In this document: positions 1-64,000 of the stretch, one piece after another
How the letters are laid out: the number at the start of each line of letters is the position of its first letter
How positions within the stretch are numbered: position 1 is the stretch's first letter
Assembly (NCBI RefSeq): GCF_037042905.1
Contig: NC_087250.1
Span: forward strand, 23,686,001-23,750,000
Direction: 5' to 3'
DNA length: 64,000 bases
DNA from: Lytechinus pictus
Lineage: Eukaryota
Program-made: the position numbers and the translations under genes
Notes under the pieces: generated by a model
Seen by the model: only the letters and a program-made list of their open reading frames with translations
What the model was told of the DNA's origin: nothing
The model's database searches: none

Positions 1-171
1 TGATTCTAGATTTCCATGACATTTCTTTTGATGTGCACTGTTCAAACCTGTGAAACCTGGGCCTGGTAACATAGAGCTTGGCGATTGATGGTGGGGCTGA
101 GTTCTACAATCGATTCCATTGGGTATTTGGTATGATCAGTCGTGAAAACCAGCCCCAAGATTGATCGCTAA

Positions 172-321
172 TACCTTGGTCACATTTGTACTACGGCGGC
201 TGTAAGGCGAGTCGTAAAAACAGTCGTTTTAACATTTTTTTTGTACCAGCTACATATAGGTGGTTTGAATAAAAATGAAGACTCGCCGTACGGCCGCCGT
301 AGAACAAATGTGACCAAGGTA
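172..321. mobile_element. Palindromic MITE, PIF/Harbinger-like
   Basis: TACCTTGGTCACATTTG...CAAATGTGACCAAGGTA long TIRs, TAA on both flanks; related right end at about 15310-15405. Confidence 0.75.
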
Positions 322-422
322 TAAGCTTCATGTTACAGTACCCAGCTCGCATTTCAGTGAGCTACCCTTCGGAGATGTAACTAACCCAGATTACATTGTT
401 TGCCCTCCCCCCCCCCCCTCAG

Positions 423-617
423 CGATGATGTCACCGGGTGGAGGTCCCATGATGCGCCCCATGGGCCCCAGCGGTCCTATGATGGGGCCAGGTGGACCCG
501 GAGGACCACACTCTATGATGCACCAAGGTATGGGACCAGGAATGCATCCCCGGATGCCTGCCCAGGATGGTATGAGGGGTATGAGCCCTGACCAACGCAT
601 GATGATGGCCAATTCTG
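423..617 (+). CDS. BCL9: BCL9/legless-like, penultimate coding exon (gene begins upstream of window)
   Basis: Polypyrimidine + cag acceptor ending 422; Met/Gly/Pro-rich frame MMSPGGGPMMRPMG...MMANS; donor G|gtaagt at 617/618, phase-compatible with the next exon (G+GG=Gly). Confidence 0.8.
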
Positions 618-987
618 GTAAGTAGAAATAGAATGTAAAATAGGCATTAATTGTTTATATTTACTGGTATTCACTTGGACCATTTCATGAAACTGGTTTT
701 AATAACAAATTTGCAAAAGCAGTGAAAAGCTACTGAAATCCTTCAATATGATTGGTTATAGTTATTGTTTATGTCATTTTCTGTGTCACTATTTCATAAA
801 ACAAATAATGCACTTGATCTGTCGTGTGTAGTAAAGGCTTGGTTTGTTTAGATTGTGCACACTGGACATTCACATAAAGGCTTGTTCATGGTGCAGCACA
901 TTTACACATAAACCTCGCTTACACTGCATTTCCACTGATGCTCTCGGTTCTGTTTTGTAATAGCTATTTCTTTGGCTGTCTTTTCAG

Positions 988-3773
988 GGATGATGATGCC
1001 CCCTCTCCCTCCAGACTGGGAAAACATGTCTCCTGCCCAGCGGGAATGGTACAAACTACAACAAGAATTCTACCTCGATAAACGACGCAAAATCATGGAA
1101 GACCAAGCCAAGATGCAAGGACGCATGTCAGATTTTCCTCCTGGGGCCATTGGTCCTGGGCACGGCCCTGGACCAATGAGAGGAGAGCCGATGATGAGTC
1201 CACATCATCCAGGCAGTGGAGGATTCCCAGGGGATGTGATGGGCATGAATATGGGTCCACCACCGCCTTACCCTGCGGGACCTGGTCCAGGGCCGATGAG
1301 CGGAGGACCTCCGGGGCCTGGTCCCGTTCCTGGACCACCGTCGCACGGGATGCAGAGGAGAGCTAGTATGTCAGGGCCGATGCCGCCTATGGGACCTGGA
1401 GGACCAGGTCCAGGGATGGCAGGTGGACCGGGCGGGCCTGGTGGGCCAGGAGGGCCATCAGGTCCAGGAGGTATGGGAGGTCAGATTGGTCCATTTCCAG
1501 AGACACCGCATATGCCATCACCACGCACTAATCGCTCCAGTTCAGTACCGGGTATGCAGAGTGGGTCATCGCAGCCTCCGATGAGTGCAGGACCTGGACC
1601 AATGAACTCAGGCAACATGCCTCCAGGGCCACAAGCTGGTCCAGGTCCCGTTAGTTCTGCCAGCTCCATGTCCATGGCCATGTCTCCTCATGCACCTGTT
1701 GGCAGTCCAATGAAATCAGTTTACAGGGCCCCTACTCCTACAAGCGCAAACACATCGGCCAATCAACCACCCCAACAGAACACTGATCCAATTATGAGTT
1801 CCATGGTGAGAACGCCAGGAAGCGTTGGTCCGGTGGAACAGTCACCAAGGCCAAATCAACCAGGTACCCCTGCTGCCATGGACAACCCTGTAGTCCTACC
1901 AAATGTCTCATCTGTCAATACCCCAAATACCTCCCAGCCTGGTACGCCAAACTCTGTTGTGAACAACACCATGTCAACATCATCTGTACTGCCACCTACC
2001 ACAGCTCATAGTAATGGGTCACAAAGTAACACATCGGGTGGAAATAGTAACGTTTCAAATGCACCGCCTCCCGCAACCTCAAATATCACCAGTGCACCAT
2101 CCTCTACCAGTTCTGCAGGAAGCACAAGCACAGCGGCAGGCAACGCTGCAGATTCTGGGAAGCCTATGGATGTCCAATCCCAGCAGCGTCTTGTCAATTT
2201 TCCACCAAGCCAACTTAACCGGGACAAAGCACCAAATTTCCCACCCCGTGGTGAAGACCTGCAGCAATACGCATCCACGTTCTACCAAAAGACTGTTAAG
2301 GAGCCGCCCATGAAAGGTCCAGGGCGGTTACAGCATTTTGGGTCGCCACCAATGAACAGTCCAATCAACACGGACATGCCGACGATCGGCTCACCATCGA
2401 GTGGGATTATGTCTCCGGGTGTGATGATGACGTCACAGTCTGGGATGATGCCTCCGGGTGGGATGCCAACACAAAGTGGAATGATGCCACATGGGATGGA
2501 GGGAGGACAAGGACCACCACCGGCCCAACAGGGTGGTCCCATCATGGGTCCAGGACATAGTCCAAGTGGTCCTGCAATGAGTGGGGGAGGAGCGGGACCA
2601 CCTGCTTCATCCGCTATGATGAATCCACGTATGGCAGCACCACAACAGAGCATGCAGTCACCCATGATGCAAGGTCAAGTACCTATGCAAGGACCTATGG
2701 TGTCATCAGCGCGGATGCAGCAACCAGGAGGGATGATGTCGCCTCAGAACAGCATGATGCCTCACAACATGCCACCGCACTCCGGGATGATGTCTCCAAC
2801 CATGGGTCCAGTCGACATGATGGGGCCGCAGGGGATTCCGATGTCTCGAGAGCAGCGGATGATCATGTCACAGTCGCGGATGATGTCCCAAGGACATCCC
2901 ATGATGGAAGGTGGTCCCGGGCCGATGCCAGGCGGTCCTGGCATGATGGGGCCGCATCCAATGGAACGCGGAATGATGCAGGGTATGAACAATTTTGAGC
3001 CTGGGATGAGTCCAGGCATGCATCCAAATATGATGAGATTCTCAGGGCCTAGAGGGATGCCTAGCAGTGGGTTCATGGAAGGTGGCGGCATGCCCTCTGG
3101 CCCTGGTAGGACTAACATGCCACACCCTGGTATGATGGGGATGGGAATGGGTCAGGGTGGGCCTGAGATGGGTGTCATGGGGGGCATGGAGAGAAACATG
3201 GGACCTACCACATCAGGTGGCCAAGCCAATAGCCCTCTCTCGTTATTACAAAGTAGATTCTCCCCGCCGTTATTACCAGATGGAAAAGGACCAAAACAAA
3301 CTCTTCAGTATTTCCCAGCGAATACGAATCAAGGCAGCGGGCAGGGCCAGTCCGGCAACCCGCATGTGAACCCAGGAACCGGTCCGTCCCCCGGGCAGGG
3401 CCCCAAACAAATCGAGCTTCCGTTCCCGGTGGAGATGGTCACGGGGGGTATGAACCCCGGAGGTATGAACCCATCGTTCTCGCGTGGTCCTGGTGCAATG
3501 GGACCTGGACCTCGGATGTCACCCATGATGAACCAGGAGATGATGATGCATCAGGGTTACGGAATGGGACCGGGGGGCGGGCCGAACCCGGGCCCTCGTG
3601 GACAAGTCCCCGGCCCTAACCCAATGGGGTATATGGGACCAAGGGGTATGCCAGGATATGGCGGAATGAATCCAGGAGGACCAATGGGCCCAGGGGGGCC
3701 ACCTTACGGGGATCCGAACTTTGGACCTATGGGCCCGGATCCAATGGGGCCCGGATTTAACATGCCAAAGTAA
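988..3773 (+). CDS. BCL9: BCL9/legless-like beta-catenin/Pygopus co-activator, large terminal coding exon
   Basis: Acceptor ttttcag ends 987; stop TAA 3771-3773. Contains MSPAQREWYKLQQEFYLDKRRK (resembles the BCL9 homology-domain-3 motif WxKLQQEFYxxKRRK) and PDGKGPKQTLQYFP (resembles the C-terminal BCL9 QTLQYFP motif), embedded in Met/Gly/Pro-rich low-complexity sequence typical of BCL9. Confidence 0.88.
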
Positions 3774-4970
3774 ACTTAAATATGAATGAATGTATATCAG
3801 TGTCAACCAAATTCTTGTGATATGTACAAACGGTCATTTTGATAAATTGTGTTGTTATTATGTGCAGGGTAGCTCTGCTTTTGAACCATGTATGCTCTTG
3901 GCACAATCATGTCACAATGAGCTAGCTCCAAGCATTATATATTATGCCATTGAATCGTGGCAAGTCAATTTAAAAGTATTCACATTTTTACAAATGTACG
4001 GAGCATAATACGTTAATAAATTTATGTTCAGAGGTATGAATGAAAAGTAGAATTCATTGCAAGTTTGGAATATCAATTCATCTTGATAAACCAGCATTCA
4101 ATTTAGGGGTTCTGTTAATAAGGGGATAATTTTTTTGTTTTGTTTAATATTAAAAGCTGTTTTATTAAGTGCCACAAGTTACAAACATAATCAAACAAGA
4201 ATAAAAAGAATAGGTTACCATAAATGTTTATCAAAATTGTATTACCACATAGCAAAATAACCTTCTTTTAAAAATTATACATTTCAGAGGGAATAACTAC
4301 CTGAAGTTGTCAAGGGCCCTCTTTCATTGAAATCTTTTAGTCTTGGGAGTTTCAAAACTTCTATTATGGTACACATAATTTTTTAAAGTATTATCTCAAG
4401 GGTGTTCAGATGTATTTTACAGATTCTGACACATTCACCATTTTCATGATTTATTTTCATGATGTGGGGAGGGGGAGGGCATTTCACAAAGAGTTCAGTC
4501 TGAAAAAAAAATCATGCTTAAATACCAATGCATGCATGATATAGGACACATAGTTAAATTAATCAATATACTGTGGCATGAAAGAATTACTTGTCAGACG
4601 TTTTATCTGAGAAGTCTTGTTTTATCTGACAGTTTCCATAGGAACTGTGCTCCTTAGCCAATCAGAATCAAGGAAAGTTGTCAGATCTGACATCTTGTCG
4701 GACAAAAATTTTGATGAATCACTTCCCTGATCTGATCAATGCAAATGAGAATTTAAATGGAAGTTTTAGCCAGACTGAAATCTTTGTGAATACCCTCCCC
4801 CCTCCCTTCTTGAGCTCTATGAATGATTGAACCCATTTCATATAAATAAATGGCTCTTGTTCTTTAAAAAAAAAATAGCTGTAAAACCTTTAAGACCCTT
4901 TAAAAAATCTCTACGCAAGAAAATTGTGCAGTGATCTACCTCAAGCATTTTTGAAGGTTCAAGAATTACG

Positions 4971-5144
4971 GGGGGCCGTTTCATATAGCTGTTCGTAAGT
5001 TAAGAGTGACTTTAAGAACGACTGGTGAACCCATCTTACGCGCTAAACCATCGCCAATTCAATGTACCATTTACCACAAGAAAGGATCACCAGTCGTTCG
5101 TAAAGTCGCTCTTAACTTACGAACAGCTTTATGAAACACCCACC
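4971..5144. mobile_element. Short foldback MITE (second copy at about 28655-28835)
   Basis: gtttcata..gctgttcgtaagttaagag..actggtga / tcaccagtcgttcgtaaagtcgctcttaacttacgaacagctttatgaaac inverted arms. Confidence 0.75.
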
Positions 5145-5471
5145 AGGTATGTTGAAGTAAGATTTCAATATGTTTCATGATTTTATTTTTTTCGTTATGA
5201 TTTACAAGTTCATTTCACCAGTGAAAAATAAACTTCAGGGTCTATTTCATAGTAATAATGAAAATAATAATATACAACATTTATAAGGTGCTTAATACAC
5301 ATTGTTTCTAAGCGCTGGATGCGTAGACAAATATGAATAAGTTGAAGAGTTGGATTGAATTAATGAAATAATATAAACTTGAGACTACCAAAAGGTAAAG
5401 GAAAAATGCATGGAGGGTGATTTAACAAATTACAAGGAATAATATAACAGATAACAACAAAAATTACTTAA

Positions 5472-6074
5472 AGGTCAAGTCCACCTCAGGAAAATGTTGA
5501 CTTAAATCAATAAAGAAAAATCAGACAATCACAATGCTGAAAATTTCAACAAAATCGGATGTAAAATAAGAAAGTAATGACATTTCAAAGTTTCGCTTAA
5601 TTTTAACAAAATAGTTATATGAACGAGCCAGTTACATCCAAATGAGAGAGTCGATGACGTCACTCACTCACTATTTCTTTTGTTTTTTATTGTTTGAATT
5701 ATACAATATTTCAATTTTTACGAATTTGATGATTAGGACCTCCTTGCCTGAAGCACAAAATGTTAAAATAATGGAATTCCACATGTTTAGGAAAGAATGA
5801 AACTTCATTTCACATGACAATGACGAGTAAATCAAAATATTTCATATTTCATATAATAAAATACAAAAGAAATAGTGAGTGAGTGATGTCATCAGTTCCC
5901 TCATTTGCATACCGACCGAGATGTGCATATAATGGTTTTGTGAAATGAAGCGAAACTTTAAAATGTCATAACTTTCTCATTTTACATCCGATTTTGATGA
6001 AATCTTCAGTGTTATGCTTGTTAAATTTTTCTCTTTTCATTCAAATCAAGTTTTCGTTGGGGTGGACTTGTCCT
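5472..6074. mobile_element. Non-autonomous TTAA-target DNA element (Kolobok-like, AG..CT ends)
   Basis: TTAA|AGGTCAAGTCCACC...GGTGGACTTGTCCT|TTAA, long imperfect inverted arms; partial copies at about 53330-53570 and 55493-55635. Confidence 0.75.
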
Positions 6075-6319
6075 TTAATACTGATTATTAGGTTTTCAAT
6101 TCAGTCTTAAAAATGGAAAGTGTAGGAGAGTCATAAACATAGAGACTTGTTATGATAACAAATGCACAGTTTCTATTATAAGAAACTATCAGCCTGTCAA
6201 ATTGAATGGTTTCCATCGGTTTAAACTGATGTTGCAATTTTGGTATTATAACAAGTTTTATGAAAGGGGCCCAAGAGTTCCCCCCCTCCCCCGATCCCAT
6301 ATCTCAACAGTTGTGTTAA

Positions 6320-6712
6320 AGCTAAATGAAAGTAGTTGCAGTAAACAATGATTTCATGAGAAAGTCTGTAAAACCAAGGTTAAGTATTACTATATCATCG
6401 TAGATCTAGATCTGGTACAGTTACATAAACTGAACTTTGTGAAATCATAAAATCTAAGCTGAAAAACGATCACGCTGAAGATCGCCAACACAGATATGCA
6501 AACGTGGGACAGTGTTTTTTATTTATTGCTGGAATAAAGACCCGACGGCAGTGCCCGAATCCGCGCTTATGCTTATTTCTCAGCAATTACACAATTTCTT
6601 CCAGAATCCTTTGGCACATATTTTTATTCATACAAACAGACACTTGGGTGGTCATTATATTGGATTCTGTAAAAAGTCATTTTGAGATTGTTACCACAAC
6701 TGGCATTTATCT
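6320..6712. mobile_element. Non-autonomous TTAA-target DNA element
   Basis: TTAA|AGCTAAATG...CATTTATCT|TTAA; a degraded relative lies at about 30500-30800. Confidence 0.6.
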
Positions 6713-7619
6713 TTAAGGACACTGCACAGCTTACAATTGGTCTGCGACCGACCAGATTTTGGAATAAAATGAGTTAGAATTTGATGCTAAGATTGAGACA
6801 TGGAGTACCTTATTATGTACTGTTCTAAATCATAGGTACGTATACCAATGGGCTATTCCACGGTTACTCACGTTACATTTGGAGACACCTTGACTCATAC
6901 TTGGAGCTGTAACTCTATTATTATTGATAGGAACTAAACATCTCTTTATCACAACATAGTACGCAGTCTGACTATCCTTTGTATAAAAACAAAACTTGGG
7001 AAATTTCATTATGCTCCTGGCAAATCTTTGAAATGTGTCGGTTACTCATGTTACATGACTTGGACATGCATAAAATAAAAAGTGGACATAAGTGAAAAGT
7101 GTCCTCATGCAAGGCTTTTATGAAAGTTGATTATATCCATTTCAAAAAAGTATATTAGGGAGACAAATTTGTATATAATTAAAAAAATAAAGAACACATA
7201 GTTTTTACTAGGGGTGCAGATAAAGTGGTTTCTCACGTTACGGTTCAGATGGGCTATATGTACAAAGACACATTGAGCTCATGTCCACCAACCTATGGAA
7301 TTGCCCCTATGTTCAGATCTGTGTCTATGCTATCATCCGTATTAAATAAAACCAAATTTAATATCTAGTTGTAATGACATCATAGCAATCGTATGATTGG
7401 CTACAATTTAGAATGAATTTGGCCTTTACTCCAAAATAAAGGCTGGTAATCATCCAAAATTGTTATTATATTTTATTCTTTCAGTTAATTTGAACCTCAA
7501 ATACTTTTCATTTAAATTTTCAGAAAAAGAGCAAATTGCAATTTTGTTCCAAAAATCAGATCGCAGACCAGTCATAAGGTGTGCGGTTGCCTTCTCAAAT
7601 ACTCTGATACCACATTATG

Positions 7620-7998
7620 CAGACCTGCCAACCAGTACGTTTTAGCCGTATTTAGTACGTTTTTTTTAACTAAATCGTAATTTATTGAGAAAAATAATCT
7701 ATATATGTCTCTATTTCATAAAACGTGCACAAATATGGTTATTAGATCAATGTAATTTCAGGTAACTTGTTTTTTTTTTTCAATCATTTTGTTCAAACCA
7801 GGGTGAAGATATATACATGTTTTAATGGTTTTTTTTTCATCTGCAAGAGCAGTGCGCATTTTAGCTTGCATGCAGCTTGAGCGCCGCGATGAGCGAGTGC
7901 GCCAAGCATTTTATTATGAAATACACTTTTTTCTGGAAAAATACACTTTTTTTTTATCACAGAATACAGTTTTTCATTCCCAGAGGTTGGCAGGTCTG
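7620..7998. mobile_element. Non-autonomous hAT-like element
   Basis: TIR CAGACCTGCCAACC / GGTTGGCAGGTCTG; same TIR type as 15453-17261; TSD not retained. Confidence 0.65.
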
Positions 7999-8126
7999 CA
8001 AGCTATTTGGTCTATTATCATTTTGGTCTAATTGCCTCTCGGTCTACACTTAAGTTAGTACCCAGATGGTCTGATAGTCTTTTTATTAGTATTTAATTTG
8101 TCAATATGAAAACTTATCCATAATGT

Positions 8127-8400
8127 GGAGCGTTGTGGCCCAGTGGATTAGTCTTCGGACTTTGAAACAGAGGGTCGTGGGTTCGAATCCCAGTCACGGC
8201 GTAATTTCCTTCAGCAAGAAACTGATCCACGGTGTGCTGCACTCAACCCAGGTGAGGTAAATGGGTACCGGTAGGAAGATATAGTTCCTTAAAAAGCTGT
8301 GTGCGCTATGAACGCCTAGCTTAGCCGGGTAATATAGGAGCGCCTTGAGCACCTAACAAGGTGGATATGTGCGCAATATAAATACCCTATATTATTATTA
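8127..8400 (+). mobile_element. tRNA-derived SINE
   Basis: A box TGGCCCAGTGG, B box GGTTCGAATCC, non-tRNA body (CTCAACCCAGGTGAGGTAAATGGGTACC), (TAT)n tail; degraded relative at about 43200-43400. Confidence 0.85.
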
Positions 8401-10329
8401 TGTCTTCAAACGTTTCTTAAAGACGGTTGGACCTTATGTGTGAACAGGCCTAAAAATGGGATATATAACAGTTACATGGTTTCACAAGGCATTTTGACAT
8501 TAGAAATTGGTGACAAATCAATTTTCAGCCAATCACATGGTAGGATTTTAGTAGCTTGTAATGCTGGCTTGTAATTCATCAATTGATGACAAGCTTTGTG
8601 AAACTTGGACCAGATCAATATAGTTTGAATTGGTTAAAAGGATCTGACAAGTCCAATAATAAATGGCAGTGCCAAAGAGCGTCTAATTGGGGCGCGATTA
8701 TTCGAGAAATCTCGATATTTCGTGGTTTTGTACCATGGTACAATTGAAATTTATGTAGAGAATGCGGCCAATAGTGTATACTTAGGAAGGACCAACAATA
8801 AAATGCAGTTATGCACCGAATTAGAATTAAATGCAATTACAAGTATACATGAAATCTGCATATTCCTCTTCCCTCTCCATGTTTAAAACACATTTTAATT
8901 CAGGCCTTAGTGTTTTGTAATGTACGCAATCAAGGTGTGATAATGCTCAAATAAAATCATGAAACATAAAAGGAGCAAATATAGTGAGTGTTGATTGATA
9001 GGTGAAATCATGTGACATACTACATGTCTGGTCAGGCTTTACAATATTCATTTATGATCTTCCCCTCCAAGAGGCTGTCTGGAATTACCCCTCTATCTGG
9101 TAATGGTAGAATCCTTGTTAAAAACACCTTGTGGAAAATACAGGATCTAAATGAAACTTTGTATTGAATGAATGACGTAATTCTGAACTTGTACATGTAT
9201 GATAAAATCAGGGAAATTCACACCTTTTTATCACTTTTTAAAACTTTAAAAATCTGACAAAGAGTTTAATATAGATGAATCATGAAAGTTATTTTTTAAT
9301 TGAAGTGGTGTCATTACTTTTCAAGTTGGAGGATGACAAGTCAGATCATGATGATATCATTGGAATAGTCTTATGAAATCTTTGTAGAAATTTTGCAGTT
9401 TGTATGAAGAGTGCCCTCTATCTTCCGCTCTTTAATATTTAATGATGAAAAATTCAATTGGTTAGGAAGCAAAAGAAGCATGGGCAGATTTTTTGTGATT
9501 ATTTTGTCACAGATTAGGTAATTTGTTTACCTATATATATATATATCAAACACAATTATGTGTATGGTTGCGAATCTGGTGCATTATTTGCAGGCGCCGT
9601 GGAATGGGGGGGTGCTTAAGCCCCCACTTTTTATACCATCTGATTGTGATTTTTTTTGTATGGTCAGCCCCCCACTTTAGAAACCGTTCCACAGCCCCTG
9701 ATTTGGTCCATCTCACTTGAAAATTGGTGAAAAATCCCTAAGTAATTAAGAAAAAGGAAACTGGGGCCCCATTTCATAACGACTTACAACTATTGTTACT
9801 TTGCTGCCATTATTGTAACTTCCATGGAAACCTTGATTGTGATTGACTGCTGAGCCCTGTTACCATGGTAGTTGCCATAAATAGCGAAATTACTGTAGAA
9901 ATGTTTATGAAACAAACCCTTGGTATTCTTTCTCAGTTAAAAATTTTTTCAATGTAGCAAAATATTATACTGGGGAGTCTCCCTAAGTTAGAGCCCCATC
10001 TTACAAAGTTTTGTAAAGTTTTGGAGGTGTTTTACAAAGAGTTACGATTGATCCAATCAACTATGGAAAGCCCACAACATCTAAAATGTATGTTCAAAAT
10101 ATTTTCTAATGTGTATTATCATACATTGTATTTTTAAAAGATTCAGTGTGATTCTCTTTATGGAGATCGTGCAAATTTCCTGTAGAAAAAAACCGATACG
10201 GATGGATTTCCATCCAGTTGAGATCGATGGGATCAATCGTAACTCTTGGTGAAACGGGGCCCTGGGACCAGAATAAGATTTCTTTTTTTTAATCGATTGC
10301 ATTGATCATAATGTACAATCAAGTGTGAT

Positions 10330-10760
10330 AATGATAATAATAATAGTACAGTTCTTAAATACGCATAACACCTACAGGTCTCTATGCGCGAGGAAAGCGA
10401 TAAATATGGTTAGAATTGTAAATTTAAATATTAGACATCAAATAATTATACATAATATCAAAGAATATTAAACATGGATTGGACCTACATGCGACTAAGT
10501 TAAACACTCTGAAAAGAGGTGGGGTTTTAATTGTACTTTGAATTTCTCAAGCTGGGTAATATTTCGCAATGTCAGTGGTAGACAATTCCATTGTGCTGGT
10601 GCAGCTTTTTGGAAAGCCCAATCCCCATATGATTTGGTCTTGACAGTAATTTCAGAGAGAAGATTTTGCGAGCCAGAATGGAGATTACGCTTGGGTTTAT
10701 GAATTTGGACAAGTTCTCGAAGATAAGCAGGGGCAATAAGTGATCAATTACTAAATTTTG
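10330..10760 (-). mobile_element. CR1/L2-type LINE 3' fragment
   Basis: Minus frame DWAFQKAAPAQWNCLPLTLRNITQLEKFKVQLKPHLF matches the typical L2/CR1 ORF2 C-terminus; (ATT)n-like tail near 10330. Confidence 0.7.
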
Positions 10761-11944
10761 TTTTACTTGGCCCTGATTGTCCAAGTGGAATGAAACCAAA
10801 TTTCCCATCAGATGAATTAATTCCGATACAGGCTCTTTAGGAAAGGATGCCACAAAAGGGGCCATCCTTCAAACATTTCAGAAGGTCAAAGGTCACACCA
10901 CATTTGTGACTTTTTCCCCATCGAGAAATAAAAATGATGAAAACACAAAAAGGGGGTCATCAGTCTACTTGATGCTGCTGCTGGGAGGGGGAAAGGAAAT
11001 AAGTTTCGATTAAACGCTTCAGCTGCCCTTTTAAACAAAAACATCAATTTTTTCTGCTATTTTTTTTTTATTGGGGGGGGGATCTTGGATTACCACTGGG
11101 AGTATAAACTATGTATTAACCAATAGGAATAGACTGACTTTGGGGTGATACTAAACTCATATTGATGGTGATGTAAGGGGACAAAATCAGAGACCTAAAT
11201 TCAAACCAGAAATGTGAGGTTTAGATGTTGTGATGAATCACTGAAGAAGTCCAGTGTAGATTCAATCGGGGGTTTCCTCTCTACATGTATTTTGTTTGAA
11301 GAATTCACACTCATGAAAATTGGAGTGTGGTTATGAAACGTAATTGACTAATTGAGCATTGCCAATTTAAGGAAGCGAACGGTGGGACTGATTCCCACTG
11401 TAACATGTAAAGAAATTTACACGTGTAGAAATAAATAAAACGGTTTCATCTACCGTTTATTGTATTATATACATGATTCTCTGTCTGGAGAATGCTCGCT
11501 GAACATTTATTGATATGTTTGGGAAAGGAGAGTGGTCTAAGTTGTATTTTGTTCTTACAATGCTATTTAAATATTGTACAATGTAGAATTAATGTCAAAT
11601 TGTGTAGAACATTAGTAATTATCTTGTATAATGATAGTGTATGTGATTGTATGTAGGCTAAATGCTCTGTAACATTGTTCAAATGAAAAATGCTTGTCAC
11701 TTTTTTGTATGTCCAAACTTTTTTTGTTGCGATTTTCTTTTTTTTAATATGAGCTCCGCGATTTGGAGGTTATTTGTAAATAAGAGTATTTTGAAGAAAA
11801 AGAAATTTGGTTGTTTTTGTGGTTTTGATTTATGTGTCATGACTTTGCTGTGTGTTGATTGGGAAGCTGATTGTTTTATAGCATGATTTTGGTAAAGAAT
11901 TGAATTAAAAGCAGGATGGTGAAAGTTCCCCTCCCTCCAAAAAT

Positions 11945-12210
11945 AATGAATGAATGAATGAGTGAGTGAATGAATGAGTGAGTGAGTGAATGAATGAATG
12001 AGTGAATGAATGAATGAATGAATGAATGAGTGAGTGAATGAATGAATGAATGAATTAGTGAATGAATGAGTGAATGAATGAATGAATGAATGAATGAGTG
12101 AGTGAGTGAATGAATGAATGAATGAATTAGTGAATGGATGAGTGAGTGAATGAATGAATGAATGAATGGACGGATGGATGGATGGATAAATGACTGACTG
12201 AATGAATAGA
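11945..12210. repeat. (TGAA/TGAG)n microsatellite
   Basis: Direct inspection. Confidence 0.95.
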
Positions 12211-13408
12211 TTATATAAAATGAGCTCCAAAAGAAACTGATCATATATCTACACTGGCACTGCACAAATTCCACCGAGTCAAAATGAACAATATTTTTAC
12301 ATAGCCTAGCTTCAATAATCTTTCATAAGCACATGTCATTAATTAAGAGATTGTTTAAATCACAGAGAGGCCATACATACTCCTCACATCAATTGGTTTC
12401 TGAATCCGAATTAAGTCACGAAATGGCAAAAATAAAGACCAATTAAAATGAGACTGGATTAAACAAACTTTCCAGTTATTGCAAATGTCCCTCATGGGCA
12501 TGTTTTTAACTGAAAAGTGATTGGCTCAATTACAAAGAAACTGCAGGAAGTTGATATAAAATTTTAAATGACTGGAACACACATATCCCCATGGGAATTT
12601 TACACAGCCACAGTGTGACCAACTTTGTCATTGGGTTCCATGCATGGACCTGGCAACAGAGGATTATCTATTGTTACTGGGGGTGCTGTGACAATGCTCA
12701 GCACCCCCAGTAACAATAGACTAATCCTCCGTGGACAGGTTCCTTGTTATTCCATGACGTTTGCTCTGGCAACAATTGCTCTGATGGAAAATCTGCACGT
12801 AAAGCCAAACATAAATCCTAACCTCCAAAATTAAATATACTTCATAATCCTTATCTTTACATTATTCTGAACCAAAAACTCTTATTACATTTCTGACACT
12901 GACCCTAATGCCTTCTGAGATTAGAAAACCAGAGCAAAAGTTGCAGGAGCAAGTATGTCATGTCACCTGTCATTTTTTGCATTTTTAAAAGTGAAATTGA
13001 AGGATTTTGTGCACACTGGGGAAATTCGTGAAAACTTTCAGTTAAAATAATGTAAGTGATCAAAATTTCTCAATGCCCTGATGCTCACAACTTTGATTGA
13101 GGTGCAGCTAGCTTCTTGGTGAGAGGGAGGAATAATGGCTCTTGGAGGAGACGTACAGAATCATTGAAAATAGAACCATTTGGTAATATCTTGACAGTGT
13201 GTTTCAACAACAAAAGGTAAGAATTCGGTCAGTGATTATAGCTGGTAATCACCTTTATGTTTTTATTATTGCTTTTTTTCTTCTACCAAGTGAGATATAT
13301 GACAGTTTCTGAAATTTCGCATTGAGAATGTGTAATCAATCAAAGGGCTCCTCGATTCGGTACCGATGCAATTGATGTATAGGGTTTATTTAATCACTAC
13401 GCCCTCAT

Positions 13409-13612
13409 CACTAGCGTACCTACGGGGGGGGCAGGGAGCCACAACCCATACAAAATACATATCACTGCCCCCCCTGACGAACTTGAAAAACCTTTTATGC
13501 CCCCCTGACGAGCTTGAAGACCTTTTTTTTTTTTTTTTTTTTTTTTTGCTTGTCAATTTTTTGGGCGGCCGATTTTGCCCTCCCCCTGTGGAAAATCCTA
13601 GGTACGCCACTG
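13409..13612. mobile_element. hAT-like MITE (inverted copy at 29951-30217)
   Basis: CACTAGCGTACCTA...TAGGTACGCCACTG with 8-bp TSD GCCCTCAT (13401-13408, 13613-13620). Confidence 0.8.
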
Positions 13613-14034
13613 GCCCTCATGAATATTGTCCATCCCATTTGATCACCAAATTTCTAGAGTTTGTGATTTTCAGAGCATTGGCAATAGCAAAATAATTTGG
13701 TGATTTATTGTTGTTTATTTTGGTGCTTAATATGAAAAATGAAGCTTTATTTTTGTCCCTGTGAAACCACGAAAGAGACAAATCCTGAGGATGTTTGATT
13801 TTGCTCACTTGCACTTTCAGATTTTCTAATGCATGTAAAGGCATACACATATAGATCGATTCCCATTGGGCAAACTTTTTCTACCCCCTCAAAAAGGGCC
13901 ATTTTCATTACGAGATCTATTCTGTTGTTCAAATAATAAAAAGTTAGAATGTGCATGCCCTCTACGTTCGTCTGCAGAGAGTGCAAGGGTCCTCATCTCA
14001 ATTTTTCGCCTGTCATACCGGAATACCACACAAA

Positions 14035-14212
14035 ATGAGTGCTTTTGAGCCTCCTGCTGTTGTCGTTAATATATTTGCAGTCATCGGTTTCATTGCAGTT
14101 GCTTACAAATCCTTGAGGGTTTTGTTATCGATATTGAAGAATGTCAAGACGTTTGTTTTGGCGAGACCGCTGGGCCTCGCTACAAATCCCAAACGGCATG
14201 GAAAGTGGGCGG
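14035..14212 (+). CDS. HSD17B12: HSD17B12 exon 1
   Basis: caaaATG start; MSAFEPPAVVVNIFAVIGFIAVAYKSL...HGKWA; donor G|gtgagt. Confidence 0.9.
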
Positions 14213-17200
14213 GTGAGTATCGGGGTGGCGCACCGGGCGCTAGCGGGTGGGGATGGCCAAACCCTGGGAGCTCTGGCTCGCGAAGCGGGTCGGAGCATTA
14301 CATTTACATTACATCATGATTTCCTTTAAGATTTTAGAATTTTAACTCTATGCCCGTCTCTATGTCGATATTTGATATCAAATTCATCGAATTAAGATAA
14401 TCTTGTCATGAGCTTTGTGACTTTTTTGTCTCTTGATTTTTTTGAAATTTTGGCAGCCTTGGCCTTGCCCGTCTTCAGTAGACAGCTGGGGCCGATTGCA
14501 CGAAAGGGTCTTTCCAAGGACCGTCTTTCGTGTCGCCCATCTTTTATGATACGCCATGTGAAACGCATTTCAAATAAATTATCTGCAAATATATTTTATT
14601 TGTCCGTTAAAATAAACAAAATATTTGTTTATAAATTGATGTGATATCTCATGAAATTGTATAAAATTTGATTTAAAAGCAAGCTTACGAATTTTATTTG
14701 TTTATCATAAATTTCAGAAACACCCCGCTTATAGCGCATCATAAAAGATGGGCGACACGAAAGACGGTCCTTGGAAAGACCCTTTCGTGCAATCGGCCCC
14801 TGGCAGCCGTCTGTTTCGAGGAGTTTTTTTAACATTTTTATATTTTTTTAATTTCTCCTCATACACAGACGGCTCGCTATCGTGCAGCCACCATTAGGGG
14901 ACTTACAGTGCAAAATCCCCCCGTCGGGGCTCTTCAATTTTTGTCTTTAATGAATCAAACTTTTGAAAATTAACACGACCGAAATGCAAATTAATATTCC
15001 CTCTTGGCATTAATTGCCAAAAAACGGGGAAAATCAAGTTAAAATGAACAAAAACAGTGACTTACCTCGGCTGTCGCGCAACTTCACTGCCCTGTTTTAT
15101 CCATACTTAATACACATAAACACATGGCCATTGAGTCCCCTGTACAGATCGCGCTAGAACTTCGGTCTCTGTATTTGGTGAGTGAAGCCAACGGAGTTCA
15201 GCTGAACAACCAACATAACAGAGACCGAAGCTTTTGGTCTAGTCTTCAGTTGCACAAAAGAGGCCGTCCGGCGAGTAAAAAAGAACAGCCGTCTTTATAT
15301 TTTTATAGTTACGTGGTTTGAATGGTTTGAATATAAAAAATGAATAAAACTGCAATTTTCGACTCGCCGTACGGCCGTCGTATAGAGCAAATGTGACTGA
15401 GGTAGGGGCCTACTTTATATTGTACGCTCTAGTGGCGTATGCAGGGGGGGGGCATACCTGCCAACCATTCCGATTTTGGCGGAATTATACCGATTTTTTA
15501 GCCTCCATTCCGAATTCCGAATTTTTAAACCAAAATTCCGATTTTTAGGTCAATCAATATAGTGTTGAAATTATTGAAACGGCTGTATGATGCGACTAAC
15601 GCATAAGCGGCTGTAACATACGACTAACGCATAAACAACTGGGGCGCACGGCTAAGTGCTAAGTGCACAGTTCCATTGCAATTGCATGTGAAAATTACGA
15701 GCAGCGGCCACAGCGGCGCGGCCGATATTAGCGTTGACTTCCGGAACAAAATGGCGGCTGACATCGGCTCGCGAAAGTGCCAGTTTTCAGTGAGGACACG
15801 TTTTCAAAATCCACGAACATCGGAAAAACCGTGAAAAATTCACTTTTTTAGACCCCTTGTTTCCTAACTACGATGTATAGAATTAAGGATGGTGATATTT
15901 TTGACGCGAAATATGGTGATTTAGTAAGATAATTTCACTTTTTATTCGAGGTTTTGCTCTTTTCGCCGGATGATTTTGTATTGTGGAATGAGTTAGTGAA
16001 TGAGTCGTGTACTGGTGTCTAGAGTGTGTTGGTAATATCATTGATGAGTCTGCTTACCGGCGCCTGATTACCCGGCCGATCGGCCGCGCCGTGCACATCG
16101 GGAGGCTCTGCCACAGTTACTCAAGTTTATCCCTACGCAATGTTAAATTGATCTGTACTTTATTTTTTCGAATAATTGTCAAATTTGTGAGAAAGAAAGC
16201 GGCAATTATCAACTTTCGAGTCAAGTTGATCCATCGGAGCCGAACGCCAAATCTACTTGCTTCGCTTGCCTAAACTCCCGGCGCCCGAGTTGCAGCGCCT
16301 CAGCCTCCCAGTCTCATCGGCGCACCGCAAGTGCAGTGGTGGGTGCGGGTCGGGCGTATTCCGCCGTATTACTTCGGCTCCGTTTTTGTCATGGCTGAAA
16401 ATATGCTTTCTTATGCCAACAAGCACTTATCTAATAAAGGTTATGATATAACCTTGTCCTCAGTCACTACTCCTGTGTGGTGAAATATAAACATGAATAA
16501 GATGACAATGTTTGGCTTATTTTGATGCATATGATAGACTTGATATAATTATAAATGATAAATAAATGTTCTGGATCTGGATGTATACGATGCAGGGCCC
16601 TCCTGGGCATAAACGCATCGGGTGAGAGAGGGCGGGGTGAGGATTAGAAAGCTCTGTCAATGGCCTTCTTGAATGAGCTTGTCGATGTTGAGTTGATGAC
16701 AGCGTCACTCAAGTGATTCCATCACTTGTTAGATTTTTTTGCACTCAGTTTTTAATACAGTAGGCTAGGCCAACTTGAATCTGAATTAATGATACAAAAT
16801 ATCCCTTGGCCCAAAACTCAATTGAATTCTTGAAATTAGTTTTTTTCTGATTAAAAAGAGAATCTTTCCAGAAACTTTCCAACAATAGAGGGCCTTACAA
16901 AAATATGCTCAAAATCAAATTATTCCTAAATCTATATAGATTTCAATGAAAACAAATCACACCTGAATGAAACTGGGTGTATTTTTTTGTCACAAACGTG
17001 ATATCTTAAAGACCCTTGTTTTAATGTTTGATTGATAAATGATATTATATTACATATAAGTAGACTAACGTTACATGTAGGTCATCCTGTGGTATGGTTA
17101 AGAGGGTAAATTTGCTTTAAAAAGGGTAGGGAAATGCTACTTTTACATGCAGAAAATGCAGAGTCCCTACCATGGGAGGGGGAAACCATCTCGCGCGCGA

Positions 17201-20200
17201 CCTGCTCGGCGCCCTCGTGACTTTGATACTGATTTTTTATTATCAAAGGTTGGCAGGTATGGGGGGGGGGGGTTACAGGGGTTCAACTGACCCCCCTTAA
17301 ATTTTTTTTATACCCAACCCTCCCATGTTTTTTTTTTTCTTGTCAATATATTGGGGGAGGTGCACCTATGATTGGTGGTGAAGACCATTTTTTTGTCAAC
17401 ATTTCATTCAGTTTGAAAACCCGCCCCTTAAAAATGTCTGCGTACGTCACTGGTACGTTCGTAATTTTAAATAAGGAAAGAGAGAGAGGGGGGAGGGTGG
17501 TCGAGACAGTGATGATTGTATTTTTTTATCTGACATCCAGTCGATCTTACCCCCCCCAAAAAAAAAAAAAAAAAAAAAAACACCTCCCTGTCCTTACCAG
17601 ATCATTCTCCCGCGAGCAATTTGTTCCCACTTATGATAAGGACGGAATGTCGACCTTATTCATGTTCTCCTATTTTTTTATTTTTTTCCTCCTATCATCG
17701 TAAGTGGGAACAAAGAAATATGCTCTCTGGTAGGGACAAGGAGGTGACGATTTTTTTTTCTTGGGAGTGGGGGAGGGCGCGTTGAGGGACATCAGGGTTG
17801 GAGGAAGTTTTATTTATTATGACTGTCAAACAGAAGTTTGAATTTTGAAATCACTTTCTTTCATTCTTTCTTTTTGTTTAAATAGTCGTGACAGGAGCTA
17901 CTGATGGTATTGGCAAAGCTTATGCCGAACAGGTAAATAGAAAAAAACTGCCTTACAAATAAGTTATTTAAGAAGTCTATTATAAACATTTAAAAGTTTG
18001 TCATAAGTTGCATATCTGATTAGTTTAAATGGTCATTATTTTGAACAAAGTATGAATGCAACAATGATAAGTGTATATTGTCACATTTACAAATCACAAA
18101 TATACTAGTACTCTGATGCAAGTTGTTCAGTTGTCCCTGTTTTAATATGGAAGGAAGTCATAAAGTAGGCATGTGTGATGCAGGATGAATATTTAATTGC
18201 ATGTTATAGGTCTCTTGGTAAAAGTAATTTTATCAACTTTTTATTTATATTTCAGCTTGCAGCTAAGGGTCTCAACATCTTTCTGCTGAGCAGATCTGCA
18301 GACAAACTCAAGGATGTTGCAACTCAGATCGGTAAGGTAGATGATGATGATGATGATGGTGATGATGGTGGTGATGATGATGATGGTGGTGGTAATGATT
18401 ATGATGGTGATGATGGTAATTATGGTTATGATGATGATGGTGATGACGATGATGATGGTAATTATAGTTATGATGATGATGGTCATGATGATGATGGTGG
18501 TGATGATGGTGATGATGATGATCATGATGATGATGGTAATGATGATGATGATGATGGTGATATAGTGATGATGATGATGATGGTGATGATGGTGATATAG
18601 TGATGATGATGATGATGGTGATGATGGTGATATAGTGATGATGATGATGATGATGATGATGGTGATATAGTGATGATGATGATGATGCTTATGAAGGTAA
18701 TGCTGACAGTTTAAGTGAAGAACTTGCTAATATCACTTATAGCACCTTCAGAAGTCTCTTAGCTCTCTATAATAATGCAGCATCATTACCCCATCTTGAG
18801 CAGAGCAGCATGGTAGAAAAGTATTTGATTTTTCATACCCTTGGTGGTGCTGTTGTAGCTTAAAATAGGCGTGGTCCAACTGGCCGATGGACATAAAACA
18901 TACTCGTAACGGATACAGCGGACAAGCAAAATTTCGGGTTGGGTCCTTCCATTTTCATCCGCTCCAGACAATGGACAAAATGGGCGAACAATGAAATCAC
19001 AGAGGACGGGCTCGATGGATATAAAGCGTATGAAACATGTATTCAAAGAGTCCACAATAGATACATAACGTTTTCCAACGGATAGCAAGATTCTTTTCCG
19101 TTTTACATATTCTCTGCAAGTGTAGTGGGACCAAGCCTTAAATACTAATTTCCAACCCCTTATCCTTATCTTCCCTCCCTTAATACTCAGAGCAAAAGTA
19201 TAAGGTGGAAACAAAGACATTTGCCGTTGATTTCACCGGTGCGGCAGATATGTATCCTTCCATCGGAGACCAGCTAACTGGACTAGACATAGGAGTCTTG
19301 GTTAACAACGTTGGCATGTCATACAGCTTTCCTCAGTACTTTTGTGAACTAGCCGATTCAGAGAAGGTAATATTGTTTTTAAAAAATGTAAACACATGTG
19401 CAAACTAGATGAAAAATATACACAAATATTCAAGATGAGATCAGGAAATAAAAAAAACGTTGAATTAATTTCCTTGTAGTTATTAAAATAGTATAACTTT
19501 TATGTTTGATCGAAGATATCATGACAATTTTCTAAATCCTTCATTTTTTAGATGTAAGCATGTGCCCGTAAGTAGTGGGCACAAACTCTCAAAAAGGAAA
19601 TAAATAAAAGAGTGAATGAGGACACAATAGGACACATACTTTATTCAACATAATAACGAAACTTGGATTGAGATGTTTTGTGATGGACGTTGAAAGAATG
19701 CTCATATCTCTGTGTTCAATGGACCATATCGCATGAGATTTATACCAGTTATATAAAACAGATGCTAGTTTGTGATTATAAATTATATACAATATGATTT
19801 TGTAACTTTCACATTACACTCATTTAAAGTGTCATGAATATTTTTTGTGGGACACGCTGTAAAAAAGCTGGATAGAGCTTATTGTATGCTGCTCTACACA
19901 CGACATTGAAGCTACAGGAAAAATACTCCATGACACAATTAATAGTATATGGGACCATACCAATGCTTAAGAAACAACCCACACATGCAGATGCAAGAGA
20001 AAAATTGTGGAATTTTGCGTGCTTGACCTTGGAGTGCTTTTCAGTGGCCTCAAACGAGCATGTTGTAGCTTTATCCAGCTACTGATATTGATGACCCCAA
20101 CAGCGAAAAAATTTGAATAAATGAATAGAGAAATATCACACAAGTTTGACATTGGAAATTTCATTAATATTGAAATTAGAATAAGAAAGTCGTTATTTAA

Positions 20201-23200
20201 ATGGATGTAACATTATGAATTTATGTCTTTATTGTTTCAACTATTTTCACAAAAGGGGGATATGCACAATAAATGTTTGAAATATCATATATACATTTTT
20301 TTTCTCCAGTAATGTAAAATCATGTTTGATTCCTCATGAAACTTGATAAGTCAACGTTTTTCAGTTAGGGTCTTCCCATGGGTAAATTGCCAATTCGTCC
20401 ACTCGCCACATGGTCTACTTTCATTTAGTCTAATGCCATTCTGTAAATCAACATTTCCTCTAACAACCATTTGGTCCAATAACCATTCGGTCCATTCATC
20501 ACTTCGTCTAAGCACCATTTCGTCTATTACCATTTCGTCTAATAACTAGTTGGTCTAATACCCATTTTCTTTTCATTCATTTTGCACAATTATTTTTTTT
20601 TTTTTCCTCGTGTCAGAGGTTTTTTATTCATTCAATTGCCAATTTAACATGTATTAACATTCAGGGTCTTAGAGACAACATCCGAGATGTCGTCTAAAAG
20701 AATTTCATATAATTTAAACACATGCCATATAGAATAACTGTTGTATGGTTTACCTTGAAAATAATTAATCATATACATCAAATAGATTGCATATTGAGCA
20801 TACACAAGGACTGTATTTATATCTGTTGCTTTTTCATGTGTGAAATCAAAACCAACTATTAATAATTTTTCGTTTAATATAATTTTTTCTTTAAACATTA
20901 AATTAATCAAATCCATAATACGTTTCCAGAAAAGCTTTACGCTTGGGCATTCTAAAACAACATAAACAAAAGATTATGTTGTTTTCCAGAAAATACATAT
21001 TGCACAATTAACACTTAAGTTTAATTAGACCAAATGGTATGGACTAAATGGCTATTGGACCAACTGGTTATTAGACAAAATGGCATTATACTAAATGAAA
21101 ATAGACCATGTGGTGAATGGAAGAACAGATGGTGGACCAAATGATAGTAGACGAGTTGGCAATTGGACGAATTGGCATTAGATGAATTGGAAATAAACCT
21201 TCCCATGTGCCTGTGGATCATGTTTGTCTATGTACATCTAAATTATTTTCTGCTCAGTCTAATCTTATAAACCTTGCTGTAAACATGCCCTAGAGGTACT
21301 TAGTTGACTTCTATTTCGTTAAAATGACTACAGAGTGTACATTTCAGTTTACGTTGAAGATCAGGCTTCATTTAGACTAGAGAAAAATCTTTTGATGTAG
21401 CCAAATGTAATTGCAGTAATTGTAAATATTACTTGCCATCCTCCCCATTCAGTTATTCTGCTTATATTTTCATTTACAGTTTCTTCCCAACATCATTAAT
21501 ATCAACTGCCTTTCTGTTGTAATGGTATGTATGTAGAATTATTTTTTTTAAATATACACATTGAAATTTACAGGTCATTCAGAGATATTAAAACATAAAT
21601 CATTTAAAGTGGCAGTGCTAAGCTTCCGTTTTCTGCTTATTCATCTGAACGGCATCTAGGGAAGAATTTCATGAAGATTTTTTTTCCTTTTTTTTTTCAC
21701 TGCTCTCGGCCAATCAGAAACAAGGATTTTCAGTAGCTTAGAACATCTGTCAGTGGAAGTCACAAAAATCTTCATGAAATACCTGATGACACATTTTAAA
21801 AATGTACCTATTGATTGGTGATTGCTGTGTAGCTATCTAGATCTCAAAATGATGACTCAATTATGCTTTTAGTCATGAAGAGTGTCAACAGTGCAAATAG
21901 AGATGTATAGGATTAGTCAAGATATTGTCTGCCTTATTATTACAGCTGTATTTGTTTTTAAGTGTGTTATGGCATTGAAGAGCAATTCCATGCAGTGAAC
22001 TATTTTATTACATGATTTCTTTTTAAGATTATGACAAGATGTTAAATCTCTAAATAATCACTCATTTTTTATGCCTTTCCCACAACTGTTTGTTATCCCT
22101 TTGAATTTCTTTTCATCAATAATCCTGATATTTTCTTATAATATTCTTATTTCTTGGTTTTCTGTGTTATAGATGACCAACCTTGTTCTTCCTGGTATGG
22201 TGGAAAGGTAAGACAAAAAAAAAGATAAAAAGCACAAGAAAAAACAACAGCTAAACAACAATACTTAATAATCCAGTCTGTAAAAATCAAATCATGTGCA
22301 GGTAAAGTTTATTTTAGTCAGGCAGATTTTATTATTAAACAAACAAACAAGAGTTCTAAGCATTAGAACATATTGGGGAGGAACCCCAAATTTACCAAAC
22401 TAAACGTCTGGCAGTGCATCGCTGCTGCTGGTTTCGACAAGAGGGGCACCAAAAAGTGCCCCTTTCACAAAAAATTGTATGCTGATGAAGATTTGCAGCA
22501 TTTTCTAAACACATTCAAATTTGTTTTTACAAAAGAGAGTATCAAATACCTTTGATTTAATGCTATTTTAAATAAATTTGAGATTGACAAATTTGAACTT
22601 TTTGCAATAAATTATTTTTTTCTCATTTTCTTTACTTTCATTTTCACAATGTGATCACCCCCCCCCCCCAAAAAAAAAACCAAAAAAACAATAATGCATA
22701 AAAACATATTTCACTGAAAAGTAATGAACTTTGAGCTACAAGATAAGGTATATCATGTACACTTCATGAACAAACTTTCATACTTTCATTCAAAATCGAA
22801 TTCATTCAAAACTTGGGTCAAAGTTGGAACGCATAGTGTACAGCAAATTGGCAACTCTAATTCTTCTATGTTATTCATTTTATTTGCAGGAAGAGGGGTA
22901 TTATCATCAATGTCTCATCTGCTTCTGGAATGAATCCAAGCCCAATGCTAACAGTCTACTCTGCTACTAAGGTAATGTTTTGCAACCTATACTATACATA
23001 ATTTATCTTTATTTGCCAATAAAAAACAAAATTAAAACATTAAATCATTAGCACATCAAACCAGGCTATAAAAATAAGATGGAAAATCCACATACATGTA
23101 ATATTTAAATGTAAGAATAGAATTAAAGCCCAGAAGGTGTTTCACAAAATATAAGTATGACTTAGAGTCGCACTTAAATGCAGATGCATACATGATATGC

Positions 23201-26200
23201 AGCGCAATCTTATTGATCAATACACAGCAATGCGCGTCCTCTTGGCATGATTCGACCAATGTGGTCATGCCTTTTATACCGCATGCAACTAGACACTTAA
23301 GTGTGAATCTAAGTCATACTTAAATCTTTGTGAAACACCACCCCCCCCCCCCCCCCCCCCCCGGACCCTGACATGAAAAGTTCAAATGCCAAGGACAGGG
23401 CAAACAAAATTTAGTGTACAAGATATAATACAGGAAAATAGATAGCATATAGGAAGAAGGGGGGATGAAAGAAAGAACGAAAGAAAGGAATAATAACATC
23501 CCATTCTATCTTATTGAGAAAACAAATTAATTCCCCATGAGAGGGGCACCAACCCCTCTTATTAAAAGTGCAATGTATTTCAGATTTAGCAATAATGGTG
23601 GCGGCCTACTGTGAGTCAAATATTTTGTGACCAAAGACAGTTACTAAGGAGCAATTTGACTTAGAAGAGGTATTATAACATATGTTTTATATAATCTGGG
23701 GTCCGTTTCATAAAGGACTTGCAACTGTTGTAACTTTGCCACTATGGCAACCACCATGATAACCTTGATTATGATTGGCTGCTGAGCCCTGTTACCATGG
23801 CAGTTGCCATTATGGCAAAGTTACAACAGTTGCAAGTCCTTTATGAAACGGACCCCAGGTCTAAAAATTGCTGCAACTTGGGTAAATATTTGACTTATCA
23901 AAGGTTGACTTATGTCAGTTTAACTGTATTTTGAAAGGGGGAAAACTGAGCAAACAGTTCCTGATTATTATATTGAAAATGGATTATTGGTTTATCTTTC
24001 CAGGCCTTTGTGGATTTCTTTTCAAGAGGAATAGATGTAGAATACCGCTCTAAGGGAATACAAGTACAGGTAAAGTAATTGATTTGTTTCCTTCTGGATA
24101 GAAACAGAATGTACTTTTGGATTGGTCATGAAATCACATATTTGAGCAACTTTGGGCCTGACACGCACTTACATAATGTTGGGTAATTTTTAGTGCTGTT
24201 GTCAATAGGGTCATATCGACATTGATGTCGACATTCGAAGGATTTTAAATGATTCCGACATGTCGACATACACACACCCACATCGACATGTAAACATAAA
24301 ATAAAAAGGGGTCTATCCTAAACTTCACGAGTGTAAAGCTTACCTGAAAAGTTCAACATTAATTGGTGCGATGAAAAGGTTTATTCAGCTTAGCAGCGCA
24401 TTAAAATAAGTGCGAGCTCGCCGAGCTGCGCGGCAGCAGAAATACGTCAGTGCGAGGCCAGCTTGCCCTAGCCGCCCCTGATCCCGACGATCACTCTAGA
24501 TCTCGCTCTATGCATGCACGTACCCATCCACGGAAATGTGTACCCATCGCTATTCACCGTGCTTGATAATACGCTGCTCCTCAATGCATTACTTTTCACA
24601 TAAACGTGAGCAGCAGCGAACACGTGTTATTGTCAAAGTTGTGACCGCCGTAATAGAGCGCTTACTTCATTTCACGAAGTCACAGAAAACTACCATTCCT
24701 TCATTTGGAGATCGTTGCACGGATCGCCGCGGAAGTGATACTGAAATTATCGATCGATTTTCATTATTTTTTATTGTCATAATGAGGAGCTTGCGTTTGC
24801 AGCACATGTGTACCAGCGTATAATACGCAATGATCACTGTTGTAATTGGTGATTCTCAAATTGGCTCCGAGTGTTATTGCGCAATGCTTTCGAGACCGGA
24901 TCGTGGTACAAAAACTTGATTCTCCAGAAAAAATGTGGATTAAATTGGTGATTTTGGAAGTGAATTCACTCTAGCTTAGTGAAAATATGTTTTCCCGAAC
25001 TGAGCCTGTATTATATAGATCTAGATCTAGTGTGATGATATCACTCGTGTCAAGGTGAACACATTTGATTGAGAGTGTTATGACTTATGTGCCGCAATCG
25101 AATAATTTTTTTAATGTTAGGGAGCATAGGCTGAATTACGGTCCCTTTTTCATGTGGACATTGTCGATGTCGGGATTAATTTTTAAGCGACATGTCGACA
25201 TGGATTTTTGTTCCCGACAACAGCACTAGTAATTTTTATAACTGCATAGCTGGGCATCATGAATTTGGTTTCAAAAGTGATACTTTACTGTGGCGTGAAC
25301 CTTTTGCGTTAATGATTTATTGTGAAAAATGTTGAGGAGGGCAACCATTAGAGTGATTAGAATGAAAGTTAAAAGCCTATGGCCCATATTCTGAAGTTGG
25401 GTTTAACTTAAACTCAGGTTTAAAGTTGTGGTTTAAGTATGGATAGCCAATTGTTACATAAATCACTTACGTTAGAGAGATCATATTTCAGCTCATTTGG
25501 CTCTCAAATCATTCATGATTGTCTAGGAAGTATATATAGATTATTGTCTTCACCATTGATGAATCAGGAAAAGAGCACAGTAAACATAAGAAACGTACAA
25601 CTTTAAAAAAATTTTGATACTTTTGGCTTCCCATACTTAAACCACAACTTTAAACCTGAGTTTAAGTTAAACCTGACTTCAGAATACGGGCCTTAGATTT
25701 TTAAAGTCGAGTTCAACTAAAAACCACTGTCTAACTTTGTGCTTTAGTAATGCAGGGTTCCCACAGTCATGGAAAATCCTTGAAAAATTTGTGGTCATGG
25801 AAAGTCAGGGAATTTGGAAAATTTGTGAAAATTCATGGAATTGCTTTTACCTCTTGGCTATGGCAGCTTTCCAGTTTGTCGTGTCTTGCTATTTTCGTAC
25901 TCTGTGGTAATACTCTGCTACTATAATTGGTGTTCAAGATTTCAATTTTTCCCAGTTTTGTGACATCCCAAATTCTACATACCTCCCGGGATGTCACGGG
26001 AAGTCATGGAAAGGAGCAATTTAATCACGAAAAAGTCATGGAATTCTGTTTTGGAAAGCCAAATGTGACACAAGTCTTTAAAACCGAACTCTTTGCCCCA
26101 AATCATGATTTCATATAATGCAGACTCTGCTCCAAGCCAAAATTAACAAGTTTATTGTTTGTTTTACTTCTGCTAATTGATATCATTTGATTTTGTGCTG

Positions 26201-26883
26201 TTTATAATCAAAATTGGTAGCTAAGGATTCCCATCCCCCTAAAAAGAATAAAAAATAAAGAAATTCATGTAAAATTTTTAAAGAATTGAATGAATTACAT
26301 CTGTAGGAAATTAAATGTTCCTGTAAGATAATGAGACAAAAATAAAATATGGCATGATGGTACAAGACAATGTACAGTACGAAGTAAATGAAAGTATATA
26401 AATATCAAATTAATTGTTCAACAGATATAATTGACCCATCTCAAATTGAGATCGATGGAATTGGCGTCTAGACCATGGTTTCAATGATCAAATAATACAT
26501 TGCGACAAGTTACAAGGGCAGTCAGTTTTTACATGTATATTAATTGATTAGGATAGATATAATATAAAAAAGTAATTTTAATCTGTTTTAATTTGTCCTT
26601 GATCTGTCTCTTTTTATAGTGCGTAATGCCATTCTACGTTACCACCAAACTGAGCAAGCTTAGACGCGAGACGATGACCATCCCGAGCCCAACATCGTAC
26701 GTGAACAGCGCCCTCGCTGCGTTGGGGTCAGGGAATCGCACCAACGGCTGTCTAATGCACAACCTTCAGGGATGGGTCATTGGGTCTGTTCCTGAGTGGG
26801 TGATAGATAGCGTTCAGATGACTATACATAATGCCATTAGGAAGGTCAGCCTCAAGAAACTAGCAGAGAAGAAGACCAAATGA
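14035..26883 (+). CDS. HSD17B12: HSD17B12/KAR-like very-long-chain 3-oxoacyl-CoA reductase (SDR family), complete 9-exon gene, 322 aa
   Basis: Exons 14035-14212, 17886-17932, 18256-18331, 19191-19366, 21480-21524, 22173-22207, 22890-22971, 24004-24069, 26620-26883 sum to 969 nt, all GT-AG with matching phases. Motifs: N-terminal hydrophobic segment, GKWAVVTGATDGIGKAYA (TGxxxGIG), LVNNVG, catalytic YSATK (YxxxK), C-terminal KKTK dilysine ER signal. Confidence 0.93.
14479..15241 (+). mobile_element. Non-autonomous DNA element with TAGAC..GTCTA ends, interrupted by a MITE
   Basis: TSD GTCTTCAG (14471-14478, 15242-15249); nearly identical uninterrupted copy at 48593-49039. Confidence 0.85.
14489..14799. 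mobile_element. PIF/Harbinger-like MITE nested in the 14479 element
   Basis: About 50-bp TIRs GGGCCGATTGCACGAAAGGGTC..., CTG duplicated at both sides; related copy at about 35251-35545. Confidence 0.85.
15453..17261. mobile_element. 1.8-kb non-autonomous hAT-like element inserted in a poly-G run of an older MITE (15431-17451)
   Basis: TIR CATACCTGCCAACC / GGTTGGCAGGTATG flanked by G-runs on both sides; subterminal TTCCGA(T/A)TTTT repeats; host ends AGTGGCGTATGCAG / CTGCGTACGTCACT. Confidence 0.8.
17886..17932 (+). CDS. HSD17B12: HSD17B12 exon 2
   Basis: (V)VTGATDGIGKAYAEQ between tag and gtaaat. Confidence 0.92.
18256..18331 (+). CDS. HSD17B12: HSD17B12 exon 3
   Basis: LAAKGLNIFLLSRSADKLKDVATQI between ttcag and gtaagg. 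Confidence 0.92.
18338..18687. repeat. (GAT/GGT)n trinucleotide repeat at the start of HSD17B12 intron 3
   Basis: Direct inspection. Confidence 0.95.
19191..19366 (+). CDS. HSD17B12: HSD17B12 exon 4
   Basis: (E)QKYKVETKTFAVDF...LDIGVLVNNVGMSYSFPQYFCELADSEK between ctcag and gtaata. Confidence 0.92.
20381..21199. mobile_element. Foldback element built of ~15-bp TTAGACCAAATGG-like repeats
   Basis: GGT..ACC ends, 8-bp TSD TTCCCATG (20373-20380, 21200-21207); same repeat type at about 27290-27960. Confidence 0.7.
20593..20999 (-). mobile_element. L1/Tx1-like LINE 3' fragment nested in the 20381 element
   Basis: Poly(A) and AATAAA on minus strand near 20593-20627; TSD TTGCACAATTA (20582-20592, 21000-21010); frame ECPSVKLFWKRIMDLI...INTVLVYAQYAIY resembles the L1-clade ORF2 C-terminus. 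Confidence 0.7.
21480..21524 (+). CDS. HSD17B12: HSD17B12 exon 5
   Basis: FLPNIININCLSVVM between tacag and gtatgt. Confidence 0.88.
22173..22207 (+). CDS. HSD17B12: HSD17B12 exon 6
   Basis: MTNLVLPGMVE(R) between tatag and gtaaga. Confidence 0.9.
22890..22971 (+). CDS. HSD17B12: HSD17B12 exon 7 (catalytic YxxxK)
   Basis: KRGIIINVSSASGMNPSPMLTVYSATK between tgcag and gtaatg. Confidence 0.93.
23697..23858. mobile_element. Near-perfect palindromic MITE
   Basis: CTGGGGTCCGTTTCATAAAGGACTTGCAACTG...CAGTTGCAAGTCCTTTATGAAACGGACCCCAG; older copy at about 9761-9921. Confidence 0.8.
24004..24069 (+). CDS. HSD17B12: HSD17B12 exon 8
   Basis: AFVDFFSRGIDVEYRSKGIQVQ between tccag and gtaaag. Confidence 0.92.
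24191..25228. mobile_element. Non-autonomous hAT-like element with GTCGAC subterminal repeats
   Basis: TIR TAGTGCTGTTGTC / GACAACAGCACTA; 8-bp TSD GTAATTTT. Confidence 0.85.
25381..25692. mobile_element. Harbinger-like MITE (inverted copy at 45708-46017 with AGT TSD)
   Basis: About 60-bp TIRs GGCCC(A/G)TATTCTGA...TTAACTTAAACTCAGGTTTAAAGTTGTGGTTTAAGTATGG. Confidence 0.8.
26620..26883 (+). CDS. HSD17B12: HSD17B12 exon 9 (terminal)
   Basis: CVMPFYVTTKLSKLRR...SLKKLAEKKTK* after ttttatag. Confidence 0.92.
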   Translation, partial: CVMPFYVTTKLSKLRRETMTIPSPTSYVNSALAALGSGNRTNGCLMHNLQGWVIGSVPEWVIDSVQMTIHNAIRKVSLKKLAEKKTK

Positions 26884-29800
26884 TCACCATCTTTTTTATT
26901 TGGGGGGGGGGGAGTTTCAAGAAACTTGCGATCGATTGCAAGTTTACTTGTGGTCCCAAAATAGATCATATGTCTTGTAATTGATCGTAAATTTCTGATT
27001 GATTTCTCATCTGCTTCTTGCTTCAAGAAATTAGCAGAGAAGAAGACTATTAAAAGGATCACCATCTTATGGGGGTTTCAAGAAACTTGTGATCAATTGC
27101 AAGTCTACTTTTGGTCCCTAAATTAATCATATGTGATGTAATTGATTGTAAATTTGTGAGTGATTGTTGAGCTGCTTCATGCAACATGGAGTGTAATCTG
27201 ATTGGATGCATTTTACATTGATCTATCGATTTTAAAATGGCAAAATATTTGCAATTGATGCAAATATTTTCTTGCAACTCCCCCTTAGTCGATAGATCTA
27301 CAACTGCTTTGTCTATTTTTTGTTTGGTCTTGTCCCACTTGGTCTAATCCTTGTTAGTCTTCGATAAGACCAAATGACAGTCTTCTTAATCGGTACATTA
27401 CCAATTGGTCTACAACTGTTCTTTGTACCTTTTGTTTGGTCTAAAATATCAACCATTTAGCCCACTTACCATTTTGTTCCCACTTGGTCCAGTCTTTATT
27501 TGTCTAAAATCAGTTTGTCTACCAACCATTTGGTCCAATTACCATTCAGTTGTTTATTCCATTATGTCTAAGTTCCAATAAGACTTTAACATTGACTAAT
27601 TTCCGTTTGGTCTCATCTCATATGGCCCAGTCCTACTTCTACAATCAGTTTGTCTACCAGCCACTTGGTCTAATTACCATTTAGCCCACTTTCTATTTTG
27701 TCTGTTTCCAATATTTCCAAGTTAGGCAATACCAATTTTGTCTAATTATCCACTTGGTCCATCACCACATAAGAATAGACATTGTGGTAATTAGACCAAT
27801 TGGGTATTAGATTAAATGAGAATAGACTAAGTAAGTATTAGACCAAGTGTAGACCAGACATTAATTAGGCTATGAGTAGACTAAATGGGCTAAGACCATG
27901 CGGTATCAGACTATCTGAGATGTAGACCAACTGCATTTAGACCAAGTCTAGTACTCTATTAAGACCTATTAAAATTAATGAAATGATTTGTGTGGGAAAT
28001 AATCCATAAACAATCCAATCATTATAATTTGTTTTATTTTTTTTTTTCTCAATAAATTTTAGGTTCTTAAAAGACACACAAATAAATTATTTAAAATTTG
28101 GCAAGGTATATTTGTATTGAAGCGCACAAAGTACAGAAATAATGGTTTAGAAAATGTTGATTTGCACAATTGAAAAATGAAATTTTCTCACTTGTGATCA
28201 CCATGCATACACCTCAGTAAGTGATAAGGATGTCAATTATTTTCCTCATGTCCCTGATATTTATTCTATTTTTATTGTAAATTCAGGATTATACTTGTTG
28301 ATATTGTCTGATTACCTTGCATATTATGTCAAAATAACTTCAAATTATACATACATGTAACTTTGATTGATGGCAAAATTTGACTTATGCATAGTGTGAA
28401 AAGATAAAACAAGAGATTACAGTTTATGATTTGTTAGGAAATGTTGAGATGGAGGCCTATTTGGACCACTAGGGGTGTTGTTATAAATTCCACTTTTTTA
28501 GCAAAATTGTTGTCCTCGACAACCCAATATGCTACAAAAACAAGGACTTAGAATAGCCCACAATAAAATAATGTGAGATAAGGTGCATTACATTTCAGGT
28601 AAATTTCAGGAGAGGAATTCTGAATACATGTATTTAAATAGTAATCAAATACAGGGGGCCATTTCATAAAGCTGTTTGGACGTTAAGAGTGACTTTAAGA
28701 ATGACTGGTGATCCTTTCTTGTGGTAAATGATATTAACCATTAAATGTTCATTGGTGATTATTTAGCGCCTAAGAAAGGGTCACCAGTCGTTCGTAAAGT
28801 CGCTATTAACTTACAAACAGCTTTATGAAACACCAACCTGGTAATATTGGTTTTGAACAGGGTGTAGCTAGATATGGGTCTGTTTTCATTAAATGGTTCG
28901 AGGTATACTGATTAATGGAAATGAAATCATTACAAATAATGTTGAAATTTATACAAGTGAACACTTCTGAGAATATTTCACTTTTGAAGAGAGGAGATAG
29001 GAGGAGGAAGTGGAGGATAAGCTGGAGAACAGGAAAGAAGAAAAGGAGGAGAAGGAAGAGAAAGAATGAAGATGGAGAAGGGGGCAATGATACGTAGAGA
29101 GTGGGTGAAGGGGAAGAAAAGCGGAAGTTTGAATTTGTATTTTTACTGAACAATGAAGAATTCAACATTAATCAGATAAAATGAATATCATGCCTTTAGA
29201 TTTCTTTTTAATTCTAAAATAATTGTTCTTGAAATATTTTTAATGGATGAGATTATGGAGAATATGATTCTCTTTTCTTGAAAGCGACTACTCACATTTT
29301 ACTAATGTTGTATATTGCCTATGCATCATTTGTCTTTTGTATAATATAGTGTCAACTCCAAGGCAGTGTTATGAAGTGATATTTTGGGAGTCATTTACAT
29401 GTATATCTTGAATGATGAGATTTTTGTGATTTGAGAATAAAATAAAAGAAAATTGAAAATGATATTCATGTTATTTGTTTGTGCATTGTAGTTTTGGTAA
29501 AGAGGCAGTGTAGCTCTTTATGTGTTTCAAAAGAAGACAGTTTTTCGCAAGTCAACCATCCTACTAATGATAGCAGTGATGAAATATAAATTTCACCATT
29601 TCACATTTTAGCTCTAATAAGACCATGACTTCTTTGCGATAAATCTGTATAGTAATGCGAAAAATTAACATCCTACTGTGACTTTTTCTTTCAAATTTCT
29701 GATTAAAATCAATTAATTTCACCTTGTTTATGATATGAATAAAGTCACTGATGAATTCCCAACAGAAACAATTTAAAAAACATAGAAAAACAAAGAAATA

Positions 29801-30929
29801 CACTTAATACATATAAAACTAAATTGTGATGTTGATTTTTTTTTCCTTACACGAACAGAATTGTACAAAGAGTCTGTGAATAAAATAGCAGTTTTGGGCC
29901 ATAATTTGGTTAATTGGAACTCTTGTTGCAATGCTCACCAGGTAGTGGAGCAGTGGCGTACCTAGGATTTTCCAAAGGAGGGGGCAAATTCGTCCGCCCA
30001 AAAAAAAAAAAAAGGTCTTCAACCAAAAATAAAGGACATTTCGCACCAGAATAAAATTGACGAGCAAAAAAAAAAAAAAAAAGGTCTTCAAGTTCAGAGG
30101 GGCCCACTTAGCTCGTCAGGGATCAGTTTTGACTCGTCAGGGGGAGATACGTCCCTTGCATGTGTTGTGACTCGTCAGGGGGGCAGTCTGCCCCCCCCCC
30201 CTTAGGTACGCTAATGGAGTGGAGAAAGGGTATACCCAATGACCGGGGTAATAATTGCAATGTAAAGCGCATAGAAACAGAGTGTAATGAGTGCTATATA
30301 AATGTAACTATTATTATCATTAACTACTGCCAAACTTTTATTTCATGCATAAATAAACGTAATTAATACTGAGATTTTTCGAAGAATTCAATCTTACAGT
30401 TCTGTAAAGTATGCCATTGGTAATGAACATGCTAATTTTTGTTGTGGTCGATGGTTGAGATCATCAGCCCCACCCCATCCCCCGGTTTATGAGAAGTCTT
30501 AAAAAGTCCAGATTTATTTACTACAATATCATTTATGGATCTACATGTAGATCTGGTTTATTTGCATATAAAACCTAACTATAAAATCATGAAATCTAGG
30601 TTGAAAATGATCACACCGATGATCCCCAACACAAATAAGCACATGTGGGACACTGTATTTTTACTGCTTATAAAAAGATCCAAATTGAACACAGGGCTGG
30701 AATGACATGCCTAATTTGCTAATTTCTCAGCAATTAACTGTTTCTAACCAGAGACATTTAGCACATTTTTTCATTTAAACACTTAGATGGTAATTTTAAT
30801 GGATTCTTTTCAAACTCATATTGAGATTATGACCACAACCGGCATACATGCATAACTTTGAATTGTAAGGAAAAATGATAGCACTGGAAATTTGTAAATC
30901 AATGTTGTATGCAAAATGATGAAGGCATT

Positions 30930-31170
30930 TTAAATAAATAAATAATATGAACATTTGTAATGCGCCGGTATCCATCATAAAAAGATGCTCATGGCGCAAT
31001 AAAGAAAAGAAAAGAAAAGGAAAAAGAAAAAGAAAGGAAGGAAGAAAGAAAACCTACTAAAAAGAGGGGTAGAATAACAATTACCTAAAAGCTTGCGTGA
31101 ATAACCAGGTTTTAAGAGAACTTTTGAAAGTGGTGAGACAAGAAATATTGCGGATTTCTATTGGCAGGTA
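30930..31170 (-). mobile_element. L2/CR1-type LINE 3' fragment
   Basis: Minus frame LPIEIRNISCLTTFKSSLKTWLFTQAF plus a 3' tail ending in TTAT repeats. Confidence 0.6.
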
Positions 31171-33864
31171 TTGCTTGTTATGCATATAGATTTCTTATGA
31201 TGAAGGAACTGATGTCATACTGTTAGAGATTCAACCTTCCCCCTCAAGTGTATTCTTAATCCTTTGTATTATGTAATGCACAATAATGCTCTGGAGTGAA
31301 TAGTGAGTAGTTAGGCTCAGTGGTTAGGCTCCATCGCACTTAATTGTAATTAACATACTCAGCATTTTTTAACTGGGTGGGTTGCCTGTTTTAGCAGGAG
31401 TACCTCACTATCTGCACAGCTTTCACACAGGCAGGACTTATTGGTCCTTGGGTCCAGTTGGGTGATTGGAAATGGAGAGTTAGAGTTTTAAGCCAAACAC
31501 TTGCGCTGCAATAAAACTATATTCCAGAGTCAAGATTCACTAAACCAACATGGAGGCCTGTTCCTGATTTCCTGCATTTAGTCATCCCAGTCAAACTGTA
31601 AGTTTAGTTGTTTTTTTGTCTCATTTATGTCTTGGATTTTTATTATTCATTGAGAATAACAAAAGGTCAAAGAAAACCTCTAAAATGTGAGATGTGAAAG
31701 ATGCTAACTATATTTTTTCATTAAAAGATTATTATATGTCAACAAGAATTCCATCTGTTGAAATATTGAAAGGTCTTAAAATGATATTCTTAAAATATAT
31801 AAGAAACTTTGCTTTTCCTAAGCATTAATGGATTATGGAAAGTGTTTCTCATGTCATGGAATTTCTTTGTATGAAATGTTAGATTTAAGAGAAATGATGA
31901 TGCTTTCTTTCAATGACCGAATTATGTCATTCTAGATTATACTTGAATACTTGAATTAAGCTAGGGAAATGATGTTTCCTTGAATATAGATAACCTATTA
32001 TGTTATGGTTATTGTCCTATATGTATTCCGTAGACTTTTTAAGTTTTGGAAATTGTTTAATTGTAGATGGGTTCTTCTTCATCTACCTGGGAGTTCACCC
32101 AGTGGTTCTTCAGAAGTAAAGAAGTCTGGCAGCTCATTTTCAGCCATTGACCAGACCAGTCAAGAGTAGGAGTAAAGGTTTATTAGAGGGCACCCACCAA
32201 GAACGGACAGCACCCTCGTTGACAAGATCTGATGATGGTCGTTTATCATCGCTCGTTTTACTCATTCGTTACTCCTCATGAATTTTTAGCAGGAAGCAAC
32301 AGTTGATTAAAGTGGGTTATTTTATTTATACCCTCCAGAGACTTAAAACATTGTTTTGTAACCATATATATACGTTATTATTGTTTATCTTCTGTTTATT
32401 CTGGTACACCAAAACCAGAAGATTGAATTTAAATGTTGGAAGTTGAAGCCGGAAAACGAGTAATAAAACTAAACATATTTTATTTGTTGAACTAAATAAT
32501 AATTGTCTTCCATGGTCATTTATTTAGTTTTACAGTAGTGAGTTGAGAGAGTCACCATTCAACACAAGTTATGTCCATTTGAATTTATTCAGGTGTGACA
32601 CATACACTCAATCTTTCACATTCATTTCTATGAAATATAACATATTTTTCTCTGATTTGATGATAAAGTCAAAAGCTCTCGGATCGTCTGTATGCCATGA
32701 CATTAAAACAAAAGTAATTCTCTGAGAACTTTGTGTAATAATAATTGATGATTTTAATAATGTACAAACGTGATCATCTGCTAAATATTAGGAAAATATT
32801 TTTCGTCATTACATGATAAACTGTTTGACTTGATCGAAACAAACAACATACACCCAACTCACATACATAACAATTTTCAATAGTATAGTGCAATAAAGCA
32901 TAAAAATATGACATAGTACATCCAGGTATTTAAAAAACACATCAAAATCTGCAGATAAGTTTCACAACATAAGTATTTGTTTATAGCTTGGCATGAGGCC
33001 TGGGCCCTTACAAAGCATAGTTATTGATTATATACAGGCTATGACTGACTTATTACACATCATGATCAATGATGAAAGTCGGCTAGATGATAAATGATTA
33101 TAATATGTTTAGCGTTAAGGTGACCCGGGAGGGGGTGGTGTTTCACGATGATTTTAAGTAAGACTTAGAGTCGCACTTAAGTGCATAGTTACATGCGTTA
33201 CATATCTTATACGAGCCGGCATTTAAGTGCGACTTTTAAGTCAGACTTAAATCTTTGTGAAACGCCCCTCCCCCCCTGAAAAAAAACCCAGTCATGACAT
33301 TAGCTTTGGGATTGGAACAGCATAGGAAATAATTTTGATTTAGGGGCTTTTTTCATTAATTAAGGGGCTATTTTTTCAGAATTTGGGTGATTACTGAATT
33401 GAAGGGGGCTACTCCTTTCATTTCAAGGGCTATTTTTTTTGGGGGGGGGGGCTAAATGAGTAATATTCTGCATTACTATCTATATAGAGCGTTTAAGCGA
33501 TACATTAAATATGCATATTTTGGTCTGCATCAATTGCCCGTGCAGTCCAGAGCGTATCCCTATAAAGGACCGAAATCCGACGAATATCCCTTAGGTTCCT
33601 GTGCAAAATTTGCTATTGAATATGAGAGCATATTCAACAGTCTAGTGCGCATGCGCGAATGCGTGACATGTACCGACACGTACAACAATGAAAGCAACGC
33701 GATGCGCAGCATAGAGCACAACTACGCTCGATGACGTCATAATGAACTACAAGCAAGTCACATGTCAAGTTATTACAATTTGCAAATTTTAGCTGCGATT
33801 TTGGCTGTCATGAGGAAGAATACATCCTGATGTTTAAAGGTTTGCATGGTGATATGAGCAATCA

Positions 33865-34311
33865 CGGAAGTGATTTACGGTACACCATGTGTAAACTCCA
33901 GGAAGGACCGAGATAAGAAAAGTGGATAAAAATAGAGGTAAACTGGAACGTGGAGGTTTGAAAAGTAGAGTATTCTTTTCAAAATGAGTGTAGTCCTTTA
34001 AAGGACTGTAAACCAGGAGTGGAAAGCCAAGTAGTAGTCAACCTGCCCGAAACGTTGAGTCTACGCTACAGCTACTACTCTATTTGCCGACTAAAGCCAG
34101 CCTTCTCTCACCTACTCAAGCCTGCCTACTATTCAGCTTTCCACTCCTTCTGGTTTACAGTCCTTTTAAGGACTACACTCATTTCGAAAAGAATACTCTA
34201 CTTTCAAACCTCCCAATATCACGCCTTTCCAATTCACCTCCAATTCTAATCCACTTTTCTTATCTCGGTCCCTCCAGGACTCGACACATGGTGTACCGTA
34301 AACCTCTTCCG
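33865..34311. repeat. Long foldback (arms of about 180 bp)
   Basis: CGGAAG..TTTACGGTACACCATGTG..GGACCGAGATAAGAAAAGTGGAT.. is mirrored by ..ATCCACTTTTCTTATCTCGGTCC..CACATGGTGTACCGTAAA..CTTCCG. Confidence 0.8.
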
Positions 34312-35690
34312 CCATGGAATATATCCTCTTGCTTTCATGTATTTCCTATGCTGGTGTAACATTTTTATGACCCTTTCCATCAGACCCTTTTCAGGTGCTA
34401 TACTGAAGTCTGGGTCTTGTGATGTGCTGTCATTAAACTCATTTTACTAATGATAAAAATAACAATAGACAAATGAAATGTGATAAATATTTTACGAGTT
34501 AAAGGGAGGCTAGGAGGTAAAACCCTTTAATTTTCCCAATTTAATAAGCAAACACTTTTGGCAGTAGCTGTGGTAGAAACAAAGACGGCGATTGCGCATG
34601 GAATGGCTTTCACGTGACTCGATTCAGCCGGTTATTGGCTGAATTCTCGTACTGTATTTATAGAAATAAAATAATTACAATAATATTAATGATAATATTA
34701 TACACCACTATCATAATAGAGGATCGTCTATTAAATATAATATCTGTGCCACGATACAGTAAAAAAAAACTGTCGATATAGACCAACCAATTGAGACAAG
34801 AAAATCAAATTAGCTGGTAATCTCTAGGGGGTCCTTTGATACATTGATGTCATCTGTGCCTGGGAGGCGAAAAGCGAACTGAATCACTGTGCCCAGCAGG
34901 TCTCTCCTCCGCATAATGTTTCAATGCATAAAATTATTCAAGGGAAACTAAATTAGTCTGCACTCCGGATCGTTCAAGAACACAGTATGAAACTGCTGGG
35001 AGGTCTTGGACGAAAATTGATGAACGGGAGCAGAAGTTTCGGAGTTGACGAAAAACTGCAAATTTGCCGTTTGTCCCAAGTCAAAGGCAAAACTGTTGTT
35101 TTGATTCATCAATTTTCTACAAACACCTCCAAGCAGTTCTTTGTCATTTGATGGTCATTTTCAATACATTTTCTATGTTCTTGAACCCTCCGTCTGTCGC
35201 AGAGCAAAAAATCCCTAATGTCATACCACGCAGTCATAACGTAACGTACAGGGGCTGATTGCACGAAAGGATCTTTCCAAGGACCCATCTTTTATGACGC
35301 GCTTTATGCGGGAAATTTTTGATAAACAAATAAAATTTGTTAACTTTTAAATTAATTTTATACAATTTCATCAGATATCACATCATTTTTATAAACAAAG
35401 ATTTTGTTTAATGTAACAGACGAATGAAATATGTTTGCAGGTAGATCTCTAGATCCTTTTTTTAAACTGCGTTTCACATGGCGCTTCACAATAAATGGAA
35501 AGACAGTTCTTGCAAAAATTATTTCGTGCGACTGCGATTGGCCCCAAGTAACTTGCGAACCTTCCTTCGTTCCTATAGGCGTTGATGCACAGGTCAGCAG
35601 CTTTCCGTAAGATAAAAGATAACGATATTATCAATATCATATTGCAGGCTTTGAAGTGTTCTCATGGGCAATGTTTCAGTTATATATGAC

Positions 35691-35825
35691 TCAAAAGTCA
35701 GGCTCATCAACAAAATCTACTATATCTTCACGTTGCGATCGCTTCAGCGCCTTCTTTAATTTCTCCTTAGTGGCCTCGACGCCATTTACGTTTCGCCACT
35801 GAAGTAACATCTGGAATATACATTC
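35691..35825 (-). CDS. Death-domain gene coding exon 3 (second half of second DD, stop)
   Basis: Strong acceptor ttctctgtcttccctctacag; ECIFQMLLQWRNVNGVEATKEKLKKALKRSQREDIVDFVDEPDF*; below the ORF-track length cutoff. Confidence 0.85.
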   Translation of the reverse strand, partial: ECIFQMLLQWRNVNGVEATKEKLKKALKRSQREDIVDFVDEPDF

Positions 35826-38800
35826 CTGTAGAGGGAAGACAGAGAACGAGAGAAAGCGATGTCTTAAAGTCAGGCTTAAGGGTTGGTTTTCTTGTTGCAG
35901 TGTTTAATCAAGGCAGCAAATTTAGAAAAACATATTGGTACCTTTAGGTTTCGTGAAAATCTATTACAGGCTAAGTGAATTTTTTTCAATGTTTTTTTAT
36001 TTGTGACGTCATGCAAGCAGCTCCACCATACAGGTATATCATATGTTTTTAACAGAAAAATGGTGCAATATGAATGCTGTGGATCATCAACATCATCAAT
36101 ATAAATTCTATGAATTTGATTCTTTAATAGAACATGATAAAAATAGTTTTCTTACAGAAGGGGGTAAGAAATTATATGTTTAATGATATATTCCATGCAC
36201 AAATTAATTCAATTTTTTTAGAATAACATTTTTGTCTCGCCTGCATAGCAGAGCGAGACTATAAGCGCCGCTTTTCCGACGGCGGCGGCGACGGCGTCAA
36301 CATCAAATCTTAACCTAAGGTTTTAAGTTTTTAAAATGACATCATAACTTAGAAAGTATATGGACCTAGTTCATGAAACTTGGACATAAGGTTAATCAAG
36401 TATTACTGAACATCCTGCCTGAGTTTAAGATCACATGACCAAGGTCAAAGGTCATTTAGGGTCAATAAACTTTGGTCAAGTTGGGGGTATTTGTTGAAAT
36501 ACTATCATAACTTTGAAAATTTATGGATCTAGTTCTATGAAACTTAGACATTAGGTTAATCAAGTACCACTGAATATCCTGTGTGAGTTTCAGGTCACAT
36601 GACCGTGGTCAATGGTCATTAAAGGTCAATGAACTTTGGCCGTGTTGGGGGTATTTGTTAAATTACCATCCTAACTCTGAAAGTCTATGGATCAAGTTCA
36701 TAAAACTTGGACATAGGAGTAATCAAGTATCACTGAACATCCTGTACAAGTTTCAGGTCACATGACCATGGTCAAAGGTCATTTAAGGTCAATAAACTTT
36801 GGCCGTGTTGGGGGTATTTGTTGAATTACCATCCTAACTCTAAAAGTTTATGAATCTAGTTCATAAAACTTGGGATATAACAGTAATCAAGTATCACTGA
36901 ACATCCTCTGTGAGTTTCAGGTCACAAAACCAAGGTCAAAGGTCAGTTAAGGTCAATAAACTTAGGCCATGTTGGGGTAATTGTTGAATTGCCATCATAA
37001 CTTTGAAAGTTTATGGATAGAGTGAATGAAATGTGGACATGGGTGTAGTTGACAAGTCTTAAGTCACCGTTCAAATGTCATTTATGGTCAATGAACGTGG
37101 TATTATGTCATTATATGAATGGTGTTTTGGTGAATGATTATTTTATAGTAGTTTTCAAAGTTAGCACTGCTGCTATATTAAATCGCATAATGCAGGTGAG
37201 ACTGCCAGAGGCGTTCCACTTGTTTACAATTGAAAGCTGTTCTGTCCAGTTCCTACATAACAGAATTGATCATTTGGTGCATTATCTTTACAAAGATCAA
37301 ACTAGTGCTGTAGCCGAACTGCCGAACCGAACGGAAGTTCGCCGAACTTGGCACTTCCGAACCGGACCGAACCGAACCAAACACAAAGGCCTGGTTCGGT
37401 AAAAAAAATTAGGCACATTCATTTTACTACGTAATATAATGAAAAGCGGGGACTACATATATTTAAATATAAAATGAAAAAAAAATATTGGTTAGTGATT
37501 GTGCACAATAAGAATTCCACACAAAATATTTTTTAAATCCACTATTTAAGCTCACATCTTGTCTTTGATTGAGTTATCAACTTAAGAATATTTTATTAAC
37601 ATGAATATATTTTTTCTTCATTAAATGAGGGGACATTTGAAGCTAAACTCGGTATAAAAGTGTGGTTGAATTACGTATTGCCGTAATCGTAATCGGACCT
37701 AATTGTTTTCTATTTAATTAAGAAAAAGGACAAGACATAAATTCATTCCTCGTAAATGACAAAGTATGGCAGCTTCGGTCTCGCCTTTGATTGAATTTTT
37801 ATCAGTCTCAGTTTTTTTATTACCATGAATTTATTTATTTTTCTCATAAAATGTGGGGACATTTTAAGCTAAACTCGGTTAAAAAGTGTAGTTGAATTAC
37901 GTATAACTGTAATCGATCATGATTGTGATCGGCGTACATGTAATTGTTTTGTATTTAATAATAGAAACATTGTAAAGTCAAAAAGGGGCCTAAGCTTTCG
38001 ATCCTAGCAGAATCTTCATCGGAGGCAAAATGACAAACATATAAAGTGGAACAACCATAATATAGACCACAAACAAGCTACAGCAACACTAGAAACAAGG
38101 AGACAAAAGGGGCATTAGTGAGTAGAGAAGACCAATCAGGTTAGTGAAGGGGATGAAAGAAAAGGAGTAGGCAGACACAAAGGGAAGTTAGTGTAAGTAA
38201 GGCCAAGAGGGATTAAGATAATGAGGCAGGCAACATCAAACAGGATCTGGAACAAAACAGTGATAGAGGGATGAATAACTAGAGAATTAGTGAGAGGTGG
38301 GTCAAACAGGTTACAAAGAAAGGCTTAATAAACTGGTGCATAAGAGTGGGGGGAAAAAAGAAGAAAAAGAATGAGGAACAACTGATAATGTGCAAAAGAC
38401 ATATAAGTATATATGATAAAGCATTAAACAAACTAAGAGAAGAAGGTAAGTGTAAATATGTATCTATAAGTGATATGTATATAAATATATCCAAAAAAGA
38501 AATGTATATGAAAAAATATATAAATATATACACATATGGTGTAACTGATATGGTAATCCGCTAGGTGTGACGGGAAAAAACATAAGACTATATAGTAGGA
38601 AAGAAAAAAAATCTGTATATGTGAAAAAGAGGAAGCAAATTGCCTAAAAAGGTAAAAGCAAATATAGAAGAGAGGGGGTGTATTATGAAGAAACCATAGT
38701 ATACATGTAAATAAGCAAATGTGGTAAATCTAAAAGAGGTGAGTGGAGAAAAAACAAAAATATATATATATATATATAATAATTATTATATCGCCTGAAT

Positions 38801-41800
38801 AAGGAAGGAAAAATTGGAGCTGAGCTTGTATGAGATATGGGAGGAAAGTAGAGTAAGAAACTATAATGTAACTATTCAAAAGAGCTGAGGGGAAAAATTA
38901 TATGTATATATAAATTGAAAGTGGATAGGAAAGAAAAATCAGTCGTTCCCCTCTTGGATGTTCAGGCCATGAGGTTGGGTGGTGCGAAGTCGTCTCATCC
39001 AGAGCTTCTCCCTGCTAGTACGGACTGAGTCAGGACGGGTACCTAAAGATTCGATGCCCTGTAGCATCATGTCAGTGATGGAGTGGTTGGGGAGGTTAAA
39101 ATGGCGGCCAACTGGAGTGTCCAGCTTTGCTGTGTTGACGGTGGATCTGTGCCCGTAGAATCGTTTCTTGAGTGTGGTCTTGGTTTCCCCTATGTATTGT
39201 ACCCTACAAACTCTGCAAGTGATGAGATATACAACATTAGTGGTAGTGCATGTGATGTTGCCCTTGATTTGGTGAGACAGGCTGGTAGAGTTGCTGGTGA
39301 AAGTATCGCCCTCGTGAAGGTGTATTTCACATATGATGCACCTGTTGCTGGTGCATTTGAAGGTGCCATGCTGTATGGGAGAAGAATGGTTAGTGAGGGA
39401 GGGCACTTCAGCACGAACAATGAGGTCCCTGAGATTCGGTGGGCGTCGGTATGCTAGAAGGGGAGTATCGGGAACGGCCTGTTGGAGACGATCAGAAGTG
39501 TGTAAAATGTGGTGGTTATCAAACAGGATTTTGCGGAGAGGGGGTAGATTGGGATGGAAGGTGGTCACAAGCGGTAATAATAGAAACAAGTGGAGTGCCT
39601 CTGGCCGTCTCACCTGCATCACGCGATTCAATATAGCAGCAGTGCTGATTTTGAAAACTACTATAACTCGCACAAGATGTTCAGTGATACTTGGTTACTC
39701 TTATTTCCACGTTTTATGAACTAGACCAATACACTTATAGAGATATGATGGCAATTCAACAAATACCCCCAACGTGGCCAAAGTTCTTTGACCTTACATG
39801 ACCTTTGACCTTGATCATGTGACCTGAAACTCGCACAGGATGTTCAGTGATACTTGATTACTATTATGTCTAAGTTTTATGAACTAGACCAACACACTTT
39901 CAAATTTATGGCTGTAATTCAACAAATACCCCAATTTGGCCAAAGTTCATTGACCCTAAATGACCTTTGACCTTGATCATGTGACCTGAAACTCGCACAG
40001 GATGTTCAGTAATACTTGATTACTATTATGTCCAAGTTTCATGAATCAGATCCATAAACTTTCAAAGTTATGATGGTAATTCAACAGATACCCCAATTCG
40101 GCCAAAGTTCATTGACCCTAAATGACCTTTGACCTTGGTCATGTGATGTGAAACTCATGCAGGATGTTCAGTGATACTTGATTAACCTTATGTATAAGTT
40201 TCATGAACTAGGTCCATATATTTTCTAAGTTATGATGACATTTCAAAAACTTAACCTTAGGTTAAGATTTTGATGTTGATTCCCCCAACATGGTCTAAGT
40301 TCATTGACCCTAAATGACCTTTGACCTTGGTCATGTGACATGAAACTCAGGCAGGATGTTCAGTAATACTTGATTAACCTTATGGCCAAGTTTCATGAAC
40401 TAGGTCCATATACTTTCTAAGTTATGCTGTCATTTCAAAAACTTAACCTCAGGTTAAGATTTGGTGTTGACGCCGCCGTCGCCGTCGGAAAAGCGGCGCC
40501 TATAGTCTCACTCTGCTATGCAGGTGAGACAAAAACTGACATAAATTCATTCCTTGTGACTGACAAAGTAATGGTAAAGTATGTATATTTCACCTTCTGA
40601 AATATACATATCAATATTAAAGATAAATAAATAAGAGATGAAGGAATGAGGTTAGAAAAAACAGAAAAGATAAAAATTCAAAGCAAGTCAATGCATGTTC
40701 CCTGATCGTGTACCGGATATGGTTGATAAGGAAAGTTGAAACAGGAAGTCCAAACAACCTGCTCTCAGTTGCTATTATGCTGGTAAAATTCATATTCCGA
40801 ATTTGAAATGTTTTTCCATTGTCAATATTTTCTAAAAAGTGGTTTAATCTGGTCATTTACTGAAAATGAAATGATAAATTTTCAGTTCTGTCTTGGTTCT
40901 GACGATCAACGCCGAGTGATTTCATAACACTAAAATACACAGTACAGTCCCATGTACTCATTTTCGTGTTGGAAATATGTTTGAAGTCACTCTAGTGTCG
41001 ATCTTTCGGGACCAAGAATGGACTGATATTTTATCTTTTTAAAGTAATTGATTGACCAGATTTAACCACTTTTCAGAAAAAAGGGACTTTCATATTCTGT
41101 AGAATGTGAATTTTACCAGTATAATAACAGTTGAGTGGAGGTTGTTTGTCTACTGTTCCGACATTCCCGATCAACACTTTCCAATCGGAGAAGCTGCGTT
41201 TGCAATGGCATTGTAATCGATCATGATCATATCTACATGGAATAATCAATGAACAAAAAAATATTCTGTTCTTTGTAATTCTGTTTCTGTCCTCATTTTC
41301 TCGTTATCAATATTATTTTCTTTGTTTTTTTTAATTCAATTTAAAAATGAAAGTAGAAATGACTCTTATTTTTGGTTTCAAGATTGAAATAAATAAAAGA
41401 AAGTTATGCAGCAATTTTTATAACCATTCTTTTTAGAAACAAAATTTATTATAAATATACGACAGAATTTTTATATGATAATTTGTTTTTAGTTTCATAT
41501 GTTAATAATTTAATTGCGCATTTATTGCCGAACCCCGAACCGAACCAAAGTTCGGAAAAAATTTGCCGAACCCTACCGAACAGAACCCGAACATGCCGCC
41601 TGACTTGCAGCACTAGATCAAACCTAGCATTCAAGAACTTCAAGAAGACCTTACCTTTACTAGTGGATACTGTTCTTGCATAACTTGAATTTCCGAGTTG
41701 TTAAAGCCGAGAAAAGTGCCCACCATTCTCCATTCTGCACCAAGCTTGTGAGAGAGGTCCCGTAACTTGATTTCGGTGATTTCGTGGCTAATCTGATGGG

Positions 41801-42843
41801 GGGCTAGTGGCATTGGGGCATCGAAGGGCTGGGGCTGGGCTTGGGCAACGTAAGCCGGGGCTTGCGCAGGAGGGTAGTTATTCTGCTGTTGGTGGTGGTT
41901 CATCGGCTCTGGCGGTATCGGTCTCATACCCTTGGGAACAGAGCGCCGGCATTCACCTGTGTAGGGATAAGTATTCAAGATCATAGGATTTTCAAGGATC
42001 ATATGATTTAATACAAGTTCACCCTTACAACAAGTTGATGATTTAATAATTTAATAAAAGCATACAAATTAATTAAATATATGTACATTGGTGAAGGTTT
42101 GAATTTGAAAAGGTATTTTAATATTAACAATCACATGAAATTAACAATCATGTGAAATTTACATCGTATGATAAAATACAACTAATGAATCAATATACAT
42201 AAAACAATCATAACATCTTCAAATCATGAAAGATAACACACGAGGGGATACAGGCTGGAATAGACAGGAAAAGGAGTTGAAGGAGATGTAGGAAGAGTAC
42301 TCTGAAAGCCGGAAGTAGAAGAGGGATGTAATGGAAAGTGAAAAAATTGTCAAAGAATAAGATAATTATAATTTTTTTATTTTATGACATTAACTACGAG
42401 CAGCTTCTCCATATGTCTTGTGACATTAAAAAAATACGAGATGAAAAAAAAAAAGACTTATTGTATATGGCCTTCCATAAGAAAACAGGGAGGGAAGGAA
42501 AGACTGCCGGGGGGGGGGGAGAAAAAAAAAGAAAGAGAGAGTACTGATATCAACCCTCACCAGTTCTGACTTTCTCAGCAAGGCACCGGAGTTTAGTCTT
42601 ATTCAACGCCTCTATCAGCAACCCACGCTCCTGAGACGGATGCTGGTTATTGTGCCACGTGTACAGCATCTGACTGGCGGCCTGTTCTATGTTCCTCATG
42701 TACTGCATCTCCCAGTTGGATAGTCGGGCTTCTGTGATGCCAAGGTAGAGACCAAGTTTTCTCCAATCGTAAGGACCGAGCTGCTCGCTGATGTAGCTCA
42801 GCTCCAAGGCATCGAGAGGAGTATTAGGGTCAAGTGATGTCAT
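35691..42843 (-). CDS. Tandem death-domain protein (DD-linker-DD), 239 aa, 3 coding exons
   Basis: Exons 42843-42561 (283 nt), 41956-41655 (302 nt), 35825-35691 (135 nt) total 720 nt, GT-AG, phases 1 and 0 match. Both halves show the death-fold pattern LxxLSxxLG-xxWRxLGxxLG...xxAxQMLxxW...LxxAL...R. Confidence 0.85.
36229..37224 (+). mobile_element. Helentron-associated (HINE/DINE-like) element with ~163-bp internal tandem repeats
   Basis: T-rich insertion site, 5' hairpin GTCTCGC..GCGAGAC, subterminal IR GTCTCGCCTGCAT / ATGCAGGTGAGAC, 3' mini-hairpin GCCAGAGGC then CTTGTT; four GGTCAAAGGTCA-containing units; no TSD. Confidence 0.75.
37970..39574 (-). mobile_element. 5'-truncated Penelope-like retroelement (GIY-YIG endonuclease, Cys-rich linker as in Neptune-type)
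   Basis: Frame PLVTTFHPNL..PLLAYRRPPNLRDLIVRA..CTSNRCIIC..ITCTTTNVVYLITCRVCRVQYIGET..RFYGHR..HFNLPNHS..REKLWMRRLRTTQPHGLN; stop at 38939; flanked by 14-bp direct repeat TAATAATAGAAACA. Confidence 0.88.
37988..38026 (-). ncRNA. Minimal type I hammerhead ribozyme in Penelope 3' end (core variant)
   Basis: Minus strand GCCU-CCGAUGA-A-GAUUCU(GCU)AGGAUC-GAAA-GCUU-AGGC: stem I GCCU/AGGC, stem II hairpin, palindromic AAGCUU stem III; the core has C where the consensus CUGANGA has U. Confidence 0.65.
39585..40535 (-). mobile_element. Second HINE-like copy, inverted relative to 36229-37224
   Basis: Reverse-complement termini (AACAAGTGGAGTGCCTCTGGC..GTCTCACCTGCAT; ATGCAGGTGAGACAAAAA) and ~162-bp TGACCTTTGACC units. 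Confidence 0.78.
41655..41956 (-). CDS. Death-domain gene coding exon 2 (Pro/Gln linker plus first half of second DD)
   Basis: ccctacacag acceptor; GECRRSVPKG...ITEIKLRDLSHKLGAEWRMVGTFLGFNNSEIQVMQEQYPLVK; donor gtaagg. Confidence 0.85.
42561..42843 (-). CDS. Death-domain gene coding exon 1 (first DD)
   Basis: ttttttcag|G ATG; MTSLDPNTPLDALELSYISEQLGPYDWRKLGLYLGITEARLSNWEMQYMRNIEQAASQMLYTWHNNQHPSQERGLLIEALNKTKLRCLAEKVRT; donor G|gtgagg. Confidence 0.85.
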
Positions 42844-42845
42844 CC

Positions 42846-43190
42846 TGAAAAAACAAATTAAAGTCTTGTGGGTTATTGGTGTACTGTAAAATTTGGATTT
42901 TTTTTTTTTTTTGGGGGGGGGGAGATAAGAGACCAAGCCTTGTCAAGGAGTAAGAACCAAGGTGCTTTGAGCTCCAAAGCATCTAGAGGAGTTTTAGGAT
43001 CCAATGACTCGATCCTAGAAAAAAATATAAAAGTCTCTTGGGTCATCAGGTTTTTTTCTTTTTGTGGGAGAGGGATATGATAATAGACCAAGCCTCCTCC
43101 AATCACAAGAAGTATCCAGCTGCTCGCTGATATAGCTGATCTCCAAGGCATCTAGGGATTTTGGGTCAAGTGACATCATTCTGAAATATA
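42846..43190 (-). pseudogene. Two tandem degenerate copies of the acceptor plus 5' part of death-domain exon 1
   Basis: Acceptors at 43181 and 43015 (real one at 42845; spacing 166/170 bp) are followed by MMSLDPKSLDALEISYISEQLDTSCDWRRLGL and IESLDPKTPLDALELK, versus the real MTSLDPNTPLDALELSYISEQLGPYDWRKLGL. Confidence 0.8.
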
Positions 43191-44587
43191 CAAATAGTGG
43201 AGATCTGTGCTATGGCTCAGTTGATAATTCCAGGGTTCAAAACCACTGTAGCACTCATGTCCTTTGGCAAGGCTTTATCTACATTTGCCTCTCTCCACCC
43301 AGGTGTGGTAAATTACTAAATTGGTACTCGGTATGAATGGATTTCTTGATTGTTTTTGAGCCCTTTCAGTGTAGCCATACTACAAAGCTGGGATAATAGT
43401 ACATGTACACAAGACTAATAGAAACATTGTATTAAATGCAAATACATGTACATGTAGTTTCCAAGATCACTCATTTGTAAAATTGGAAAGTTTGAGAGGG
43501 AAATAGGTACAGAGCAAATATCTTATCTTAAACCAAGCTGCTCACTGATGCAGCCAAACTCCATTTGCAAAATAATGCCTAGAAAACAATGTTATACCCG
43601 GTATGTTGCCCTCATAAGTCAAAATCAGAAAGTTGGGTTGGTCGGTCGGTTTCCTTTCTTACTTTTAGTAAATATCTGTAACTGGCGAACTGCTGCAAAA
43701 AGAAAATTATGTATGGGATGAATACATGTATGTACTCAGACATGTCAAAAAGCAAAGTGCTTTCTAAAGTCATTGAATACAAGTTTGAAAAATTGCTTTG
43801 CCTAAATCTGAAATTTCCTCACAAAACATTGGTCTTCCTAATTAAAATAAAACAAAAAACACCAACCCGTTATTTTCTATTCTATGCACTTGTTCACTGC
43901 AACCACTCTGCCTGTGGGGTATGTAGATCTATGGTATGCCAATGCAGTACAGAGCAGTAATATCACTTTTGTAACCAAAAATACATATTCCATACAGTTG
44001 CAATTCATTTTTTATTTAGTAACCTGAGGATCATTTTTCATTCACCAGAGCACTCAAAATCTTGAATTTTTGGCATATTTTTGTGTACGTCCTCTACATG
44101 TATTGGTGGAAAGTTAAATTGCAAGAAAATTGTCATTTTTCAATCTCTAATTTTAATTCAGAAAAAATAATTAAAAGAACTCAATTTACTTTAGGGCCAA
44201 GTTACATGTATATGATGAATTGCTGTAATGGAGACTAACTGTGTAAAGAAATCAAGCATTTGTCCCCTAGAACAAGAGAAAACAAGCCAAACATTGCCAA
44301 CCTTATTTCACCACACCTAGACCTACATGTAGTTAGGTAGGACAACAACAAAAACGAAACAGCATTTCTACTAACAAGCATTACCTTAATATATTCTTTT
44401 TTAGCATTATTGTCAAAGACATTGCTCAAAACTTACCATAAGATTTCCTAAATAGTGAAAAATAATGCTTAAATGCTCCATAAAATGTGTCTGGAAATGC
44501 ATAGATCTATTTTGGCCCATCCCCATCATGCCCATAGGCTATACTGTGTGGGTTAGTGGCTGATAATAGGCATTTTTAAGTCTTTAT

Positions 44588-45146
44588 CCCGGGGGGGGGG
44601 GGGCCACTTACATTGACGAGTGGATACCATGCGCGACCAAAAAAACACGTAAAAAGGATGTCTTTTTCACGATAGGGAACATTACGTACGTAACGTGATA
44701 AGGGTGTCAAAAACACAAAAATAATGAAAAAAGGGTATCTATTTCGCTCGGAAAATTACGTGTTTAGGGTCGAATTTTGCGGGGATGATAAAACAAAATT
44801 AAAATGTTTTATAAAGGATGTCCTTTTTGCCCCAACACTTCGTGTTTAGAGTCCTATTTGCGCGAGGTGTAGAAGGTGGGGTCGTATTAAACCAAATATA
44901 AGGTAAAGCCGACGACCGAAGGACCCGTAACAATAATCATTCCTGTACTTGTTTAGGGGTTCATTTCAGGGAATATTTGCCAAGAGTATCGTTTTGTTTC
45001 CAATACTTGTTAAGGGTAGGGTTTCACACGCCAATACTTGTTAAGGGGTGCATTTTCAGAATATGGAAATTACGTGTTTAGGGTGCTTTTCGAGACCCCA
45101 TGGTCGCGCATGGTATCCACTCGTGAATGGAAGTGGACCCCCCGGG
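44588..45146 (+). mobile_element. Non-autonomous DNA element, CCCGGG-rich TIRs, 8-bp TSD
   Basis: TIR CCCGGGG..CCACTT..GAGTGGATACCATGCGCGACC; TSD GTCTTTAT. Confidence 0.85.
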
Positions 45147-46482
45147 GTCTTTATGCTGACTGAGACTGTTTGAGCCTCTGTGAGGAGCCATGGAAACATG
45201 TCACATTGATAGATAATCAACTTGGCTGCCAGAAAATGTGAAGATGTTGCTACAATTAACAACATTGTTCACTCAAAATATAGAATGAAAATTTGAGGCA
45301 AATTCACCTATTGACTTTTTTTACACATGTCTAAAGCACAATTCTGGTGCCATTGCCTTGTTCATTGAATGAGTGTAAGAAATTTAAAGTTTAAATGAAG
45401 GAAATTAAATAAAATTAAAATAATTAATACAATCCAATGGCAACTAAAAACCCTATCATTGCATTTCTGATCGGTTAGAAAGAAAATGTGCAAAGAATTC
45501 AAATGATACTACACTTTTTAAAGGGGAAGTTCACCCTGACAAGAAATCTATTGTAAAAATAACAGAAAAAACAATATCATAAGATTTAAAATAGTTATTA
45601 GAATTTTAACTTTTTGATTTGTGACATCATACCTGAGCACCTCCCCCATAAATGAAAAGTCATTTTCTCATTGAAAATGGTTATATAACTTATATTGTAC
45701 CTTCAGTGGCCCGTATTCTGATAGCAGGTTTAACTTAAACTCAGGTTTAAAGTTGTGGTTTAAGTATGGGAAGCCAAAAGTATCAAAATTTTATTAAGTT
45801 GCATGTTTCTTATGTTTACTTTGCTCTTTCCTGATTCATCGATGGTGAAGACAATCATCTATTTATACTTCCTAGACAATTATGAATGATTTGAGAGCCA
45901 AATGAGCTGAAGTATGATATCTCTACCGTTATTGATTTATGTAACATTTGGCTGTCCATACTTAAACCACAACTTTAGGCCTGGGTTTAAGTTAAACCTG
46001 CTATCAGAATACGGGCCAGTAGGTTTATTCCAACGTTAGACAAATTATTTCACAGAAATTCACACCTACTTCTGGGAGAAAACAAAATCTAGCGATAGTC
46101 ATCATGAACAATTAAAAAATTGAAATTTATGCACTTTATTATACAACAATAACATATGGGGCAGCTGCTCATTTAACGTTTTATATGATGTCACAAATCC
46201 AAAATTACAGCTTTATAGATTGGATCTGGAATTTGATCTAATCAAGAGAGACTTGACTCAGTCATCTTGTTTTGTCATGCTTGTCCTCATCAAATTAATA
46301 ACACTATACATGTACAGTTATCGTAAAGCAATATAATTTTTAATAGTATTTTTACATTTCCTAACTTCCCCTTTATTATACGAAGTCAAAGAAACTAATT
46401 TGGGGGAGAACATCTAACTGTAATATTAGTAGATCTACTAGTATTGACGATTGAATTAACTAAAATTCAATCATAGACATAG

Positions 46483-47163
46483 TAGGGTGTCTGGAGAAAA
46501 AATTATTTTTCTTATTCCAAGAAAATATTACATTTTCTTTGTGAATTTGAAGAGAAATAACCTTCAGACTGACAGAAATATAACATTTTTTTCAAAAATC
46601 CAATTATTGGCTGCAAAAAAGAAGAATGAAATTAGGTAAATTTTCAGCATTTCCCTGCCATAGACTGTGTAGTTAAGAAATGGACACACACAAATCCAAA
46701 TTTTTAGCTTCCGAGAGCTGTTATAAATTTATTATTAATGCCAAAAACTTGTCCATGGAGTGTCAAATAGGAATTTTTATGCTCTTTCTGATGGTATGAT
46801 TTTTATAAAGATTTGGAAACCAGATCACAATGAAAAATTGCGACAAAGTGAAAAAAATTTGTGCAAAACAGAAATTTCATTTTCCCATAGAAAACGCATG
46901 GAAAAATGGCAATCTCAACACACACACAAATAAGGGTTTGCAATTTATCTCTAAATCTTCATTTCAAATAATCCTATAAACTTGTCCTTACTGTCAAAAG
47001 AAGCCCCTGAATTTTCTCTTTCCATACATGCCAAACACAAGTTAATAATTAATTCAGATCACATTTTTATAGCAGCCTGAATTTCCAGAAAAAATGGGCC
47101 ATATTTCCCCCTAAATCAGCCTGTTTTATGCTGACACTTTTCAGTGTGGCTTCAGACACCCTA
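46483..47163. mobile_element. Non-autonomous DNA element
   Basis: TIR TAGGGTGTCTG / CAGACACCCTA; GACATAG repeated at both flanks. Confidence 0.7.
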
Positions 47164-47535
47164 GACATAGATCTAGACTATAAAATCAGTAGAGGTGCTG
47201 GTCCAAAAATTGGGATTGTCCCAGAAAACAAGGATATTCTCATAAACCAGGACAAATCATGTCTTGATAAATTGAGATTGTCCTTGTTTATGGGGACAGT
47301 TTTATTCCACTTACCCCTGCGGGACAAAGACAGCAATTACGGGGATTAAGAGTGCTAAAATTAGATTCAGTGACCTCAATTCCCCCCACTTCACCATCTA
47401 TTTTCATGACTTGCCGTCTTCCAATAATCTTGATATGAAACCTGATATGATTTAGTTACGTTAACTAGCGCACTCAATTGATGTCGGCACTTGACAGGTG
47501 AATGAACATTCTAGATTTCTTATGTAGAGAAATCT

Positions 47536-48110
47536 CCCCGGGGGGCCACTTCCCTTGACGAGTGGATACCATGCGCGACCATGTGGTCTCGAAAAGCACC
47601 CTAAACACGTATTTTCCATATTCTGAAAATGCACCCCTTAACAAGTATTGGCATCTGAAACCCTACCCATAACAAGTATTGGAAACAAAATGATACTCTT
47701 AGCAAGTATTCCCTGAAATGAACCCCTAAACAAGTACAGCGATATTTTATTGTTATGTCACGGGTCCGTCGGTCGTCGGTTTTACCTTTACACACCGGTT
47801 TAGAACGGTCCCATCTTCCACACCTCTTGCAAATCGGACTCTAAACACGTAGTGTTGGGGCAAAAAGGACATCCTTTATTAAACATTTTAATTTTGTTTT
47901 ATCATCCCCGCAAATTTGACCCTAAACATGTAGCTTTCCTAGCGAAATAGATACCCTTTTTTCATTATTTTTGTGTTTTTCACACCCTTGGCCTTATCAC
48001 GTTACGTATGTAACGTGCCCTATCTTGAAAAAGACATCCTTTTTACGTGTTTTTTTGGTCGCGCATGGTATCCACTCGTCAATATAAGTGGCCCCCCCCC
48101 CCCCCCCCGG
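47536..48110 (-). mobile_element. Inverted copy of the 44588-45146 element
   Basis: Same TIRs and body in reverse orientation; own 8-bp TSD AGAAATCT. Confidence 0.85.
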
Positions 48111-48592
48111 AGAAATCTTTGAAAACTGAGACAGTCCCTTGGCTGTAGACTAATCCCAATTTTCTGACCAGCGGCACCCAAGGATTCATTACATGCCGCC
48201 GCGCACAGAAAAATCAAGCCATAGAAGTCGTGTGTTGTGGACCCAAGAACTGAAGAAGTGAGATCCCAGCACGCGCGACCCACTAGTTAGAAATCCACTG
48301 CCAAATGCGGTTCGTGGTGCGAGGTTAGTATACTAATAGACTAACCTCGCAATACGTGTGAGTGCTACTGACTACTGCCTGTAGTACTTTAGTGTAAATA
48401 TCATACTCATCATAGTCATAGACATAGTTTACTATTTTACAAAAAAATAAAAATGTGCGGGACAGCCACACCAGGCGTTTGTACATCAAACCATCCAGAT
48501 CTGATCCCCATCTGCAAGAATCTTCAACCCTGAAGGAGGCAGATGTAACCTGAAGAAGAAGATTAGAAGATCCAGTCAGATCCATTCTGCCT

Positions 48593-49039
48593 TAGACAGC
48601 TGGCAGCCGTCTGTTTCGAGGAGTTTTTTAACGTTTTTTTATTTTTTAAATTTCTCCTCATACACAGACGGCTCGCTATCGTGCAGCCACCGTTAGGGAC
48701 TTACAATGCAAAATCCCCCCGTCGGGGCTCTTCAATTTTTGTCTTTAATGAATCAAACTTTTGAAAATTAACGCGACCGAAATGCAAATTAATATTCCCT
48801 CTTGGCATTAATTGCCAAAAAACGGGGAAAATCAAGTTAAATGGAACAAAAACAGTGACTTACCTCGGCTGTCGCGCAACTTCACTGCCCTGTTTTATCC
48901 GAACTTAATACACATAAACATATGGCCATTGAGTCCCCTGTACAGATCGCGCTAGAACTTCGGTCTCTGTATTTGGTGAGTGAAGCCAACGGAGTTCAGC
49001 TGAACAACTAACATAACAGAGACCGAAGCTTTTGGTCTA
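48593..49039 (+). mobile_element. Uninterrupted copy of the TAGAC..GTCTA element
   Basis: Near-identical to 14479-15241 minus the nested MITE; 9-bp TSD ATTCTGCCT. Confidence 0.85.
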
Positions 49040-49246
49040 ATTCTGCCTAAGCTGCACTCCGTGCAGTGCAGTCCCACACACTGAATAACATGTTGGTCAA
49101 CCAGCATGCACCGGCACCACCACGGCACCAGATTCCAGAAAGGCAGCCGGCAGAATCACATTAACAATCACAGCTGATCGACTGTGCAAGTCACAGCTTC
49201 GAAAAACGTCATAAGACAAGGAAAAATGAAGGTGGTATCAACTTAC

Positions 49247-49345
49247 CTGAAGTTTCAATAAAATCTATCGGCTAGACGTGAATTAAGTGAGAATTCAAGG
49301 GGAATTCAGAGATGGATGTCGCTTCTGAATTCCGCCACTTCCTCA
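49247..49345 (-). other. Putative non-coding first exon of the death-domain gene
   Basis: Perfect donor CAG|GTAAGT at 49247/49246 on the minus strand, in non-repetitive CpG-containing sequence upstream of a coding exon whose ATG sits 1 nt after an acceptor; 5' boundary is a guess. Confidence 0.4.
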
Positions 49346-49700
49346 CTGATGACACATCATTGATCGATCGAAAATTAATAACGCTGAAATTAGAACAGTC
49401 GTTTTCTCCATTGAAAAATTGTACTTTACTTTTTGTTTTAATTTGTGGGAGACTCTACTCATGAAAAATATTAAAATGCAATTTTTTATTAACATTTTCT
49501 TTAAAAAATATATATTTATAATTTTGCTTGACAAACAAGCAAAACATTTTTGATTGAATTTGTAATTTTGACTAGTTTAAGACTAAGTAAATAAGGGGAA
49601 CCCCCATATTCATGATGACGTATAGTCCTTTGCCAGGACTGTTCTACTTTTCAGTTGATCAATAACACAATCCTCGACCTCTACGCCCGAAATGAAAACA
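49336..49700. promoter_or_regulatory. Candidate promoter motifs: ETS core, NF-kB consensus, CRE half-site
   Basis: CACTTCCT at 49336-49343; GGGGAACCCC at 49595-49604 fits GGGRNWYYCC; TGACGT near 49616. Short motifs, could be chance. Confidence 0.3.
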
Positions 49701-50659
49701 GCCACACGATTTCCGTGAAAGAGGGGATAGCGCGATCACTGGAGATGGCGCGCATGGGAGAATAAAGCAAGGGGAGAGAAATAACAAGTACACCGACGTC
49801 TAGAATCTAGACTAGATGACGTATGGAATTAGGTTCGAGGTTCGAGCCCTGGCCTGCGGAGCATTTCATGAAACGAGTTATCGGGTATTTTATTTTAAAA
49901 GTCCTGTGTTATCCGACAGTTGCCATAGTAACAATCCTTCTCAGCCAATCAAAAACAAAGAAAGTTGTCAGATCTGACAACTTGTCGGACAAAAATATTG
50001 ATGAAAACGCTCTCCTGGTCACGTTTTTCGGATCGGATACGGAAAAAAATTGACCGTTTTGTACGTTGAATTCTAATTTGTTTGTTATTTGTATTATTAT
50101 TATTGTTATCATCGCATGCTCACATATCCTCTCCAAAGAATGATCAAGGCGCCTGACAATTCAATAAAATTAAACAGTAAATTAGACAGGGCTCCACACT
50201 AACCCTTTTTTTTCTACTGGTCCAACCTATTCATGTCGGACCAGTAGATACCCAGTTTTTCCATTTTTTACTGGTCCGAACCTAAAATCTACTGGTCCCA
50301 AAAAATAAAGAAAACATAAAAAAAGGCGCGAGTTTATTTTGCTGTCCACCCCCCCCCCCCCCCAAAAAAAAAAATGAAGGAACGAAAGACAAAACAGTGG
50401 CGGATCCAGCTTTTTATAAAGGGGGGGTTGGGGTGGTATGCGAGGGAGCGTAGCGACCGAGTCCAAGCGAGCGGAACGAGCGAGGGGGAGGGTGTGGGAG
50501 GGGGGTGTCCCCCCTCCCACAGTAGGGAAAATTTTTGAAAATCTGTGTGTGAAAATGACGTTTTCTGCATCTAAAAAAGATAAGATTTTAAAAAATGGTC
50601 CCCGGATTTTTTTTTTGGGGGGGTTGCAACCCCCCAACCCCCCCTCTAGATCCGCTTCT

Positions 50660-51300
50660 GCAAAAAGAAAGAAAGAATAAAAGAAATGAAGGAAGGAAGA
50701 AAATGAAAAGAAACTTAAAGAAAGGATAAATGTGAAGGAAGAAAAAAAAAGAACCAAAGAAGGAAAGGAAGGAAAGAAAGAAAGAACAAAAATAAGAAAA
50801 AGAAAAAGAAAAAAAAGGAAAGAAATGAAGTGAGCAATAAAGAAAGAAAGAACAAAAGACAGAAAGTAGTGAAGGAAAGAAAGAAGAAGCAATAAAAATG
50901 AAAGAAAGGGTGAAAGGAGAGATGGAAAGAAGGAAAAAAGAAAGAAAGAGAAGGATTGAAAGAAGGAAAAAAGAAAAGGTAAAATGTAGATAGAAGGAAA
51001 CAAGAATGAAGGAAAGAAATAATTAAAGAAGGAATTAAGGAAGGGAAGGAAGCAAGCAATAAAAAAAAGGTAGAATAGATGAAAGGAAGAAAAAAAGAAA
51101 GACTGAGAGGCAAAGAAAGGAAGGAATGAAGGAAAGAAAGAATGAAAGAAGAAAGGAGAGAAAGGAAGCAAGCAGTAAAAAAAAGAAAAGGTAAAAGGAT
51201 AGATTGAACAAAGGGAAAAAAGAAAGAACAAAAGACAGAAAGAAGAAAGGAAGGAAGGAATGAAAGAAAGAGAGAAAGGGCTGAAAGGAGGAAAATCATA
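50660..51300. repeat. Purine-rich (GAAA/GGAA) low-complexity tract
   Basis: Direct inspection; explains the Phe/Ser-rich 358-aa and 194-aa ORFs. Confidence 0.9.
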
Positions 51301-54300
51301 CATTAAAAAAATAAATTAAAGATTGATCCAGACATAAGGACACACACAGCCTGCGGGGTATAGGAATTAATATCCCTATTGGTAGGAATTAATATCCCTA
51401 TTGATTACTAATGCTTTTTTAAATAAGTCCCATGTGACACGCAACATTATTATGATGATTTCACTTTTGCTCTGCGCAGCATTAAATTTTGTTCTAAATT
51501 ATTTTATATTAAATTGAGACGGCTAATTATTGATCACATTACGTTATAAGAACCATTTGACATGCCCCCAAATGAATAAAAAGTCTTCACTTCCGAATGA
51601 AGTTGATTTTGATTTTTTTTTAATGTTTATATTTGACACCGGGAAAAAAATCAATATGTTGAATTTATTGTAGAAGTTTATTCTTAATGCATATTATTAT
51701 CATCAATGTTATTTATGATTATGTATTGGAAGATGTCCGACATTGTGTTTTATTGTAACACTCAAGAAAAAAAATGGTGTTAAATTTATAAGTTGTCAAG
51801 GTATTTATCAATTTGTAAAGACATCAAACTTCTATTTGTTATATATATTTTATTTTGTATATGAATTGAACTTATCAATAAAAACTACTTAATACAAAAA
51901 AATGATAAAGAAATGCCAAAATCATACAACTGTCGGTATGTAAAGAGGGTAGTAAGTTAATGTGTTTGCAACAAATACTTATGTAGCCAGAGCGTACTAA
52001 CAATATTTGTTAAAGTTACTACATAAACTACACAGGAAAATTATAAATAAGAATTATCCAACATTAATTTCAATTTACGTTTGAAAATATTTAGAGAGGT
52101 ACTATGTCTTATTTGTCATCTTCTTCTTCTTCTCCCCCATCCCTCCCCATTTTTGCTCTTCTTTAACCCACCCCTATTTATTTTTGGGGGGTTGATTAAT
52201 TGGTCCGGGTTCGGTGGCAAGCACTGTTTCATTATGAACAGAATAGTCTCACTAAATAAATAACGCAAACGCAACTAAATTTTACTGTTTGAGAATCATC
52301 TGATACGCAATCGGAACAAAGAAGGCAAATGAATACTAATCAAACTGGTCCTTCTGAAAAGAAAGGGGCCTTTGTGCCTTTTGTGGGGGTAATTTTCCTA
52401 GGGTAAAAGGGGGCACTTGTTTAATCAAAAATGTGTGGGCCGGCCGGCCGGGATGTACTGCGTCAACTCCCCGCTTTAGTTTGACTGTCTCTAATTGCAC
52501 ATGCTTGTCCTTCTCTTTTCTGAAATTCATTTTTATTGATAAAAATTGATCCCATATTTTTCAATTAACATCCTGTCAAACATTGTCAAGAGGGGCGAAA
52601 TTTCCTGATACCCCCTCCCCCAACCTTCCTAAAATTATAGTTTTCGTGTATCTCTACAATCGTAATAATTCCCTTTCTCTTTAATGATGGCAGTACAGAC
52701 TTTGGAAAACAAAACAAATCTTCCTGCATCGTGTTTTGGATTAATTTCCAGTCATCAATATCAAGCATGACTTATCCACATTTTCTTAAAGATTGAAAAG
52801 AAATTCTATAATATGATTGTTCAATACAAATTAATGTGGTATGTTAATTATTGTTTAATGGTTGAAATAATACAATTTCTTTGTTGTTTTCATAAATTAC
52901 ATAACAAGGGAACTTATTGATGAATTAGAGAGGGGTGCATGCGGGAGGACTATGAAAGTATGGGGCTAAATTAACATGCATAAAATCACATACACATTAA
53001 TGAGAATTTTACGTTTTGTCCGGGCGTTTTGTGCATGGTTACTGATAAGAGTAGTGGGCTACAGGGGCGTAACAGTGGTCGGTGGCCAAATTGGGGGGGG
53101 GGGGGGGGGGGCAAGAGCCAAAAATTTCCCGGTCATATCAAATTTTGACATATTTATTACAAAAATCAAATTTTGTGATAGATTTTGACATGATATCCAT
53201 AAAATTATATTTTACCCTTCTCCTTTTTTCTAATTCCTCCCTGAACATGCTGAACATGTGGAATTAGCATTGTATAATACTATATGATTCAGTCATGTTG
53301 GTCCTTATTGTCAAATCTATAGAAAAAATAAAATATTGTATAATTCAAACAATAAAAAACAAAAGAAATAGTGAGTGATGGACATCATCGACTGACTCAC
53401 CTAAATTTGTGCATATCACTGTTTTGTGTCATAAGCGAAATTTGTATATGTCGTAACTTTCTTATTTTACATCTGATTTTGATGAAATTTTCAACACTAG
53501 AGTCTATGCTAGTTTGATTTTTCTCTATTGATTCAAGTCAGCATTTTCATGGGGTGGACTTGACCTTTAATTTATTTTCCTTTCTTACTAATCTTGCTAT
53601 ATATATAGTAGGTGTATTCGGAATGATTTGTTCTTTCTTAAATGTTCTTTTTTCCTTCTTTTTCCCGCTTTCCTCTCGTTTTCCATTTAAAAAACACGTA
53701 CGTTTTTTTTTTTCTTTTCATGCACTTTTCCCTTTCCTTTTCATTTTCATTTCCTTTTCCCTCCCATTCCTTCCCTTTCTTGCCACTCCCTTTGATGTTT
53801 TTCCCCGGTTTTTTATTTTCCCGGTAAAGTCCGCTAGGGGCAGCTTGCCCCTCCCCTGTTACGCCTCTTGGGGGTTGAAGCAAAAGTCTGATTTTTTTTA
53901 TATATTTTTTTATTTTAAACAATTCATTCACATTCTTCTTCCTCTTATTTGTGCACTTGGGATATGGGAGGGCCTTGATCTTCCCTAGACGTTATAGACC
54001 TAATTATGAATACATAATCTTCAGAATATGAGGAACAATTTCAAGTAAAACCCTTTTAGAATTTAAAATAAATTACGCAGACTTAATTTGGGGCCCCTGC
54101 CCAGAATAGTTGTCTGCATCGCGATCGATTATATCTGAGCGGAGAAGCATCGTTTTGTATAGCGCCATCATCTTCGTAAACGTTCGCCATATATGCCAAC
54201 AAAGCATTGCCAACGCCAACGGTGGTCCCCTTTGGCAAAGTTGACTTTCCAAAGCCAAATAATCAGGTACGTTCCATATAAATCATTTAGAATGACACCC

Positions 54301-54722
54301 GATAATCTAATTATGAATGAATAGTTACAATAGAATTTATTAATGGTATTCTTTTGGTCTCTATCGTCATGTTTTCTTTATTTTGTAGGTACGACTCGAC
54401 TCCGCCGCGGCTCAGTTTATGGCCGGGGTTTATCATATGGCGTGACGAGGTTCCAGCGTGCCAGAGGCAGAGCAGCAGTGCACAGCCCAGTGGCTGCATT
54501 TTGTCTCGTGTCATGACATGACAGGATAGGCCGTCGCTCTAAGTAAAAGTTTATAACTGAGATGCTGCCGCTTGAATTAGGAGCCTGGCGCTGGCTTTGT
54601 TTTGGCCTTACAGAAGAGTGTACCCTATGACTATGTCGTCCAGTCCTTCCTGAATCAGCCATCGGTAAGCCTAAACTAAAGTAAAGTTACTAAAATAAAG
54701 TTTAACTAGACATAAAAATAAC

Positions 54723-55492
54723 GGTTCCGGGACAGCCCGACCACCGGACAGCCCGACCCTGGACAGCCCGACCCGCTGCCCTGGACAACTCGTCCCGGTC
54801 GAGTTGTCCAGGGTTGGCTCTGAATCGGACAACTCGACCACTTGAATTCTTCTTCAACATTTCATGAAATAATATTTCAAACTTTACTTCAAAAGTATTT
54901 TCCCGCATAATCCATGTTTCTACAATACATTCTCGACAGAAAATTTGACATTTCAGTGCATTTTGAGCTATTTTGAAAGAAAATAAAGCGAGTTCCCTTG
55001 CAACGAGATTACCGGTATCTTGATAAATTGATAAACCAATACCGCCGGCGAGCTGTGTTCAAAGTCTGCAAATTTGAGTTGATTTTTCCGTCACTTGACA
55101 TATTTTAATGATGAGAGGGTGTGCTATTTTGTATTTTCATATTCCATTTTCACATTTCCTCTACTTATTTAAAGTTATTGCATTTCACAAAACTGATACT
55201 TAATGCAAACTTTTGAGATAGTTCACCTGGAAAGGACACCTGATGCGGTGCTTCGCCTCGCCGGCCAGCTGGGCGACCGGATGTGCTGTGATTGTGACTG
55301 AGTGTGGCACTCGGCTCAAATAGCTATGCGAGGTCAAACTTACTTATTTTAGTAAATTTTTCCGTCTCTTGACATATTCCAATGGCGAGAGTGCTATTTT
55401 TGTATTTTCACACTTCTTCCACTTATTAAAAAGTTTTTTTAATGTCACTAAGCTGATTATAGGAGTATATAGGACAGTGAATGCGTGGTCGG
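54723..55492 (+). repeat. Left arm of ~750-bp inverted repeat pair (GGACAGCCCGACC tandem motifs)
   Basis: Near-identical reverse complement at 62923-63652. Confidence 0.85.
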
Positions 55493-55999
55493 TTTTGTGA
55501 AAAATAAACGAAAATTTAAAATGTCATAACTTTCTTATTTTACATCCGATTTTGATGAAATTTTCAGCACTATGCTATTTTGATTTTTCTCTATTTATTT
55601 AAGTCAGCATTTTCCTGGGGTGGACTTGTCCTTGAAAGAGCCATCCACGTAAGTTAGGGTTAAGTTAGTTGTCATGGTAATCAAATAGGCAATACATTTT
55701 GAAATGTTGTATATTCTTAAACCAAAGGGGCAATTAATTAATGCATGTTAATTTGTATGGTTACTATTGTAGTTTTAAGATTGTCCATATTGTTACATCG
55801 ACACCCAAAGCAGAGGATATTGTTCTAAATTGGAGTTACGATAACAAATATAACTATGGGCACACATGAATTTGTTCATATGTCTAGGCTTTACAAAAAA
55901 AAAAAGTATTGTGAATATTGGGTTCTATTACTTGTGAATTTTTTTTCTGCTGAACATTTTACCTTCAAGTGCTGATCATTTTGGAAGAGATTAAGTTGA

Positions 56000-56515
56000 A
56001 ATTGGAGGGATGGAGACGATGATATGAAAAGGATGGTTATGAAAAGTGGGTTGGAGATGATGAGAGGAAGGATGGAGATGATGAGGGGATGGAGATGAGA
56101 GGAGGCATGGAGATGAAAGGAAGGATGGAGATGAGAGGAATAGATGAGAGGGATGGAAATTGTGAGAGTAAGGATGGAGATGAGAGGAATAGAGAGGGAT
56201 GAAAATTATGAGAGGAAGGATGGAGATAGAGGGATAGAGATGAGAGGAGGCATGGAGATGAGAGGGATAGAGATGAGAGGAGACATGGAGATGAAAGGAA
56301 GGATGGAGATGAGAGGGATAGAGATGATGAGAGGAGGCATGGAGATGAAAGGACGGAGATGAGAGGAACAGATGATGAGAGGGATGGAAATAATTATGAG
56401 AGGAAGGATGGAGATGAGAGGGATAGAGATGAAGATGAGAGTAGAGTTGAGGAGGCGATGGAGATTAGAAGAATTGAGATGAGGGGATGGAGAGGAGGGA
56501 TGGAAATGAAAGAAT
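56000..56515. repeat. GGAGATGAGA-type low-complexity repeat (complementary-sense tract at 57430-57710)
   Basis: Direct inspection. Confidence 0.85.
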
Positions 56516-56523
56516 GATCTTAA

Positions 56524-56999
56524 ACGGATGGTCCGAGTTGAAAATAATTATAGCTTGATAAATAGAGTAGAATTCACAGAGCAAAATGCCGAAAATTTCA
56601 TCAAAATCGGATAACAAAGTTATTGAAGTTTAAAGTTTAGCAATATTTTGTGAAAACAGTCGTCATGCATATTCATTAGGTGGGCTGATGATGTCACATC
56701 CCCACTTGTTCTTTTGTATTTTATTACATGATGTAAGTTTTATTCAATTTTTTTCCTCCAAGAACTAGAAATTTATTGCTGCAACTTATTACATTATAAG
56801 GGAGACATAATGAAATAATGAAAAAATGATTTTAAGTAATAACATAAGAAAACGGAAAGTGGGATGTGACATCATCAGCCCACCTAATGAATATTCATGA
56901 CTGCTTTCACAAAATATTGCTAAACTTCAATAATTTTGTTATCCAGTGAATTCTACTCTATGTATTAAGATATAAATATTTTCAGCCCGGACCATCCCT
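56524..56999. mobile_element. Foldback MITE, TTAA-type
   Basis: TTAAACGGATGGTCCG..GAAAATA / TATTTTCAGCCCGGACCATCCCTTT; internal IR ATTAGGTGGGCTGATGATGTCACATCCC. Confidence 0.65.
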
Positions 57000-57885
57000 T
57001 TTAGAAACATCACCACCAACATCATCTCTATCATCGCCACCATCACAATCAGTGCCATCATCACCATCATCATCATCTCTATAATCACTATCGCCATCAT
57101 TATCATCACCATTATCTTAATTATCATCGCTATCGCTATATTCATCGCCATCATTATCATCACCATAATCACTCGCTATCATCATTGCCATCATCATCAC
57201 AAACATCATCGCCACCAACATCCTTTTCATCATCTCAGGAATATTATTGAGAACCTCTTGGAAATGATGCAATCCCGAAGGCAATTTGACTCGATCTCAT
57301 CAGTGGCATAACTGGGTTTATTCAGCTTTGGGGGCACTGGGGGCCTTGAACTTTTGTAGGGGGCACCAAGATAAATATGTTATGGGATAGTCCTGCAGAC
57401 CAAAGTTTTAGAAAATCATCAACCATTTTTGCATCTCCATCCCTGTTTCATCTCAATCCCTCCTCTCATCTCCATCCCAACTCATGTAAACCCTTCCACA
57501 TCATCTCCACCACTCATCACCATCTCCATCCTCATCTCTAAACCTTATCATCTCCATCCCTCCCAACATCATCCCCATCCGTCCTCTCATCATCTCCACC
57601 CACTCATCATCCACACCCCTCTCATCAACTACATCACTCCTCATCATGGCCATCCCACCTTTCATCATCTCCATCCTCCCCCCTCTTCATCTCTCCAATT
57701 ATCTCCATCTGATTACCATGTGACACAACATTTGCTCCTGCGACAATTGCCCCGGGCTTAATTTTGTCCCTTTCACAATTGGTGGTGCAACTGCTTACGA
57801 CCTTTCACTGTTGCAATTCTGTGCAACGTATATTGTGACCAAGTAATCGCAAACGATCGCACAAGCAATTGTGAAAGCCCCTTAA

Positions 57886-59341
57886 AGTTGAATTAAGAAG
57901 ACGATTCCAAATATTGAGATATTTACATTAATAGCAACCTTACAACCCCCCAAACACTAATAGGTGATTCGACCCCCCATTTTCTTTTTTCAAAATAGTG
58001 AATTTGAACGATTTATCCCTACCCATTTTCCCTGAGTTCGCTCCTGCAATGCCTACCGAGACGGGTGTTCTTTGAGTGTGACGTCACCGGGGGGTATTCG
58101 GTCCCGGTGTAGTAATCAAGGCAGTGCCGTTTTGTGTACTATGCACGTACTCCTTCATATGCTGGAATAACTGCAGTTGAAGTTGTATCTGCGAGCCATA
58201 GAACTTGCAAAGAGGAAATGATTAAAATATTTGTGGCCGTACTATTATTCCAAATATGTGAATTCCCTCAGAATGATACCATAGACCCTAAAGGAATAAT
58301 TTCAAGGTGAATAATATGAAATTTGATCGAGATCTTCTCACCAGTCGATAACGTAGCAGACGTGTTATTATGACATATTTATCCGCGTGTGACGCGGCTC
58401 TTGCAAAAAAACACAGTTGGTTGCGGAATTGCTTTGTGCCGACCGGCCGCCCGCTCCGGCGCAGCTAGCTGTCGAGCTACCGTACCGTTCTTGTTGTCTT
58501 CAACCATAGAGATGTATACTAATTACTATATATCTTTCTGTCTTCAACTCACTTCCGAATTGCGTTTGTATGTGTGACGGTGACCCCTAGCGTAATTAAA
58601 TATAGAAAACAACTCAGAAGGCCGAGAAAGAATACTATACGTTTGGTTCAAGATTGTTCTGTGGAATGAGCTATGAGTGGAAATGATCCAGAGAATATAA
58701 AAGTGGAGTCAAAGACAAAAGAAAAGAAGAAAAAACGCCAGGGGATCGCTGCACGGCCATGAACTAAGTCGACATACCAGACCATAACAGTACACTCAAT
58801 GCCTGGGTGTTGTGTGTACTAGTATTATGCGTTCAGCGCGCGCTGAGCTAGCCGCCGGAATTACTTTCCAGCTACTCACTTGATTGAACATCGTGATAAA
58901 ATAAATGAGAAATAGTGAAAATATCATTCAATAACTCACTGTTTGCTATCTTACATCATGATTGAAGAGTTCATGGTGGTTATTCATACTGTTTTTTATA
59001 CAGGGAAAGTAAAGATTTGTACATATCAGTCCTATTTATTTGATTTGAGTTGCTTTGAAAAAAAATTGTAAAATATCTTTCTCTCTCTGCATAGCATTTC
59101 TGTATGACATTCAGGCACCTCTTATACTAAATTCCCCCCGGTGACGTCACACTCCGAGTGACTTTTCTGTACACTCGTCTCTCGGGCTCTGACAGGTGGC
59201 TAATTTCATAGACTTTCAAAGCAAAATATCGAGAAGGCAGAGGATTATTGTGACATGCTATGTGTTTGAACAACTTATATATACTATATATTGTATGTAG
59301 AACCTATATTTATGGAAACTCACCCCCTTCTTAATTCAACT
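57886..59341. mobile_element. 1.46-kb non-autonomous TTAA-target element (Kolobok-like) nested in an older MITE (about 57711-59475)
   Basis: TTAA|AGTTGAATTAAGAAG...CTTCTTAATTCAACT|TTAA; internal IR GAGTGTGACGTCACCGGGGGG / CCCCCCGGTGACGTCACACTC. Confidence 0.8.
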
Positions 59342-59881
59342 TTAAGATAGAGGTTTTAGGGTTGCAATAGAGTTTTAGGTTAGGTTTAGGCCTTACTGGT
59401 TGAAGCTGTTCATAAGATTACGGTGTGGAATTTACAGCGGAGCAATTGTTGCCAGAGCAAATGTCATGGAACCTGTCACCACAGCTCTCATTAAAAGGTA
59501 AATATTCAGCAAGAAAAAGGATACACAATAGTGAAAGAACCAAATATTCAAAATACTTTTTTGGAGTTAAGTGGGTTTTATTAAGTAATCAGATGTAAAA
59601 TTACATAGTAACACATATTGAACTTCAGTGTATATAAAATTTATTATATCCCACATAGATTAAATACTGGTTCAAAATTTCAAATAGTATTACATTATCA
59701 AATATGTTATTATGATGATAAATATGACTACAGCATAGTCTTATTTATCATCACAATTCCAGTTGGGAACAATATCCTCTGCTTTTGGTGTTTATGTAAA
59801 GCTAACAATAAGGACAATCTTAAAATTACACTAGTGCCAATATAAATTAACATTAACAATTGCACTATCAGGAATATACAA

Positions 59882-60735
59882 TAGGCCCGTTTTGAAAGTC
59901 AATTTTTGATGCACGTGTACACGGCGTGTTTTTCGGTCGTGTACACGTGTACACGTTGTAAACACTCTGAGAGCGAGTTGTTTTCATGTCGACACGGACC
60001 TGCATCAACATGTCATTAAAAAGGGGGTCTATATAGCCTAAGTCACGGTTTTAAAGCTTACCAGAGAAGTTTGAAGTATCAATCCACAAAAATTGGTGCA
60101 AATTAAAAGTTTACTCAGCTTAGCAGCGCATTAAATTAATAAAGAATGCAAAAGAAAATCAGTGCAGGGCCCTGCTAGCGCCGACGCTCGTTGGATGCGC
60201 ATTTTGTATACTGTACCGTACGTGCATGCACAGATCGCTGCAGAATGAAGTGTAACTGAAGTTATCGATTGATTTTCATTATTTTGTTGCCAATTTGAGG
60301 AGCGTTTGTTTGTAGGCTTGTAGCACATGTGTACGAGCGTATAACACGTAAGTTGTAGCAATGATCGCTGTTGCAATTGGTGATTCTCAAATTGGCTATG
60401 AGTGTAATTGAGCAACACTTTCGAGACCGGAGGCGGAGCAGACCCATTTCGTGGTACAAAAACTTGAGTCTCCAGAATGTATGTGGATTAAATCGGCGAT
60501 TTTGGAAGTGAACTCACTCTAGATTAATTGAAATATATTGACATATTAGTAATTAGAATATGTGCAGTGTCTGAGAACTATGATTTAATGTGAGGCTGTG
60601 AGCTTGTTCACTGATTTTGTAGTCCCATGCAAGCTTTATGCAGATGCTACCGTGTACACGGTGATGGAATTTAGTACACGTGCACTGACTTGACCGTGCG
60701 TGTACACGTGTACACGTGTACCCGAAACGGGCCTA
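59882..60735. mobile_element. Non-autonomous hAT-like element with GTGTACAC subterminal repeats
   Basis: TIR TAGGCCCGTTT / AAACGGGCCTA; 8-bp TSD ATATACAA. Confidence 0.85.
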
Positions 60736-61060
60736 ATATACAACCTGTTATACATTATTATATATGGTTTCCATGGCAATTAAATGATCCCTAACTTAGC
60801 TAGAGGGATTTTCAACCCTCCCTCATCTTTTTTTTGTCATACAAAAACTGGCCATACAGAGTTTGCAATTCTGGTGGTCTCAAAGAGCTGGAAAGATAGA
60901 AATAAAATAAAGTATTGACGATATAGTAATTTCAACTATTTGATGCTCTGCACCTCTTTTGCTACTGAAACAAATCGAATCATTTCAACCTTTAATTTAG
61001 AAGCAAATACATTTTTAAAATATATTAAAGTTAAGTTAATTGCAACTAATTCAATCTTAA

Positions 61061-61530
61061 AGGAAAAGTTCACTCTGAAGAAAAGTTTGTTGTAAAAATA
61101 GCAGAAAAACAATAAAAAAATATTGGTGAATGTTTGAGGAAGATTAAAAATGTTATTCAATTTAAGTTTGGATTTGTGGCGTCATAAACGAGCAGCTGCC
61201 AAATATATTATGTAATATAAAGTGCATGAATTTAATTTTTTTTAATGGTTCCTGATGACTTATTTTTGTTTTCTTGTCATGTTTGGGTGTGAAATGTTTT
61301 GTCTTTTGATATACAAAAGGTATAGTAAAACCATTTTCTGAGAAAATGACAATTGATTTTTTACCATTCACTATGTAGAAATGCTGCTCGCATATGACAT
61401 CACAAATCAAATAATTGAAATTCTAATAACTTTTCAATTCTTTGATGGATTTTCCTCAAACCTTCGGCAATATTTTTTTTTTTTTCTGCTGTTTTTACAA
61501 TAATTTTTTTGTCAGGGTGAACTTCCCCTT
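61061..61530. mobile_element. TTAA-type foldback MITE (relative at about 45520-46373)
   Basis: AGGAAAAGTTCACTCTGA / TCAGGGTGAACTTCCCCT inverted ends. Confidence 0.65.
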
Positions 61531-61600
61531 CAAACTCACTTGAACGATACTTGGTATCATCTAGAAGATATGTATAACATAAATGTTCCACATGAATTAA

Positions 61601-62184
61601 AGGAGAATGAAACTCTTGGAGCAAGTTAGCTTTTGTGAAAGCAGAAAAATCAAAGAATGAGATCAACAAAAGTTTGAGTAAAATAGGACTAGCAATAGAA
61701 GAGTTATGAGCATTTGAATGTCGAGATCACTAATGCTATGGAGATCCTCCCATTGGCAACGCAACCAAGATCTATGATATCACAGATGAACAACTCTCCC
61801 CTTTTGGACACTGAAAATATACCCCAAAACATCTCTTTTTGCTCATTCTAATCATATGACAAACGATTCATCAATGATATAATGTTGTGAAACCTCTGTA
61901 CTTGTCCTCTCATAAAGAGAACACCTCACCTTGTGATAGATTCTATAAAAGTGAGAATATAAGTGAAATAAGTACTAAAGCAATGAGGGAGTTGTACGTG
62001 TGTGACATCACAGATCTTGGTCGCATTGCCAACGGGAGGATCTACATGGCATTAGTGATCTCAATATTCAAATGCTCATAACTTTCTTATTATTCATTCA
62101 ATCTTCCTCAAACTTTCAACAATATGTTTCTTTGATTTTTCTCTTTGATATGGATTCAGCTGGTTTCAAGGGTTTCATTCTCCT
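61601..62184. mobile_element. TTAA-target foldback MITE (Kolobok-like)
   Basis: TTAA|AGGAGAATGAAAC...GTTTCATTCTCCT|TTAA with long inverted arms. Confidence 0.8.
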
Positions 62185-62508
62185 TTAAGCATAACCTCTA
62201 CATACCCAAAATTAATTCAAATTAATGTTACAACTTCTACTAAACCTAAAAATGTAGTGGTTACTCACATTTTCAAGAAGCAATTTTGAATTTTTATTAA
62301 TAAAATAAGAAAAAATAAGTTAAATTTTTGTTCAATTGTCCTTTTTTTTTTTTTATAAAGAATTTGAATAAAAAAAATAAAAAAAAATAAAACTTTGATA
62401 TACCTGCATGAAGAGCACAAAAATGGATTTATTGTATCTAAGAAGCTGTATTTACCTCCGTCGATCAAGGGACTGCCGCTCTGATGCCCAAGTCATTGGA
62501 ACTCAGTA

Positions 62509-62672
62509 TTATTTCTGCTCGTGAAAGAAATGGAAAGGCCATCGCATGTCGAGTATGAAACCTCTTCTCATCCCGGGTGTAGGTGGTTGGTACCAGCCCA
62601 AGTGCTGGTATCCTCCTGAAGACCCGTTGTTTCCAATGGAAGTTGCATTAAAAAAAGTTGTGACAGTATAAA
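62509..62672 (-). CDS. Possible terminal coding exon of an unidentified gene
   Basis: Acceptor tttttacctgtcag, then open frame YTVTTFFNATSIGNNGSSGGYQHLGWYQPPTPGMRRGFILDMRWPFHFFHEQK*; GC-richer than flanks; a minus-strand AATAAA lies near 59580. No family recognised. Confidence 0.35.
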
Positions 62673-62922
62673 CTGACAGGTAAAAAATGAGACACATGTT
62701 TTTCGATAACGAAAGGCAAGTTTTAGATTTTGATAAAAAAGTTAAGTTTTTCAATTACGGTAGAAATAAAAAATATATTTCTTTTTTCAATAAACTATTC
62801 CATATTGTAAACTTCATAACTTACATACTGAGACATTTTCAAATCTATTTCCATAATTGGTTTAGATGTTGGTTGGAAGCACAAATAAAAGGGGCGTCAA
62901 GGATGGTTTTGGGAAGCGCATT

Positions 62923-63652
62923 CCGACCACGCAGTCACTGTCCTATAATCAGCTTAGTGACATAAAAAAAACTTTTTAATAAGTGGAAGAAGTGTGAAAA
63001 TACAAAAATAGCACACTCTCGCCATTGGAATATATGTCAAGAGACGGAAAAATTTACTAAAATAAGTAAGTTCGACCTCGCATAGCTAGTTGAGCCGAGT
63101 GCCACACTCAGTCACAATCACAGCACAGCCGGTCGCCCAGCTGGCCGGCGAGGCGAAGCACCGCATCAGGTGTCCTTTCCAGGTGAACTATCTCAAAAAG
63201 TTTGCATTAAGTATCAGTTTTGTGAAATGCAATAACTTTAAATAAGTAGAAGAAATGTGAAAATGGAATATGAAAATACAAAATAGCACACCCTCACCAT
63301 TAAAATATGTCAAGTGACGGAAAAATCAACTATTGGATTATCAATTTATCAAGATACCGGTACCGTAATCTCGTTGCAAGGGAACTCGCTTTATTTTCTT
63401 TCAAAATAGCTCAAAATGCACTGAAATGTCAAATTTTCTGTCGAGAATGTATTGTAGAAACATGGATTATGCGGGAAAATACTTTTGAAGTAAAGTTTGA
63501 AATATTATTTCATGAAATGTTGAAGAAAAATTCAAGTGGTCGAGTTGTCCGATTCAGAGCCAACCCTGGACAACTCGACCGGGACGAGTTGTCCAGGGCA
63601 GCGGGTCGGGCTGTCCAGGGTCGGGCTGTCCGGTGGTCGGGCTGTCCGGACC
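62923..63652 (-). repeat. Right arm of ~750-bp inverted repeat pair
   Basis: Reverse complement of 54723-55492 apart from small indels; ORFs 54702-54908(-) and 63307-63669(+) share the same peptide. Confidence 0.85.
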
Positions 63653-64000
63653 CCCAATACCCAAAATAACTGATGCATGATTGAAAAAGATGATGACATG
63701 ACCTTTTTTTTTTTTTTTTTGGGGGGGGGGGCATTTCAAGCCTGTAAGTATAAAGAATGATAGAGGCCTGTACTAATACTATAGTTGGAGGGGGGGGGGG
63801 GGTGTTTGGATGGGTTCATTGACCCCCCTGTCAAACTCAAAATCAAAGCCAGGCAAGAAAAGGGGAAGTAAAATGAGCTTTGTCTTTGAGAAGATCAAGA
63901 GCAGAGCCAGAGAGGAGAGAAATGAGACAAGAATAGAGGAAAGAAAAATAGAAGAGAGTGGGAGCAAAGAGAAGAAAAATTAAGGTCTGGTCTGTTCAAC

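What the first reader, a model, noticed from the sequence alone, without database searches (positions are those of the whole stretch)
35691..42843. Small protein made of two death-fold domains and a Pro/Gln linker, hidden across a TE-filled intron
Seen: three phase-matched exons splice to 239 aa. These give DD1 (...LSYISEQLGPYDWRKLGLYLG...AASQMLYTW...LLIEALNKTKLRCLAEKV), a ~55-aa P/Q/A-rich linker, and DD2 (...LRDLSHKLGAEWRMVGTFLG...CIFQMLLQW...LKKALKRSQREDIVDFV). No kinase, TIR, caspase, NACHT or transmembrane segment is present. Known: the familiar two-module death-fold adaptors pair different folds (FADD DED-DD, CRADD/RAIDD CARD-DD, ASC PYD-CARD), and MyD88 pairs a DD with TIR. Inference: a DD-DD adaptor or decoy could bridge or cap two DD assemblies in an invertebrate innate-immune or apoptotic pathway. 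The last exon is not in the ORF track, so automated views would miss the architecture.
Basis: partly seen in the sequence, partly recalled or inferred. Interest (0 to 1): 0.7.

Follow-up and report, generated by a model that had tools for sequence, protein, structure and literature searches.

The report
Sea-urchin twin death-domain adaptor gene
This is a real, spliced and conserved sea-urchin gene for a small protein made only of two different 'death' docking domains and a flexible linker; the design is already known from sponges and is common in marine invertebrates, and the protein likely connects intracellular immune sensors to a second signalling protein, but no binding partner has been shown.

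Summary
Three GT-AG exons splice to 239 aa, and RNA reads or transcript contigs show both junctions. A non-coding 5' exon with an in-frame stop fixes the start, so no other domain is attached. Both halves are true death domains (DD) by Pfam and fold, and FADD and CRADD orthologues lie elsewhere in the genome. The gene is not hidden: it equals RefSeq LOC129262792 (Lytechinus pictus), with orthologues down to Diadema. The DD-DD design is not new either. Sponge DD2 is published, small twin-DD proteins recur in sea stars, a crinoid and Strongylocentrotus, and this scan earlier noted one in a sea squirt (e1-9188702). What is added here is that the two DDs appear to have different origins (AU p=0.03). 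DD1 groups with DDs that head NLR genes (5 of 9 loci checked), whereas DD2 lies outside that group and is shared with one ZU5-DD gene. This fits an ASC-like bridge (about 0.4), but binding was not tested. Verdict: new member of a known kind, modest interest.

The parts
49247..49350 (-). non-coding first exon (5' end approximate)
   Evidence: joint 42843/49246 in X19 reads and four contigs; GT donor at 49246; in-frame TGA 12 nt before the ATG after splicing
42561..42844 (-). coding exon 1: ATG at 42843, whole DD1 (aa ~10-94), ends in phase 1
   Evidence: Pfam Death 37.1 bits, over the cut-off; AF2 model of DD1 alone best matches PIDD DD, Z 13.9
41957..42560 (-). intron (604 nt, GT-AG)
41655..41956 (-). 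coding exon 2: P/Q/A linker (aa ~100-150, 41942-41790) and first half of DD2 (from 41783)
35826..41654 (-). repeat-rich intron (5829 nt, phase 0) that splits DD2; holds ~164-nt tandem arrays at 36340-37018 and 39665-40470 in inverted orientation and a GIY-YIG-like element fragment at 38939-39694
   Evidence: (GIY-YIG 22.3 bits, just under the 22.6 cut-off)
35691..35825 (-). coding part of exon 3: second half of DD2 and stop codon
35200..35690 (-). 3' UTR (runs at least to 35200; contigs extend about 35 nt further)
   Evidence: contig pieces of X1 and X15 span 35200-35824 without differences
42969..43195 (-). two decayed partial tandem copies of the start of exon 1, not seen expressed
   Evidence: tblastn and blastn; zero depth in bin 42955-43225 in 4 of 4 runs

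Best explanation
The gene encodes a spliced, conserved 239-aa protein of two death domains of apparently different ancestry joined by a predicted disordered linker, and it likely works as a cytosolic bridging adaptor in which DD1 would co-assemble with the death domains that head sea-urchin NLR sensors and DD2 would recruit a second death-domain protein. Shown: gene structure, transcription, the DD fold of both halves, absence of other domains, conservation of both DDs over the linker, and DD1's kinship with NLR-type DDs. Inferred from established death-fold biology (PIDDosome, Myddosome, ASC; recalled): DDs act by homotypic helical assembly, and a flexible two-module protein couples two such assemblies. 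Not shown: any partner. The downstream partner is open. FADD (leading to caspase-8) and CRADD are present in the genome and are candidates, as is a possible DD-caspase-like gene at C8:14.82-14.84 Mb.
For: Both halves are DD, with no contact needed between them in the model (pTM 0.46, linker pLDDT under 50). Identity to L. variegatus, S. purpuratus, a Logan protein and Diadema: DD1 100/89/71/59%, DD2 95/80/67/63%, linker 80/49/27/25%. The gene is single-copy in this genome by three searches, which fits a conserved hub better than a fast-turning paralogue. DD1 falls in one branch with NLR-type DDs in three trees (97/90, 85/94 and 90/94 support). Of 9 DD1-like loci whose neighbourhood I read, 5 are followed by a NACHT exon. 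DD1 and DD2 as one clade is rejected (p-AU 0.03), unlike several other twin-DD proteins whose halves are sisters. This genome's caspase-8 shows no DD, and 13 of 14 caspase-like loci show no DD in the stretch read upstream (about 20 kb; about 8.6 kb for caspase-8, which covers its DEDs), so most caspases could not bind a DD-NLR directly. PMC11508797 (passages read) reports no ASC or PYD outside craniates, and DD-headed NLRs in sea urchin.
Against: DD1 is only about 35% identical to NLR DDs. Its branch also holds non-NLR DDs: 4 of 9 loci had no NACHT nearby, and it includes a DD-RhoGEF and another DD-DD. Kinship therefore does not show binding. The trees rest on 86-89 columns, and only one of three gave the DD1/NLR branch starred support. 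The first locus set was chosen by likeness to DD1; the tree built mostly on Pfam-found loci gives 90/94. One caspase-like locus has a DD-like exon about 16 kb upstream, so direct NLR-caspase coupling, as argued in PMC11508797 and reported for Hydra in PMC3879445, may make an adaptor unnecessary. DD2 could not be assigned to any known adaptor class. Expression was low in the three raw runs, and no immune-challenge data were seen.
Confidence: 0.4

Rival explanations
1. It is a decoy or cap: a DD-only protein that binds one or two DD assemblies and blocks their growth, like the CARD-only and PYD-only inhibitors of mammals (recalled).
For: It has no effector domain. DD1 resembles the sensors' own DD, as decoys resemble their targets. 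S. purpuratus has paralogues with a decayed DD1 but an intact DD2 (P0005, P0006, P0016). Gene models ending inside DD2 exist in L. pictus (older model) and Diadema. A kappa-B-like palindrome lies about 250 nt upstream of the first exon (shuffle P about 0.02-0.04, noticed post hoc), which would fit feedback induction.
Against: Both DDs have been kept intact and conserved since the Diadema split in a single-copy gene; a pure cap would need only one DD. The truncated models were not shown to be real transcripts.
Confidence: 0.25
2. It is an adaptor in a death-domain pathway that does not involve NLRs, for example downstream of TNFR-like or Ig receptors with DD tails, or in a PIDDosome- or UNC5-like ZU5-DD complex.
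For: DD2's only close paralogue in the genome is the C-terminal DD of a ZU5-containing gene, 57 of 87 aa identical with the same phase-0 intron. The best structural matches are PIDD and RAIDD DDs. The genome holds at least 75 Pfam Death matches, and unverified earlier notes describe Ig receptors with DD arrays in it. A PxQx[S/T] TRAF-type motif (pattern recalled) lies in the linker of 9 of 11 homologues scanned.
Against: The ZU5 gene's DD nests inside the DD2 family, so it looks like a later copy rather than the source (support 89-97, though the alternative is not rejected, p-AU 0.19). The PxQx[S/T] motif arises by chance in 6-28% of shuffled linkers, sits at different places in Diadema, and is missing in P0003 and P0032. 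Structural rank among DDs differs by about 1 Z or less and does not name a partner.
Confidence: 0.25
3. It has a non-immune, non-apoptotic scaffolding role, as the DDs of ankyrin or THOC1 have.
For: DD2's best sequence matches among solved structures are THOC1, RIPK1 and ankyrin DDs. No immune-linked expression data were seen.
Against: These matches are at 25-30% identity, generic for DDs. DD1 comes from the branch enriched in NLR-head DDs.
Confidence: 0.1

Closest known systems
Sponge DD2 (Geodia cydonium; Wiens et al. 2000, pmid 10800079; seen only through passages of PMC9798719 and PMC5793068)
   Same: a protein described as comprising two death domains and proposed to be pro-apoptotic
   Different: no sequence of DD2 was compared here, so orthology is untested; here the two DDs have different ancestry and one is NLR-type
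Uncharacterised small twin-DD proteins of other echinoderms (Patiria LOC119730315, Acanthaster LOC110976849, Antedon XP_071944301, S. purpuratus LOC100892038)
   Same: about 200-256 aa, two DDs, no other family over its cut-off
   Different: their DDs do not group with DD1 or DD2 orthologues; in some the two halves are sisters (internal duplication), here they are not
ASC/PYCARD (PYD-CARD inflammasome adaptor)
   Same: two unlike death-fold modules on a flexible linker, with the N-terminal module akin to the sensors' own effector domain; the proposed mode of work
   Different: the modules are DD and DD, not PYD and CARD; binding and polymerisation are untested
FADD (DED-DD) and CRADD/RAIDD (CARD-DD)
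   Same: small two-module death-fold adaptors with a C-terminal DD
   Different: the N-terminal module is a DD; true orthologues of both lie elsewhere (C18:24.27 Mb and C3:23.91 Mb)
Hydra DODE ('double death' protein; recalled only, not found in searches; paper not held)
   Same: recalled as a two-DD protein proposed as an adaptor for DD-NACHT proteins
   Different: could not be read or compared here; treat as an unverified lead

Membership tests
Death domain (PF00531), both halves | profile score over the curated cut-off | tested here: met
   two stretches, 72.5 bits for the whole protein; DD1 alone 37.1 bits against a cut-off of 22.6
Death domain (PF00531), both halves | six-helix death fold closest to DD rather than DED, CARD or PYD | tested here: met
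   DD1 model: PIDD DD Z 13.9, rmsd 1.7, 88 aligned; best CARD 9.7, PYD 8.4, DED 8.3. DD2: RAIDD DD Z 14.3, rmsd 1.8, 89 aligned
FADD | N-terminal DED | tested here: not met
   no Pfam DED match; the own-genome DED profile scores negative; the fold is DD
FADD | orthology to FADD | tested here: not met
   a DED exon and a DD exon 2 kb apart at C18:24.27 Mb match FADD at E 1e-20, against about 1e-4 for this protein
CRADD/RAIDD | N-terminal CARD | tested here: not met
   no Pfam CARD match; the own-genome CARD profile scores negative
CRADD/RAIDD | orthology to CRADD | tested here: not met
   CARD and DD exons at C3:23.91 Mb match CRADD at E 2e-13. Paralogy of DD2 to the CRADD DD is neither shown nor rejected (p-AU 0.4)
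ASC/PYCARD | PYD plus CARD architecture | tested here: not met
ASC-like adaptor (mode of work) | binds the sensor's effector domain with one module and an effector with the other | not tested
MyD88/IRAK/RIPK/NLR/UNC5 multidomain DD proteins | TIR, kinase, NACHT, ZU5 or transmembrane part in the same reading frame | tested here: not met
   an in-frame stop precedes the ATG and the stop codon follows DD2; no such Pfam family
Twin-DD-only proteins (sponge DD2 type; an architecture, not a defined orthology group) | two DDs and no other domain | tested here: met
Twin-DD-only proteins (sponge DD2 type; an architecture, not a defined orthology group) | common descent with sponge DD2 | not tested

The most novel reading that the evidence does not exclude
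This conserved single-copy echinoid gene is the missing ASC equivalent for the expanded sea-urchin DD-NACHT-LRR receptors. It was built by joining an NLR-type DD exon to an unrelated DD, so that many NLRs could signal through one hub to FADD/caspase-8, CRADD or a DD-caspase; its DD2 exons were later copied onto a ZU5 gene that would plug into the same output.
Probability: 0.17. Interest if true: 0.75.

Novelty: new member of a known kind. Interest (0 to 1): 0.33.

Why it matters
Sea urchins have a greatly expanded set of NLRs headed by death domains and no ASC (PMC11508797, PMC2858798; passages read), and how these receptors reach an effector is unresolved in what I read. A single-copy, conserved protein with one NLR-type DD and one unrelated DD is a concrete, cheap candidate to test for that link. 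If it proves to be only another twin-DD protein, it is one of many uncharacterised products of death-domain shuffling in marine invertebrates and matters little.

Tried and rejected

Upstream coding exons: rejected by the in-frame stop. A six-frame scan of the window found no further DD, DED or CARD exon apart from the decayed exon-1 copy.

Origin by internal duplication of one DD: rejected at p-AU 0.03, on 89 columns. DD1 as a FADD-type DD: p-AU 0.045. DD2 with FADD (0.10) or CRADD (0.40): neither shown nor rejected.

The weak Dredd_N hit on DD1 (17.8-19.2 bits, cut-off 27) is below threshold and also appears on unrelated DDs, so I did not use it. No RHIM core was found in 8 homologues. The profile comparison of A4 with A5 shares three rows between the two alignments, is circular and was not used. 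The ESM Atlas gave only generic Death clusters with scores under 0.9. No RNA holder on record was listed by the run search; the evidence comes from laid reads.

Allelic differences in X19/X20 reads: 4 synonymous and 4 non-synonymous among the 8 coding sites listed (the tool showed only its best-supported rows), too few to judge selection. A search for a database protein joining the C8 DD to a caspase found nothing (weak evidence).

Literature: ten searches found no paper on this gene or on an echinoderm DD-DD adaptor. Lange 2011 and Messier-Solek 2010 are not held; Hibino 2006, Robertson 2006 and Wiens 2000 were not read. Their text, figures or supplements may already list this architecture for sea urchin. 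No supplements were opened.
Full report
Observation. Each has an AG acceptor and the first two a GT donor. They total 720 nt and translate to 239 aa plus stop. Raw RNA reads of one study (X19, X20, X21; about 6% of each run read) and contigs of four other runs show the joints. The exon 2/3 joint has 5 and 6 reads in X19 and X20 and contigs in X1 and X15. The exon 1/2 joint has 3, 5 and 9 reads and contigs in four runs. A further exon ending at 49247 is spliced to 42844; it is seen in X19 and four contigs, not in X20 or X21. After that splice a TGA stands in frame four codons before the ATG, so the protein has no hidden N-terminal domain. At least 68% of the long intron is repeat-matched, with tandem arrays and a GIY-YIG-like fragment.

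Identity. The spliced protein is identical to RefSeq LOC129262792 of Lytechinus pictus, 'uncharacterized', 239 aa. An older model of 199 aa stopped in intron 2. Full-length orthologues occur in L. variegatus (93%), S. purpuratus (77-79%, two loci), an unnamed Logan contig (63%) and Diadema (51-52%). S. purpuratus also has paralogues with a decayed DD1. No orthologue outside sea urchins was recognised among the named hits. A full HMMER scan of 1.84 billion representatives returned 1065 hits at E 0.001 or better, of which only the top cluster covered the whole profile; I saw the best 150. In this genome DD1 has no paralogue above about 40% identity, and DD2 has exactly one close paralogue.

Domains. 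Pfam Death matches both halves; DED, CARD and PYD do not appear. AlphaFold gives two six-helix bundles and a disordered linker at 103-150. DD1 folded alone matches DDs first: PIDD DD Z 13.9, against 9.7 for the best CARD and 8.3 for the best DED (Foldseek agrees). DD2 matches the RAIDD DD at Z 14.3. FADD (DED and DD exons, C18) and CRADD (CARD and DD exons, C3) orthologues exist elsewhere. Both DDs are far better conserved than the linker.

Ancestry of the two halves. In three trees DD1 sits with exon-encoded DDs of which many head NLR genes (support 97/90, 85/94, 90/94). I read the neighbourhood of 9 DD1-like loci; 5 are followed by a NACHT exon and 4 are not. The loci were chosen by likeness to DD1. 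The tree used the Pfam-found loci (four rows left out as long or near-duplicate) plus four NACHT-verified ones. DD2 lies outside this branch, unresolved among canonical DDs. Holding DD1 and DD2 together is rejected at p-AU 0.03. The protein is therefore most likely a fusion of two unlike DDs, in contrast to several other twin-DD proteins whose halves are sisters. DD2's paralogue is the C-terminal DD of a ZU5-containing gene at C1:41.63 Mb. It has the same phase-0 intron, 57 of 87 identical residues, and 11 of 21 fourfold sites changed. It nests inside the DD2 family, which suggests that DD2's exons were copied onto the ZU5 gene, but the alternative is not rejected (p-AU 0.19).

Mechanism. From established death-fold biology (recalled), a protein with two DDs and nothing else can only bridge or cap DD assemblies. 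The unlike halves, the NLR-type DD1, single-copy conservation and the lack of DDs on this genome's caspase-8 and on 13 of 14 caspase-like loci favour a bridge from DD-NLRs to a second DD protein (0.4). Against this: DD1 is only about 35% identical to NLR DDs, and its branch includes non-NLR proteins. One caspase-like locus has a DD-like exon upstream. No binding evidence was obtained. A decoy (0.25), a non-NLR adaptor (0.25) and a non-immune scaffold (0.1) remain. Two sequence hints, a PxQx[S/T] motif and a kappa-B-like palindrome near the first exon, are near chance level or post hoc and carry little weight.

Comparison with what is known. A two-DD protein, sponge DD2, has been in print since 2000. 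I saw it only through passages and reference lists of PMC9798719 and PMC5793068. From the best 150 profile hits I picked 24 small proteins (132-323 aa). 18 of the 24 have two Pfam Death stretches and no non-death family over its cut-off. Names were looked up for 10 of the 24, and 4 of those are RefSeq models from Patiria, Acanthaster, Antedon and S. purpuratus. The unnamed ones may be fragments of longer proteins. PMC11508797 (passages) states that ASC and PYD are absent outside craniates and speculates that DD-NLRs recruit caspases directly. PMC3879445 (passages) notes a co-expansion of death-fold adaptors with NLRs and the Hydra NLR/DD-caspase interaction. PMC2858798, PMC2575513, PMC8195603, PMC3196919 and bioRxiv 10.1101/2019.12.13.875351 were read as passages only and gave context, not this gene. 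Hydra DODE is recalled and could not be verified. Ten searches found no paper on this gene; key sea-urchin immune surveys were not available and may list the architecture. Earlier notes of this scan, unverified here, include a sea-squirt twin-DD gene and many DD-shuffled genes in this genome.

Verdict. It is an annotated but uncharacterised echinoid gene of a known, recurrent architecture. Its one distinctive feature is the pairing of an NLR-type DD with an unrelated DD, which makes it a testable candidate for an NLR adaptor. Interest 0.33.

Noticed in passing
G000:C1:41626391-41633914 (L037, L032, L034): A ZU5-containing gene ends in a DD that is 66% identical to DD2 and has the same intron; it looks like DD2's exons grafted onto another gene (L. 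variegatus orthologue P0007).
   Followed up: partly
G000:C8:14823594-14841748 (L142, L143): Caspase-like exons with a DD-like exon about 16 kb upstream on the same strand; possibly a DD-caspase. Not shown to be one gene.
   Followed up: partly
window 49595-49605: A palindromic kappa-B-like site about 250 nt upstream of the first exon; shuffle P about 0.02-0.04, noticed post hoc, conservation untested.
   Followed up: partly
window 42969-43195: Two decayed tandem partial copies of the start of exon 1, each behind an AG, with no RNA depth.
   Followed up: yes
G000:C6:23815292-23837389 (L075-L077), 65-90 kb beyond the window end: A TIR-like exon followed by a DD exon on the minus strand, and a DD-like ORF (no Pfam hit) and a TIR_2-like exon on the plus strand: possible TIR/DD adaptor genes near this locus.
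   Followed up: partly
P0010 and P0014 (database models): Models in L. pictus (older) and Diadema end a few codons into intron 2 and would give DD1 plus half of DD2; annotation artefact or real short form is unresolved.
   Followed up: no
P0125 (Patiria miniata caspase-8-like X3): A sea-star caspase-8 with DED-DED-DD-DD-caspase architecture; the caspase-8 of this genome (C1:9.51 Mb) shows no DD.
   Followed up: partly
window 314-3773 (+): Long Pro/Gly/Met-rich ORFs without a Pfam hit; they resemble BCL9 by recall, untested.
   Followed up: no
window 13948-23000 (+): Exons of a short-chain dehydrogenase gene (adh_short hit at 22861-22998), convergent with the twin-DD gene; HSD17B12-like by recall.
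   Followed up: partly
window 36229-40535: Two inverted arrays of a ~164-nt tandem unit flank a GIY-YIG-like fragment in intron 2; RNA depth is very high there, most likely from other copies of the repeat.
   Followed up: no
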